DNA of 32,000 nt from Trichlorobacter lovleyi SZ. Its GTDB lineage: Bacteria > Desulfobacterota > Desulfuromonadia > Geobacterales > Pseudopelobacteraceae. Below, one piece after another: positions 1-32,000 of this stretch (positions within the stretch are counted from its first letter, which is position 1; the number at the start of each line of letters is the position of its first letter). Below the pieces are notes generated by a model. The model was given only the letters and a program-made list of their open reading frames with translations. It made no database searches and was not told the DNA's origin. The position numbers and the translations under genes were made by a program. The DNA lies in NCBI RefSeq assembly GCF_000020385.1, contig NC_010814.1, positions 2,490,001 to 2,522,000 of the forward strand, in the 5' to 3' direction.

Positions 1-513
1 ATGGAGATAGTTAACAGCCAAGTCCTGGATATCCCTGTAGCCGGAAGAGTAACGTCATGGCGTCCACTCAGGGTAGTCGTCACTGTTGCGCACAATGAGC
101 TTGTATTTTGGGAAAGACTGGTCGATTCACACATCGCAAGAAAGGATGAAACAGGCCTGCGCTGGTCTGCTGACCGATTTATCACCCATAACGACTCTTT
201 AGCCAAAGTCGCGCTCAAAGAGATCATTGACCAGCAACAGCAACGCGCTGCATGCCTCGACAGTGCCATGCTCACTGCCGGATTGGGAGGTCTCATTGTG
301 TCGCTGGCTTCACCGGCATTTGGGGCAGCCCTGTTAATGATAGCCCTGTTGGTTGGTCAGGCTGGATGGCTGGTGGCCTACAGACTATCACGTCAGATTC
401 AAGTTCTTATCGAGTGGCTGGATAGCAGTAAAGTAAGCCGAACAGCCCTTATAACTGAACAACCACCTTGGCGCAGAAAAGGAGTGGCAGGTCATGATAC
501 TTCCCGGACATGA
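1..513 (+). CDS. hypothetical protein with a hydrophobic hairpin (possible membrane protein)
   Basis: ORF opens at an ATG at nt 1, so the gene may instead continue upstream of the window. Hydrophobic stretch LTAGLGGLIVSLASPAFGAALLMIALLVGQAGWLVAY. No family motif recognised. Confidence 0.35.
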   Translation: MEIVNSQVLDIPVAGRVTSWRPLRVVVTVAHNELVFWERLVDSHIARKDETGLRWSADRFITHNDSLAKVALKEIIDQQQQRAACLDSAMLTAGLGGLIVSLASPAFGAALLMIALLVGQAGWLVAYRLSRQIQVLIEWLDSSKVSRTALITEQPPWRRKGVAGHDTSRT

Positions 514-1216
514 TCACACCTGGATGACGCTCCAGCTCAATTGGCAAGATGCAGCAATCAGGGGTCTTGGGCCTGTGCGGATGGCGCGGGCATCGGTTCG
601 TCGAGAAAGATTTCCATGGGTCACAAGTACAAGTGTTATCGCGGCAATCCAAGATAATGCAACTACGTCTAAAAAACTTTGGCTCTATGCAAGCTCGAAC
701 CCTGACCAGGTTGCCAGGCGCTGGCATCGGCCGTTTCTAATCGCACATAAAGGCGGCATGAGCTTGACTACGGCCGAGGAGTTTTTTTCGTGGCCGATGT
801 GTGAGGCGATCTGGTCGGAGCTACATGATGCAGATGTTACAGACTTGGTAACAATTGTGAGTTGGCCGTATATTACCAAGAGCTGGGTCCAGCATGCATT
901 GCCAGGATGGGATATGGCAGACAACGGCGCAGGTGAGTTGACGTTTTGGCGCAAGACAACGGCAAATTTAGGCGTAGAAGCGATGGTCGAGGTGACGCCA
1001 TCAGCAATCAACATTTACCTGGGTGACGAGATTTTTGCGCCAAGGCTGATTCCGGGCGATCTGGCGTTTTCGTTGCCGGCCCAATTTCCGAATCTGGATA
1101 TTATGTATCATCTTTTGCCAGAACGGATCACGCACGAGGCCCGGGCTGTCATGCGATGGTACCGCAGTGTGCTTTTCCGTGCGACAATATTAGAGGCGCC
1201 ATCAGTAACAATATGA
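494..1216 (+). CDS. hypothetical protein
   Basis: 240-codon ORF overlapping the upstream ORF by 20 nt. The true start is uncertain (internal Met candidates, e.g. MSLTTAEEFF). No motif recognised. Confidence 0.4.
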   Translation: MILPGHDHTWMTLQLNWQDAAIRGLGPVRMARASVRRERFPWVTSTSVIAAIQDNATTSKKLWLYASSNPDQVARRWHRPFLIAHKGGMSLTTAEEFFSWPMCEAIWSELHDADVTDLVTIVSWPYITKSWVQHALPGWDMADNGAGELTFWRKTTANLGVEAMVEVTPSAINIYLGDEIFAPRLIPGDLAFSLPAQFPNLDIMYHLLPERITHEARAVMRWYRSVLFRATILEAPSVTI

Positions 1217-1225
1217 CTAGACGCT

Positions 1226-1575
1226 ATTGTACGCAGTACAATGCAATTGCGCTTTCCTAACGCTTTTTTGTCTTTATTGAAGTCGGGATCTTAGTTGGTC
1301 ATTTGCTTAGCAATGTACGCAGTACATTGTAATTGCGCTTTTCTGACTGGTGAAGGCAATTTCGACGAGAAACAGTCAGGCCAGACGTTTTTTTGTCGTC
1401 TGTTTAGGGCGTAGAGCAAGACAAGCGCAGCCGATTAATGTACGCAGTACATTGCAATTACGCTTTTCTGACCGTTTAACGCGGAATCCCAAGTTTTGCA
1501 GTTTTGGCCAGAAAAAAGAGACGATTTATGTCGTATAAGTAACACGGTTACTTGTAATTGCGCATTTCTGACTGC
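1226..1575. repeat. array of four ~35-bp direct repeats, each a 7-8 bp dyad with a 3-nt spacer followed by a conserved TTG(C/T)AATT(G/A)CGC(T/A)TTTCTGAC tail
   Basis: Copies at 1228-1262, 1314-1349, 1439-1474 and 1538-1574. Dyads are ATTGTAC-GCA-GTACAAT, CAATGTAC-GCA-GTACATTG, AATGTAC-GCA-GTACATT and AAGTAAC-ACG-GTTACTT. The array lies between convergent ORFs, with irregular spacing of 86/125/99 bp. Confidence 0.85.
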
Positions 1576-1606
1576 TATATGACATTGATAATCTGCCATG
1601 CGCTGC

Positions 1607-1864
1607 TCACAGCAATAACTTTTTGCGCCAGTCGATCTTGTAGGGTTTCTGTTGATCGTCTGGAGATATGATTGTGCTGTTATGCTGACTACTGAGGAAT
1701 AGCTGCAAAGCTTCGTCAATAGGAAGGCTAAAGTCAATCTTAGCACTCAAACGGTCATTTGCATCATGGCTAGCAACAATGGCATCGGGAAATGCACTAC
1801 GAACCTGGTTAACTAGCGCATGGATGGTATTACGTTCACCAGACAATCTGAATTTGATCATCAC
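1607..1864 (-). CDS. small hypothetical protein, translationally coupled to the upstream KfrA-like gene
   Basis: GTG at 1864 overlaps the TAG of the upstream ORF by 1 nt, and an ATG lies at 1861. 85 aa, no recognisable motif. Confidence 0.45.
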   Translation of the reverse strand: MMIKFRLSGERNTIHALVNQVRSAFPDAIVASHDANDRLSAKIDFSLPIDEALQLFLSSQHNSTIISPDDQQKPYKIDWRKKLLL

Positions 1865-2673
1865 TATGCTGCCTCCTGTTCAGTCGACAATGTTTTAGGT
1901 GTGCGACGACCTTTACATGATCTGACAGTGTTTAGGGGCGTATCAGCAACAGACATGCCGTCGATCGATGCACCGTTTATCGATGCTTCTGACGGTTGCT
2001 CATCGGTCTGGTTCTGATCAACTTCAGTAGTAGGGTGATCAATGGAAACAGGAGCATTGGTTGTGGCAAGCTGGGCCAACAAAGCAGCATTGACCTGCTC
2101 AAATGTCGCTGCCTTGGCCCGTTCGGCAGCGGCTTCAGCCTTGGCTGTGTCAAGTTCAGCGATCAAACGCGTGACCTGTTGGCGAAGCTGGCCATTCTGA
2201 GCAAGCGCGATATCAACTTCCTCCTCTGCCACTGCCGCCGATTGCAAGGCATCTTGCTTGGTCTGTTCAACCGCCACGCGCAATTTGCCAGCCAAATCAT
2301 CGCTGGTACGCTGCAACACATCAGCCAGCACAGTGGCCAGCTGGCCGAGCATGATCTGCTCCTGCCGGGCATGTTGATCGAGCACGTTCACCAATTCAAT
2401 TGGCAGGGTAGCTGGTGTGGCTTTTATCTGATCACTGACGGCAGGTTGTCGCTCTGCCATAATTTTGTCTCGCATGCGGGTCAAGGTAGATGCTGATGGT
2501 GTCAGGCCGTCATAGCGATCAAATATCCTGGCAGAGATACTTGCAATGGTGGGCGTCTTACCATCAACCCTACTGACATTGCCTTCCGCAATCAAATCAG
2601 CCACGACTTCGGCAACCATCGCTTCGGTGCAAACCCTGCGTGCGCCTGTTACATTGTTGTTGCTTTCCTCCAT
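1864..2673 (-). CDS. KfrA-like plasmid DNA-binding protein (N-terminal DNA-binding head plus long Ala/Gln/Glu-rich coiled-coil tail)
   Basis: The N-terminal ~75 aa (EAMVAEVVADLIAEGNVSRVDGKTPTIASISARI...STLTRMRDKI) resemble the KfrA N-terminal domain. They are followed by ~130 aa of heptad-like helix (LAGKLRVAVEQTKQDALQSAAVAEEEVDIALAQNGQLRQQVTRLIAELDTAKAEAAAERAKA). A perfect dyad lies just upstream. Confidence 0.6.
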   Translation of the reverse strand: MEESNNNVTGARRVCTEAMVAEVVADLIAEGNVSRVDGKTPTIASISARIFDRYDGLTPSASTLTRMRDKIMAERQPAVSDQIKATPATLPIELVNVLDQHARQEQIMLGQLATVLADVLQRTSDDLAGKLRVAVEQTKQDALQSAAVAEEEVDIALAQNGQLRQQVTRLIAELDTAKAEAAAERAKAATFEQVNAALLAQLATTNAPVSIDHPTTEVDQNQTDEQPSEASINGASIDGMSVADTPLNTVRSCKGRRTPKTLSTEQEAA

Positions 2674-2688
2674 TGTCTCTCCTGTCTC

Positions 2689-2733
2689 TCAGTATTATCG
2701 TATTACTCAGTATTACTGATCCAGTAATACTGA
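2689..2733. promoter_or_regulatory. operator-like perfect inverted repeat (12-bp arms) plus partial direct copies, 34-60 nt upstream of the KfrA-like start codon
   Basis: TCAGTATTACTG-ATC-CAGTAATACTGA at 2707-2733. It is preceded by CAGTATTAT/CGTATTACT half-site-like copies at 2690-2706. Confidence 0.55.
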
Positions 2734-2996
2734 ACAACATGACCTGCAATCAGTCTGCAGGATCAATGCCGTGGGATCAGGATGACAAATTGGGTGATCA
2801 AAAAGCAAACCGCCGGAGCATATTTTTTGCAACAACCTGTTATTATGCAGTTTTATTAATTGTGATATGTCAGGTGCGTAGAAATAACAAAAACATCGAC
2901 ATTTGCACTACTGGGCTAGATAGGCTAAAGAAATGATGATGGAGACCGAAACATCTATCTGCGACCATTGGAGCAAGCAAAGGATAAGGAGTGTTG

Positions 2997-3182
2997 ATGT
3001 TTGAAACGCAGTGCAATGAAAAGATGGAAGCGGAAGTCAGAAGGCTTGATGCCAAGCAGCGCGCGATCAGCGCTGGCCACCCTGAATGGGACAATGCCTG
3101 TAAGTTATGTTCTTGCCGCCTGGAAGGGACCAGAGAGGCTACCTGCGTAAACTGTGGTGCCAGTTTACAGAACCCCACCTAG
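2997..3182 (+). CDS. possible small zinc-ribbon protein (61 aa)
   Basis: AGGAG at 2986-2990 lies 6 nt before the ATG at 2997. Two CxxC pairs (CKLC ... CVNC) are 13 residues apart. The ORF sits in an otherwise unassigned gap between the KfrA-like gene and the resolvase gene. Confidence 0.35.
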   Translation: MFETQCNEKMEAEVRRLDAKQRAISAGHPEWDNACKLCSCRLEGTREATCVNCGASLQNPT

Positions 3183-3218
3183 AAAGTCTGACTATCAGCA
3201 CCTATAAATAGGCGCCAG

Positions 3219-3872
3219 TTATGCGGATGCTGTTTTTGTTGTTTTGAAAGAATCCGACTGCCGCCCAGCCTTAGCGCCGATGCCTCTCGATTTGATGTAG
3301 GACAGCAGCGCGGTCCTTGAAACCCCCATCATCCTCGCGATTGCCGAGCGGGCCACACCATACCCCAACAACTCTGCGATCTGCGCTTCCCTGCCATCCA
3401 GTTTGGATTTACTGAGACTGCCTCTTGGCCGCCCAAGCGGCTGACCGGCAGCCTTTCGCCTCGACAGGGCCTCCCTGGTTCGCCCGGAGATCAACTCACG
3501 CTCGACCTCTGCAGCCAACGAGAATGCGAACGCCAGGACCTTTGACTGAATATTATCAGTCAGCTCATATTGACCTTTGATAGCGTAAACCTTTACTCCT
3601 CGCTTTGACAGTATCGACAGAACCTCCATCACCTCCAGCATACTACGCCCTAGACGAGACAGTTCGGTTACGATCAACGTGTCGCTTTTCTTGAATCGCT
3701 CGATCAGCACGCCAAGTTCGCGCTTATCCCAACGAACAGTCCCCGAAACCGTTTCCGTGATGATCTCTACAGTTCCAAGTTTTCTATTGTTCGCAAAATC
3801 CAAGAGAGCGTAGCGCTGGTTCTCGGTATCCTGGCGTGCGGTCGACACCCTGATATAGCCAAAAATCGCCAT
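3219..3872 (-). CDS. serine recombinase (resolvase/invertase family)
   Basis: N-terminal catalytic signature AIFGYIRVSTARQD, the TELSRLGRS motif, and a C-terminal HTH (GVARSAIARMMGVSRTALLSYI). 217 aa is the typical small serine recombinase length. Confidence 0.95.
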   Translation of the reverse strand: MAIFGYIRVSTARQDTENQRYALLDFANNRKLGTVEIITETVSGTVRWDKRELGVLIERFKKSDTLIVTELSRLGRSMLEVMEVLSILSKRGVKVYAIKGQYELTDNIQSKVLAFAFSLAAEVERELISGRTREALSRRKAAGQPLGRPRGSLSKSKLDGREAQIAELLGYGVARSAIARMMGVSRTALLSYIKSRGIGAKAGRQSDSFKTTKTASA

Positions 3873-3931
3873 TCCCCCCCCTTTCCTGCCACCTGTCTAT
3901 TTTTATATATTTTATCATAATATATTTGGCA

Positions 3932-4246
3932 TTAATTGCATATTTTATTTATGTTTTTTATAGCCATATGATGACAACAAAAAACGGACATTTTTATAAT
4001 CAAAACATCCGTACGCTTCTGCCCAAACCCTCCGGTGACAATGCTGAGTATGCCGATAATGATTGATATAATAAGGTAACCAACCGGTTCAGACAGGCTA
4101 CAGTTTTCGCACATAAAAAGCCCGGCAATGAAGCCGCCAGACAGGTAGGCTACGACAAATGAAACCGGAATAAATTGTGCCGGTGGTCGGAGAAGCCAGC
4201 TTGTTATCGTTTTTTCCGTATACCTGTTTAACGGAATGTCCTTCAA
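3932..4246 (-). CDS. small hypothetical membrane protein (2 predicted TM helices)
   Basis: 104-aa ORF with two hydrophobic helices (FIPVSFVVAYLSGGFIAGLFM and VGYLIISIIIGILSIVTGGF). It is AT-rich and compositionally distinct from the upstream genes. Confidence 0.4.
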   Translation of the reverse strand: MKDIPLNRYTEKTITSWLLRPPAQFIPVSFVVAYLSGGFIAGLFMCENCSLSEPVGYLIISIIIGILSIVTGGFGQKRTDVLIIKMSVFCCHHMAIKNINKICN

Positions 4247-4282
4247 TGGTGCTAAAGATCCCTTGGGTGGCTGGAGGCATGT

Positions 4283-5044
4283 CTACTCACAATTTCTCAC
4301 CTCAATAATCTTCCGGCTGTCAAGATCAAGAGCCACCAGGCTACCAAAGCCCACATGCCCCTTGTCGAAGCAGCCGTTATCAAGTTTTATATGATGGGTT
4401 GCCAGAGAGTTCCGAATAGTATGAATATCTGTCATGGTATGACCAACCACCAGGGTTCTGTTTCCGATCATTTCAGGTACCACTTTATAATCTCTGTCCC
4501 ATAGCCTGAAAAAACCAGGCGTGTCGTTAACCGGATCAGCTACTCCGAAATGCAAACCTGCATGTACAAACACGTAGTCATCTGTAGTGAGTATCGTCGG
4601 CAGCATTGAGAGAAATGTGATGTAGTCTTGAGGAATATCTGTTGGCTTTTTTGCACCAAACTGCTGCAGGGTTGCCCAGCCACCATTGCCGTACCAGAAT
4701 TGCCAAGAATCTTCACCGCGTGCAACAGCATTCAACATCATTTTTTCATGATTGCCCAACAGCGGCTGGATAGAGATATCAGTCTGTACATAGAGCTGCA
4801 TCAGATAATCCAGCACCCCCTTGCTGTCAGGTCCGCGATCAATATAGTCGCCAAGCAGGTAGAGGGTATCCCCCTCCACAAGTTCCAGCACATCTTCAAC
4901 CATTCTGCGCAACGTGCGGAAACAGCCATGAATATCCCCAAGCACAAACCTGCGACCAGCTATCGGATTACTGAACCTGCCTGCCCAAGGTTTTTGGGGA
5001 GGAGCCGAACTATCAACCATTGAATTGTTCCCTGCGCTGGTCAC
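4283..5044 (-). CDS. PPP-family metallophosphoesterase (lambda phosphatase / PrpA / ApaH-like)
   Basis: Canonical motifs GDIHGC, GDYIDRGPDS and GNHE are present. The alternative start ATG at 5020 has an AGGGA SD. Either start overlaps the upstream HD gene (32 or 8 nt). Confidence 0.9.
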   Translation of the reverse strand: MTSAGNNSMVDSSAPPQKPWAGRFSNPIAGRRFVLGDIHGCFRTLRRMVEDVLELVEGDTLYLLGDYIDRGPDSKGVLDYLMQLYVQTDISIQPLLGNHEKMMLNAVARGEDSWQFWYGNGGWATLQQFGAKKPTDIPQDYITFLSMLPTILTTDDYVFVHAGLHFGVADPVNDTPGFFRLWDRDYKVVPEMIGNRTLVVGHTMTDIHTIRNSLATHHIKLDNGCFDKGHVGFGSLVALDLDSRKIIEVRNCE

Positions 5045-5585
5045 GGCAAAAATACTGACTATACCCGTCTATCTTCTGCTTGAGACGTGCCGCCAATGCA
5101 GGGCTTGCCTCATGCAATGCATCATAAATCTGTTGTGCCTCTATCTGGTAGCTTTGCATCTTCTCTGTTGTCCAATGTTTGGGTGGCGGTTGCAGGTTGG
5201 TGATCCGATCAGCCAGCTTGACCATCCAGACCTCTCTGGGCTGCTGTTGGATACGTGCCAGACTGTCGGCCATTTTTTCGTATTTGGGCAGGTCATCATG
5301 CTTGGTCAGGGCCTGAACGCCGTTTGCCACAGCCTCGCCAAAAAGATCCTGTACCTGGCTGTACCCGAACGACGTATCCTCTATAACATCATGCAGCAAG
5401 GCACACTGGATTGCCAGATTGCCATCCAGACCAGCCTCAACCGCTAGTGCCGCCGTAACCTCCATGCTAACCATGGTCAGGTGAGTGAGGTAGGGTAGTT
5501 CTGTGCCGGGAACCTTCTGGCCATTGTGGGCATTTGCGGCAAACAGCAGTGCTTTGATATAGCTTTCCTGTGACCAAGGTGTCAT
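5013..5585 (-). CDS. stand-alone RelA/SpoT-type HD hydrolase (small alarmone hydrolase-like, (p)ppGpp pyrophosphohydrolase family)
   Basis: Motifs AHNGQ, PYLTHL, HDVIEDT and KLADRITNL occur in SpoT hydrolase-domain order. 190 aa with no synthetase or regulatory domains. SD GGGAGG lies upstream. Confidence 0.85.
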   Translation of the reverse strand: MTPWSQESYIKALLFAANAHNGQKVPGTELPYLTHLTMVSMEVTAALAVEAGLDGNLAIQCALLHDVIEDTSFGYSQVQDLFGEAVANGVQALTKHDDLPKYEKMADSLARIQQQPREVWMVKLADRITNLQPPPKHWTTEKMQSYQIEAQQIYDALHEASPALAARLKQKIDGYSQYFCRDQRREQFNG

Positions 5586-5643
5586 TGACGATACCTCCCG
5601 AAAAAGTTAGATGAACAGACCGTTACGTTGATCATGGTAGAGG

Positions 5644-7020
5644 CTACAAAAACCCGAACGTCTTTTTCTTTGCCCCGCCTTCAGAAAGCCACTGCTTGAT
5701 CTCATCATACTGGCCCCCTTCGTTGGCAAACTCCGCATAGTTCTTGGCGGTCTCAGCCCATTCGCGGGTAGTTGGTTTGACGGAAGCCAGGACAGCCTTC
5801 AGATCCTGCATGGTAATATCCCGTTCAACTCCTGTTTCAAGCACCTCATACAGTACCCGTTCTGCTGCGGTATCAGCCAGGGCAGTCAGATCAGCTCCTG
5901 AAAACTGTGTCGTCTGTTCAGCCAGCCAGGCAAAGTCAAGTCCGCTATGGGGACGTCCTTTGAAGGCCAGTTTCAATACCGCCTCACGCCCGGTCTGATC
6001 AGGCGGCGGGACAAAGATCAGTTGATCAAACCGTCCGGGTCGCTTGAAGGCACTGTCCACATCCCAAGGGGCATTGGTGGCGCCGATGATCAGCAGGTCA
6101 CAGTTGTCGGTGTCTGCACCGTCCATCTGGTTCAAAAAGGCGTTGATGGTGCCGGTAATGGCGGCATTACGGGAGAGATCACGCTTGCGGCCCAGGGCAT
6201 CAACCTCATCAATAAAAATAATGGCCGGACGGTGTTTGCGAACGGTGTCAAACAGCCGGAACACGTTGCGCTCACTGTTGCCTACATACATGTTGAGGAT
6301 ATCGTGCAGACCGATGCAGAAAAAGGCAGCCTGACACTCACCGGCTATGGCCCGGGCAAACCAGGTCTTGCCGCAACCGGGCGGGCCGTACAGCAGAATG
6401 CCACCTCCGGCGGTTGCGCGATACTTTTTAAACAGCTCCGGGTTTTTAAACGGCTGGATGATCTTCATTCGGGCGGTTTTTTTCAGATCATCCATGCCGC
6501 CCACATCGCTAAAGGTGATGGTTCTGTCTCCCGGAAGCAGCGGTGCAAAGTCAGACAGTTCTTCCAGCCGGTCAGCGTTGCGCTGCTTCAGGCGAATGCG
6601 GGGCTTGATGCCGTGACGCTCAAACAATGCCAGCATCGGCTCGGGATCATAGCCCGGCAGTTTCTCCAACATCTCAGACAGCGCATCCTCGGCCTCTTCA
6701 GCCCGGTCATCCTCAAGATAGGCACGGATCAAGGCAGGGTAAAGCTTAAGCAGTGTGGCATCAGGCAGATCCTTTGCCGAGGCCAGGGTTGTCAGATACG
6801 GGATAGCCTCATCCCTTCTGCCTGATTCAAGCCAGGCAATGGCCAGATCCAACAACAGCCAATGTTCCGAATCTTCCAGGTTGGAGCAAAGCGGTTCCAG
6901 TACGGCACAGGCCTCGCTCCAGCGACCGGCCTCGGCAAGTTTGGTCGAATACAGGCGGACAAGATCACGGTTGTCCGGTGTGGCGTTGTAGGCAGCCTTC
7001 AGCAGGGTCAGTTCATCCAT
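5644..7020 (-). CDS. TPR-fused classical-clade AAA+ ATPase (FtsH/Cdc48-like unfoldase module, no protease domain)
   Basis: Walker A GPPGCGKT, pore loop MYVG, Walker B IIFIDEVD and SRH GATNAPWDVDSAFKRPGRFD are present. The N-terminal ~150 aa are TPR-like. The ATG at 7020 has an AAGGAG SD; the track ORF extends to a TTG at 7047 that overlaps the upstream stop. Confidence 0.9.
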   Translation of the reverse strand: MDELTLLKAAYNATPDNRDLVRLYSTKLAEAGRWSEACAVLEPLCSNLEDSEHWLLLDLAIAWLESGRRDEAIPYLTTLASAKDLPDATLLKLYPALIRAYLEDDRAEEAEDALSEMLEKLPGYDPEPMLALFERHGIKPRIRLKQRNADRLEELSDFAPLLPGDRTITFSDVGGMDDLKKTARMKIIQPFKNPELFKKYRATAGGGILLYGPPGCGKTWFARAIAGECQAAFFCIGLHDILNMYVGNSERNVFRLFDTVRKHRPAIIFIDEVDALGRKRDLSRNAAITGTINAFLNQMDGADTDNCDLLIIGATNAPWDVDSAFKRPGRFDQLIFVPPPDQTGREAVLKLAFKGRPHSGLDFAWLAEQTTQFSGADLTALADTAAERVLYEVLETGVERDITMQDLKAVLASVKPTTREWAETAKNYAEFANEGGQYDEIKQWLSEGGAKKKTFGFL

Positions 7021-7043
7021 AGGTTGTGCTCCTTTAAGTACGA

Positions 7044-8471
7044 TCAATCCGTATCTGCCGCCAGTATCCGCAACCCAAAGGCGGTTGCAAGACTGCCACC
7101 TGCCAGAGCCAGTACCGCAAGCAATGGACTAAAGGGAACTAGTGCAGGCAGCCAGCGCAGCAGATCAATCACGGGAATGTAGGCCAGCAGGCAGACAACG
7201 ACTGCGCTAAAGGCGGTACTAAACGCTACGTCCCGAACAAGCGGCAGCAGCACCAATAGCAACCCGAACCAGCAGAGCAAGGCATTTGCATAGAACTCGC
7301 CGGAGGGGTCAAGCAGCGTCACCAGCGCCGGTATCAGACCACCGCCAATCATAAATAACAGGTTAGGGTTATGCAGTTGTTCCCTGATCCATTCGGCCTT
7401 AAAGCCATTGCTGGCTGCTGTCTGGTAGGCATGCCATAGCAGGGCAATGCGACTGACACTCCAGTCAAACATGGCTCGGTAGAAAAAGAGCGCCCAGGTA
7501 AACAACAGACCGATCAGCAGTGCGGCAGCAACACCCACGCCAAGCCCCAGTACCCAATGCTCTCCTTTCAGATTATCGCCTATCCAGACCAGCTCGAGAT
7601 TGCAGACTACATAAAAGTACAGCAGCCGTTTGTTACGCATGGTGTCTTTGGCAAATCCCAGGCCGGCAAGTCCGGCAAGAAACAGCACACCGTCTTCGGC
7701 AACCAGTTTAGGCAGGTGGGGGAACCATCCGGCTGTCAGCAGGTAGCGCAGCAGGGCATGACCCAGGGTGAGTACCCCGGCAATCAGACAGGTCAGCTGA
7801 AACCGGCTGGTAAGTGCACGGTACTGCTGTTGGGCCTCGGTGCTGGTGGGGCTACTGCCAAGCAGCCGTTGGAGAATGTTGGCAGCCTTTGAACGACTTT
7901 TTTCCATCTGGGCGTGCAGATACAACAATTCTGCATGATCAGGCTGCTGCGCCAGCCCCTCCAGAACCATCTGCCGGGCCTGGTCGTTTTTATCCATAAT
8001 CCAGAGAATACTAGCATGGTGCGCAAGATAGTCGATATCCAGCGGATCAAGGGAGAGCGCCTTAAGAATTGACGACTCTGCAGCGTTCAGGTCGTGGCGG
8101 TTATAGTGCGTTACTGATTGCAGATACCAGATTGTCGAGCAATCAGGATCAAGCTCAAGGGCTGCTTCTGCGGCAGCAAGGGCTTCACGGTACAGTTCCA
8201 GATGGTTTAAGAGGGATATCTGTACAGCACGCAGTGTGGTGCTGCCAGGATTGGCTGCCAGACCATGACGCAGGATGCTCTGCGCCTTGGCAAATTCTTC
8301 CCGCTGTACGGCTGCTTCAGCCGCGTAACTGAAAATCTGCGGCTCTGTTGCCGGGTCTGCAAGATGGGGTTGAGCCAGCTTCAGCAACTCTTCATAACGC
8401 TCCAGTTCGTACAGCAGCCGCAGCCTGTGCAGCAGGTTGTCGTCTCCATCTGTTATCTTTTCATGTTCCAT
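7044..8471 (-). CDS. TPR-headed polytopic membrane protein (paralog 1)
   Basis: N-terminal ~215 aa are TPR-like repeats and the C-terminal ~255 aa hold multiple hydrophobic helices. Its N-terminal motif is shared with the 8479-9870 ORF and the 11105-11281 ORF. Confidence 0.8.
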   Translation of the reverse strand: MEHEKITDGDDNLLHRLRLLYELERYEELLKLAQPHLADPATEPQIFSYAAEAAVQREEFAKAQSILRHGLAANPGSTTLRAVQISLLNHLELYREALAAAEAALELDPDCSTIWYLQSVTHYNRHDLNAAESSILKALSLDPLDIDYLAHHASILWIMDKNDQARQMVLEGLAQQPDHAELLYLHAQMEKSRSKAANILQRLLGSSPTSTEAQQQYRALTSRFQLTCLIAGVLTLGHALLRYLLTAGWFPHLPKLVAEDGVLFLAGLAGLGFAKDTMRNKRLLYFYVVCNLELVWIGDNLKGEHWVLGLGVGVAAALLIGLLFTWALFFYRAMFDWSVSRIALLWHAYQTAASNGFKAEWIREQLHNPNLLFMIGGGLIPALVTLLDPSGEFYANALLCWFGLLLVLLPLVRDVAFSTAFSAVVVCLLAYIPVIDLLRWLPALVPFSPLLAVLALAGGSLATAFGLRILAADTD

Positions 8472-8478
8472 TGGCTAC

Positions 8479-9870
8479 TCAATCATCCTGCTTCGCCCGT
8501 CTATATTGCCGCCAGGCCCGATAGAGGGCAAACAGGTACAGGATAAACAGCAGTAGTGGGCGCCTGTGGGGTTCCTGATGCCCGATTATTGAAAAGAAGA
8601 TCAGCGGCAGAAATGTCCAGGCAGCAAGCAAGAAGCTTGCAACCGCAGCCCTTTCAAATGATTGTATGCCACTATAGCGGTAGAGCAGTGGTGCGCTGGT
8701 CATGACAAACAGCAGATGTGGTGGCGGATTGTAATACATGCCAAACAAAAACAGGGTGGGCAACCCGGCCAGAGCCAGCATCGGCAGAACCAGGCGAGGC
8801 GGCAGCCATTCAATCAGCAGATCAGTAAAACGTCCCTGACGGATGGCAATTTGTGCCTGCTGCTTTTTGTTTTGCAGATCTTCAGCACTATCACTAAGCC
8901 AGGCACGAAATAAAACCAGTGCAACCAGTATAACCACCCCAAGCACTGCTCCCATCGGGATGGTGCCTGGCCCGAACGTACCGTTCCAGTAGCTCACAAG
9001 ACTGAACACCATGGTTGTAGTAATCAGGTGGCCACCCAGATGGTAATAGGTCGAACGGAGCATGAATAGGCCGGATGCCAGTGCCAGCGGATATGCTGCT
9101 TCAAACAGCCAGCTTGCAGCCGGATGGGGACGCAGAAAACCGGCCAGACCGGTTGCCAGGATCAGCAACAGCCAGATCGCCAGATCACGGGGGAGTTGCC
9201 GGGCAAACAGATTGTACAGCTCTTGCCTGTCAGTGTCTGTGGGGTCGAGGGCGAGTGCCTGCCTGAACAACTTCAGTTTGGCTCGTATCCCTCTTGACGT
9301 AACGGCCTTGACCGTCAGGGCATCGACATATCCGGGGTTATCGCGCAAGACCTGCTCTGCCAGCTCATTGGCTCGCAATGTGTTGTCACGCAGGCACTCA
9401 ATATGGGCCAGCAGGGTCAAGTGTCCGGGGTCATCCGGCAGCAGGGCCAGGGCTGCGTCTGCTGCCTCCTTTGCCTCGCTGTAGCGCTTAAGCTTCATCA
9501 GGCAAAAGGCCCGGTGATGGTGGGCATCCGGATTTTCCGGGTTTAGGGCCAGTGCCGCCTCTGCTTGTTCCAACGCCTTTTCGTACCTGCCGCAAAAGCC
9601 GAGAACCGAGGCATGGCAAAGTATCAGGTCTACGCTGTGCGGATGGCGTAACAACCCGCGTTCAACCAGATGAAGCGATTCTTCATGGCGCTTCAGTTGC
9701 TGCAGGGCGCTAACGCAGAACCGGTAGCCGGTTTCAGGTCCATCCAGACGGTCAAGCAACGGCATCAGCAGACGTAGAACTTCTTCGTAGCGCCCCAAAT
9801 CATGCAGCAGCCTCGCTTTTTCTACTTCAGAGGGCACATTATCAGCAATTCTGTGGGGTGTCGCATTCAT
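8479..9870 (-). CDS. TPR-headed polytopic membrane protein (paralog 2)
   Basis: Same architecture as 7044-8471: ~215 aa of TPR followed by multiple TM helices. There is only a 7-nt gap to the downstream gene. Confidence 0.8.
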   Translation of the reverse strand: MNATPHRIADNVPSEVEKARLLHDLGRYEEVLRLLMPLLDRLDGPETGYRFCVSALQQLKRHEESLHLVERGLLRHPHSVDLILCHASVLGFCGRYEKALEQAEAALALNPENPDAHHHRAFCLMKLKRYSEAKEAADAALALLPDDPGHLTLLAHIECLRDNTLRANELAEQVLRDNPGYVDALTVKAVTSRGIRAKLKLFRQALALDPTDTDRQELYNLFARQLPRDLAIWLLLILATGLAGFLRPHPAASWLFEAAYPLALASGLFMLRSTYYHLGGHLITTTMVFSLVSYWNGTFGPGTIPMGAVLGVVILVALVLFRAWLSDSAEDLQNKKQQAQIAIRQGRFTDLLIEWLPPRLVLPMLALAGLPTLFLFGMYYNPPPHLLFVMTSAPLLYRYSGIQSFERAAVASFLLAAWTFLPLIFFSIIGHQEPHRRPLLLFILYLFALYRAWRQYRRAKQDD

Positions 9871-10033
9871 GCAGGCAGAATACTCCTTATTATAAGGGAA
9901 CGAATGAACATACGCCTATCATGAGATTATTTCCACAGGGGTTAGACAAATAGACATCAGGTACAGATATTGATATCGAAAAAAGAAACTGTTTCTTGAC
10001 GATGAGGAATGAGACGGACAAACGGTCATTTTA

Positions 10034-11092
10034 CTACCGCTCCGGGTGAGACCCGCAGGAACAACCGCTGATAGCCCGGAAGAAGATCCAGGTCATCAGT
10101 GCGGTCATGGCACTTACTATCACGATATCAGGAATCGGCAAGCCAAATTGTCTCCCGGCATAATTGACGGCGCTCTGCAGCAGCCAGGCACTGAGCACTG
10201 CTGCCAGGGGCATGCCCATCCATCCGTCACCCCTCATGCGGCAGATGCAGGCACCGCAAAAACTGAGGGAAATCGTATAGGCCAGCGGGCCGATATACCA
10301 GAGTACTGCGGCAATGACGAGAAACATCCAGATGCTGCCGGCATACGAAGGAGCAATCAACGCAAAGTAGGGACGTAATGGCAGAAAGCAAAGTAGCAGC
10401 AGCAACAGTGCCAGTCCAAACGAATAACGCAAACGGACTCCAGCTGGCCGCAGGACACGCTGGTCTTGCGCCGCCTGCGGGGTTCCACAGGCGTAATCAC
10501 TGCGATAGCCTGCCAGAATCGGCCCTGCATCCGCAACGGCGTCAGTATCCAGTAGCCGTTCTTTACCTGACTCATTCAGGTAATCAACGATCCGGTCGAG
10601 CAGTTCATCACCGCTGCCCAACGTCTCTACCACGTTACTGATGCTACAAAGGTACCGTTCTATCCCATCGTAGTACAGGGTAAGGTCGTGACCGGTGGTC
10701 ACCCCGTTGGTGGTATGATGAGTTATCCAGATCCGCCCGATCTTGGAGTGGGAGAACAGTTGCGGAGGTGACTCATTGTGGCTGAAGAGCACGTCGTCAC
10801 CTGCTACGGCAACATGATAGCGATCAACTGTGCCGCGCATCCGCCTGGTGCGGAGAACATACATCATCACCGCCAGGGCAAGCCCGATACACAATAGCAG
10901 TAGCCCTGCCCAATTGGAGTGGGCAACGATGACATAGCCACCCATGAGCGCCGTACCGACGCCAACGCAGAAGAACAGCATCGCAAAAGCATCAGGGGTA
11001 CGCGGCGGCGTTTGCACGGTAAGGGTTAAGCCGGTGTCATCCTGCTGAACCAGCAACGAGTTTGTTTTATCGAATGTTTGAGTATCAGGCAT
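10034..11092 (-). CDS. polytopic membrane protein, in frame with the upstream 58-aa TPR-like stub across a TAG
   Basis: 352-aa ORF with an N-terminal TM pair, a soluble ~130-aa middle and a C-terminal TM bundle. There is no convincing SD before its ATG. It is in the same frame as 11105-11281. Confidence 0.6.
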   Translation of the reverse strand: MPDTQTFDKTNSLLVQQDDTGLTLTVQTPPRTPDAFAMLFFCVGVGTALMGGYVIVAHSNWAGLLLLCIGLALAVMMYVLRTRRMRGTVDRYHVAVAGDDVLFSHNESPPQLFSHSKIGRIWITHHTTNGVTTGHDLTLYYDGIERYLCSISNVVETLGSGDELLDRIVDYLNESGKERLLDTDAVADAGPILAGYRSDYACGTPQAAQDQRVLRPAGVRLRYSFGLALLLLLLCFLPLRPYFALIAPSYAGSIWMFLVIAAVLWYIGPLAYTISLSFCGACICRMRGDGWMGMPLAAVLSAWLLQSAVNYAGRQFGLPIPDIVIVSAMTALMTWIFFRAISGCSCGSHPER

Positions 11093-11104
11093 AGTATGAC
11101 GTTT

Positions 11105-11281
11105 CTATCTCTGCAGGGCAAAAACAGACAGGCGGTATCCTGCCTCCGGCTCATCCTGGCTAGCAATCTGGGGCAGCAGCAGTTTTAGCAGTTCTTCATT
11201 CCGTCCCAGTTCGAGCAACAATCGGGCTTTGTCAATATCGGAGTGCATGTCGTCAACAGTGCTGGTGATTGTGGTTTCCAT
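11105..11281 (-). CDS. 58-aa TPR-head stub paralogous to the N-termini of the two TPR-membrane proteins
   Basis: My translation is METTITSTVDDMHSDIDKARLLLELGRNEELLKLLLPQIASQDEPEAGYRLSVFALQR*. Compare VEKARLLHDLGRYEEVLRLLMPLLDRLDGPETGYRFCVSALQQ in the 463-aa protein. AGAAGGA lies upstream. The ORF is below the track's length cut-off. Confidence 0.5.
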   Translation of the reverse strand: METTITSTVDDMHSDIDKARLLLELGRNEELLKLLLPQIASQDEPEAGYRLSVFALQR

Positions 11282-11299
11282 AGGGTGAGCAATCCTTCT

Positions 11300-11854
11300 C
11301 TACAATGCCGGGCTGATGTTTTTTATGAGTGCAGCAGGAATTGTAACTCCAACCATAATCCCCCAGGCCAGATCCAACCAGAAAAAGGAGCCAACCTGCC
11401 CAAGGCGGATCAACCCCACCACCGGTACAACCAGCAGCTTGCCGAATAAGCTGATCTCACGGCTTTTGGTGGCCTGCCACAGGGAGTCGGCATCACCACC
11501 ACTGGGAAAGGCGCAGGCCCCCACCGCCCATGCCAGCCAGCACAGGAAAGGCCCGGCAATCTCTTCATGCTGTTTGGTCATTAATTCGGCCTGTAGTAAC
11601 AGCCCGACGCCGATGCCAAGCAATATAGCAGCCAGAGAGCAGACCACAAACGGCGCAACACTGACGATAATATGCTGCCAGGCTGTATCCGGCTGTTCAT
11701 GCAGCACATACCCGCGTGGATTACCAAGCCGCAGATAACAGACCTTATGCACCCGGACACCGGACAGACGGCAGGCCAGTGCGTGTGCGTATTCATGCAC
11801 CGGCACGCCAGGAATGGTCATTATGTTGAAAGAGAGAGAGACTAGTGTACCCAT
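11300..11854 (-). CDS. membrane protein with an HExxH zinc-peptidase motif (putative membrane zincin)
   Basis: HEYAH lies near the N-terminus (PVHEYAHALACR) and is followed by 3-4 hydrophobic helices. An AAGAGG SD is present, with a 12-nt gap to the upstream gene. Confidence 0.6.
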   Translation of the reverse strand: MGTLVSLSFNIMTIPGVPVHEYAHALACRLSGVRVHKVCYLRLGNPRGYVLHEQPDTAWQHIIVSVAPFVVCSLAAILLGIGVGLLLQAELMTKQHEEIAGPFLCWLAWAVGACAFPSGGDADSLWQATKSREISLFGKLLVVPVVGLIRLGQVGSFFWLDLAWGIMVGVTIPAALIKNISPAL

Positions 11855-11866
11855 GACAACCTCTTG

Positions 11867-12943
11867 TCAGTTTATCACTGCATGCCGTTGCTCAACGTAC
11901 CCCATAATACCTGCAGCAATACAGACCGTCAGTATAATTGGACCCGAGCTACTGAAAAATGGTAGCGGTATCGGCCAGAAAAACAAGCCAACATTATAGA
12001 GCACATGTAACATGGCAAGCCCAATTACCGCCCCTCCCCAGATAACCAACAGGTAGGTCATGGCCTCCAGGCCTGCCTTGCGTACAGTGCGAACCACCAT
12101 GAATGCCAATAGCGCAAAGCTTAGTATGACCAGGGCCATGCCAACCAACCCGTACCAGGAACCGATCACCGCAAAAGTGTACTCACCATTATTTCCCTGA
12201 CAGAGCAGTTGTTCAAAAGCCGGGGCCGTATCTATGCAGACCTGTGCCGCGCTTTCCTGAGTGGGCATGGATGGGGTGCTACCAATCATACCGCCGGTCT
12301 GCATGGACTGCAGTGCCAGGACGTGAGGAGAGCCCGGTTCACTATGGGTCAGTATCCGCTGCACATGATGCAGTCGATATGGTCGGGCAACAATTGCTGT
12401 TCCCAGAAAGACAACCGTACCAATCAGCAGAAACAGCCCGGCCAAGGGGCGACGGTACAGGCACAACAATACGCTAGCCAACAAGATGCCGACAAGGGCA
12501 AGCCCCAGATTGCCATGGCTGACAACCAGCCCAACTATCAAAAGCCCACCTAGTACCAGCATAACCTTGGCAGTCCAGCCGCATTGGCCGGCATTGCTGC
12601 AGAGTATACAGCCGCTTAAAAACAGAAGGCAGGCAAACAAATCACTGCCTGTGGCCACGGCATAGAGCTCTATGCTCGGAAACAGGCTTGGCAACATGGC
12701 TAAAGTAAATGCGGCAGAAACGAGAATCCAACGTATATTTGGCTGGGCTTGCAAGCGACTATACTTTATCGCACCCCCGACAAGTGCGACTGCAATCAGG
12801 GCAACAGCGTACACCAGTGGCGGTGCATTCTCCGGCAGGTCTGATGCATAGGCAAACGCCCTGCAGACAAACACAAACCCGGTCAATAGCATCAGTACAC
12901 TTAATCCAACATACCAGCCCGCCTGAGTTTTAAGATAGTTCAT
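11867..12943 (-). CDS. divergent SEDS-family (FtsW/RodA/SpoVE-like) polytopic membrane protein
   Basis: The C-terminal half aligns by eye to RodA. YTFAVIGSWYGLVGMALVIL matches DFIFAVLAEELGLVG, and IPLPFFSSSGPIILTVCIAAG matches VPLPLVSYGGSALIVLMAGFG. About 10 hydrophobic segments over 358 aa. SD is AGGGAGGG. Confidence 0.7.
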   Translation of the reverse strand: MNYLKTQAGWYVGLSVLMLLTGFVFVCRAFAYASDLPENAPPLVYAVALIAVALVGGAIKYSRLQAQPNIRWILVSAAFTLAMLPSLFPSIELYAVATGSDLFACLLFLSGCILCSNAGQCGWTAKVMLVLGGLLIVGLVVSHGNLGLALVGILLASVLLCLYRRPLAGLFLLIGTVVFLGTAIVARPYRLHHVQRILTHSEPGSPHVLALQSMQTGGMIGSTPSMPTQESAAQVCIDTAPAFEQLLCQGNNGEYTFAVIGSWYGLVGMALVILSFALLAFMVVRTVRKAGLEAMTYLLVIWGGAVIGLAMLHVLYNVGLFFWPIPLPFFSSSGPIILTVCIAAGIMGYVEQRHAVIN

Positions 12944-12979
12944 GATTTACCCTCCCTAATTATCTGGTCGTGCTTTACT

Positions 12980-14776
12980 TCATGTACCCAGCAGCACCGG
13001 GCATTCCTGCAGCAGTTCTCTGAAACCATCAATCATCCGGCGTGACCAGGCTGGTGATTCGATCATCCGGTGGTACTCATCTGAATTTTCACGCCTATTA
13101 TACTGCTGCCAGCGAATTTCACGCAGTCGTTCACTGCTTACGCTAACTGTTAGATGCCGCAGAAATGCTTCCAGCACGGCAGTGCATTTCTCAGAAGGGT
13201 CGTTATTATGTGGCCCTTGGTGCTGCATGAGATAAAACGGATCAGGATCAGCAACATCATCAGAAAGCCTGATTTCAAAGGTTGATAATGATTGGCCGCT
13301 TGCCCTGTCCCGGATGGAAAAAATATGGGAACCGTAGAACAGGCAACTGCTGGTGTAGCCACCCACGCAATGCTGCATCTTGCTGCCTTCATCCTTCAAA
13401 TGCCAGGGGGTGGTGAGCGGTACGACCATCAGGTCGTTATAGGGCCAGGGACTATCGATAAAAGAGGGCCAGTGTTCCCTATCATCGAGGCTGCCCTCTG
13501 CCAGTGATTCATCCAACACCTGTATCTGCCATTGATGCCAATGGCGAGACAAGGCGGTGATCCGCAGGATGGATACCTGCTGCAGGGCAGCTGTGGCATC
13601 GCTTGCCGGCATATCAACCTGTACAGCCCATTCGTGATAGGCTTTTTCAAAATCATGCAGGTTGCTGATGTCAGTCATAGTGATGTTGTACTTTTCCAGC
13701 CTCGCTGGTATGCGTTGGTAACCTTCCTTTACCAGATCGTTGAGACCGCTCTGCAGTATTGGTGAGCGTTTGCGGTTCCATTTCTCATCAAGGCTATCGT
13801 AGATCGGCAGCACCCATTCGTTAAAACACTCCCAGTCTTCAGCGGTTCTGGGCCAGAAGTCCGGCCTGATCAGATCAAGAATTTTGGGCAGCTTGTTAAG
13901 GTGACACAGCCACTGATTACCGATCAGATCAAGGTCTTTCTCAGTCAGGAATTTAGCTACGGTCTTTGAGCAGCGGAAGTAGTCGGCAACTGCGGTGGGA
14001 AGAGGATTACCCAGGTCAACCCCATGTTGCAGCCGCCGGGCCATATGCTCCGGTTCTTCAGCGCAAAAGGTACTGATTAACAGTGGGTAGGCCTGCAAGG
14101 CCTGTCTGCGATTACGGCAGACCTTCTCAAGGGGATGCAGCAGATAGTTGTAGTGTTGGAAGAAAAACAGTCCAGCTGTTGGATCAAGATGCACCAGCTG
14201 CAACCGTTCCTGATCCAGTGAAGCAGCAAAGGAAACCAGTCCCTCCTGAAATTGAGAGATGTACGGTTGCGACAAACTACGCACCGATGCGTCGGTCAAC
14301 AGGTACTGATGGTTCCAGCCTCTATCTGCATGGATGGTCTCTTTTACTATGTCTTCAGCAATCTCACTGCAGATTTGTTTAAAGTCACCGGCATCACCGG
14401 CACTGATCCAGCCGAACATCACGGCCAGGTGTGACAACACCTTCCTTGCTTGCTCAAACCTGGCTTCATCAAGCCGTTGACAGATCCGCCCCAGATCACA
14501 GTAACTGAGAAAAGAGCCGTTACTGCGGAAGAAGATTCCCCAGACAGCACCGGACTCAAGCTCCAGCCAGAGCATCCGGCCAGAGACACGGGTATCAAAA
14601 CAGATGCCGTCTTCACGCAGCTTGGTGGTGGGCAGGGCAAAAGCTTGGCGATAACCGGTACCGCTAGACAAGGTAATGGTACTTGCAGGTGCTGTTTGCG
14701 GTGCCTCCATGTGGCTGGCAGCTGTTATCGGAACGTCACTGCCCAGCAGGGCTTGTATTTCATCATGGGAGAGCAT
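12980..14776 (-). CDS. PcfJ-like domain protein
   Basis: The C-terminal motif LKDEGSKMQHCVGGYTSSCLFYGSHIFSIRD matches my recollection of the PcfJ-like family signature (EG..M.HCV..Y...G...I.SIR). The N-terminal ~430 aa are unassigned. Confidence 0.6.
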   Translation of the reverse strand: MLSHDEIQALLGSDVPITAASHMEAPQTAPASTITLSSGTGYRQAFALPTTKLREDGICFDTRVSGRMLWLELESGAVWGIFFRSNGSFLSYCDLGRICQRLDEARFEQARKVLSHLAVMFGWISAGDAGDFKQICSEIAEDIVKETIHADRGWNHQYLLTDASVRSLSQPYISQFQEGLVSFAASLDQERLQLVHLDPTAGLFFFQHYNYLLHPLEKVCRNRRQALQAYPLLISTFCAEEPEHMARRLQHGVDLGNPLPTAVADYFRCSKTVAKFLTEKDLDLIGNQWLCHLNKLPKILDLIRPDFWPRTAEDWECFNEWVLPIYDSLDEKWNRKRSPILQSGLNDLVKEGYQRIPARLEKYNITMTDISNLHDFEKAYHEWAVQVDMPASDATAALQQVSILRITALSRHWHQWQIQVLDESLAEGSLDDREHWPSFIDSPWPYNDLMVVPLTTPWHLKDEGSKMQHCVGGYTSSCLFYGSHIFSIRDRASGQSLSTFEIRLSDDVADPDPFYLMQHQGPHNNDPSEKCTAVLEAFLRHLTVSVSSERLREIRWQQYNRRENSDEYHRMIESPAWSRRMIDGFRELLQECPVLLGT

Positions 14777-14784
14777 TATAAAAA

Positions 14785-14815
14785 AACCTCCTCAGGTGGT
14801 GTACCTGAGGAGGTT
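14785..14815 (-). terminator. rho-independent terminator ending module B; its 3' arm contains the SD of the PcfJ-like gene
   Basis: Perfect 13-bp stem AACCTCCTCAGGT/ACCTGAGGAGGTT with a 5-nt loop. On the minus strand it is followed by T7, then ATA, then the ATG at 14776. Confidence 0.8.
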
Positions 14816-14916
14816 AGACGGACAAAAGCAGGTTGGTCAGCAACAGATTTCAAAGTTTGCCCCCTGATTTGTAAAACATTCACAATTTTCTGTAAGCTGA
14901 GCCTTCTTGTATTCTG

Positions 14917-17442
14917 TTACTTCACCACAATCCGGTCAGCGGTTACGCTGCCCGTCCCAATGGTTAATACACCCTGCAGCGTAGTCACACCGCTGGTTGT
15001 CCTGCTGAAGTCAGCTTTATACCCTCCCTGCAGGTTCAGCTTCTTATTAATTACTGTACTTAGCGATAACGTATCTTCCAGCAGGTAAACCAATGTTGTA
15101 TCTGTTGTTGATGCTGCTGCATAGGCATCTGCAAGGCTACCATAACCATTACTGCCTATCTTGGCCTTGGGTGCCAGAGTAAAGGTGGCAGTAACTCCTT
15201 TTGCGCTATCCATAGCCACAGTACACGCATCCAACCCTAAACAGGCCCCACCCCACCCGCCAAAGGTGGACAGGGAGTCGGACATCTGCAAAAGGGTGAC
15301 GTTTTGTCCATAGGGGAAGGTGGTGGTACAGGTTCCACTGGTACAGGTAATACCCACTGGTTTTGTACCCAGCGGGTCGCTGGTGACGGTTCCCCCGCCG
15401 GTCCCAGCTACGGATACCGAAAGTACGGGTGGTAAAGGCAAACCGTTGATCAACACATCATCAATCCTCCAGCTGCCCATGGTTCCATAATAGTGAAAGC
15501 GTACCATCACATTGCTTTTACCTGCCGCAACTGACGTCATATTCAAGCTTATGCTCTCAGTGAAGCTCCCTTGCGTTTTCTTCAAAATATTTACCCATGG
15601 ACCTGCAGGGCCATTCTCGCTGATATCAACATCCGCGGTTGATGCATTTAACACGGACTTAAACGCCAAGTTAACAGAACCATAGTTACGAAGATCAAGA
15701 GCAGGTGTTCTGAGTTCAATATCAATAAAGGCATCTGGTTGGTCTCCATAGTTACTACCCCGTGCAAATCCGCCAGTACCACCTGTGTAGTTGGTTCCCA
15801 AAGAAGTACCAAACCACCACGTACCAGCAGGGTCAGAAATCCTTGTCCAACCTGTTGGTACACTGCTTGATTCAAATGCCTCGCTTAATGCGACAACAGA
15901 GGTAAATGTTGCCGTTATCGAAGTGTCTGACAGCATAGTAACGGTACAGGGACCAGTTCCAGTACACCCGCCTCCTGACCAACCGGTAAAGGTAGAGCCA
16001 TTATCAGCTGTGGCAGTCAACGTTACTACGTCTCCTGTTGCGTAACCATTTGTGCCTGTGGTGCCATTCCAGGCAAAAAGACCGCCATCTGAGGCGGTTA
16101 CAGTGCCTGTTCCTGCTCCAGTTTTAGAAACCGACAGGCTAAAATCCTTAGGATCGTTTGGCACAATACCGGTGATGATAGACTGGTTGCTCCCGCTCCA
16201 GAAATAGCTGCCAGTAGTAAAGCCGTTATATACGTCATAATAGGCATCATACCACCCGTCCCATCCAAGATTCAGATGCACCTTACTGGTAATGCCGTCG
16301 GTTTGATACCCATCAGCAACAAAGGCATGAGCACCGATGGTCGAGTTAACTGAACTAAACATCACCGGTCTTCCTGGTACTGCATCAAATTCATTCTTAA
16401 ACAGATCAAACCAGGTGGAGGACGTATAATCGTTCCTAATGTGCTTGGCTTGAGTGGGTTTATAATTAAAATACGTTGGAAGAGTATAAGGAGTAACGCC
16501 AGCACCAGAATCAGAACAGCCATAGTCCATATAAACCGCTATCCCAACATCTGACATAAGTTTGGCCACTGCATTGATTTGTGTGCTTGTACTGAAAGAA
16601 GAGAGGGCCGATGGCATATTGTTCCAGTCATACACACTTTGAGAAAAATCAGCCGATAATGTAGTGCCATTCCACGCATATGAGTTACTGCCAACTCCTT
16701 TGTCTGGCCAGCGCCAATAGCGGAGTATCTGGGACCAGGCAGTAGCCACACAGCCAGTCAAGGTATGGGCGCAGGTTCCAACGTCACCAGTACCTGCTGG
16801 GGTCAGATAATTATAATAGGGAGACTGCCCCCATGTGGTTGTGAGTAAAGGGGCTACTTGGGCAGTCGCATATACTATACTGGATGCTGCCTTGGAGGTT
16901 GTAGCTTCAGGGGTTGCAGGCTCAGCAGCGTAGAATTGCCATGACACGCCAACCGGAGTTTTTTCAGAAGCAATACTTTTGTTTGCGCCTACCTGTTCCT
17001 TTAGTTTTTGAATGCTTTTATGGGTGGAAAACATCTCAGGAAGGATCCATGATTCTACAGAATCAGGCTGCGTTACCCGTGATGGTTCAAAGCTGGACCT
17101 GTAAGAGAAAAGCACTACCGGCGTAAATTCATCATGATACGGAATAAGGAGGTAACCACTTGGTTTGACCGAGACATTATAGGCTATCGGTTCACCTTCA
17201 TGCTCTACAAGCTGAATCTTTGTGACGACCGGTTTTGGATCATTGGCCCACAGCCCAAATCTCTCAACTTGATGACGAAGAAAGTTTTGTGCCACTCGCC
17301 TCACCACCACTTCTGCAACAGGTGCAGCAATAACGTTGAGCGGGCAGACGAGTATCCCCAAAATCAGTACTAATGATATGCCATAAATTGTCTTTGTGGA
17401 CATGCTTTCCCCTGTCATGGCAAACATGTTGTGCTTAGTCAT
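14917..17442 (-). CDS. secreted C10-family (streptopain-like) cysteine peptidase with prodomain, B-repeat-like domains, a MAM/choice-of-anchor-J-like domain and a shared C-terminal tail
   Basis: Catalytic Cys context TGCVATAWSQILRYWRWP and His context GAHAFVADGY, with an upstream WGQSPYYNYLTP. The signal peptide starts more plausibly at Met14 (ATG at 17403). GWSGGGC/GGWGGAC repeat modules are present. Confidence 0.88.
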   Translation of the reverse strand: MTKHNMFAMTGESMSTKTIYGISLVLILGILVCPLNVIAAPVAEVVVRRVAQNFLRHQVERFGLWANDPKPVVTKIQLVEHEGEPIAYNVSVKPSGYLLIPYHDEFTPVVLFSYRSSFEPSRVTQPDSVESWILPEMFSTHKSIQKLKEQVGANKSIASEKTPVGVSWQFYAAEPATPEATTSKAASSIVYATAQVAPLLTTTWGQSPYYNYLTPAGTGDVGTCAHTLTGCVATAWSQILRYWRWPDKGVGSNSYAWNGTTLSADFSQSVYDWNNMPSALSSFSTSTQINAVAKLMSDVGIAVYMDYGCSDSGAGVTPYTLPTYFNYKPTQAKHIRNDYTSSTWFDLFKNEFDAVPGRPVMFSSVNSTIGAHAFVADGYQTDGITSKVHLNLGWDGWYDAYYDVYNGFTTGSYFWSGSNQSIITGIVPNDPKDFSLSVSKTGAGTGTVTASDGGLFAWNGTTGTNGYATGDVVTLTATADNGSTFTGWSGGGCTGTGPCTVTMLSDTSITATFTSVVALSEAFESSSVPTGWTRISDPAGTWWFGTSLGTNYTGGTGGFARGSNYGDQPDAFIDIELRTPALDLRNYGSVNLAFKSVLNASTADVDISENGPAGPWVNILKKTQGSFTESISLNMTSVAAGKSNVMVRFHYYGTMGSWRIDDVLINGLPLPPVLSVSVAGTGGGTVTSDPLGTKPVGITCTSGTCTTTFPYGQNVTLLQMSDSLSTFGGWGGACLGLDACTVAMDSAKGVTATFTLAPKAKIGSNGYGSLADAYAAASTTDTTLVYLLEDTLSLSTVINKKLNLQGGYKADFSRTTSGVTTLQGVLTIGTGSVTADRIVVK

Positions 17443-17486
17443 ATATTCTGCCTCAAATATGAAGAATGGCTAATACTTTCATTTTA

Positions 17487-20400
17487 CTACTTCACTACAA
17501 TCCTATCTGCGGTCAGGCTTCCAGTCCCCACTGTCAGTATCCCTTGTAATACAGTGTAACCGTTTGTGCTTCTGGTGTAGTCGGCCATATACCCTCCTTG
17601 CAGTGTAAGCGGTTTATTGATGGTGCTATAAAGCGTCAAACTATCCTCCAGCAACATGACAACAGCATTATTACCTGCTGCTGCATAGGCGTCTGCAAAG
17701 TTAGCATAACCGGTATTGCCTATTTTCGCCTTGGGTGCGAGGTTGAAGGTAGCAGTCACCGTCTTATCAGCGGTCATGCTTAAAGCACAGGTCCCTGACA
17801 GATTTGTGCAGGCGCCACCCCAACCACCAAATGTGACAATACTGCTGGAACTGGCGGTAAGGGTGACGTTTGTTGCGTCATCAAACAATGCAGTGCAGGT
17901 AGCATTGGAGCAACTAATGCCAGCCGGTACACTGCTGACTGTCCCGATGCCATAAATGGTGGTGGTCAATGTTGGTATGGTAACAGCGGTAGTTGCCTGT
18001 ACCGGTGCAGAGACATTACCGGCAGCGTCTTTAGCCCAGACATTCAACACCTTAAACCCATTTGAACTGACCGCATACCCGGTAGGTTTGGTTGCCAGCC
18101 AACCGGCATCTCCTGCTGCTGGTGGCGTGCTTGTTTCTGTCACCATCCAACCAGTAATAGCAACGTTGTCGCTAGCGGTAAGAGTGGTAAACGGTATGGT
18201 CTTGGTCTTGACGGTTGCCGGTATCACAAAGGCACTGATAACTGGTGCTCCACTATCCACTCCAGTAACGGTAACCGGTACGGCTACCGATGGTGTATCA
18301 GGGTCATTGGATGCAACGGTCACGGTGGCAGTCTTGGTTACCAACGCTGTTGGGGTAATACTTACCCCAACCGTGCAGGAAAGACCTGCCTGAATGGTTG
18401 GAGTCATGCTGGCACAGGCATTGTCACCCGATGGAGCAACAGTAAAGGCGGCTGCGTCAGTACCAGACTTGGTGATGCCGGTTACATTAAGTGGTGCAGT
18501 ACCGGCATTGCGAATGGTCAGCAGAGCGGTTGATGTCTGTCCAATGTTGGCAGTGCCGCTCAGAGGGTTGGGGGTAACACTGATGTCCTGCAGGTTACCG
18601 CCCAGCACTACAGTGTAACTGTTGTTCAGTTCGTCACTTTCAGCAATGCTATTGGCTTCATCGACTGTCGCCACTACGGTGTAATACGGTTGTACTATGG
18701 CAGAGGCATCCCAGGTGTAGGTAAGATCAACACTGGCAAAGCGTGCCAGGGTTGGAACCGTCAGGTTGGTAATAACCGGACCGGTACTGCTGCCGTTATG
18801 CAGCGTCACGGTTGAGGCAGCACTGGCAGTACCGCCGATGTTTGCCACGGTAACAATCATGCTGTATTTGGTGGCAGCCAGTTTTTCCCAGGTAATGTTT
18901 CTGATGGAAAGATCCGGCTGGGCCAGAGAACTGCTGATCACGTTATTGGCCCGGTTCAAGGTGTCAATGGTGGCGTTGGGGTCGATCACAGCATAGACCG
19001 TATAGGGTGCTGCACCTGCCGGGATGGTCCAGGAAACAGATACGGTCTGCACTTCACCCGGTTTGAATGGCCCTGTTATGGTAGCCGTACCGATACTGTT
19101 GCCACCATTGGCAGGGTCTCCATTGTAGAAGGTAACCGGGATATTCTGGGCAACCTTGTCACCCAGGTTCTGGGCCACAGCGCTCAAGGTGACAGCAGTG
19201 CCAGGGGCCGGGTTACGTGGGTCAGAGATCAGGCTGCCAGCCTCAAGGGCCAGGTCATCCCCCATGGTGTGCTTTAACATATAGAGGTCAGTCAAGGCAC
19301 CGGTTGTCGGGGTGCCGTCTGGATTGATCAGCAGTTTGCGGTTGTAGACCGAGATAATGGTGTCAGTTCCCAGGAAGGCAATTGAGGGCCATTGTTCGGT
19401 CTCAGCATCAAAGGTTAACTGCTTGGGTTCACCCCAGACCTTGAAGACCGGATCATAGAACAGGCCAAACAGGTCCGAGGTGCTGTCTTCACTGTTGTCT
19501 GCATAGATCACCGCTACCTTGCCGTCTGTGGCCTGGGCCTGTTTGTAGTCTGCCAAGGTGCTGGAGTAGTTGTCTTCAGCACGGATGACCGTACGATTGG
19601 CAAAGTCAAAGTTAACCACACTGGAAAGCTCATTCCCCCGTACCCAGGTCATGACGACATTGTTGTTGCTGTCCAGGGCCAACTGGGGGTTGTCGTCTAT
19701 TACGCTGTCGGTTGTCAGGCGGGTCAGGCTGCCCCATGTTCCGCCGTTGTTGGTCAGGCGATACAGTTCAAGGTCTTCCAGGGTGCTGCTGTTGGCATCA
19801 GTGTCGAGGGAAAGCACAATATTGGCGGTTGTACCATCATACACGGCGCTGTAGCGCTTGATGGCGTTGGGGATGCTGGCCAGCAGTTGCGGCGTACTCC
19901 AGGCAGTGCCGTTAAAGGTGGCTGCGTACAGGCTGTTGGGTTTGGTTGCGCTACCCACAAGATCATTCTGGCTGTTGGCAATCCAGGTCAGCAGCAGGTT
20001 GTTTTTGTCCTTACCGGCAAGTTTCGGTGTACGCTCAAGGCTGCCGTTGTTGGTCAGGCGAACAGCAGTGCCCCAGGTTTTGGTGGTGGGATTGTAGACC
20101 GCAGCTGCTATCTCCATCAGCGGAACCACGTCCTCAAGCAGGGCTGTGTCCGGCAGGGTGGTTTTCATATCTTCCCAGGCAGTAACCATACTGCCATCGC
20201 TAAAGGTTAAGGAGCTCGGATTAAAGTCAGCGGTGCCGTTGTCAGCCACAGCCACCGGCGTACTCCAGGTGGAACCGTCAAAGCTTGAGTGCTGCAGCAT
20301 GGTACGGTTCATGAGAGTCCGAGCTGTGTTATCTTTTAACCAGAGCAGGTTGACGTTACTGCCGTTGGATGAAAGCGAGGCCGATGAAACCGGGAAGGTG

Positions 20401-23400
20401 GCAGACATGATCGGAGCAGAAGCGACACTGTAGCTCTGGGTCTCGGTGGCCACCTGTTTAACCGTATAGCTGGGAGATGACTTAAAGTCAGCAGGAACTG
20501 CGGCCTTCAGGTAGGTGCGGGGAATCTGCTCCAATAGTCCAGGAGTTGCTATTGTGTCTTCTCCGAGGCTACAACTGCCATATAGGCACCATGTACCCTT
20601 GCCAATCACATAGTTATATTTAAAATTGAACAGATAAGCTGTCGCTGTCAAATCGGCACTAAACTTAAGTTGATTGTCATTTGTAGGTAGTGTTAAGCCA
20701 AGATTTAACGTTCCTGTCAGCGTACCTTCCACACCGACGTTACCATCTACACCGACACCAAGAGTTCCAGATACGGCTGGATTAAGGTTAAGGCTTCCTT
20801 CAAAATCTTCTTGGGCAAGCCCCATTCCAAGAGCATTAAAACCGACATCTCCAGTGAAGTGAAATTTCCCCTTCAGGTAATAGGGGACAGGTATAGGCAC
20901 AACTGCAGGAATTACAAACATGCTTTGTTTCGTTTTTTCAATGGAGTAGTCCAAGGCAAAGCCAACGTCACCTTTAACATCCCATCCAGAGTCTGCTGTA
21001 GAGCAAGATTCAGGATTAAACTCGGTCTTTATATCAATAAAGGGGTAAAAAGAAGCACTTTGTGAACCAAAACCGATTTTCGGCATGCCTTTACCTTGAT
21101 ACTTTTTTACATAATCATCAAAGTTTCTCTTGAATTTTTTGAAATCACGATTTTTGGCATACTCTTTATCAAACAGGTTCCCTTGGGTTTGATCAATCCA
21201 GGCGACCCTATATTTACCTCCATCCGTGCTACTATATTCAAAGGCAACACTTGGCAGCAGCTTCAGTAAAAATGAATCGCCAAACAATATTGGTACAGCG
21301 TAGTTGGCAATACTCACATTAAGATTGGCAAGTGAAAGCTGTTTGTCGTTTTCGCCATAACTGTATTTGTTTGTATAAGAAAAAACGCTACCTTCATCAA
21401 CAAATTGCAGCATTGGTGGATCTGCGTTTGGGTTAAATCTTTTGGCCACCATGAAATCAGCATTTACTATCGGCGAGCTATTACCAGCAAAATCAACCGC
21501 TGCTACAGATAGTGTTGTACACGGGTCAAACTCTGTAGTTATATTGAATGTTTTACTAACTGGTGCGAATGAACCAAAGGTGTATTCATTGTAGGTTCCA
21601 CGCGGCGTTATAAATTTTATGTAGTTTGGAGTTTTTCCATCCCAATCCACATCAACAGTAAAGGTCACATCAACTGTTTGGTTGCCGATATATTCTTTAG
21701 GTAGAAAATAATACGGCTTACCGCTGGAATACTTTGAGGTAACCGAGGTCACCCGGAAACCAGTGGTGGCGGGAGTAAGGCTAATATCTTTCTGGGCAGA
21801 CTGCAGCGGCGCCAGTGTTACGTTAGCCCTGGCAGTCTCATAACCGCTTTTGGCGGCAACAAGGCTTAAACTGCCGCTGGTAAGGTTTTCCGCAAGGTAG
21901 TGTCCACCTGTATCGGTTGTATAGGGGCCACTGCCGCCAACCGTAATGCTTGCGCCGCTTACTGGCAGCTTGGTGGTTGCGTCTCGGACCACACCCCCCA
22001 CTGTTGCCGTGCCCACACCGCAGGAACTACCGGAAAGCGCAGCGGTCAGGGTGCCCTGATCGGTAACAACATTCAAGGTAGCGCTTTGGGTACCACAACT
22101 ATGGGGGGTAAAGTTGACCGAAATGTTGCAGCTTGATTTTGAGGCAAGAGTACTACCGGAGCAGCCGTCTCCTAGACTAAAATCCAAGGCATTAGGACCG
22201 GTAATGCTGGCGCCAGTGATGCTGGCAGCGGTGGCGAGGGTATTGCTGACGGTTAAGGTCTTTGATGTGGTGACCTCAATATATTGATTGGCAAAAACTT
22301 CTTTGCTTGGGAAAAGCACTACAGAACCCAGTTTTTTTACGCTACCGCCTCGAACAGGCCAAACTCCATTTTTATAAACTTTGTAATACGAATACACAAA
22401 AGATTCGTACCAAAAATTCATACTACTTGCAGAACCTCTAATTTCATCATCTAGCTGACTTACAAACTGAAATAAAGTTGGACTGCTCGATGACCAATAA
22501 AGATAATAACTCAAATCAAGATTAACGAAAGGGTGCGCATTGGGTAAAGAAGGAGCTTTTTGCTGTAAATCAATAATTGACTTTAGTTCGTTGCGATTAG
22601 GCAAACGCCAGTCGTTAAACCCAAGATAGTTTTGACTATTTATTTTTTTGATATAATCTAGGGCATCCTGCCATGATAATCGCTCTGACGAGGGACTGGC
22701 ATTTTTGGTCCAGACTAGATCTGTCAAACCATCAGTGATTGTATTGTTTCCATTATCAATAAAACGTGGATTAGGCCAAGCTTTACCTGCTTGGATTTCT
22801 CCATCTTGCCCCGTCCCCTGACAATTCACTTCATTTGCAACATCATCATAACATTTGGTCTGTCCCGTTTTATAAAGACTTATTGCAGACTTTTCAATAA
22901 TTGTACTATTACGAACTGGCCACGCATAAACATAATTGCTTTTGCCTGTAGAAGACATGTGTTCACTATAAACACTACCATAATAAGCATAATAACCGGA
23001 TCCTGATGATGACACATCTGTTGTTGATGTCCAAAAATAACGAGAATTAAAGTTTGTAAAAGGAATTGATATTGGTGATGCAGAATAACTATACTGAATG
23101 TTTATTAGGCTATCCAACTCAAGCACATTAGGAAGTCGCCAATCATTAAAGCCAAGATAGTTTTGACTATTAAGATACTTAACATAATTGAGAGCACCTA
23201 GCCAGGTTTGCCATACACCGGCAGGACTGGCATTTTTACTCCATTCTAGACCTGTAAGGTTGTCCGTTACCGTGCCATTACCATTATCAGTGAAACGTGG
23301 ATCTGGCCAGGCTTTACCTGCCTGTATTTCGCCATCCTGACCAGTGCCGGCGCAGGCCATTTCAGCGCCAGCAGTGTCATAGCATTTGGTCTGTCCGGTA

Positions 23401-23495
23401 GCCGGCAACTGGATAGTTGCAGCATAAGTAGATACACTGCATAAAATGCCACATATAAAAGTCACTAGAAACTTGGCAAACAATGATCTATTCAT
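17487..23495 (-). CDS. 2002-aa secreted multidomain surface protein
   Basis: The order is a signal peptide, then two DUF1566/Lcl-like repeats (GFNDWRLPN). Next come a choice-of-anchor-D-like domain, a carboxypeptidase-regulatory-like domain and ~400 aa I could not assign. Then follow degenerate Asp-box propeller-like repeats (SFDGSTW, NNGGTWGS), CARDB-like domains, a second choice-of-anchor-D-like domain, a B-repeat and the shared tail. Confidence 0.88.
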   Translation of the reverse strand: MNRSLFAKFLVTFICGILCSVSTYAATIQLPATGQTKCYDTAGAEMACAGTGQDGEIQAGKAWPDPRFTDNGNGTVTDNLTGLEWSKNASPAGVWQTWLGALNYVKYLNSQNYLGFNDWRLPNVLELDSLINIQYSYSASPISIPFTNFNSRYFWTSTTDVSSSGSGYYAYYGSVYSEHMSSTGKSNYVYAWPVRNSTIIEKSAISLYKTGQTKCYDDVANEVNCQGTGQDGEIQAGKAWPNPRFIDNGNNTITDGLTDLVWTKNASPSSERLSWQDALDYIKKINSQNYLGFNDWRLPNRNELKSIIDLQQKAPSLPNAHPFVNLDLSYYLYWSSSSPTLFQFVSQLDDEIRGSASSMNFWYESFVYSYYKVYKNGVWPVRGGSVKKLGSVVLFPSKEVFANQYIEVTTSKTLTVSNTLATAASITGASITGPNALDFSLGDGCSGSTLASKSSCNISVNFTPHSCGTQSATLNVVTDQGTLTAALSGSSCGVGTATVGGVVRDATTKLPVSGASITVGGSGPYTTDTGGHYLAENLTSGSLSLVAAKSGYETARANVTLAPLQSAQKDISLTPATTGFRVTSVTSKYSSGKPYYFLPKEYIGNQTVDVTFTVDVDWDGKTPNYIKFITPRGTYNEYTFGSFAPVSKTFNITTEFDPCTTLSVAAVDFAGNSSPIVNADFMVAKRFNPNADPPMLQFVDEGSVFSYTNKYSYGENDKQLSLANLNVSIANYAVPILFGDSFLLKLLPSVAFEYSSTDGGKYRVAWIDQTQGNLFDKEYAKNRDFKKFKRNFDDYVKKYQGKGMPKIGFGSQSASFYPFIDIKTEFNPESCSTADSGWDVKGDVGFALDYSIEKTKQSMFVIPAVVPIPVPYYLKGKFHFTGDVGFNALGMGLAQEDFEGSLNLNPAVSGTLGVGVDGNVGVEGTLTGTLNLGLTLPTNDNQLKFSADLTATAYLFNFKYNYVIGKGTWCLYGSCSLGEDTIATPGLLEQIPRTYLKAAVPADFKSSPSYTVKQVATETQSYSVASAPIMSATFPVSSASLSSNGSNVNLLWLKDNTARTLMNRTMLQHSSFDGSTWSTPVAVADNGTADFNPSSLTFSDGSMVTAWEDMKTTLPDTALLEDVVPLMEIAAAVYNPTTKTWGTAVRLTNNGSLERTPKLAGKDKNNLLLTWIANSQNDLVGSATKPNSLYAATFNGTAWSTPQLLASIPNAIKRYSAVYDGTTANIVLSLDTDANSSTLEDLELYRLTNNGGTWGSLTRLTTDSVIDDNPQLALDSNNNVVMTWVRGNELSSVVNFDFANRTVIRAEDNYSSTLADYKQAQATDGKVAVIYADNSEDSTSDLFGLFYDPVFKVWGEPKQLTFDAETEQWPSIAFLGTDTIISVYNRKLLINPDGTPTTGALTDLYMLKHTMGDDLALEAGSLISDPRNPAPGTAVTLSAVAQNLGDKVAQNIPVTFYNGDPANGGNSIGTATITGPFKPGEVQTVSVSWTIPAGAAPYTVYAVIDPNATIDTLNRANNVISSSLAQPDLSIRNITWEKLAATKYSMIVTVANIGGTASAASTVTLHNGSSTGPVITNLTVPTLARFASVDLTYTWDASAIVQPYYTVVATVDEANSIAESDELNNSYTVVLGGNLQDISVTPNPLSGTANIGQTSTALLTIRNAGTAPLNVTGITKSGTDAAAFTVAPSGDNACASMTPTIQAGLSCTVGVSITPTALVTKTATVTVASNDPDTPSVAVPVTVTGVDSGAPVISAFVIPATVKTKTIPFTTLTASDNVAITGWMVTETSTPPAAGDAGWLATKPTGYAVSSNGFKVLNVWAKDAAGNVSAPVQATTAVTIPTLTTTIYGIGTVSSVPAGISCSNATCTALFDDATNVTLTASSSSIVTFGGWGGACTNLSGTCALSMTADKTVTATFNLAPKAKIGNTGYANFADAYAAAGNNAVVMLLEDSLTLYSTINKPLTLQGGYMADYTRSTNGYTVLQGILTVGTGSLTADRIVVK

Positions 23496-23578
23496 CCCGG
23501 CCCCATTTTCATATGTGCTATTTTTTTAAATACAAAAACACCTGAAACAACAAAATGTCATTCTTCCCGCGCCTATAT

Positions 23579-26116
23579 TCAGTTGGTCTGCAAAAGACTT
23601 GGGAGAATGATCACTCGGTCAACTACCACGCTTCCCATGCCGATGTTCAAAACGCCACCCAATCCGGTAAAACCGCTACTGCTTCTGCTAAAGTCAGCCT
23701 TGTAGCCGCCTTGAAGGATTAATGCCTTGTCAACAACCGTACTGAAAGGCAAAATATCCTCCAACAGCATGATTATGTCATTGCTGTTGGCTGCTGCATA
23801 GGCGTCTGCAAAACTACCGTAGCCATTGCTACCTATTTTTGCCTTGGGTGCCAGGCTAAAAGTGGCGCTGACAGTTTTTGCACTATCCATAGTTAAGCTG
23901 CATACGCCTGTTCCTGAACAGGCGTTGCCCCACCCAACAAAAGTTGACAAAGCATTAGGTGCTTGTAAAAGGGAGACGCTTTGTCCGTAAGGAAATGAGG
24001 TTGTACAGATTCCACTTGTGCAGGTAATGCCAGTTGGATCTGTTCCCTGTGGATTGCTGGTAACCGTTCCTCCTCCGTTCCCTGTCACAGACACCGAAAG
24101 TACTGGTGGAGAAGGCATGCCGTTGATCAAAACATCATCAATCTGCCAATAGCCATGGACGCCATAATAGTGAAAGCGCACCATTATATTGTTTTTGCCT
24201 GCCGCAAGTGTCGTCAAGATAACGTTGACATTTTCTGGCCCTGAATATTTATCTTTCCTAACTATATTGATCCAAGGGCCAGAAGAACCATTTAAACTGA
24301 TGTCGACATCTGCTGTTGCTGTTGCTAAAGATTTAAATGAGAGATTGATTGTACTATAGTTGCTGAGATCAAGAACAGGCGTTCTGAGTTCAATATCAAT
24401 GTACGCATCAGGTTGCGTAGAAAAGTACCCTCCCCATGCAAATCCACCGGTGCCACCCACATAATTAGTGGCCCAGGACATGGTGCCAAACCACCAGGCG
24501 CCAGCTGGGTCGTAATCAACTGTCCAGCCGCTTGGCACACTGTTTGTGTCGAAAGTTTCAGACAACACAACGCTTGTAGAAAACGTTGCTGTCACTGATA
24601 CATCAGACGACATTGCAACGGTACAGCTTCCTGTCCCGTTACAGCCTCCACCTGACCAGCCAGTAAAGATAGAACCATTATCTGGTGTTGCAGTTAACGT
24701 TACCACTGCGCCACTAGAATAACCGTTTGTACCAGTGTCACCGCTCCAAACAAAGATACCGGGTCCTGAGACTGCTACGGCACCTGTCCCTGGACCATCC
24801 TTTGAGACGGTTAAGGTAAAATCTTTGGGGTCATTGGGTTCAATACCGGTAATTATGGCATGGCTGCTTCCAATCCAGGAGTAAGCACCTGTGGTAAAAT
24901 CGTTATATACGTCGTAATAGGCATCAGCGTAACCGCCCCATCCAAGATTCACATGTACCTTACTGGTGATGCCATCTGTTTGGTATCCATCAGCAACAAA
25001 GGCGTGCCCTCCGTTTGAGCTTTGGGCAACAAACATCACAGGTCTTGCCAGGGTTGCATCAATTTCCGTCTTAAACAGGTCAAACCATGTTGAAGCAGTA
25101 TAGTCATTTCTACTGTGCCAAACTTGAGTTAACTTGTATTTAAAGTAGTTCTGAAGGGTTGAAGGAGAAACCCCACCATACGATGTTCCACAGCCATAGT
25201 TCATATTAACCGCTATCCCAACGTCTGACATCAGTTTGGCCACGGCGTTAACTTGTGTGCTCGAGCTGGAAGACGAGAGAGCCGACGGCATATTTCCCCA
25301 ATCGTACACACTTTGTGAAAAATCAGCCGACAGGGTAGTGCCATTCCAGGCGTAGGAGTTGCTGCCAACTCCTTTATCTGGCCACTGCCAGTAACGAAGT
25401 ATCTGAGACCAGGCGGTAGCCACACAGCCTGTCACTGTGTGGTCACAGGTTCCAACTGCACCAGTACCGGCAGGGGTCAGGTTATTGTAGTAGGGGGCTT
25501 GATTCCAGGTAGTTGTAAGCAGGGGAGCTACTTGGGAGGTTGTGTATTCTACGTTTGATCGCGTATCAGAAGATGAAACCGTAGAAGCGACAGTATCATC
25601 ACCATAGAATTTCCAGGATTTACTGACTTGAGTGGTCTCACTCACCAGGTTTTTGTCCGATTTTATTTGTTCTTGGAACTTTTGTCTGTTTTTGTGAGTC
25701 GTGTTCATTTCCGGGAGGATCCAGGACTCAACAGAATCTGGCTGTGTTACTCGAGAAGGCTCAAAACTTGATCTATAAGAGAAAAGAACGACCGGAGTGA
25801 ATTCATCATGATAAGGGATGAGAAGATAGCCACTGGGCTTAACAGAGACATTATAGGCAATGGGTTCGCCTTCGTACTCAACCAATTGTATCTTGGAGAC
25901 AGTCGGCTTGAAGTCATGCACCCAAGGGCCAAATTGCTTAACCTGATGCCGAAGAAAACTCTGTGCAACACGCCGTACCATCACTTCTGAAACAGGCGCT
26001 GCAAAAACCGTTGAGACAGAGAACAAAAACAGGAAAACAGCTACTATTCCTGTGCTATGCAGCAACTTTTTTTTATGTTGCTTCCATCCTACGGTTGAGT
26101 AAAGTCTCTGTACCAT
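23579..26116 (-). CDS. secreted C10-family cysteine peptidase, paralog of 14917-17442
   Basis: TGCVATAWSQILRYWQWP and GGHAFVADGY. Same domain order as the 841-aa protein. GGAGA SD lies 9 nt upstream. Confidence 0.88.
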   Translation of the reverse strand: MVQRLYSTVGWKQHKKKLLHSTGIVAVFLFLFSVSTVFAAPVSEVMVRRVAQSFLRHQVKQFGPWVHDFKPTVSKIQLVEYEGEPIAYNVSVKPSGYLLIPYHDEFTPVVLFSYRSSFEPSRVTQPDSVESWILPEMNTTHKNRQKFQEQIKSDKNLVSETTQVSKSWKFYGDDTVASTVSSSDTRSNVEYTTSQVAPLLTTTWNQAPYYNNLTPAGTGAVGTCDHTVTGCVATAWSQILRYWQWPDKGVGSNSYAWNGTTLSADFSQSVYDWGNMPSALSSSSSSTQVNAVAKLMSDVGIAVNMNYGCGTSYGGVSPSTLQNYFKYKLTQVWHSRNDYTASTWFDLFKTEIDATLARPVMFVAQSSNGGHAFVADGYQTDGITSKVHVNLGWGGYADAYYDVYNDFTTGAYSWIGSSHAIITGIEPNDPKDFTLTVSKDGPGTGAVAVSGPGIFVWSGDTGTNGYSSGAVVTLTATPDNGSIFTGWSGGGCNGTGSCTVAMSSDVSVTATFSTSVVLSETFDTNSVPSGWTVDYDPAGAWWFGTMSWATNYVGGTGGFAWGGYFSTQPDAYIDIELRTPVLDLSNYSTINLSFKSLATATADVDISLNGSSGPWINIVRKDKYSGPENVNVILTTLAAGKNNIMVRFHYYGVHGYWQIDDVLINGMPSPPVLSVSVTGNGGGTVTSNPQGTDPTGITCTSGICTTSFPYGQSVSLLQAPNALSTFVGWGNACSGTGVCSLTMDSAKTVSATFSLAPKAKIGSNGYGSFADAYAAANSNDIIMLLEDILPFSTVVDKALILQGGYKADFSRSSSGFTGLGGVLNIGMGSVVVDRVIILPSLLQTN

Positions 26117-26145
26117 CTAGGTGTCTCCGTTATATCAGGTTAAGC

Positions 26146-26838
26146 TCAAAGCATCCCCTTTAGTAGTGTCCCCAACGCCCCATACCACTCTTCCGTATCC
26201 TTAGCTTCTGACAGATGCTTCACCAGTGGTTCCAGCTTATCAGCTAAAGCTGCATCCCCAAGGCTGCGGGCTTCCTGCTGTAGGGAGGCTGGCAGGTTTT
26301 TATCAATCTTGTCGTACTGCTTTGCCTCAACCGACTTGATGGTCTCTTCTGACCATATTTTAAGCCGCTGATGCAGTCTGGCAGTTTCTGAACTAGCGGT
26401 GTTTATGCCGCCAATGGTGTTGTGACCTGCTGTTTGTACCTGGCCAACTCTTTTACCCGGATGTTGCTGCACAACCAGCCCAATGGCCAGTAGAGCCACA
26501 GCGGCAACAGCAAGGCCACCGTAGAGAAAGCCTCTGCCAGGAGACGCCTTTACTGCCTGTGGCGCTTCTTTGAGTAGAGATGCCGCCATGGTGTAACGGG
26601 CCAGGCATGAGTCGCAGGCAGCAATATGGGCAAGGCAACGTTCCCGCTCACCACTTGGCAGACGGTTATCCAGCAGGCTTGCCAACTGTTCGTCACTCAG
26701 GCAGGCTGGTACAGTTTGCTGCTGTTGGATTGCAGCGGCAATACTGCGCCCGATCTGCTGATCGCGGTTGTCCTTTTCAGAAGCCTGGTTCATGGCCGTA
26801 TTCCGTTCATCATAGTTAGACGGACAGTTCTCTTTCAT
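26146..26838 (-). CDS. anti-sigma factor (zf-HC2 type), single-pass membrane protein
   Basis: H-x3-C-x2-C motif (HIAACDSC), one TM helix (LYGGLAVAAVALLAIGLVV), and an ATGA start/stop overlap with the upstream sigma gene. Confidence 0.75.
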   Translation of the reverse strand: MKENCPSNYDERNTAMNQASEKDNRDQQIGRSIAAAIQQQQTVPACLSDEQLASLLDNRLPSGERERCLAHIAACDSCLARYTMAASLLKEAPQAVKASPGRGFLYGGLAVAAVALLAIGLVVQQHPGKRVGQVQTAGHNTIGGINTASSETARLHQRLKIWSEETIKSVEAKQYDKIDKNLPASLQQEARSLGDAALADKLEPLVKHLSEAKDTEEWYGALGTLLKGML

Positions 26839-27722
26839 AATAATGCATCCAGCGAAACTCCTTGTTTCAGCAACAATTCACGGCAGGTTGTCAGAACACG
26901 CCGGGTACGGCGCTCCACCTCCTGCTGGTTCAGCCCCAGCATTTTTGCCACCGTGATAGCATCCAGTGGATCAGTAGCATCATCCAGCGGAAAGCGCAGC
27001 CTGACCAGTAGCTTGTCCTCAGCGGTCATACTGTCAAGTACCTGCTTGAGGACCTCTTTGCGTTTTTTGTCCTGCTGTTTGTCTGCCAGCTTCTGTTCAG
27101 GAGTATCACGCTGAATGCTGACCAGTTCACCGCTATCGTTCCAGGCGGTTTCGTGGTCGGTATCGGACGGGTAACGACTGTTGCGCCCCTGCATCTCGCC
27201 AAGTATTGCCTGCAACTGCCCGGCATCGGCAATCATGCCATAGTTGATCTGCAGGATCTCAACTGTCTCACTAATGGTATGCCTGGCTTGTACAACTAGT
27301 TCGTAGGTACGGCGGCCCAGCTCGCCAAATCGCTCTGCCCGCTCTTTGGCACGGTTGCGTCCAGTGCGGCTGCGGACGATGTCCACCACTAGACGGCTGA
27401 TAATGGCGGTCAGGTAGGTGGTAATGGAGGACGTACCCTTGAACTCCCGTAGACGACGGTAGTCATCTTCCTGTAGATGATCCAGCACCTGCACGAACAG
27501 TTCATCCTTGTCCAGTCTGCCTGCCCGTTCAACCAGATAGCCGTGGCCACCTTCACCGGCAATGCAGTGGCTGTAGGCAGCTTCAGCCTGTCCAGCAGCC
27601 TTTTCGCAGACCTTGGCAATATAGTCCAACTGTTCGGTCAGTAGCCGCTTACAGGTGGGAGCATCATATCCTCCGGCAGGTGGTGCAGTAGATATTCTCT
27701 TTTGCCTTAACAACTTAAACAC
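26835..27722 (-). CDS. sigma-70 family (ECF-like) RNA polymerase sigma factor with an N-terminal extension and a long region 2-4 linker
   Basis: Region-2-like FKGTSSITTYLTAIISRLVVDIVRSR and region-4 HTH ITVAKMLGLNQQEVERRTRRVLTTCRELL. At 295 aa it is longer than a minimal ECF sigma. Confidence 0.8.
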   Translation of the reverse strand: MFKLLRQKRISTAPPAGGYDAPTCKRLLTEQLDYIAKVCEKAAGQAEAAYSHCIAGEGGHGYLVERAGRLDKDELFVQVLDHLQEDDYRRLREFKGTSSITTYLTAIISRLVVDIVRSRTGRNRAKERAERFGELGRRTYELVVQARHTISETVEILQINYGMIADAGQLQAILGEMQGRNSRYPSDTDHETAWNDSGELVSIQRDTPEQKLADKQQDKKRKEVLKQVLDSMTAEDKLLVRLRFPLDDATDPLDAITVAKMLGLNQQEVERRTRRVLTTCRELLLKQGVSLDALL

Positions 27723-27901
27723 CCATAGCCACCCAATAGCCTATAATTCAGTGAGAATATCTCGCAAGTTTAGAGCAGCACTTCTTAGCTTCATTATTTC
27801 AGCCAGGGAAGGCTATTATATGGTGACAACAAGGTGCGTGTACGCATCGAATAATACGGCTATAAATATCAATAAACATATAACTGCATTGTTGATAAAT
27901 C

Positions 27902-30178
27902 CTATTTTCGTTCATAGCTGGTCTTAGTCCGATTATTATAAATGAAAAATTGTGTCACACTGTTTTTGACCACTACCGGGTATCGCTTGCCCATCATTTC
28001 AACTTCATAGTTGGCATCTGCAGTGATTCCGGGAAATGACGCCTTAATCCCCAAGTGGCCTTTTTCAGTCTTGGTTTCCTGTAGTTGCATGCCATTTCTG
28101 AAAAGCCGAGCGTTGTAGATACCATCTCCTGGCGACCCGATTTCATAATACACATGCAGACTGGTCAGCTCATTCGGCTTCTGGCCGGTCAGTTTTGCCA
28201 CAAAATGGTTCAGATCTTCACCATAGGATCGTTTGGTTTTGATGTTGCCATTTTGAATTACGTCTGCAAGCAATTTCTGCTGGGAGGAAATAACTTCGTC
28301 AGAAGGCTCGGTGTGAGGATAGAACAAATTGACGGAAAACTTCTTCGAAGCGAAATCAACACTGGTTGATCCACCGATCATACCGCTACCGATTGCTCCC
28401 CCGGCAGAGATATTCTGATACATCACAATAAACGGTTTTTCCTCTCCTGGCCGCAGGGTGAGGTAATAGTTTGCATCAAGGTCAACCGGAGTTGTTTTGG
28501 TTGTTGAAAAAACCATTCTAGCCACGGTAGTACGCAACAGGTGTAGAGTAGGCTGTACCCTGACCGGCAAAAGTTCTCGGCTCTTGTTCTTAACTGTGCC
28601 AACAATAAAAATATTGTACTTATCGCCGGTACGGATAAAATCACGATTAGACTCCATGCCCCACTGCCAGGCAGACTTGCCGTCACCAGGTGCCGCAATC
28701 ACGTCTGACGCTGTTACCGCTACTTCCTTTTTTATGTAAGCATCAATCTCTTGCTGAATAGTTGCAACCTCCGGCGTGCCGCGATAGGTAGCAGCATAGT
28801 TCAACAAACCCTTGATCCCGCCGCGCCGAGCCTTAGCCAATTCAGCGTGTTTTTGTTTTTCAATATACTGTGTAGCCTGCAGGGCCTCATCACTGCCGGT
28901 ATGTGCTTGGATAAAACCGCGCAGTGCAGCCGTTCCTTTGTTTTTAGCTACTGCAAGTTCAGACCGCCGTATTCGTTTATTAGCTTCTTCCAGATACAAA
29001 CTATGGGGATAATTGGTAACAAATTTTTTCATGCTGGGAGCATCATGTTTACCTGCATAGCGGTTTTTCCAAGCTTTATCCCCCTCAAGTCCGTTGATCA
29101 ACTGACGAGATTTATCCGCCAGACCGCTTTCAGGATAGCTTGCCATAAACTTCTGCAAGGCAGGAATTGAAACACGGGCATTTTCCAACTCCTGCTGGTA
29201 AATTTCGGCAAAAAGTTCCTTGGCTTGCTTTTGCGCTGATTCCCCCTGCATGACTGTACGAGCAGACTCAAAATCTTGCCGTTCTTTGGTAAAGCGATAA
29301 GCCAGACACAGATCTTCAAACGTCCCCGATTTGCGCAATAGGGGTATTAGTTTTGTAATAGCCTTTGCCACCAGTTTATCCGGGTCGTAGTTCCCTTCAT
29401 AGTTGGCTACAAATGCTTTCAATGTATCAAGGGAATCAGACTTGGCAAAAGCATCGGAGTAATCAAGCTCAAGATATCTTTTATTATAAGCTTCTCCAAT
29501 GTAAGGAATATCCAGCAAACTGTTCTTACTCGCAATTTCCTTGCTGGCCTGCCAAGCCGACTTCGAAGCAATGGCTGTTATGGCACGTACTGCCCTATCC
29601 TGCTCAAGGAGCGATTTAACGGCATCGGGTGACAACAAAGTAGCTCCAGCAGTTGTTGCTCCTGACAACTGCTGGTAAAAGCCTTCCATGGCAGCCAAAG
29701 TTTTAGAGAAATCAAGATATTCAAGATTATTATCCCGCTGCCTGGTTGAAAGAATGAACTGTGAAAAGCGTTTTTCTGGAACTGTCACGCAATAGCGATT
29801 GCTGCCGCATGTATTAAACGAATAGGTTGCAAAAGGAGCAATCACCCGTTTGAACTCCCGCGCACCATTATGCTTGGCAAAAAAATACTGTTCGTCGGTT
29901 TCAGGGCCTGGGCCAGCCTTGTAAAGTTTCCACAAAGGACTCCCTTCATAGGCATCAACACAGGAAAAATACACCTGCTTGTCCTTACTGATGTGCAGTT
30001 TAAAGTCTTTACGATCACAACCAAAGACATAGGTTGCAACCGGAGTTGCGTCAGTTGCGTTCCGATAATGTTGCATCACTTCACGATCATCAACCTTAAC
30101 ATTGTAGAGAATACCGCATCCTGAACAGACAAGCAGCGACAACAATAAAAACGGCCACATCACATGTTTCATACACAA
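27902..30178 (-). CDS. 758-aa probable lipoprotein of unknown function with internal helical repeats
   Basis: Signal peptide with a Cys-containing lipobox-like end (LLSLLVCSGCG). Five copies of an x-x-F-(V/I/M)-x-x-Y-P-x-S-like motif lie between aa ~250 and 480. Confidence 0.7.
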   Translation of the reverse strand: MCMKHVMWPFLLLSLLVCSGCGILYNVKVDDREVMQHYRNATDATPVATYVFGCDRKDFKLHISKDKQVYFSCVDAYEGSPLWKLYKAGPGPETDEQYFFAKHNGAREFKRVIAPFATYSFNTCGSNRYCVTVPEKRFSQFILSTRQRDNNLEYLDFSKTLAAMEGFYQQLSGATTAGATLLSPDAVKSLLEQDRAVRAITAIASKSAWQASKEIASKNSLLDIPYIGEAYNKRYLELDYSDAFAKSDSLDTLKAFVANYEGNYDPDKLVAKAITKLIPLLRKSGTFEDLCLAYRFTKERQDFESARTVMQGESAQKQAKELFAEIYQQELENARVSIPALQKFMASYPESGLADKSRQLINGLEGDKAWKNRYAGKHDAPSMKKFVTNYPHSLYLEEANKRIRRSELAVAKNKGTAALRGFIQAHTGSDEALQATQYIEKQKHAELAKARRGGIKGLLNYAATYRGTPEVATIQQEIDAYIKKEVAVTASDVIAAPGDGKSAWQWGMESNRDFIRTGDKYNIFIVGTVKNKSRELLPVRVQPTLHLLRTTVARMVFSTTKTTPVDLDANYYLTLRPGEEKPFIVMYQNISAGGAIGSGMIGGSTSVDFASKKFSVNLFYPHTEPSDEVISSQQKLLADVIQNGNIKTKRSYGEDLNHFVAKLTGQKPNELTSLHVYYEIGSPGDGIYNARLFRNGMQLQETKTEKGHLGIKASFPGITADANYEVEMMGKRYPVVVKNSVTQFFIYNNRTKTSYERK

Positions 30179-30239
30179 ATTCCTCTCCGTGAAAACATTT
30201 TACTAACTCAGGGACGCAACTCACACCTCAAGAAAAGAT

Positions 30240-30417
30240 CGCTCCACTTCGGTACAGTTACGGCAACGCACTGGCTGTAGGCACTATCAGCCTAACCTGC
30301 AGCTTTTACAAAGACCGTGGTGATATAGTCCAACTGCTCGGTCAATAGCCGTTTGCAGGTAGCGCTATCATAGCCTCCGGTGGGTGGCATTGCTGAAATT
30401 TCTTGTCGTTTAAATGG
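30240..30417 (-). pseudogene. decayed 5' fragment of a second sigma-factor gene, paralogous to 26835-27722
   Basis: About 165 nt align at roughly three-quarters identity to 27558-27722. The translation is PFKRQEISAMPPTGGYDSATCKRLLTEQLDYITTVFVKAAG*ADSAYSQCVA, against FKLLRQKRISTAPPAGGYDAPTCKRLLTEQLDYIAKVCEKAAGQAEAAYSHCIA. An in-frame TAG lies at 30292-30294, and homology is lost after ~57 codons. Confidence 0.75.
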
Positions 30418-30418
30418 C

Positions 30419-31204
30419 TTACTCGTTTCCATCTTCAGCAACAAAATGAACCAGGCGGAGGCTGCCCTTGATCCCGTTCAGGCTGATTTCCTGATCAGTG
30501 AGCACTCCCTGTGACCTGCGGCCCGGACGTTTCTTGAAGTACTCAACCAAGGCATTGTCCTTGAGCCGGGCTACAAAGAAGATGCCGCTGTCCATCAGGG
30601 TCTGATACCAGTCGTAGTCGGTATAACCACGGTCAAAGACCACAAAAGAGCCGGTGGGCAGTTTGAGCAGTCTGGCCCAGTTGATCTCATGCTCTTTGCC
30701 GGTGGTGACATCGAAGAACTCTGGCAGATAGCCGTCAGCAGAAAGACCGACATGCAGCTTTATGGCCCCTTTTGCCTTTTGGTAGCTGGCCCAGGGAAAC
30801 ACCTTCAGGCAGAGGTTGATGACCGTGGCATCAAGCAGGTACAGCTTGGCGTCCAGCTTGAACCGGTTCTTCGGCGCAATGGCCTGGCAACGACCCAGCA
30901 GTTTGTGAAAGATCTCTTTGTACAACTGATGTGGCTGTTCTTCATTCACCCGTGCCAATGTTGAACGGGGTACATCCCTGGTTCCCAGATGATAGAGCTT
31001 ATGTCCTTGAACCTTGAGATTATCAACCAGATCTCGCAGGCTTTTACGGCCCGTTAGCTGGCCAACCAGCATGGCGGTGAACTGGCTCCAACGTGAAAAA
31101 GAACGAAACTGCTGCCCGACATGATGCTTACGGGCGAGGGTCTCAAATTCATGTCTCTTGAAAAAACGAACAACTTGATTAAGGACTGTGTTACTATGTG
31201 GCAC
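30419..31204 (-). mobile_element. IS4-family DDE transposase gene, 3'-truncated (IS remnant)
   Basis: N-terminal DUF4372-like region, then DDE D1 (LYLLDATVINL) and D2 (VVFDRGYTDY). The ORF stops at 261 aa, before the third catalytic residue and the YREK region expected in IS4 transposases. The stop codon abuts the sigma fragment. Confidence 0.8.
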
Positions 31205-31303
31205 GGCTCTGATCTCCTCGTGTTTATTGGTGTTTTGGCGAACTCAATATATCACAAGTAGCTCTCAGAGCCTCCTCTTATTCAATCAATTTATGGGACA
31301 GCA

Positions 31304-31600
31304 GTGACCTTTCACCTGTTCTATCTCTGGCTCCCCTCCCCTGAGTTTGCCATTGCCCGTGTTGCCGAACGAGTCCAGATGGGCGGCCACAATGTACCGT
31401 CAGAAACTATCCGGCGCAGATACCATGCCGGATTAAAGAACTTCTTTGCCATGTATCAGCAGCTTGCAGACACCTGGCGCATCTATGACAACTCTGCACC
31501 TGGCTCCCCTCGCTTGCTATCAACCGGAGAACGTACTATAATTACAACTGTTGTTGATGCTCCGCTCTGGGATTCATTGAAAGGGACATATCATGGCTGA
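31304..31600 (+). pseudogene. 5'-truncated zeta-toxin-like / COG4185-type P-loop ATPase gene (C-terminal half only)
   Basis: LWLPSPEFAIARVAERVQMGGHNVPSETIRRRYHAGLKNF matches the C-terminal part of this family as I recall it. No Walker A region is present. The frame opens only at 31262, next to the IS end. Confidence 0.55.
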
Positions 31601-31772
31601 GGCTGTAAAGAAGGATATCAGCAAAATTCTTGCTGAGGGTACCGAGATTGATGAGGCTGTCAAGCAGGCGGTACAGAAGGCAGTACTGCAGCACAAGTTA
31701 GCTGGCAATCCGATTGTGGGGATGAAGGATGGCAAGATGGTCTGGCTGAAACCGGAAGAGATTCAGGCTTAA
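31593..31772 (+). CDS. small hypothetical protein (59 aa), overlapping the upstream stop in ATGGCTGA
   Basis: My translation is MAEAVKKDISKILAEGTEIDEAVKQAVQKAVLQHKLAGNPIVGMKDGKMVWLKPEEIQA*. It is translationally coupled to the ATPase fragment and is below the track's length cut-off. Confidence 0.45.
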   Translation: MAEAVKKDISKILAEGTEIDEAVKQAVQKAVLQHKLAGNPIVGMKDGKMVWLKPEEIQA

Positions 31773-31913
31773 TCTTTCGCAGGTTGGGCTAATTTTAGTT
31801 GTTTTCAGATGCTACTAAATGGACAAACTCCACAGGGGAGTTAAGGCAAAATATATTGATTTTGTTAAGATAAATTTTACATCAACAGATTACATCCTTT
31901 TCATTAGACGTCA

Positions 31914-31936
31914 TTCGAATCCCGTTTCCCGCTCCA
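31914..31936 (+). other. tRNA-Gly 3'-end fragment (T-loop, 3' T-stem, 3' acceptor strand, discriminator U and CCA): candidate att repeat marking the island end
   Basis: TTCGAATCCCGTTTCCCGCTCCA, compared with the E. coli tRNA-Gly(GCC) 3' end TTCGAGTCTCGTTTCCCGCTCCA recalled from memory. The 75 nt upstream are AT-rich with no acceptor 5' strand, D-arm or anticodon arm. Confidence 0.6.
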
Positions 31937-31944
31937 AACAAATC

Positions 31945-31973
31945 AAAGGGTCAGGCGTTTCGCCTGACCCTTT
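31945..31973 (+). terminator. rho-independent terminator
   Basis: 13-bp stem AAAGGGTCAGGCG/CGCCTGACCCTTT with a TTT loop, followed by TTGC. It lies 9 nt after the tRNA-like CCA. Confidence 0.8.
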
Positions 31974-32000
31974 TTGCTTATCCATGTGGCCAGCCAAGGG

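Follow-up and report, generated by a model that had tools for sequence, protein, structure and literature searches.

The block of genes at positions 4283-14776 of the window (the whole stretch of DNA that was analysed, 32,000 nucleotides of Trichlorobacter lovleyi SZ, NC_010814.1:2490001-2522000) has a single deeply conserved part, a pair formed by a soluble AAA+ ATPase (C) and a membrane protein with a TPR head (D or E). On balance, we lean toward a model in which the block is a layered composite on a variable island, with an ancient C-D/E core acting as a membrane-tethered unfoldase and with lineage-specific additions around it. The block consists of ten tightly packed co-directional ORFs on the minus strand, which match ten GenBank genes (ACD96044.1-ACD96053.1). 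An earlier reading from the sequence alone had counted eleven; the co-directional arrangement and the ORFs themselves are otherwise as it described. In the order of transcription, the features are:

14785..14815, minus strand: terminator-like hairpin with a 13-bp stem and a T run, separating J from the C10 peptidase gene upstream of it
12980-14776, minus strand: J, first gene of the block, a soluble protein of 598 aa with a PcfJ match (Pfam)
11867-12943, minus strand: I, 10 TM by hydropathy, weak SEDS match (Pfam)
11300-11854, minus strand: H, 184 aa, DUF3267 (Pfam), 4 TM, motif HEYAH
11105-11281, minus strand: G, a 58-aa ORF
10034-11092, minus strand: F, 352 aa, 5 TM, without a family match
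8479-9870, minus strand: E, TPR head and at least 4 TM
7044-8471, minus strand: D, TPR head and about 7 TM, directly upstream of C
5644-7047 as ORF, 5644-7020 as annotated, minus strand: C, TPR_19, AAA and AAA_lid_3, 458 aa
5013-5585, minus strand: B, 190 aa, HD_4 and the hydrolase part of TIGR00691 spoT_relA
4283-5044 as ORF, 4283-5020 as annotated (245 aa), minus strand: A, Metallophos
4120..4142, minus strand: terminator-like hairpin 3' of A
3219-3872, minus strand: serine resolvase (Pfam Resolvase, E 1.1e-32), flanking the block and given as context only

Most genes of the block are separated by a few nucleotides (7, 12, 12 and 18 nt), with a single 163-nt gap, in agreement with the spacings given before; two additional gaps measure 36 nt (J-I) and 58 nt (C-B), and the last 8 nt of B are shared with the start of A. 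All homologues of C begin with MDELTLL, so C starts at the ATG at 7020. It is thus separated from D by 23 nt, rather than joined to it by the proposed TTGA/ATG overlap at 7044-7047. The hairpin ahead of J likely marks the 5' boundary of the transcription unit and that behind A possibly its 3' boundary; however, terminator-like sites in the region are not above chance in total (11 observed against 10.4), so that we take the boundary hairpins as a lead only. The block had also been placed on a plasmid- or ICE-like island next to a resolvase. The resolvase is present, and strain L007 has a 100% identical copy that likewise comes after the block, but the source replicon is the T. lovleyi SZ chromosome, not a plasmid; the island is chromosomal, variable and probably mobile.

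Domain analysis revealed that C is a soluble single-ring, Cdc48-D2-like AAA+ ATPase with a TPR-like N-domain. The Pfam scan recovered TPR_19, AAA at 128.8 bits and AAA_lid_3, and the classical-clade AAA domain carries the complete set of catalytic motifs, with intact Walker A (GPPGCGKT), Walker B (DEVD), YVG pore loop and RPGRFD. As the sequence-only reading had noted, this pore loop comes without a protease: Peptidase_M41 is absent from the Pfam scan, and the chain stops about 50 aa past the AAA lid. Hydropathy gave no hydrophobic or TM segment. The N-domain (residues 1-135) is TPR-like and helical, and the AF2 model (mean pLDDT 84.5) shows it with confidence, followed at the far end by a disordered tail, which is basic and ends in FGFL. 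A C-terminal extension, PST.EW..ARNY..YAN.GG.YD...YL, is shared family-wide. Among solved structures, the D2 ring of p97/Cdc48 is the closest to C (E 1e-95).

Both D and E combine a TPR head with a membrane part. In E, the head covers residues 15-210 or so and matches TPR families of Pfam down to E 3e-14; the first TM lies at about residue 230, with nothing hydrophobic before it. The AF2 model of E gives a confident TPR region with helices after it, the membrane part being of moderate confidence only. A fold search returned TPR matches only. The head of D matches TPR families as well. Hydropathy shows no hydrophobic segment ahead of the head in D/E-type proteins, and the head is predicted to face the cytoplasm. 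The two proteins had been described as TPR-headed membrane paralogs, which applies to the heads (26% identity, E 2e-9) but not beyond them. The membrane parts of D and E share no detectable similarity with each other or with those of distant partners, so that the architecture is the conserved feature. The short ORF G is 48% identical to E residues 1-58 at the amino-acid level, and its DNA similarity to an E-type gene runs beyond its stop codon; judged by these alignments, G is a relic 5' copy of an E-type TPR-TM gene. The remaining membrane protein, F, has no match in Pfam, NCBIfam, PADLOC or PHROG. Its orthologues in loci L005, L093 and L178 are located between D and the AAA gene at about 31% identity, and F is lineage-restricted and fast-evolving.

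The pairing of C with a D/E-type protein spans at least nine phyla. According to the locus titles, the partner is present in Acidobacteriota, Planctomycetota, Cyanobacteriota, Verrucomicrobiota, Bacillota, Bacteroidota, Pseudomonadota and Actinomycetota, in addition to the source organism. Among the matches listed, HMMs detected an adjacent TPR+TM ORF beside the AAA gene in 51 of the 65 loci with room on both sides, leaving about one-fifth of the loci with room without a partner by this adjacency test; the same test on control loci with other AAA genes gave 0 of 72. Searching with D and E by phmmer, a same-strand TPR protein adjoins the AAA gene in most of the 80 matches listed. A 4-nt overlap between the two genes is frequent, and RefSeq-annotated records show it between an 'ATP-binding protein' and the 'tetratricopeptide repeat protein' that comes next. 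The partner usually lies downstream of the AAA gene; the order flips in proteobacteria, where it lies upstream. For instance, the Gallionella partner gene in L008, whose product is 24% identical to D over 416 aa, overlaps its own AAA gene by 4 nt, and in L011 and L092 the gene immediately 5' of the AAA gene is an orthologue of E. Even a 317-aa branch of the AAA family lacking the N-domain has the partner, directly upstream. The distant partners are of the D/E type, a TPR head with 4-7 TM, and among the matches listed, conservation across phyla does not extend to any third family. Co-occurrence outside this genome argues against chance juxtaposition and, together with the exchange of TPR domains described below, upholds the earlier proposal that the TPR-AAA+ protein and the TPR-headed membrane proteins belong together. 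The gene set was also rightly called undescribed: PADLOC gave generic AAA matches only on the cassette, with no model for D or E, Pfam and NCBIfam hold no models specific to the pair or the cassette, and the literature searched describes neither. The pair is thus uncharacterised, with no function described.

Comparison of two T. lovleyi assemblies showed that divergence within the two genes is limited to D codons 1-375 and C codons 1-150, the rest being near-identical; strain L007 carries the divergent allele at D codons 1-375. In these swapped segments dS ranges from 0.26 to 0.97; the remainder of C and D gives 0-0.19, and the neighbouring genes F, E, B and A give 0-0.07. In both proteins, the exchanged segment corresponds to the TPR-type domain. 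Such an exchange of alleles between strains would suit an abortive-infection or toxin-antitoxin conflict module, in which the membrane protein would be a damaging effector, the AAA+ protein its sensor or regulator, and B and A, like the HIT or ADP-ribosyl-glycohydrolase genes found elsewhere, counter-signalling enzymes. Its patchy distribution, the variable nucleotide- and ADP-ribose-hydrolase genes nearby, the proteobacterial copies among ParE/PemK/PIN toxins, Fic, IS elements, integrase and FGE-sulfatase genes, and the copies on Streptomyces linear plasmids beside transposases point the same way. Nevertheless, we consider this reading unlikely. The dN/dS ratio is below 1 in the swapped segments, and hardly any members of the family occur in viral contigs. 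Ordinary metabolic or envelope genes neighbour 18 low-GC pairs of other phyla, with scattered single PADLOC matches only, and that database has no model for either membrane partner. The defence, exclusion or addiction function proposed earlier accordingly finds no positive evidence, the distant pairs having ordinary genes as neighbours.

In the model of a membrane-tethered unfoldase that we favour, the TPR-TM protein would bind the AAA+ hexamer, tethering or recruiting it at the inner membrane, or would itself be remodelled by the hexamer. ATP-driven threading through the YVG pore would then unfold or extract membrane or membrane-associated clients; as no protease is attached, the output would be remodelling, not degradation. 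In this lineage, the adaptor would have been duplicated (D, E and the relic G) and the membrane protein F added, the SpoT-type HD hydrolase B would be translationally coupled to the lambda-type phosphatase A, and PcfJ, the SEDS-like protein and DUF3267 would have been acquired after the core.

This putative arrangement shares features with several known systems. Like FtsH, C belongs to the classical AAA clade with a YVG-type pore loop and has a proposed site of action at the inner membrane. However, it lacks the TM anchor and Peptidase_M41 of FtsH and stays far below the FtsH_fam cut-off (TIGR01241, 193.8 bits against 600, its best NCBIfam score), and its membrane attachment would come from the separate TPR-TM protein, DUF3267 not being a conserved partner. 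The likeness to Cdc48/p97/VAT lies in the D2 ring and, as with Msp1/ATAD1, in the concept of a protease-less unfoldase that is recruited to membranes by an adaptor or anchor and extracts proteins. In contrast to Cdc48/p97/VAT, C has one AAA ring instead of D1 and D2 (TIGR01243, 185.9 against 802), its N-domain is TPR-like and not a double-psi barrel, and the adaptor would be a bacterial TPR-TM protein without a known relative or a ubiquitin-like system. EccA of type VII secretion also places a TPR-like N-domain ahead of an AAA domain in one polypeptide, but EccA is CbbX-like, its match to C is faint (TIGR03922, 25.5 bits against 466), and no T7SS genes lie nearby. In the Iet/Ite anti-phage or anti-plasmid system, the AAA+ protein IetA works with an S8 protease, IetS. 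The AAA domain of C is matched by IetA of PADLOC (E 1e-29) and IteA of NCBIfam (E 5.7e-27); the IteA score is nevertheless below its cut-off (NF042959, 94.8 against 510), the partner here is a TPR-TM protein, and Pfam gave no S8 protease domain in the ten cassette proteins. The MoxR-vWA ternary systems are multi-gene conflict loci with AAA+ chaperones and TPR, WD40, Sel1 or FGE-sulfatase-type repeat proteins, defined by a MoxR AAA+/vWA pair and having an FtsH-type protein with two AAA domains (Kaur et al. 2020, PMC7159879). Repeat proteins resembling these also lie close to proteobacterial copies of our pair, but neither MoxR nor vWA families are found among the window proteins or the gene lists of related loci.

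Beyond the pair, comparison of about 130 related loci revealed a cassette built from nested modules, a patchwork and not a single fixed system. Other assemblies and metagenomes also contain the block. Of these, the second T. lovleyi assembly is syntenic at 95-96% overall DNA identity, and L005 and L178 have a similar gene set beside an integrase and a ParM-like gene. Such conservation, together with the co-directional genes, the tiny gaps and the flanking terminator-like hairpins, would fit one obligate, split-FtsH-like system of all ten genes, with H as its proteolytic member and a role in exclusion, defence or addiction. However, L092 retains E-C-B-A only, L011 retains E-C only, I and H are missing in L093 and E, B and I in L179, and L005 has a 168-aa MotA_ExbB-like protein in place of H. 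Hence J, I, H, F, one TPR-TM paralog and even A can be missing or replaced in these five loci, and with only generic AAA matches in PADLOC, we regard the obligate system as very improbable. The 'disassembled FtsH' proposed before also fails on its HExxH partner H, which is replaced in L005 and frameshifted in L179. The earlier interpretation is therefore partly supported, for the pair but not for the block as one machine.

The genes at the 5' end of the block, J, I and H, joined later and are not obligatory partners, being variably present or absent even among close relatives; among the 80 genome loci listed, none of them is ever near the pair. J matches PcfJ (PF14284; 37 bits, cut-off 25) over residues 404-526, a family for which the databases and literature searched give no function. 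It occurs in L001, L003, L005-L007, L178 and L179, is absent from L092 and L011, and is not in the examined part of the L093 contig. Its best plasmid relative sits inside a type III CRISPR locus, with no other cassette gene types adjacent. The domain content had been described essentially correctly, except that I falls just below the Pfam threshold for SEDS proteins (FTSW_RODA_SPOVE, PF01098; 26.2 bits, cut-off 26.4) and that the nucleotide hydrolase assigned to A is uncertain, as considered below. I also scores 36.3 bits against TIGR02614 ftsW (cut-off 337.5). The solved RodA has ten TM helices and a large TM7-TM8 loop; I has ten hydrophobic segments with a loop of about 80 residues between TM7 and TM8, a pattern in keeping with that topology but not specific to it. 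Searching the PDB with a profile built from four orthologues retrieved neither RodA nor FtsW chains, and no transpeptidase or PBP family, class B included, is present among the cassette proteins or the scanned flanking ORFs. I may tentatively be viewed as a distantly SEDS (FtsW/RodA)-like 10-TM protein. It is confined to window-identical contigs and L005, L006, L007 and L178. H, a membrane protein of the 'zincin' kind, matches DUF3267 (PF11667; 32 bits, cut-off 27.1), with HEYAH at residues 20-24, and is found only in T. lovleyi-type loci and, frameshifted, in L179, being absent from L092 and L093.

At the other end of the block, B is, by domain, motif and single-domain size, assigned as a small SpoT/Mesh1-type HD hydrolase. 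It matches HD_4 (Pfam, 49.3 bits, cut-off 27.2) and, over residues 1-120, TIGR00691 spoT_relA (NCBIfam, E 1.2e-17), and the conserved motifs are LLHDVxEDT, read as LLHDVIEDT in B itself, and KLADRxxN. A is predicted to be a metallophosphatase of the PPP family (lambda NinI/PrpA/ApaH-like), with Metallophos at 57.9 bits (Pfam, cut-off 21.5) and the motifs GDIHG, GDYIDRG and GNHE. Its best match, nearly full length, is the NinI-like Ser/Thr phosphatase PHROG 246 (E 5.7e-43), which renders the label 'phospho-nucleotide hydrolase' uncertain for A. An assignment to ApaH (Ap4A hydrolase) was rejected on scores of 60.5 against 176 (NF001204) and 34.2 against 222.85 (TIGR00668), and in NCBIfam the PrpA equivalog cut-off was not reached.

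The linkage of these enzymes to the pair bears on whether everything outside C-D/E is chance cargo, that is, unrelated and functionally unconnected modules accumulated on a mobile island. Such accumulation would account for the flanks that vary between loci, the IS elements, resolvase and integrase nearby, the toxin-antitoxin and FGE-sulfatase genes inserted within the block of L007, and the unrelated contexts of PcfJ. Moreover, neither B, A nor a UPF0227-type gene is near the pair among the 80 genome loci listed, nearly all of other phyla, so that the signalling link may be lineage-specific or incidental. A and F are confined to Geobacter-type loci among those compared, and A is found alongside B in all of them, a linkage that could reflect recent common descent alone. 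Chance cargo as a full explanation nonetheless seems quite unlikely. Two distant loci, L192 (43% identity) and L207 (30% identity), carry B-like HD_4 genes in one operon with the pair, in L207 with a 4-nt overlap between the B-like gene and the TPR-TM gene. B accompanies the pair in three separate sub-lineages of proteobacteria, a recurrence suggestive of a link with alarmone or phosphate signalling, in which B and A might act. Furthermore, E-C-B-A are kept together in three different genomic settings.

The minus-strand cassette comprises ten genes, designated J to A from 14776 down to 4283, as follows.

Genes of the cassette (window coordinates, strand, product; TM, transmembrane segment)
12980-14776, minus, J: PcfJ
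11867-12943, minus, I: 10 TM, weak SEDS match
11300-11854, minus, H: DUF3267 with HEYAH
11105-11281, minus, G: 58 aa, relic 5' copy of an E-type gene
10034-11092, minus, F: 5 TM, no family
8479-9870, minus, E: TPR head and TM
7044-8471, minus, D: TPR head and about 7 TM
5644-7020, minus, C: TPR-like N-domain, AAA and lid
5013-5585, minus, B: HD_4, SpoT-type
4283-5020, minus, A: PPP-family metallophosphatase

All ten proteins exactly match ACD96044.1-ACD96053.1, encoded on the chromosome (contig of 3,917,761 bp). From J to B, the genes are separated by 36, 12, 18, 12, 163, 7, 23 and 58 nt, and B and A overlap by 8 nt. Terminator-like hairpins occur immediately upstream of J, with a 13-bp stem, and downstream of A, such sites being no commoner in the cassette region than expected by chance. 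Checking of the ORFs and their domain content showed that the sequence-only reading had described the cassette essentially correctly, with a few points to be amended. It counted eleven ORFs where we found ten, and the TTGA/ATG overlap that it placed at 7044-7047 is absent, since the start codon of C, consistent across all homologues, is the ATG at 7020. Protein A, taken for a phospho-nucleotide hydrolase, best matches a lambda NinI-like Ser/Thr phosphatase (PHROG 246, E 5.7e-43). The SEDS label of I falls just below the threshold (26.2 versus 26.4 bits), and neither phmmer nor profile searches of I against PDB sequences found RodA or FtsW. The proposed paralogy of D and E holds for their TPR heads, to which the likeness is limited. 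PADLOC returned only generic AAA matches for the ten proteins (IetA, TRIP13 and mad8); tRNA genes and Rfam families are absent from the window, and a plasmid nucleotide search gave zero matches. For the cassette as first put forward, the value of our analysis is mostly corrective. The view that the gene set is undescribed stands: literature searches on PcfJ, on AAA+TPR+membrane modules and on SAH neighbourhoods describe neither the cassette nor the pair formed by the AAA+ gene (C type) and the adjoining TPR-TM gene (D/E type).

Comparison across phyla revealed a genuine partnership of the AAA+ protein with the TPR-headed membrane proteins, a linkage in which our confidence is high, and which bears out the earlier suggestion that the two belong together. 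Searches with the AAA protein retrieved full-length relatives at 44-54% identity, together with a large branch of about 317-aa proteins devoid of the N-domain (the AAA-only branch). At every locus whose gene context was inspected, the direct neighbour of the AAA gene encodes a TPR protein of about 440-500 aa, as seen in Gallionella, where the two genes overlap by 4 nt, in Limnohabitans, in a seawater contig, at loci L204 and L207 and in the AAA-only branch. A genome scan with one genome per species yielded at least 80 loci, with AAA proteins 38-53% identical. Using D and E as phmmer queries, we matched an ORF in 64 of 88 loci among the matches listed; in nearly all cases this ORF adjoins the AAA gene in the same orientation, and in other phyla it usually follows directly with a 4-nt overlap. 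In an HMM test that required at least one hydrophobic segment and counted loci with room on both sides, the partner was present in 51 of 65 loci versus none of 72 control loci, namely other AAA relatives on viral contigs, again among the matches listed. The same pair is annotated by RefSeq on a Streptomyces plasmid and in an Actinomyces record. Among the genome-scan loci listed, no third family is a conserved neighbour of the pair from one phylum to another. The family is nearly absent from viral contigs, which gave one 44%-identical AAA protein without a partner and no relative of B. Further searches added little: Pfam holds no model for the membrane part of the D/E type, a TPR-TM alignment profile run against a 5.8-billion-protein set was swamped by generic TPR proteins and gained few true orthologues, and an underpowered HMMER search with the 58-aa C-terminal tail of C against 1.84 billion representatives gave 247 weak matches, mostly fragments.

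At the metagenome loci L182, L184, L186, L189, L192 and L202 of the AAA-only branch, the gene directly upstream of the TPR-TM gene encodes a conserved 4-TM protein of about 125 aa with a C-terminal RYxCxxCVEY, yielding a three-gene operon. We considered whether this protein might be the split-off N-domain of C and rejected this, as it is a 4-TM protein unrelated to any protein of the window.

Around the conserved pair, the cassette varies considerably even among close relatives. Several metagenome assemblies carry identical copies, and the second T. lovleyi assembly (L007) keeps the gene order of the window, although its E and D are separated by an insertion comprising a toxin-antitoxin pair of the ParE type and an FGE-sulfatase gene. 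Loci L005 and L178, whose AAA proteins are 84% identical to C, share the order PcfJ, SEDS-like, MotA_ExbB-like (replacing DUF3267), E, D, F, AAA, ADP-ribosyl-glycohydrolase with two small genes, HD_4 and Metallophos; in L005 a ParM-like gene and an integrase follow. L093 (AAA 82%), which adjoins hrcA-grpE-dnaK, has E, D, two membrane genes (one F-like), AAA, glycohydrolase, HD_4 and Metallophos; it is devoid of the SEDS-like and DUF3267 genes, and of PcfJ in the contig part examined. At the same chromosomal site, L092 (AAA 84%) has only HIT, E-type, AAA, HD_4 and Metallophos genes. L179 (AAA 88%) comprises PcfJ, a frameshifted DUF3267, an ISL3 transposase, a Metallophos paralog, D and AAA, and lacks E, B and I, and L011 (AAA 72%) keeps only an E-type gene and AAA, followed by WD40 proteins. 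Given this modular gene presence, the ten-gene block is a mosaic and not a fixed unit, and only part of it is conserved; set against the genome-scan loci listed, A, B, F, H, I and J were seen only in close relatives.

Among the accessory genes, the SpoT-type hydrolase B is most likely a frequent companion of the pair in proteobacteria. A B-like HD_4 gene accompanies the pair in three separate sub-lineages of the proteobacterial branch: the Geobacter type; L192, where it is 43% identical to B and the operon also has an RDD protein; and L207, where it is 30% identical and shares 4 nt with the TPR-TM gene. In the at least 80 genome-scan loci, which come almost entirely from other phyla, HMM searches detected no B, A or UPF0227 gene close to the pair. 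Gene A always accompanies B in the Geobacter type, and only there. Also recurrent are UPF0227-type hydrolases (L010, L204 and L207) and FGE-sulfatase genes (L007, L092, L204 and L207). Geobacter-type loci bear extra variable genes beside the core, encoding a HIT-family protein (L092, 8027-8497) or an ADP-ribosyl-glycohydrolase (L005, 14567-15430; L093, 7864-8712); hydrolases of nucleotides or nucleotide-derived groups are thus a recurring theme alongside HD_4 and the PPP-type phosphatase.

Protein C possesses intact Walker A and Walker B motifs, YVG pore loop, sensor residues and arginine fingers, and has neither a TM segment nor a protease domain. Among solved structures, the D2 rings of p97/Cdc48 are closest to it. 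In the AF2 model (mean pLDDT 84.5), a TPR-like N-domain of eight helices leads through a flexible linker into the AAA fold, after which come three additional C-terminal helices and a basic, disordered tail. The C-terminal extension PST.EW..ARNY..YAN.GG.YD...YL is a feature of the whole family, conserved in every phylum; the terminal ...GF, considered as a universal docking tail, was rejected, being confined to the proteobacterial branch. No hydrophobic segment precedes the TPR head in D or E, so the head should be cytoplasmic and able to meet the ATPase. The AF2 model of E is confident in the TPR part and moderate in the helices after it; a Foldseek search against the PDB found TPR proteins only, with no match to the membrane part. 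Membrane-protein quality control in bacteria is thought to run mainly through FtsH, and the cassette had been read as a possible split FtsH. The protease half of that reading fails, since the HExxH protein H is not a conserved partner. Instead, the most likely mechanism, in which our confidence is moderate to low, is a protease-free AAA+ unfoldase that would be tethered to the membrane through recruitment by its TPR adaptor.

Alignment of the window with L007 revealed an uneven divergence of the pair. DNA identity is 100% across A, B, the resolvase and a large part of the C ATPase domain, whereas it drops to 74-89% in D codons 1-375 and C codons 1-150. The two divergent patches are:
6642-6941: C N-domain
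7242-8441: most of D

The segment around them is 96-100% identical. In the divergent segments dS is 0.26-0.97 and dN/dS 0.14-0.46; outside them dS is 0-0.19 within C and D, and 0-0.07 in the neighbouring genes F, E, B and A. Given the high dS within near-identical surroundings, the patches are recombination tracts, by which the TPR-type domains of D and C were exchanged while the intervening and downstream segments stayed near-identical. Diversifying selection on D was considered and rejected, because dS is also high and, at a dN/dS of 0.14-0.46, recombination explains the pattern better. In this single comparison, joint exchange fits domains that must match each other.

These observations enable us to propose a broader model, to which we assign a low probability. 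A widespread, unnamed Cdc48-like unfoldase would dock on a dedicated TPR membrane adaptor and extract or remodel inner-membrane proteins. In proteobacteria, coupling to an alarmone-type HD hydrolase would tie nucleotide signalling to envelope proteostasis or to a conflict response acting at the membrane. As the most elaborate form of this machine, and a mobile one, the T. lovleyi cassette would have exchangeable adaptor alleles that set client specificity. If true, the model would bring into envelope proteostasis or membrane-directed conflict a second machine, Cdc48-related, protease-free, tethered by a TPR adaptor and present in many phyla, and would give bacteria an equivalent of Msp1, p97 and similar eukaryotic extractases. 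For annotation, the family can be recognized by the C-terminal extension of the ATPase and an adjoining gene encoding a TPR head and 4-7 TM helices.

A defence role of the cassette or the pair, as first put forward, is unproven. Proteobacterial copies are surrounded by toxin-antitoxin genes, Fic, IS elements and integrases. Around 18 low-GC pairs of other phyla, the 101 neighbour proteins are ordinary, with scattered, single PADLOC matches. Membership in the MoxR-vWA-FtsH ternary systems was rejected, as MoxR and vWA proteins are absent; the pair does not fit these systems (Kaur et al., PMC7159879).

In three unrelated lineages, the pair lies less than 10 kb from heat-shock chaperone or regulator genes: hrcA-grpE-dnaK in L092/L093, dnaK-grpE in Actinomyces oris (L177), and hrcA 4-5 kb upstream in Streptomyces (L043, L068, L082 and L083). 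By a rough post hoc estimate, this proximity may exceed expectation.

Features flanking the cassette (window coordinates)
within 14917-26116, minus: two Peptidase_C10 (streptopain-family) paralogs, 841 and 845 aa, 69% identical
26146-27722, minus: zf-HC2 anti-sigma-like protein, 230 aa, overlapping a 295-aa ORF with a weak PHROGs sigma-factor match
27902-30178, minus: 758-aa ORF
30419-31204, minus: DUF4372 + DDE_Tnp_1 (IS4-type) transposase ORF, 261 aa
3932-4246, minus: 104-aa ORF, 2 predicted TM
4098-4280, minus: 60-aa ORF

The Peptidase_C10 region resembles a cluster of secreted or surface proteases, distinct from the cassette. Each paralog has an InlB-B-repeat-like domain, and between them is encoded a 2002-aa protein with Lcl_C, CARDB and ASH/Ig-like domains. 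In L007, PcfJ is preceded not by this cluster but by other genes, a 212-aa ORF and one for a Sel1 protein. The zf-HC2 protein and the 295-aa ORF may be its regulatory pair; the 758-aa ORF upstream of them has no confident family. The transposase ORF matches only part of the DDE profile and may thus be truncated; this ORF and the resolvase (3219-3872) identify the region as a variable island. Of the two small ORFs separating A from the resolvase, the one of 104 aa is 99% identical in L007, and the one of 60 aa is among the genes called in identical metagenome contigs.

Follow-up and report, generated by a model that had tools for sequence, protein, structure and literature searches.

A conserved sigma/anti-sigma cassette heads exchanged cargo in Trichlorobacter lovleyi SZ, where two C10 peptidases and a 2002-residue exported protein share an uncatalogued C-terminal domain

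Analysis of 32,000 nucleotides of the Trichlorobacter lovleyi SZ chromosome (the window, in whose coordinates all positions are given) revealed that a sigma/anti-sigma gene pair is a conserved cassette with exchanged cargo, and that the cargo in this strain comprises two C10 peptidases, C10-A and C10-B, and a 2002-aa multidomain protein, all three of which end in a B-repeat followed by the same C-terminal domain (CTD) of ~87 aa. We propose that a portable cassette heads a cargo operon that varies between strains, and that the CTD would direct the operon's three Sec-exported, horizontally shuffled products to one shared site, extracellular or at the cell surface. There they might act jointly as an adhesive, proteolytic surface assembly. 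Both C10 paralogues would contribute a pro-region at the N terminus and a cleaved-adhesin/MAM-like module for binding, while the 2002-aa protein would be built of lectin-like (Lcl_C) and Ig-like domains; an envelope signal would be sensed by the anti-sigma factor, sigma would be released, and transcription of the unit would rise in dependence on it. As a whole, this reading of a signal-switched, shuffled cargo operon that sends three proteins to one extracellular destination stands, in our judgment, in even balance between right and wrong.

All genes of the locus lie on the minus strand in the order sigma (26835..27722), anti-sigma (26146..26838), C10-A (23579..26116), the 2002-aa protein (17487..23495), C10-B (14917..17442) and an intrinsic terminator (14785..14815); the gene order and coordinates given by the sequence-only reading match the sequence. 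Gaps on the cargo side are 29, 83 and 44 nt, and a terminator scan inside the cluster returned only short stems of 5-6 pairs with stability at shuffle level. The strong terminator reported after the second C10 gene was recovered as a 13-bp stem with a 5-nt loop and a T7 run, folding at -23 kcal/mol (z = -6.0), a stability equaled by none of 200 shuffles. Because the genes share one strand, are separated by these gaps and are closed by a single strong terminator, they appear to form an operon and are likely co-transcribed. A 758-aa lipoprotein-like protein, with an LLVCSGC lipobox and a weak TPR/YfiO-like stretch, is encoded upstream in the same orientation, 179 nt from the sigma gene (27902..30178, minus strand); no such gene precedes the cassette in two related loci, L010 and L011, and membership of the SZ gene in the operon unit is uncertain.

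The first gene encodes a divergent sigma-70-family sigma factor of 295 aa, named "sigma-70 family RNA polymerase sigma factor" in RefSeq, which scores 44.1 bits against NCBIfam TIGR02937 (cutoff, 42.9); against Pfam, Sigma70_r4 reached only 16.5 bits, below its cutoff, and Sigma70_r2 was not detected. Region 2 spans approximately aa 75-135 and region 4 approximately aa 228-283, and a profile of the family (n = 62; lengths of ~293-303 aa) found PDB matches in region 4 of SigB/SigF/RpoD (E 1e-4) and in region 2 of SigW (E 0.004). The second ORF, of 230 aa, encodes a zf-HC2-like, single-pass protein with the motif H71-x3-C75-x2-C78 and a single hydrophobic stretch (aa 104-123), scoring 21.4 bits against Pfam zf-HC2, just under the cutoff of 22.2. 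The succession of a sigma gene and an anti-sigma gene is thus upheld by the TIGR02937 match and by a zinc-finger motif with a score just below threshold. H-x3-C-x2-C followed by a hydrophobic segment is found in 341-343-aa proteins adjoining sigma homologues in L015 and L016 and is also readable in L007, L010, L011 and L012. The proposed ATGA coupling of the two genes fared less well: the overlap is present in the sequence, but it depends on a 15-codon extension that, in the alignment with L010 and L011, is interrupted by a frameshift in one of these related strains and a stop codon in the other, so the true anti-sigma start is probably Met16 at nt 26793, giving a protein of 215 aa that begins ~41 nt past the sigma stop.

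The conserved cassette, i.e., the span common to other Trichlorobacter-like strains (26167..27689, minus strand), aligned by blastn over ~1,500 nt with L010 (73% identical) and L011 (83%). Homology ends ~10 codons inside each boundary, no homology to either locus was found upstream or downstream of the cassette, and the downstream cargo differs among SZ, L010 and L011, as it does more broadly across related strains and species. When loci with sigma homologues were compared, the sigma gene headed a same-strand cluster in all eight, and the same-strand downstream genes included peptidases in six, their classes being C10, C14 caspase-like (four loci), trypsin/M48 and M41. Signal peptides or lipoboxes are present in many of the encoded products, and the cargo usually consists of exported peptidases, mostly caspase-like. 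The cargo of L010 looks cytoplasmic (FtsH-like, FHA, PP2C and kinase genes), which speaks against the whole reading.

The suggestion that these genes are carried as island cargo is supported by an IS fragment and a pseudogene fragment of a sigma gene, by a resolvase and a PcfJ-like gene, and by low G+C content, 42-47% across 21-25 kb, the average of the SZ chromosome being 54.8% (PMC3403914). The pseudogene fragment, the 5' end of a second sigma paralogue with in-frame stops (30261..30415, minus strand), shares 82% nucleotide identity with the 5' end of the sigma gene in L011 and abuts a truncated IS4-like transposase gene (30419-31204; DUF4372 and partial DDE_Tnp_1). Such debris close by, together with homology that ends at the cassette boundaries, would suit an alternative in which regulator and cargo became neighbors by chance through island mosaicism, with the sigma pair controlling other genes and the peptidases relying on their own or read-through promoters. 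The promoter search also favors that alternative: for the dedicated envelope-signal control put forward earlier, it yielded no ECF-type promoter ahead of the sigma gene or C10-A, and the only candidate was a sigma-70-type pattern match, TACACG-N16-TATAAT (27815..27842, minus strand), which precedes the sigma start codon by ~90 nt. The equivalent site in L010/L011 reads TTGCCT or TTGTCC, then N17, then TATACT, and the regions upstream of their sigma genes are likewise sigma-70-like rather than ECF-like; that no promoter for this sigma was identified weighs against our reading as well. Since only 29 nt precede C10-A, read-through from a housekeeping promoter could suffice for the cargo. Against mosaicism, however, stand the position of the sigma gene at the head of every compared cluster, the recurrence of peptidase cargo, and an anti-sigma-to-cargo gap so short here, and zero in L011, where the start codon of the cargo directly follows the anti-sigma stop, that there is no space for an independent cargo promoter. 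We therefore consider an accidental adjacency unlikely, and control of the cargo by sigma is plausible from the comparative linkage across the sigma-homologue loci.

C10-A (845 aa) and C10-B (841 aa) match PF01640 at 194 and 193 bits, respectively, are 69% identical and share one architecture. Their catalytic residues, Cys231 and His371 in C10-A and Cys231 and His372 in C10-B, are in place, and C10-A aligned with interpain A (3.8e-32) and streptopain (1.8e-25) through TGCVATA and GGHAFV. With this Pfam check, the C10 assignment proposed earlier, with an intact catalytic dyad, is solid. C10-A consists of a signal peptide, a pro-region of ~165 aa, the C10 domain (aa 204-401), an InlB B-repeat, a cleaved-adhesin/MAM-like domain (aa ~515-670), a second B-repeat and the CTD; the B-repeat modules described previously have Pfam matches, and a Flg_new_2 match was also obtained. 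The "MAM/choice-of-anchor-J-like" label is supported indirectly: two homologues exceed the Cleaved_Adhesin cutoff of 21.4 bits, but the domain itself reached 15.5 bits and had no NCBIfam match. C10-A is 100% identical to RefSeq protein P0001 and C10-B to P0002, both already named "C10 family peptidase [Trichlorobacter lovleyi]"; because P0002 begins at Met14, C10-B probably starts there (nt 17403). The surprise expressed at finding C10 peptidases outside Streptococcus and Bacteroidetes is weakened by this annotation and by at least 2,355 homologues at E ≤ 1e-5 among 8,000 candidates scored, the few organism-named ones among the matches listed including Desulfobacterota. The two proteases are ordinary family members, already annotated and not new, and homologues abound in metagenomes as well as in Desulfobacterota.

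For the large protein encoded between them, the earlier description as adhesin-like is supported: by its Pfam and NCBIfam matches it is an exported, adhesin-like, multidomain protein. Its N-terminal part carries a signal peptide, two Lcl_C (DUF1566) domains, an Ig-like (Cep192_D4/ASH) domain and CarboxypepD_reg, and its C-terminal part two CARDB domains, choice-of-anchor D/ASH, an Ig-like domain, the B-repeat and the CTD. The family search gave no family for aa ~580-1420, a single-sequence AF2 model of aa 580-1010 had a pLDDT of 34, and PDB 2kut matches aa 1427-1522.

The "novel tail" noted earlier proved to be a real, uncatalogued domain of 87 aa, with no match in Pfam or NCBIfam and a wide distribution: an exhaustive HMMER search found it in at least 5,723 representative proteins (clusters) at E ≤ 1e-3 and in 2,567 at E ≤ 1e-10. 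It lies at 23582..23860 in C10-A, 17490..17750 in the 2002-aa protein and 14920..15183 in C10-B (all minus strand, by alignment). The latter two copies end in TADRIVVK-COOH, whereas that of C10-A is atypical, with eight additional residues (LPSLLQTN) in place of the usual terminal Lys; few near-terminal copies extend by eight or more residues, and this extension counts against the whole reading, as does the fact that no partner machinery for the CTD was identified. N-terminal hydrophobic segments occur in 54 of 80 CTD proteins, but in only 6 of 80 when an internal window served as control. The N-terminal partners are modules typical of extracellular proteins, the most frequent being the B-repeat (37/80), followed by PKD, Big_5, Lcl_C, cohesin, fn3 and C1/C10 peptidases; separately, S8 subtilase heads were observed in three CTD proteins. 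Loci L013 and L014, from two other organisms, each contain four to five consecutive genes that all end in the CTD, encoding C10, C10, M6, C39-like and large B-repeat proteins, with four per cluster annotated as peptidases. A secretin/pseudopilin cluster adjoins one CTD gene cluster and is the only lead to partner machinery.

These gene runs bear on the relationship suggested earlier, i.e., that the two C10 peptidases serve to process or shed the adhesin-like product of the intervening gene, or to activate it. Two peptidase genes do flank the large gene in one apparent operon, and streptopain and gingipains process surface proteins of their own cell. In L013 and L014, however, peptidases of several catalytic classes occur together with large noncatalytic proteins present or absent, so that the recurring theme is a co-tagged protease set rather than a protease-substrate pair; moreover, the 69% identity of the two C10 paralogues suggests duplication and divergence of specificity, not a bracketing design. 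We judge processing or shedding quite improbable. Because all three SZ proteins and the L013/L014 runs carry the CTD, the evidence points to shared targeting instead.

Whether the CTD may be an address tag, with a sorting or anchoring role, has to be weighed against its being an ordinary terminal binding or structural module spread by domain shuffling, for example, a short beta-solenoid that binds glycan or the cell's own exopolysaccharide or that caps B-repeat stalks. Internal or tandem copies occur in 44 of 167 sampled CTD proteins (e.g., P0129 and P0123), which such a module would fit as well as a sorting signal would, and a B-repeat nearly always precedes the domain. The AF2 model of the copy from the 2002-aa protein (pLDDT 92.4) shows a helix and a short beta-solenoid, and the pattern Y-x-S-L-Q-x-A-Y-x-A-A ... 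I ... L-x-G-G-Y resembles that of right-handed parallel beta-helices in their N-terminal cap and first rungs. The top weak Foldseek neighbors of the model are the N-terminal rungs of carbohydrate-active enzymes, namely pectate lyase Pel9A, PL6 alginate lyases and pectin methylesterase (query-normalized TM, 0.36-0.54); every such match, however, is nonsignificant (E ≥ 2; probability ≤ 0.3), and unlike beta-helix proteins, the CTD is C-terminal, ends after ~87 aa and starts no long helix. Also against the module stand the extreme C-terminal bias (a copy ends within five residues of the C terminus in 156 of 167 proteins), the conserved end motif V-E-N-L-[IV]-I-[KRQ]-COOH, the 101 of 158 near-terminal copies that stop exactly at the profile end, and whole runs of adjoining genes that carry the domain. 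An ordinary module is possible but doubtful, and the role of an address tag is preferred.

The cargo of sister cassettes raises another explanation, that the operon is the effector module of a biological-conflict or defense island, its exported peptidases being weapons or self-destruct effectors that would be deployed when phage, a predator or a competitor attacks and would be equivalent to the caspase-WD40 cargo of sister cassettes. The latter do encode C14 caspase-like proteins bearing WD40 or Lcl_C domains, or trypsin/FGE-sulfatase/C14 sets, their neighborhoods are rich in toxin-antitoxin (HEPN/NTase, PIN and CcdAB) and PcfJ-like genes, and an IetA-like AAA protein is encoded at 5644-7047. 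By contrast, a PADLOC scan limited to the flanking genes and regulators was blank for sigma, anti-sigma, the upstream lipoprotein and the tested flanks except the distant AAA protein, and the main conflict-systems paper makes no mention of sigma, Geobacter, C10, streptopain or PcfJ. Secreted, adhesin-rich cargo would equally suit nutrient acquisition or surface remodeling, and a defense role appears decidedly improbable to us.

Compared to known systems, the regulators resemble ECF/ZAS pairs such as SigR/RsrA and SigW/RsiW in that a sigma gene is followed by one for an H-x3-C-x2-C anti-sigma factor with one membrane segment, and in the weak region-2 similarity to SigW and a TIGR02937 score that barely passes. 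Typical ECF sigmas are ~170-200 aa, whereas this factor has 295 aa, of which ~90 aa link regions 2 and 4; its region 4 is closer to group 1-3 sigmas, no ECF-type autoregulated promoter was seen, and the organism-named members of its family are Geobacteraceae, except for one Acidobacteriota MAG, with variable peptidase cargo. The peptidases share with streptopain (SpeB) and interpain A (InpA), MEROPS C10, a homologous catalytic domain (E 1e-25 to 1e-32) with aligned Cys and His and a conserved GW(G/D)G segment, Sec export, and an N-terminal region of ~165 aa at the place of the zymogen pro-domain, which the Pfam model Inhibitor_I69 did not match. Unlike SpeB and InpA, they have ~440 more C-terminal residues (B-repeat, cleaved-adhesin/MAM-like, B-repeat and CTD), form two paralogues in one operon behind a sigma/anti-sigma pair, and belong to a metal- and organohalide-respiring species of Desulfobacterota that is not host associated. 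As with the T9SS CTD, the terminal domain is common to many exported proteins and to neighboring genes, and the T9SS domains, too, close with a hydrophobic strand and then Lys or Gln. Comparison with Por_Secre_tail gave no sequence match at E ≤ 5, and Foldseek with the CTD model returned no T9SS CTD; the predicted fold is not the 7-strand Ig-like sandwich, some proteins carry internal or tandem copies, and to our knowledge T9SS is not known in Desulfobacterota. By analogy, the closest functional parallel, with an unrelated tail here, would be the protease/adhesin/CTD arrangement of the Porphyromonas gingipains, in which a cysteine protease head is likewise followed by cleaved-adhesin-type domain(s) and an extreme C-terminal domain of 80-90 aa.

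On the minus strand of the window, five closely packed ORFs were found between 14.8 and 27.7 kb, with the gene order and coordinates proposed by the sequence-only reading: a sigma factor gene (26835-27722; 295 aa), an anti-sigma gene (26146-26838; 230 aa as an ORF), the C10 (streptopain-family) peptidase gene C10-A (23579-26116; 845 aa), a gene encoding a large multidomain protein (17487-23495; 2002 aa), and a second C10 peptidase gene, C10-B (14917-17442; 841 aa). The spacers 3' of the anti-sigma gene measure, in order, 29, 83, and 44 nt, and because the first gap is only 29 nt, there is no room for a separate C10-A promoter. The sole strong terminator for the cluster lies at its end (14785-14815; 13-bp stem, -23 kcal/mol, z = -6.0), and a terminator scan within the cluster returned short-stem matches at the level of shuffled sequence and nothing more. 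The window is matched at 100% identity by four contigs (L001-L004) from metagenomes or enrichments.

By profile comparison, the product of the first gene is a highly divergent sigma factor. It just passes TIGR02937 (44.1 bits, cutoff 42.9); its Pfam region 4 score of 16.5 bits is below 24.1, and Pfam region 2 was not found. A profile built from its family matched SigB/SigF/RpoD in region 4 (E 1e-4) and SigW in region 2 (E 0.004). The 62 relatives are all ~290-313 aa long, and those with an organism name are from Geobacteraceae, save one Acidobacteriota metagenome-assembled genome (MAG). ECF-type sigma factors are compact, about 170-200 aa, and lack a linker of region 3 length, whereas the window protein is 295 aa long with ~90 aa between regions 2 and 4. 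Its partner has the features of ECF/ZAS pairs, namely an adjoining anti-sigma with an H-x3-C-x2-C motif (H71-x3-C75-x2-C78) and one hydrophobic, membrane segment (aa 104-123), with a zf-HC2 score of 21.4 bits, 0.8 under the cutoff; zinc-finger motif and membrane segment accompany the sigma homologues in seven of eight family loci. The two genes were said to be coupled by an ATGA overlap. The overlap is present, but it depends on a 15-codon extension that carries a frameshift in the homologous locus L010 and a stop in L011, unlike the downstream anti-sigma ATG (MNQA...), which is conserved.

A search for an ECF-type promoter upstream of the sigma gene had been suggested. Inspection by eye of this region in the window, L010, and L011 revealed no AAC-rich -35 with a CGT-type -10, only sigma-70-like hexamers (TACACG-N16-TATAAT in the window; TTG(C/T)C(T/C)-N17-TATACT in L010 and L011), which is weak negative evidence, as the motif of a divergent sigma factor may differ. 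An ECF-like GGAAC...TCAGA in the 3' end of the anti-sigma gene was dismissed as conserved coding sequence, indistinguishable from codon conservation. We infer that transcription of the operon may depend on this sigma factor.

Nucleotide homology of the sigma/anti-sigma pair, here called the cassette, to the two Trichlorobacter-like contigs (L010, 73%; L011, 83%) is confined to 27689-26167; it sets in near codon 11 of the sigma gene and ends roughly ten codons short of the anti-sigma stop. The cargo downstream of the cassette in the window consists of the two C10 peptidases and the 2002-aa protein. In L011 it is a lipoprotein WD40-caspase (C14), and in L010 an FtsH-like AAA-M41 protein with FHA, PP2C, and kinase genes; in more distant family loci it comprises trypsin-PDZ, M48, trypsin, FGE-sulfatase, and C14 (L005), WD40-C14 (L007), C14-Lcl_C proteins (L015), WD40 and CHASE2 (L012), or CHASE2, PLD, and TPR (L016). 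Peptidase cargo is present in six of eight sigma-family loci, much of it with export signals. None of the other sigma-family loci carries the ~87-aa C-terminal domain (CTD) that ends all three cargo proteins of the window; because of this, the cassette and the CTD-tagged cargo are independent modules joined in strain SZ. An accidental adjacency of regulator and cargo is a rival reading, against which the recurrence of peptidase cargo beside the cassette speaks; we consider it unlikely. With its interchangeable peptidase cargo, the cassette is a natural case in which the shuffling of regulators and effectors as modules can readily be studied.

Several features place the operon in an island context. 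G+C content is 42-47% across 21-25 kb of the window; the chromosome average of strain SZ is 54.8% (PMC3403914). A 155-nt remnant of a second sigma paralogue lies on the minus strand at 30261-30415; it is a pseudogene fragment interrupted by in-frame stops, shares 82% identity with the 5'-terminal part of the sigma gene in L011, and suggests that more than one such cassette once stood at this site. A truncated transposase gene of IS4-like type (30419-31204, minus strand; DUF4372 and a partial DDE_Tnp_1) directly joins this fragment with its 3' end. None of the four junction regions examined contains direct or inverted repeats within itself, a plasmid megablast with 10000-32000 gave zero matches, and an Rfam scan of 14000-32000 found no family. 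Following the operon terminator is a gene for a PcfJ-like protein (12980-14776, minus strand). In each of the three Trichlorobacter-like loci, such a gene, encoding 598-615 aa, is no more than a few kb away from the cassette despite the difference in cargo (3143-4990 in L010; 1643-3490 in L011); similarity at the DNA level is limited to one stretch, ~170 nt at 71% identity to L011. Just past it, three membrane-protein genes occupy 10034-12943 on the minus strand; one product (358 aa) resembles FtsW/RodA at a borderline Pfam score, another (184 aa) is a putative zincin peptidase of DUF3267, and a polytopic one (352 aa) has no family. Also on the minus strand are an overlapping or abutting trio at 5644-9870, encoding TPR proteins of 463 and 475 aa and a TPR-AAA+ ATPase of 467 aa, and, at 3219-5585, genes for a serine recombinase (resolvase), a metallophosphatase, and an HD-domain protein. 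A metallophosphatase is found at the edge of the sigma-family locus L012 as well.

These neighbors raise the question of whether the operon is an effector module of a conflict system. The AAA+ ATPase at 5644-7047 matches the PADLOC IetA models (E 1e-29); apart from this IetA-like match, a PADLOC scan covering the sigma factor, the anti-sigma, and a set of flanking genes assigned no defence family. A paper on conflict systems (PMC7159879) uses neither 'sigma' nor 'Geobacter' as a word. We regard a conflict-system role as improbable. Separately, the clusters led by the sigma/anti-sigma homologues in other Geobacteraceae (L005, L007, L011, and L015) are rich in caspase-like C14 peptidases fused to WD40 or Lcl_C, as well as in genes for trypsin, M48, and FGE-sulfatase.

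Assignment of the two peptidases to family C10 was borne out. Both cover profile positions 1-194 of 194 in PF01640, scoring 194.3 (C10-A) and 192.9 bits (C10-B) against a cutoff of 26, and align with interpain A (E 3.8e-32) and streptopain (E 1.8e-25). Cys231 (TGCVATA) and His371/372 (G[GA]HAFVADGY) are in register with their equivalents in the solved structures of interpain A (3bba) and streptopain (4d8b). Based on these alignments, C10-A and C10-B are members of the streptopain family with predicted cysteine endopeptidase activity. They are 69% identical to each other across 825 residues and share the order signal peptide, ~165 aa, catalytic domain, InlB-type B-repeat, 160-aa domain, second B-repeat, and CTD, so that the B-repeat modules described earlier do occur, on either side of the 160-aa domain. 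The ~165 aa between signal peptide and catalytic domain stand at the position of the C10 zymogen pro-domain; no match to the pro-domain model Inhibitor_I69 was found at E <= 5, and alignment to the interpain zymogen starts only at aa 154. The 160-aa domain had been likened to MAM/choice-of-anchor J. Its own Cleaved_Adhesin score (15.5 bits) is under threshold and NCBIfam gave no choice-of-anchor J match, but its homologues P0179 and P0255 exceed the Cleaved_Adhesin cutoff, which backs the likeness indirectly.

The occurrence of C10 peptidases in this lineage had also been presented as a taxonomic surprise, which is true of characterised enzymes only. At E <= 1e-5, at least 2,355 homologues were found among 8,000 candidates scored, and the few named by organism include Desulfogranum, Desulfobacteraceae, Desulfosarcinaceae, and Dissulfurispiraceae. 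A search of genome contigs with C10-B gave a lone match, a Bacteroidia C10 at 32% identity, and our literature search found nothing tying C10 peptidases to Geobacter. C10-A matches at 100% identity the RefSeq entry titled "C10 family peptidase [Trichlorobacter lovleyi]", and C10-B from Met14 on is 100% identical to the RefSeq protein P0002. With the RefSeq label already in place, the C10 enzymes are routine additions to a known family.

The 2002-aa protein located between them contains, from its N terminus, a signal peptide, two Lcl_C (DUF1566) domains that arose by internal duplication (repeat families D6 and D7), an Ig-like Cep192_D4/ASH domain, CarboxypepD_reg, and a region without a family at aa ~580-1420, of which aa 580-1010 gave a pLDDT of 34 in a single-sequence AlphaFold2 (AF2) model. 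After aa ~1420 come two CARDB domains, choice-of-anchor D, an Ig-like region, a B-repeat, and the CTD; adhesin-like exported protein is a fair label. Its gene is a G+C mosaic, with 53-55% at 18-20 kb (the C-terminal half) and 42-44% at 21-23 kb (the N-terminal half), and the homologue P0256 (79% identity) spans only aa 1048-2002. The mosaic and the partial homologue suggest that the large gene was put together by recombination. Two peptidases bracketing this protein led to the earlier proposal that they process or shed it. Such processing is conceivable; that the peptidases and the 2002-aa protein share their last domain points instead to shared targeting, and we hold a protease-substrate relationship to be quite unlikely.

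That domain was described as a "novel tail" and is indeed real: the same ~87 aa close all three cargo proteins, and searches of Pfam (E <= 5) and NCBIfam (E <= 1) found no family, Por_Secre_tail included. An exhaustive search with a profile of ten CTD copies recovered 5,723 representative proteins at E <= 1e-3, of which 2,567 remained at E <= 1e-10; a word-indexed search yielded 22 short hits, and the cluster look-up led to a Syntrophobacteraceae MAG. A copy lies <= 5 residues from the C terminus in 156 of 167 CTD proteins examined, 44 of which have extra copies as well. The terminal motif is V-E-N-L-[IV]-I-[KRQ]-COOH, and 101 of 158 copies finish exactly at the profile end. At the C terminus of C10-A (23582-23605, minus strand), the CTD ends in ...DRVIILPSLLQTN, compared to the family norm of ...[IV][IV][KRQ]-COOH; it runs eight residues beyond the last strand, an extension seen in very few copies, and may be a decaying or differently handled copy. 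AlphaFold modeling from a 64-sequence alignment produced one helix and short solenoid-like strands (pLDDT 92.4). Foldseek with this model against the PDB returned nothing significant and no type IX CTD at E <= 10; the weak best neighbors were the first rungs of right-handed beta-helix enzymes.

We then considered the company that the CTD keeps. Its N-terminal partners are modules typical of extracellular proteins, above all B-repeats (37/80), followed by PKD, Big_5, Lcl_C, cohesin, fn3, MAM, and C1 or C10 peptidases. S8 subtilase heads occur in another three CTD proteins, and our literature search found nothing connecting B-repeats to a new CTD. An N-terminal hydrophobic segment is present in 54 of 80 CTD proteins, compared to 6 of 80 in an internal control stretch. 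Runs of four to five consecutive CTD genes occur on two unrelated contigs, with C10, C10, M6, and a CarboxypepD_reg protein in L013, and C10, a 948-aa B-repeat protein, C39-like, and M6 in L014. Directly upstream of the four-gene run in L014 (10001-21493) are genes for PilN, a secretin, and two pseudopilins (2897-8805), candidate export machinery for the CTD proteins. That the CTD is a plain binding module is somewhat unlikely; the extra copies would fit such a module, while the strong bias for the C terminus and the tagging of consecutive genes speak against it. We infer that the CTD may have a sorting role.

For the locus as a whole, our confidence is evenly balanced on a reading in which a horizontally shuffled operon led by the sigma/anti-sigma cassette would encode three exported proteins, the shared CTD would send them to one destination, and there they would act jointly as an adhesive proteolytic surface assembly. 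More tentatively, and with doubt prevailing, the CTD might be the address tag of an undescribed route by which Desulfobacterota and their uncultured relatives sort proteins, secrete them, or attach them to the surface. Its users would be whole peptidase clusters (C10, M6, and C39-like), single peptidases of classes S8 and C1, and large proteins resembling adhesins. Separately, the Geobacteraceae cassette would be a portable switch coupled by recombination to alternative exported-peptidase arsenals. If the CTD is a sorting or anchoring signal, it would point to a hitherto unknown way of exporting or attaching proteins in anaerobes of environmental importance and offer a handle for predicting their surface proteomes. 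The CTD, which is compact, folds confidently, is present in thousands of protein clusters, and tags whole protease gene clusters, and the cargo-swapping cassette are the parts worth pursuing; T. lovleyi SZ is a cultured isolate in which both ideas are experimentally testable in principle.

In the reading of a jointly acting surface assembly, the operon would work similarly to the gingipain/cleaved-adhesin/CTD arrangement of Bacteroidota. Like the type IX secretion CTD, the CTD occupies the extreme C terminus of many Sec-exported multidomain proteins (156/167 terminal; 54/80 with the N-terminal hydrophobic segment), a resemblance in function only. The two domains differ in that the CTD has no sequence match to Por_Secre_tail and its AF2 model is missing the Ig-like beta-sandwich; as it agrees with a type IX CTD in neither sequence nor fold, the operon is not a member of that system. 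If the address-tag reading holds, the modeled CTD would serve the same function as the type IX CTD with a different fold.

Follow-up and report, generated by a model that had tools for sequence, protein, structure and literature searches.

The T9SS C-terminal domain (CTD) is a folded, beta-rich domain of about 80–90 amino acids (aa) that forms the very C-terminus of many hydrolases and adhesins, which are secreted in a Sec-dependent manner and are otherwise unrelated. It has a basic end, and several paralogues in a genome carry it. In Bacteroidota, C10 peptidases bear T9SS CTDs. Here, we analyzed a stretch of 32,000 nucleotides (the window) from the finished genome of Trichlorobacter (Geobacter) lovleyi SZ, in which three proteins, called A, B, and C, share a C-terminal tail. 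Like the T9SS CTD, the tail is beta-rich, about 85 aa long, placed at the extreme C-terminus of unrelated exported proteins including C10 peptidases, and basic at its end. However, it is predicted to be a helix-capped solenoid, whereas the T9SS CTD is an Ig-like beta-sandwich, and its hosts are Desulfuromonadia and Nitrospirota rather than Bacteroidota. The tail also differs in having internal copies, and no PorU/PorV-like partner was found in the loci examined. Two other kinds of C-terminal device are comparable. The tail fills the same C-terminal slot as SLH and dockerin modules on homologous C10 passengers, and it shares with GlyGly-CTERM/rhombosortase (type II cargo such as VesB) the idea of holding exported enzymes at the cell surface. 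However, it has no kinship with SLH, dockerin, or GlyGly-CTERM in sequence or fold, and has neither a transmembrane helix nor a sortase-type motif.

The initial annotation had stated that the tail lacks PEP-CTERM, LPXTG, and T9SS-CTD features and a terminal aromatic residue. Our inspection of the sequences and the unmatched T9SS models confirmed this. No PEP-CTERM, LPXTG, or GlyGly motif and no transmembrane segment can be read in the tails of A, B, and C. The general pattern of PEP-CTERM, LPXTG, GlyGly-CTERM, and MYXO-CTERM signals is also absent, as no hydrophobic stretch of at least 15 residues exists in these tails or in the family alignment; the tail is a folded amphipathic beta domain. 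An outer-membrane beta-barrel or autotransporter signal requires a terminal F or W and a barrel of at least 250 aa, whereas A and B end in K, C ends in N, and the tail has only about 85 aa. The T9SS family Por_Secre_tail (PF18962/TIGR04183) gave zero matches, both for whole proteins (E ≤ 0.01) and for isolated tails (E ≤ 10).

All three genes are on the reverse strand. Gene A (14917..17442; product ACD96054.1/B3E567) encodes a signal peptide, Peptidase_C10, a B-repeat, a MAM-like region, a second B-repeat, and the tail. Gene B (17487..23495) encodes 2002 aa, comprising a signal peptide, two Lcl_C domains, an Ig-like/CarboxypepD_reg region, two CARDB domains, a choice-of-anchor D/ASH domain, a B-repeat, and the tail. 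Gene C (23579..26116) encodes another C10 peptidase with the tail, which is a full-length paralogue of A (69% identity over 825 aa). Inspection by eye revealed Sec-type signal peptides at the N-termini of all three proteins. It had been suggested that the upstream domains belong to the choice-of-anchor D and J classes; class D was found in B, where it scored 78.6 bits (cut-off, 45), but class J was not detected in A or C (NCBIfam, E ≤ 0.01). A zf-HC2 anti-sigma factor gene (26146–26838, reverse strand) lies 29 bp upstream of gene C, and an ECF-type sigma factor gene (26835–27722, reverse strand) lies directly upstream of the anti-sigma gene and C. Both are probably in one transcription unit with C. 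About 100 bp past the stop codon of gene A, a terminator-like hairpin on the same strand (14785..14815, with a 13-bp stem followed by a T-run) probably ends this sigma/anti-sigma/C/B/A unit.

The tails occupy positions 14917–15177 in A (aa 756–841, LAPKAKIG...ADRIVVK), 17487–17741 in B (aa 1919–2002), and 23579–23854 in C (aa 755–845), each including the stop codon and each on the reverse strand. Thus, the three aligned C-terminal tails had been located exactly, and the ADRIVVK ending ascribed to two of them was found in A and B. LAPKAKIG opens each tail, and the tails are 55–69% identical, with pairwise tblastn identities of 55–67% (E-values from 1e-24 to 1e-35); the same search gave no further match elsewhere in the window. 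The tail of A matches the family profile over positions 1–86 and ends at the stop codon. Protein C departs from the family norm. Its gene has ctc at the position of the aag-taa of A, which adds seven residues, so that the protein ends in DRVIILPSLLQTN with no terminal Lys and with N as its last residue. Because A and C are full-length paralogues, A/C versus B is the sole independent case here of a common tail on different passengers.

The B-repeat is a repeat of the InlB type, and a divergent copy of it stands immediately before each tail. In A, this C-terminal copy (15178..15429, aa 672–755, ...TFGGWGGACLGLDACTV...VTATFT) forms one unit with the tail; the corresponding repeats are at 17742..17975 in B (aa 1841–1918) and 23855..24106 in C (aa 671–754), all on the reverse strand. 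Pfam family PF18998 (Flg_new_2) matches A and C, with two stretches in C, and the pre-tail repeats of all three proteins align with the copies matched by PF18998 (for example, A 444–513 and B 1849–1917, 41% identity). The Cys-containing, B-repeat-like module that the initial annotation described before each tail was seen in A, B, and C, and of 84 family members, 76 have a Cys-bearing InlB B-repeat directly before the tail. The module common to A and B is not the tail alone; it is a stretch of 171 aa (A 672–841 versus B 1841–2002, 56% identity) formed by the B-repeat and the tail. AlphaFold2 modelled this cassette of 170 aa with a pLDDT of 95.5 and a pTM of 0.83. The tail is rigidly coupled to the preceding B-repeat, whose two Cys residues probably form a disulfide.

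We searched for the tail beyond the window with a profile and obtained 1727 protein clusters (E ≤ 1e-3; clusters at 50% identity). No family in Pfam or NCBIfam matched it (whole proteins, E ≤ 0.01; isolated tails, E ≤ 10), so that the suggestion of an unrecognised module holds: it is recurrent and has no model in either database. Literature searches on PF18998, PF20585, Geobacter choice-of-anchor proteins, lovleyi streptopain, and OxpG/type II secretion/Geobacter also yielded no description of the tail module. The hosts are Trichlorobacter, Geobacter, Pelobacter, and Desulfuromonadaceae (Desulfuromonadia), together with some Nitrospirota. Scans of nucleotide collections yielded only seven genome loci and three metagenome loci because the back-translated patterns were very specific, and a plasmid search gave zero matches. 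The initial annotation had proposed a check for many copies per genome; several copies per genome were found, often in tandem gene arrays. The window has three tail genes in its array, and loci L017 and L019 have four each; in all of them the tail is exactly C-terminal. Within L017, tails on different passengers are 75–82% identical, compared with at most 50% between lineages.

The passengers with signal peptides include C10, M6, S8, and C39-like peptidases, Lcl_C lectin-like proteins, beta-propellers, and YD-repeat proteins. By shuffling, the cassette of B-repeat and tail has come to stand at the C-terminus of many unrelated proteins exported via Sec. Homologues of the C10 passenger elsewhere have an SLH domain (P0231), a dockerin-like domain (P0228 and P0230), or short hydrophobic or GGGGCF-type tails at the C-terminus instead.

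Among the 150 best matches of the 1727, 131 were full-length; the tail ends at the last protein residue in 85 of these and within 10 residues of the end in 101. In 74 of 93 family members, the chain ends in K or R. Strict C-terminal placement therefore stands as an overwhelming tendency, with a few exceptions: P0019, P0025, P0109, and P0225 have full-length internal copies, which are followed by further Ig-like domains and lack the basic last residue. The APKA[KM]IG junction is strongly conserved in the family alignment. Across 55 tails with 26–68% identity to that of A, three positions are invariant and seven are conserved in at least 90%.

These data bear on the question of whether frameshifts, premature stops, or assembly breaks cut down longer beta-helix domains and left the tails behind. 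At contig edges, many related loci do start or stop within tail genes; in addition, ORF calling gives some tails an ORF of their own (99–137 aa) right behind another ORF, and the stop codon of protein C is shifted. However, the window comes from a finished genome, and 85 independent cluster representatives stop at the identical profile position. A motif specific to the family and absent from long beta-helices, GGY.aDY...G.LtIg.GsLtvD..v[KR], is also conserved in the C-terminal half, and the 86 residues are predicted by AlphaFold2 to fold confidently as a compact unit. Decay or artefact is thus extremely improbable, and is effectively refuted by the family motif, the model, and the common stop position.

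The AlphaFold2 model of the tail of A (pLDDT 95.8, pTM 0.84) starts with a pair of short strands, followed by a capping helix and a solenoid of about two turns. Its last rung is left uncapped on the C-terminal side, and the chain stops on a beta-strand at residue 86. According to this model, about 85 residues fold autonomously into a domain with a right-handed beta-solenoid of about two turns. Giant adhesin-like proteins contain internal segments that the tail HMM hits with per-domain E-values down to 1e-9. These segments match PF20585 (Pectate_lyase_5, a putative pectate lyase-like adhesive domain, E 1.3e-6) and the N-terminus of NosD (TIGR04247), and hhalign aligned tail residues 2–52 with the beta-helix starts of the giant proteins (98.4%, E 4.5e-15, 49 columns). 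The tail and the starts of Pectate_lyase_5, NosD, and pectin methylesterase have the same elements in the same order: a strand, a 'GxxY.tL.dAy.aA' helix, a 'tI.Ll.d' strand, and a 'K.itl.G' strand. Thus, the tail derives from the first rung or rungs of Pectate_lyase_5/NosD-type beta-helix modules. A truncated beta-helix cap had been offered as an alternative to a sorting domain, and on structure it is correct, because the first 50 or so residues are homologous to these starts and the model is a helix-capped mini-solenoid. Matches of the profile inside beta-helix proteins had been named as evidence against a sorting domain; giant beta-helix proteins were indeed matched internally, but only with about the first 50 profile positions. 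The tail differs from Pectate_lyase_5/NosD beta-helices in stopping after about two turns, while theirs run for many rungs, in its family-specific second half (GGY.aDY...T.L.G.LtIg.GsLtvD..v[KR]), and in its C-terminal position, where theirs is internal or N-terminal.

Structure searches with Foldseek gave nothing significant for the tail against PDB and BFVD or for the 170-aa cassette against PDB. Pectin methylesterases in PDB reached a TMq of 0.45–0.51 against the tail model (2ntb_A, rmsd 2.9 Å over 63 columns) and tailspike-like matches in BFVD a TMq of 0.5–0.65, all with E > 1. The PDB matches closest in shape were beta-helix enzymes, and the pectinesterase matches fell on the first ~80 residues of these proteins, weakly but in agreement between fold and sequence. 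Matches of the cassette to Gram-positive pilins were caused by the Ig-like B-repeat alone. In the PDB sequence search, profile A1 had zero matches, and profile A2 gave a weak hint of a pectinesterase N-terminus (1xg2_A residues 7–80, E 0.56). A match of profile A2 to quinolinate phosphoribosyltransferase (E 6.7e-5, per-domain 0.024) was rejected as spurious because it consists of an Ala-rich segment and a 'GGY' inside an unrelated enzyme. A match to CofB_C (E 0.016) was dismissed as chance.

The uncapped last rung of the model, with the chain ending on a beta-strand, is consistent with a purely structural role. The mini-solenoid would then cap or stabilise long multi-domain chains, or the last rung would join tail proteins end to end or into oligomers, bringing co-encoded enzymes together, with no external receptor. 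The co-transcription of tail genes in sets of three or four agrees with this, as do the tandem tails of P0106, the tails repeated with a period of about 366 aa in P0109, and the cohesin domain of the tail-bearing protein P0057, which points to scaffold-type assemblies. However, many loci have a single tail gene, and if the tail were a passive cap, the conservation of ten invariant or nearly invariant positions over 55 sequences, and of a terminal K or R, would be unexpected. We consider such a terminator or assembly element rather unlikely.

We also examined the gene neighbourhoods of the tail. The initial annotation had proposed a check for co-distribution with a particular membrane enzyme; no membrane enzyme or sortase is co-located with tail genes in the examined loci. 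As for a sorting-machinery partner in general, most loci have nothing comparable, but a secretin/PilM-N-O/prepilin cluster adjoins tail genes in two lineages that are only 46% identical and differ in gene order, and it is the sole recurrent neighbour. A further tail gene has GspA/GspB-like genes at a distance of 7 kb, and in a single case a tail-bearing C10 gene is within a capsule/EPS locus, beside Wzi and a pyruvyl transferase. In the window and in L003, L004/5/9/15, L010, L013, L016, L023, and L024, the tail genes have no neighbours for secretion or polysaccharides and no other conserved ones. The other neighbours in the window (PcfJ-like, distant SEDS/FtsW-like, DUF3267, TPR, and TPR-AAA proteins) do not recur beside tails elsewhere. 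The AAA neighbour in L004/5/9/15 was rejected as a partner, being FtsH, and an orphan T2SSE/MshEN ATPase near the L007 tail gene is outside any secretion cluster.

The secretin-type clusters directly beside tail genes in two lineages, and the GspA/GspB-like genes, would fit an export or sorting tag recognised by a dedicated envelope machine. This machine would most plausibly be the TPR-secretin/PilMNO/prepilin system, which is type II secretion-like, and the cassette would be a transferable cargo signal, functionally analogous to the T9SS CTD and maybe cleaved at F-x-[LA]-A-P-K-A. The extreme C-terminal placing with no trailing residues, the conserved basic last residue and its loss in internal copies, the many paralogues on unrelated hydrolases including C10 peptidases, and the highly conserved APKA[KM]IG junction all agree with a tag. 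However, a secretion cluster is absent near tail genes in most loci, the window included, and the full-length internal copies are followed by Ig-like domains. Moreover, 'AKIG' corresponds to strand one of the ancestral beta-helix fold, with conservation at internal positions of giant proteins too; therefore, it need not mark a cleavage site. No transferable tag, whether linear or a domain, is known for type II secretion. An export tag is thus unlikely in our judgement, and the more specific proposal of a transferable export or surface-retention tag read by a system of TPR-secretin, PilM/N/O-like, and GspG-like prepilin components in Desulfuromonadia and Nitrospirota is more doubtful still.

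A sorting or anchoring function of the tail is an inference; the C-terminal position, the diverse passengers, the arrays of three or four genes, the alternative anchors, and the two secretin-adjoining lineages speak for a sorting signal, and the lack of a conserved partner gene in most loci and the few internal copies speak against it. Given the near-constant C-terminal place on exported proteins, we tentatively prefer that the cassette is a common non-covalent docking or retention handle on exported enzymes, a role that falls somewhat short of being probable. The tail proteins would fold in the periplasm after Sec export and would leave the cell, probably via a secretin system of the type II secretion/type IV pilus class. 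The cassette would then dock different enzymes to one common extracellular partner, for which the candidates are another protein and a polysaccharide of the cell envelope or matrix. With such a common partner, the co-transcribed products of A, B, and C, two proteases and a giant adhesin-like protein, would be held at the same place. Several points weigh against a docking handle. A predicted solenoid of two turns would give little binding surface compared with real pectate-lyase grooves, and conserved neighbours, be they for secretion, polysaccharides, or anything else, are missing from most examined loci. The near-absolute stop after the last strand and the basic end are not obviously needed by a simple binding domain, and would suit a recognition signal or a need for capping just as well.

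Whatever its function, the tail family, with about 1700 clusters, a confident fold, and a near-exclusive C-terminal place, merits a domain model in Pfam/NCBIfam, because the tail regions are now left unannotated there. If the tail is a cargo tag, it would be the first conserved modular C-terminal signal for secretin-class secretion machines, and it would bear on the long-standing question of how type II secretion-like systems choose their substrates. If it is a docking handle, the secreted or surface proteome of these lineages could be predicted in a single step. The handle would also define the means by which Geobacter-type bacteria hold groups of proteases and adhesin-like proteins together at one place outside the cell; these bacteria are important in metal reduction, dechlorination, and sediments.

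The initial annotation had described a C-terminal tail of about 85 residues in three neighbouring secreted proteins encoded on the minus strand of the window, and 'LAPKAKIG' indeed opens this tail in A, B and C precisely at 14917-15177, 17487-17741 and 23579-23854. Gene A (14917-17442) encodes 841 aa with a Sec signal, Peptidase_C10 and InlB B-repeats, and its product is ACD96054.1/B3E567 ('peptidase C10 streptopain') from the 3.9-Mb chromosome of Trichlorobacter (formerly Geobacter) lovleyi SZ. Gene B (17487-23495) encodes 2002 aa with a Sec signal, two Lcl_C domains, CARDB, choice-of-anchor D/ASH and Ig-like domains, and gene C (23579-26116) encodes an 845-aa paralogue of A with its own Sec signal. 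We found that the three tails share 55-67% identity (tblastn, E 1e-24 to 1e-35), and the rest of the window gave no tail match by tblastn. Because A and C are full-length paralogues (69% identity across the entire length), only the comparison of A/C with B reveals a module common to different passengers, that is, the remainders of the carrier proteins. The common stretch is 171 aa long with 56% identity and takes in the preceding Cys-containing B-repeat. Protein C ends in DRVIILPSLLQTN, not DRIVVK, because its stop codon is displaced: at 23579-23605 (minus strand), ctc in place of A's aag-taa gives a 7-residue extension (LPSLLQTN) without the terminal Lys, and the canonical end of the family is lost.

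The three tail genes are immediately preceded by the genes of a zf-HC2 anti-sigma factor and an ECF-type sigma factor (26146-27722, minus strand), and gene A is followed by a strong hairpin resembling a terminator (14785-14815, minus strand). Because of this same-strand arrangement, the sigma factor, the anti-sigma factor, C, B and A look like one transcription unit, and the secreted trio is probably a single operon under dedicated envelope-signal control. Genes for a serine resolvase and a DDE (DUF4372) transposase border the cluster. Its downstream genes encode two membrane proteins, one very distantly SEDS/FtsW-like and one a DUF3267 'zincin', as well as a PcfJ-like protein, a 352-aa protein without an assigned family, two TPR proteins and a TPR-AAA ATPase. 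These bordering and downstream genes lie within 3219-3872, 5644-14776 and 30419-31204, and they could represent a mobile island or some unrelated system.

The tail had no match in Pfam, NCBIfam or a PDB sequence search. A profile built from four sequences was searched against 1.84 billion representative proteins, and it matched 1,727 clusters at E ≤ 1e-3, of which 220 passed E ≤ 1e-10. The best 150 of the 1,727 matches split into full-length and partial ones. Among these 150, the 131 full-length matches lie in proteins of 80-2,900 aa, and the match ends at the last residue in 85 and no more than 10 residues from the end in 101. Their consensus is ApkAkIG.tgY.SL..AY.AA...tI.lL.e.L.....K.itL.GGY.aDYs..sG.pT.L.G.LtIg.GsLtvD.l.v[KR]-COOH, with K or R as the last residue in 74/93 tails. 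A signal peptide is obvious at the N-terminus of most full-length members, and a divergent InlB B-repeat lies upstream of the tail in 76 of the 84 with sufficient upstream sequence. The few full-length internal copies (P0019 and P0025, with Big_2-like domains after them, P0225, and P0109 with three) have lost the terminal basic residue. That the tails are artefacts of truncation is effectively excluded.

P0160, P0163, P0165, P0167, P0170 and P0172 form a subfamily of ~145-160 aa in which a signal peptide and a single YD/RHS repeat are joined to nothing but a variant tail with two additional Cys ('sIQAAYnaA.nGdtIkCrdl.FtENLtiNRnItvtLeGGYnCdFt...'). Many contigs of metagenome-assembled genomes (MAGs) break within tail-bearing genes (L003-L006, L009, L015), probably because the passengers are repetitive. 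At L010 (8332-10300) the tail is its own 99-aa ORF, separated by 118 bp from a preceding ORF of 516 aa, and at the P0154 locus B-repeat plus tail form a separate 137-aa ORF directly next to that of an S8 peptidase. Such cases point to frameshifts or split genes.

The AlphaFold2 model of the tail (55-sequence alignment; pLDDT 95.8, pTM 0.84) predicts two short strands, a helix at residues 15-21, strands fitting about two solenoid turns, and a strand last. The 170-aa model of B-repeat plus tail reached pLDDT 95.5 and pTM 0.83, values which argue that the two form a fixed two-domain unit. Foldseek found no significant structural neighbour of the tail; the best-shaped, non-significant matches were beta-helix enzymes, namely a PL6 lyase and pectin methylesterases (TMq 0.45-0.51), along with viral proteins of tailspike-like type. 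The partial profile matches cover positions ~5-52 in giant proteins of 2,000-7,000 aa, with 7-19 listed for each. They are 'AKIGdtyYATLadAiaAAqdGDTItLLaD...I.K.ItIDGNG' segments running on into long beta-helices, and one of them matches PF20585 Pectate_lyase_5 (E 1.3e-6) and the NosD N-terminus. Profile-profile comparison aligned tail residues 2-52 with these segments (98.4% probability, E 4.5e-15). The tail therefore derives, in shortened form, from the cap and the first rung of a beta-helix of the pectate-lyase-like kind, and the second half of the tail is conserved and its own. The 'truncated beta-helix cap', offered earlier as the alternative to a sorting module, is therefore right as a structural description, given the model and the homology to beta-helix starts. 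A structural or oligomerisation role for the tail is possible, if somewhat doubtful.

Tail relatives occur in Geobacter, Pelobacter, Geobacteraceae, Geobacterales and Desulfuromonadaceae MAGs, in Trichlorobacter sp., and in a Nitrospirae and a Dissulfurispiraceae MAG. Their passengers include peptidases (C10, M6, S8, C39-like), propellers (NHL, Kelch, RCC1, BNR), Lcl_C, He_PIG and CarboxypepD_reg domains, a full beta-helix, a cohesin-containing protein and the ~160-aa signal peptide/YD repeat proteins. Among homologues of A's passenger, 20/119 carry the tail, exactly C-terminal in 19; many tail-less ones end in a Gly-rich 'GGGGCF[IL]..', SLH, a dockerin-like segment or a short hydrophobic tail. 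Because homologous passengers carry these alternative modules, the tail fills a slot otherwise taken in evolution by anchoring or sorting modules. Among these homologues, many tail-less C10 peptidases of Desulfobacterota-type metagenomes have a Gly/Ser run and then 'GGGGCF[IL]xxL..', 5-8 residues before the stop (P0224, P0234, P0236, P0238, P0240, P0242, P0248, P0255, P0256, P0259, P0265, P0271, P0275, P0289, P0293, P0299). This end, which has no name in NCBIfam, looks like a separate short C-terminal sorting or modification signal. Besides the tail and a B-repeat, P0057 (1191 aa) has an RCC1 propeller and a cohesin domain (E 1.2e-12). Dockerin-like segments stand at the end of some C10 homologues, and the same communities may harbour assemblies of the cohesin-dockerin type.

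Tail genes often form arrays: three in the window, four in L017/L018 (C10, a 948-aa protein, C39-like, M6) and four in L019, with every tail ending at the stop codon. Tails on unrelated passengers of one genome reach 75-82% identity, whereas those of different lineages share 50% or less, and the three window tails cluster together and with L013/L014. This pattern indicates cassette shuffling in genomes, co-evolution with a lineage-specific partner, or both. In the loci examined, no sortase-like gene recurs beside the tails, and the genes downstream of the window's tail genes are not near tails at other loci. Only a type II secretion/type IV pilus-class cluster turns up repeatedly next to tail genes. 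In one lineage (L017/L018/L020), PilM-like, PilN, PilO-like and PilP-like genes, a TPR-secretin whose best PDB relatives are GspD and, after it, PilQ, two GspG/pilin-like prepilin genes and a TIG protein precede an array of at least four tail-bearing peptidases of C10, M6 and C39-like type (L017 2897-21493; L020 1049-16743; L019 1083-12432). The L017 array is interrupted by a DDE/DUF4372 transposase of the window's type. In an independent lineage, the C10-tail gene of P0216 (46% identical to P0206) lies directly upstream of T2SSF/PilM/PilN/PilO/x/TPR-secretin. Elsewhere, another tail gene has GspA/GspB-like genes 7 kb away. The C10-tail gene of P0212 (71% identical to P0216) lies within a capsule/EPS locus (L021 156-16034) with Wzi, Wzy/Wzy_C, glycosyltransferases, a Bac_transf enzyme, a flippase, a pyruvyl transferase and Capsule_synth. 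About ten other contexts, the window included, held nothing informative among the neighbours.

We tentatively favour a reading in which the tail would be a common non-covalent handle that docks or retains enzymes exported via a secretin-type pathway. This is because of its descent from 'adhesive' beta-helices, its exchange on homologous passengers for SLH, dockerin and other anchors, the arrays of co-regulated enzymes, and the capsule-locus case. A true export or sorting tag is an unlikely reading, and there is a small chance that type II secretion-like systems read the tail as a cargo tag. The 'new sorting/anchoring module' of the initial annotation is a plausible candidate. Our results establish a real and widespread module of beta-helix ancestry, near-exclusive terminal position and modular spread on exported proteins, and the models demonstrate its predicted fold. 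Neither Pfam (2025 copy) nor NCBIfam (June 2026) contains it, and our literature search found no paper on it. The domain belongs to a known fold class, in an uncommon terminal role. Protein C could be a natural test of the importance of a free basic C-terminus, and the tail family lends itself well to a domain model and to a simple localisation experiment.
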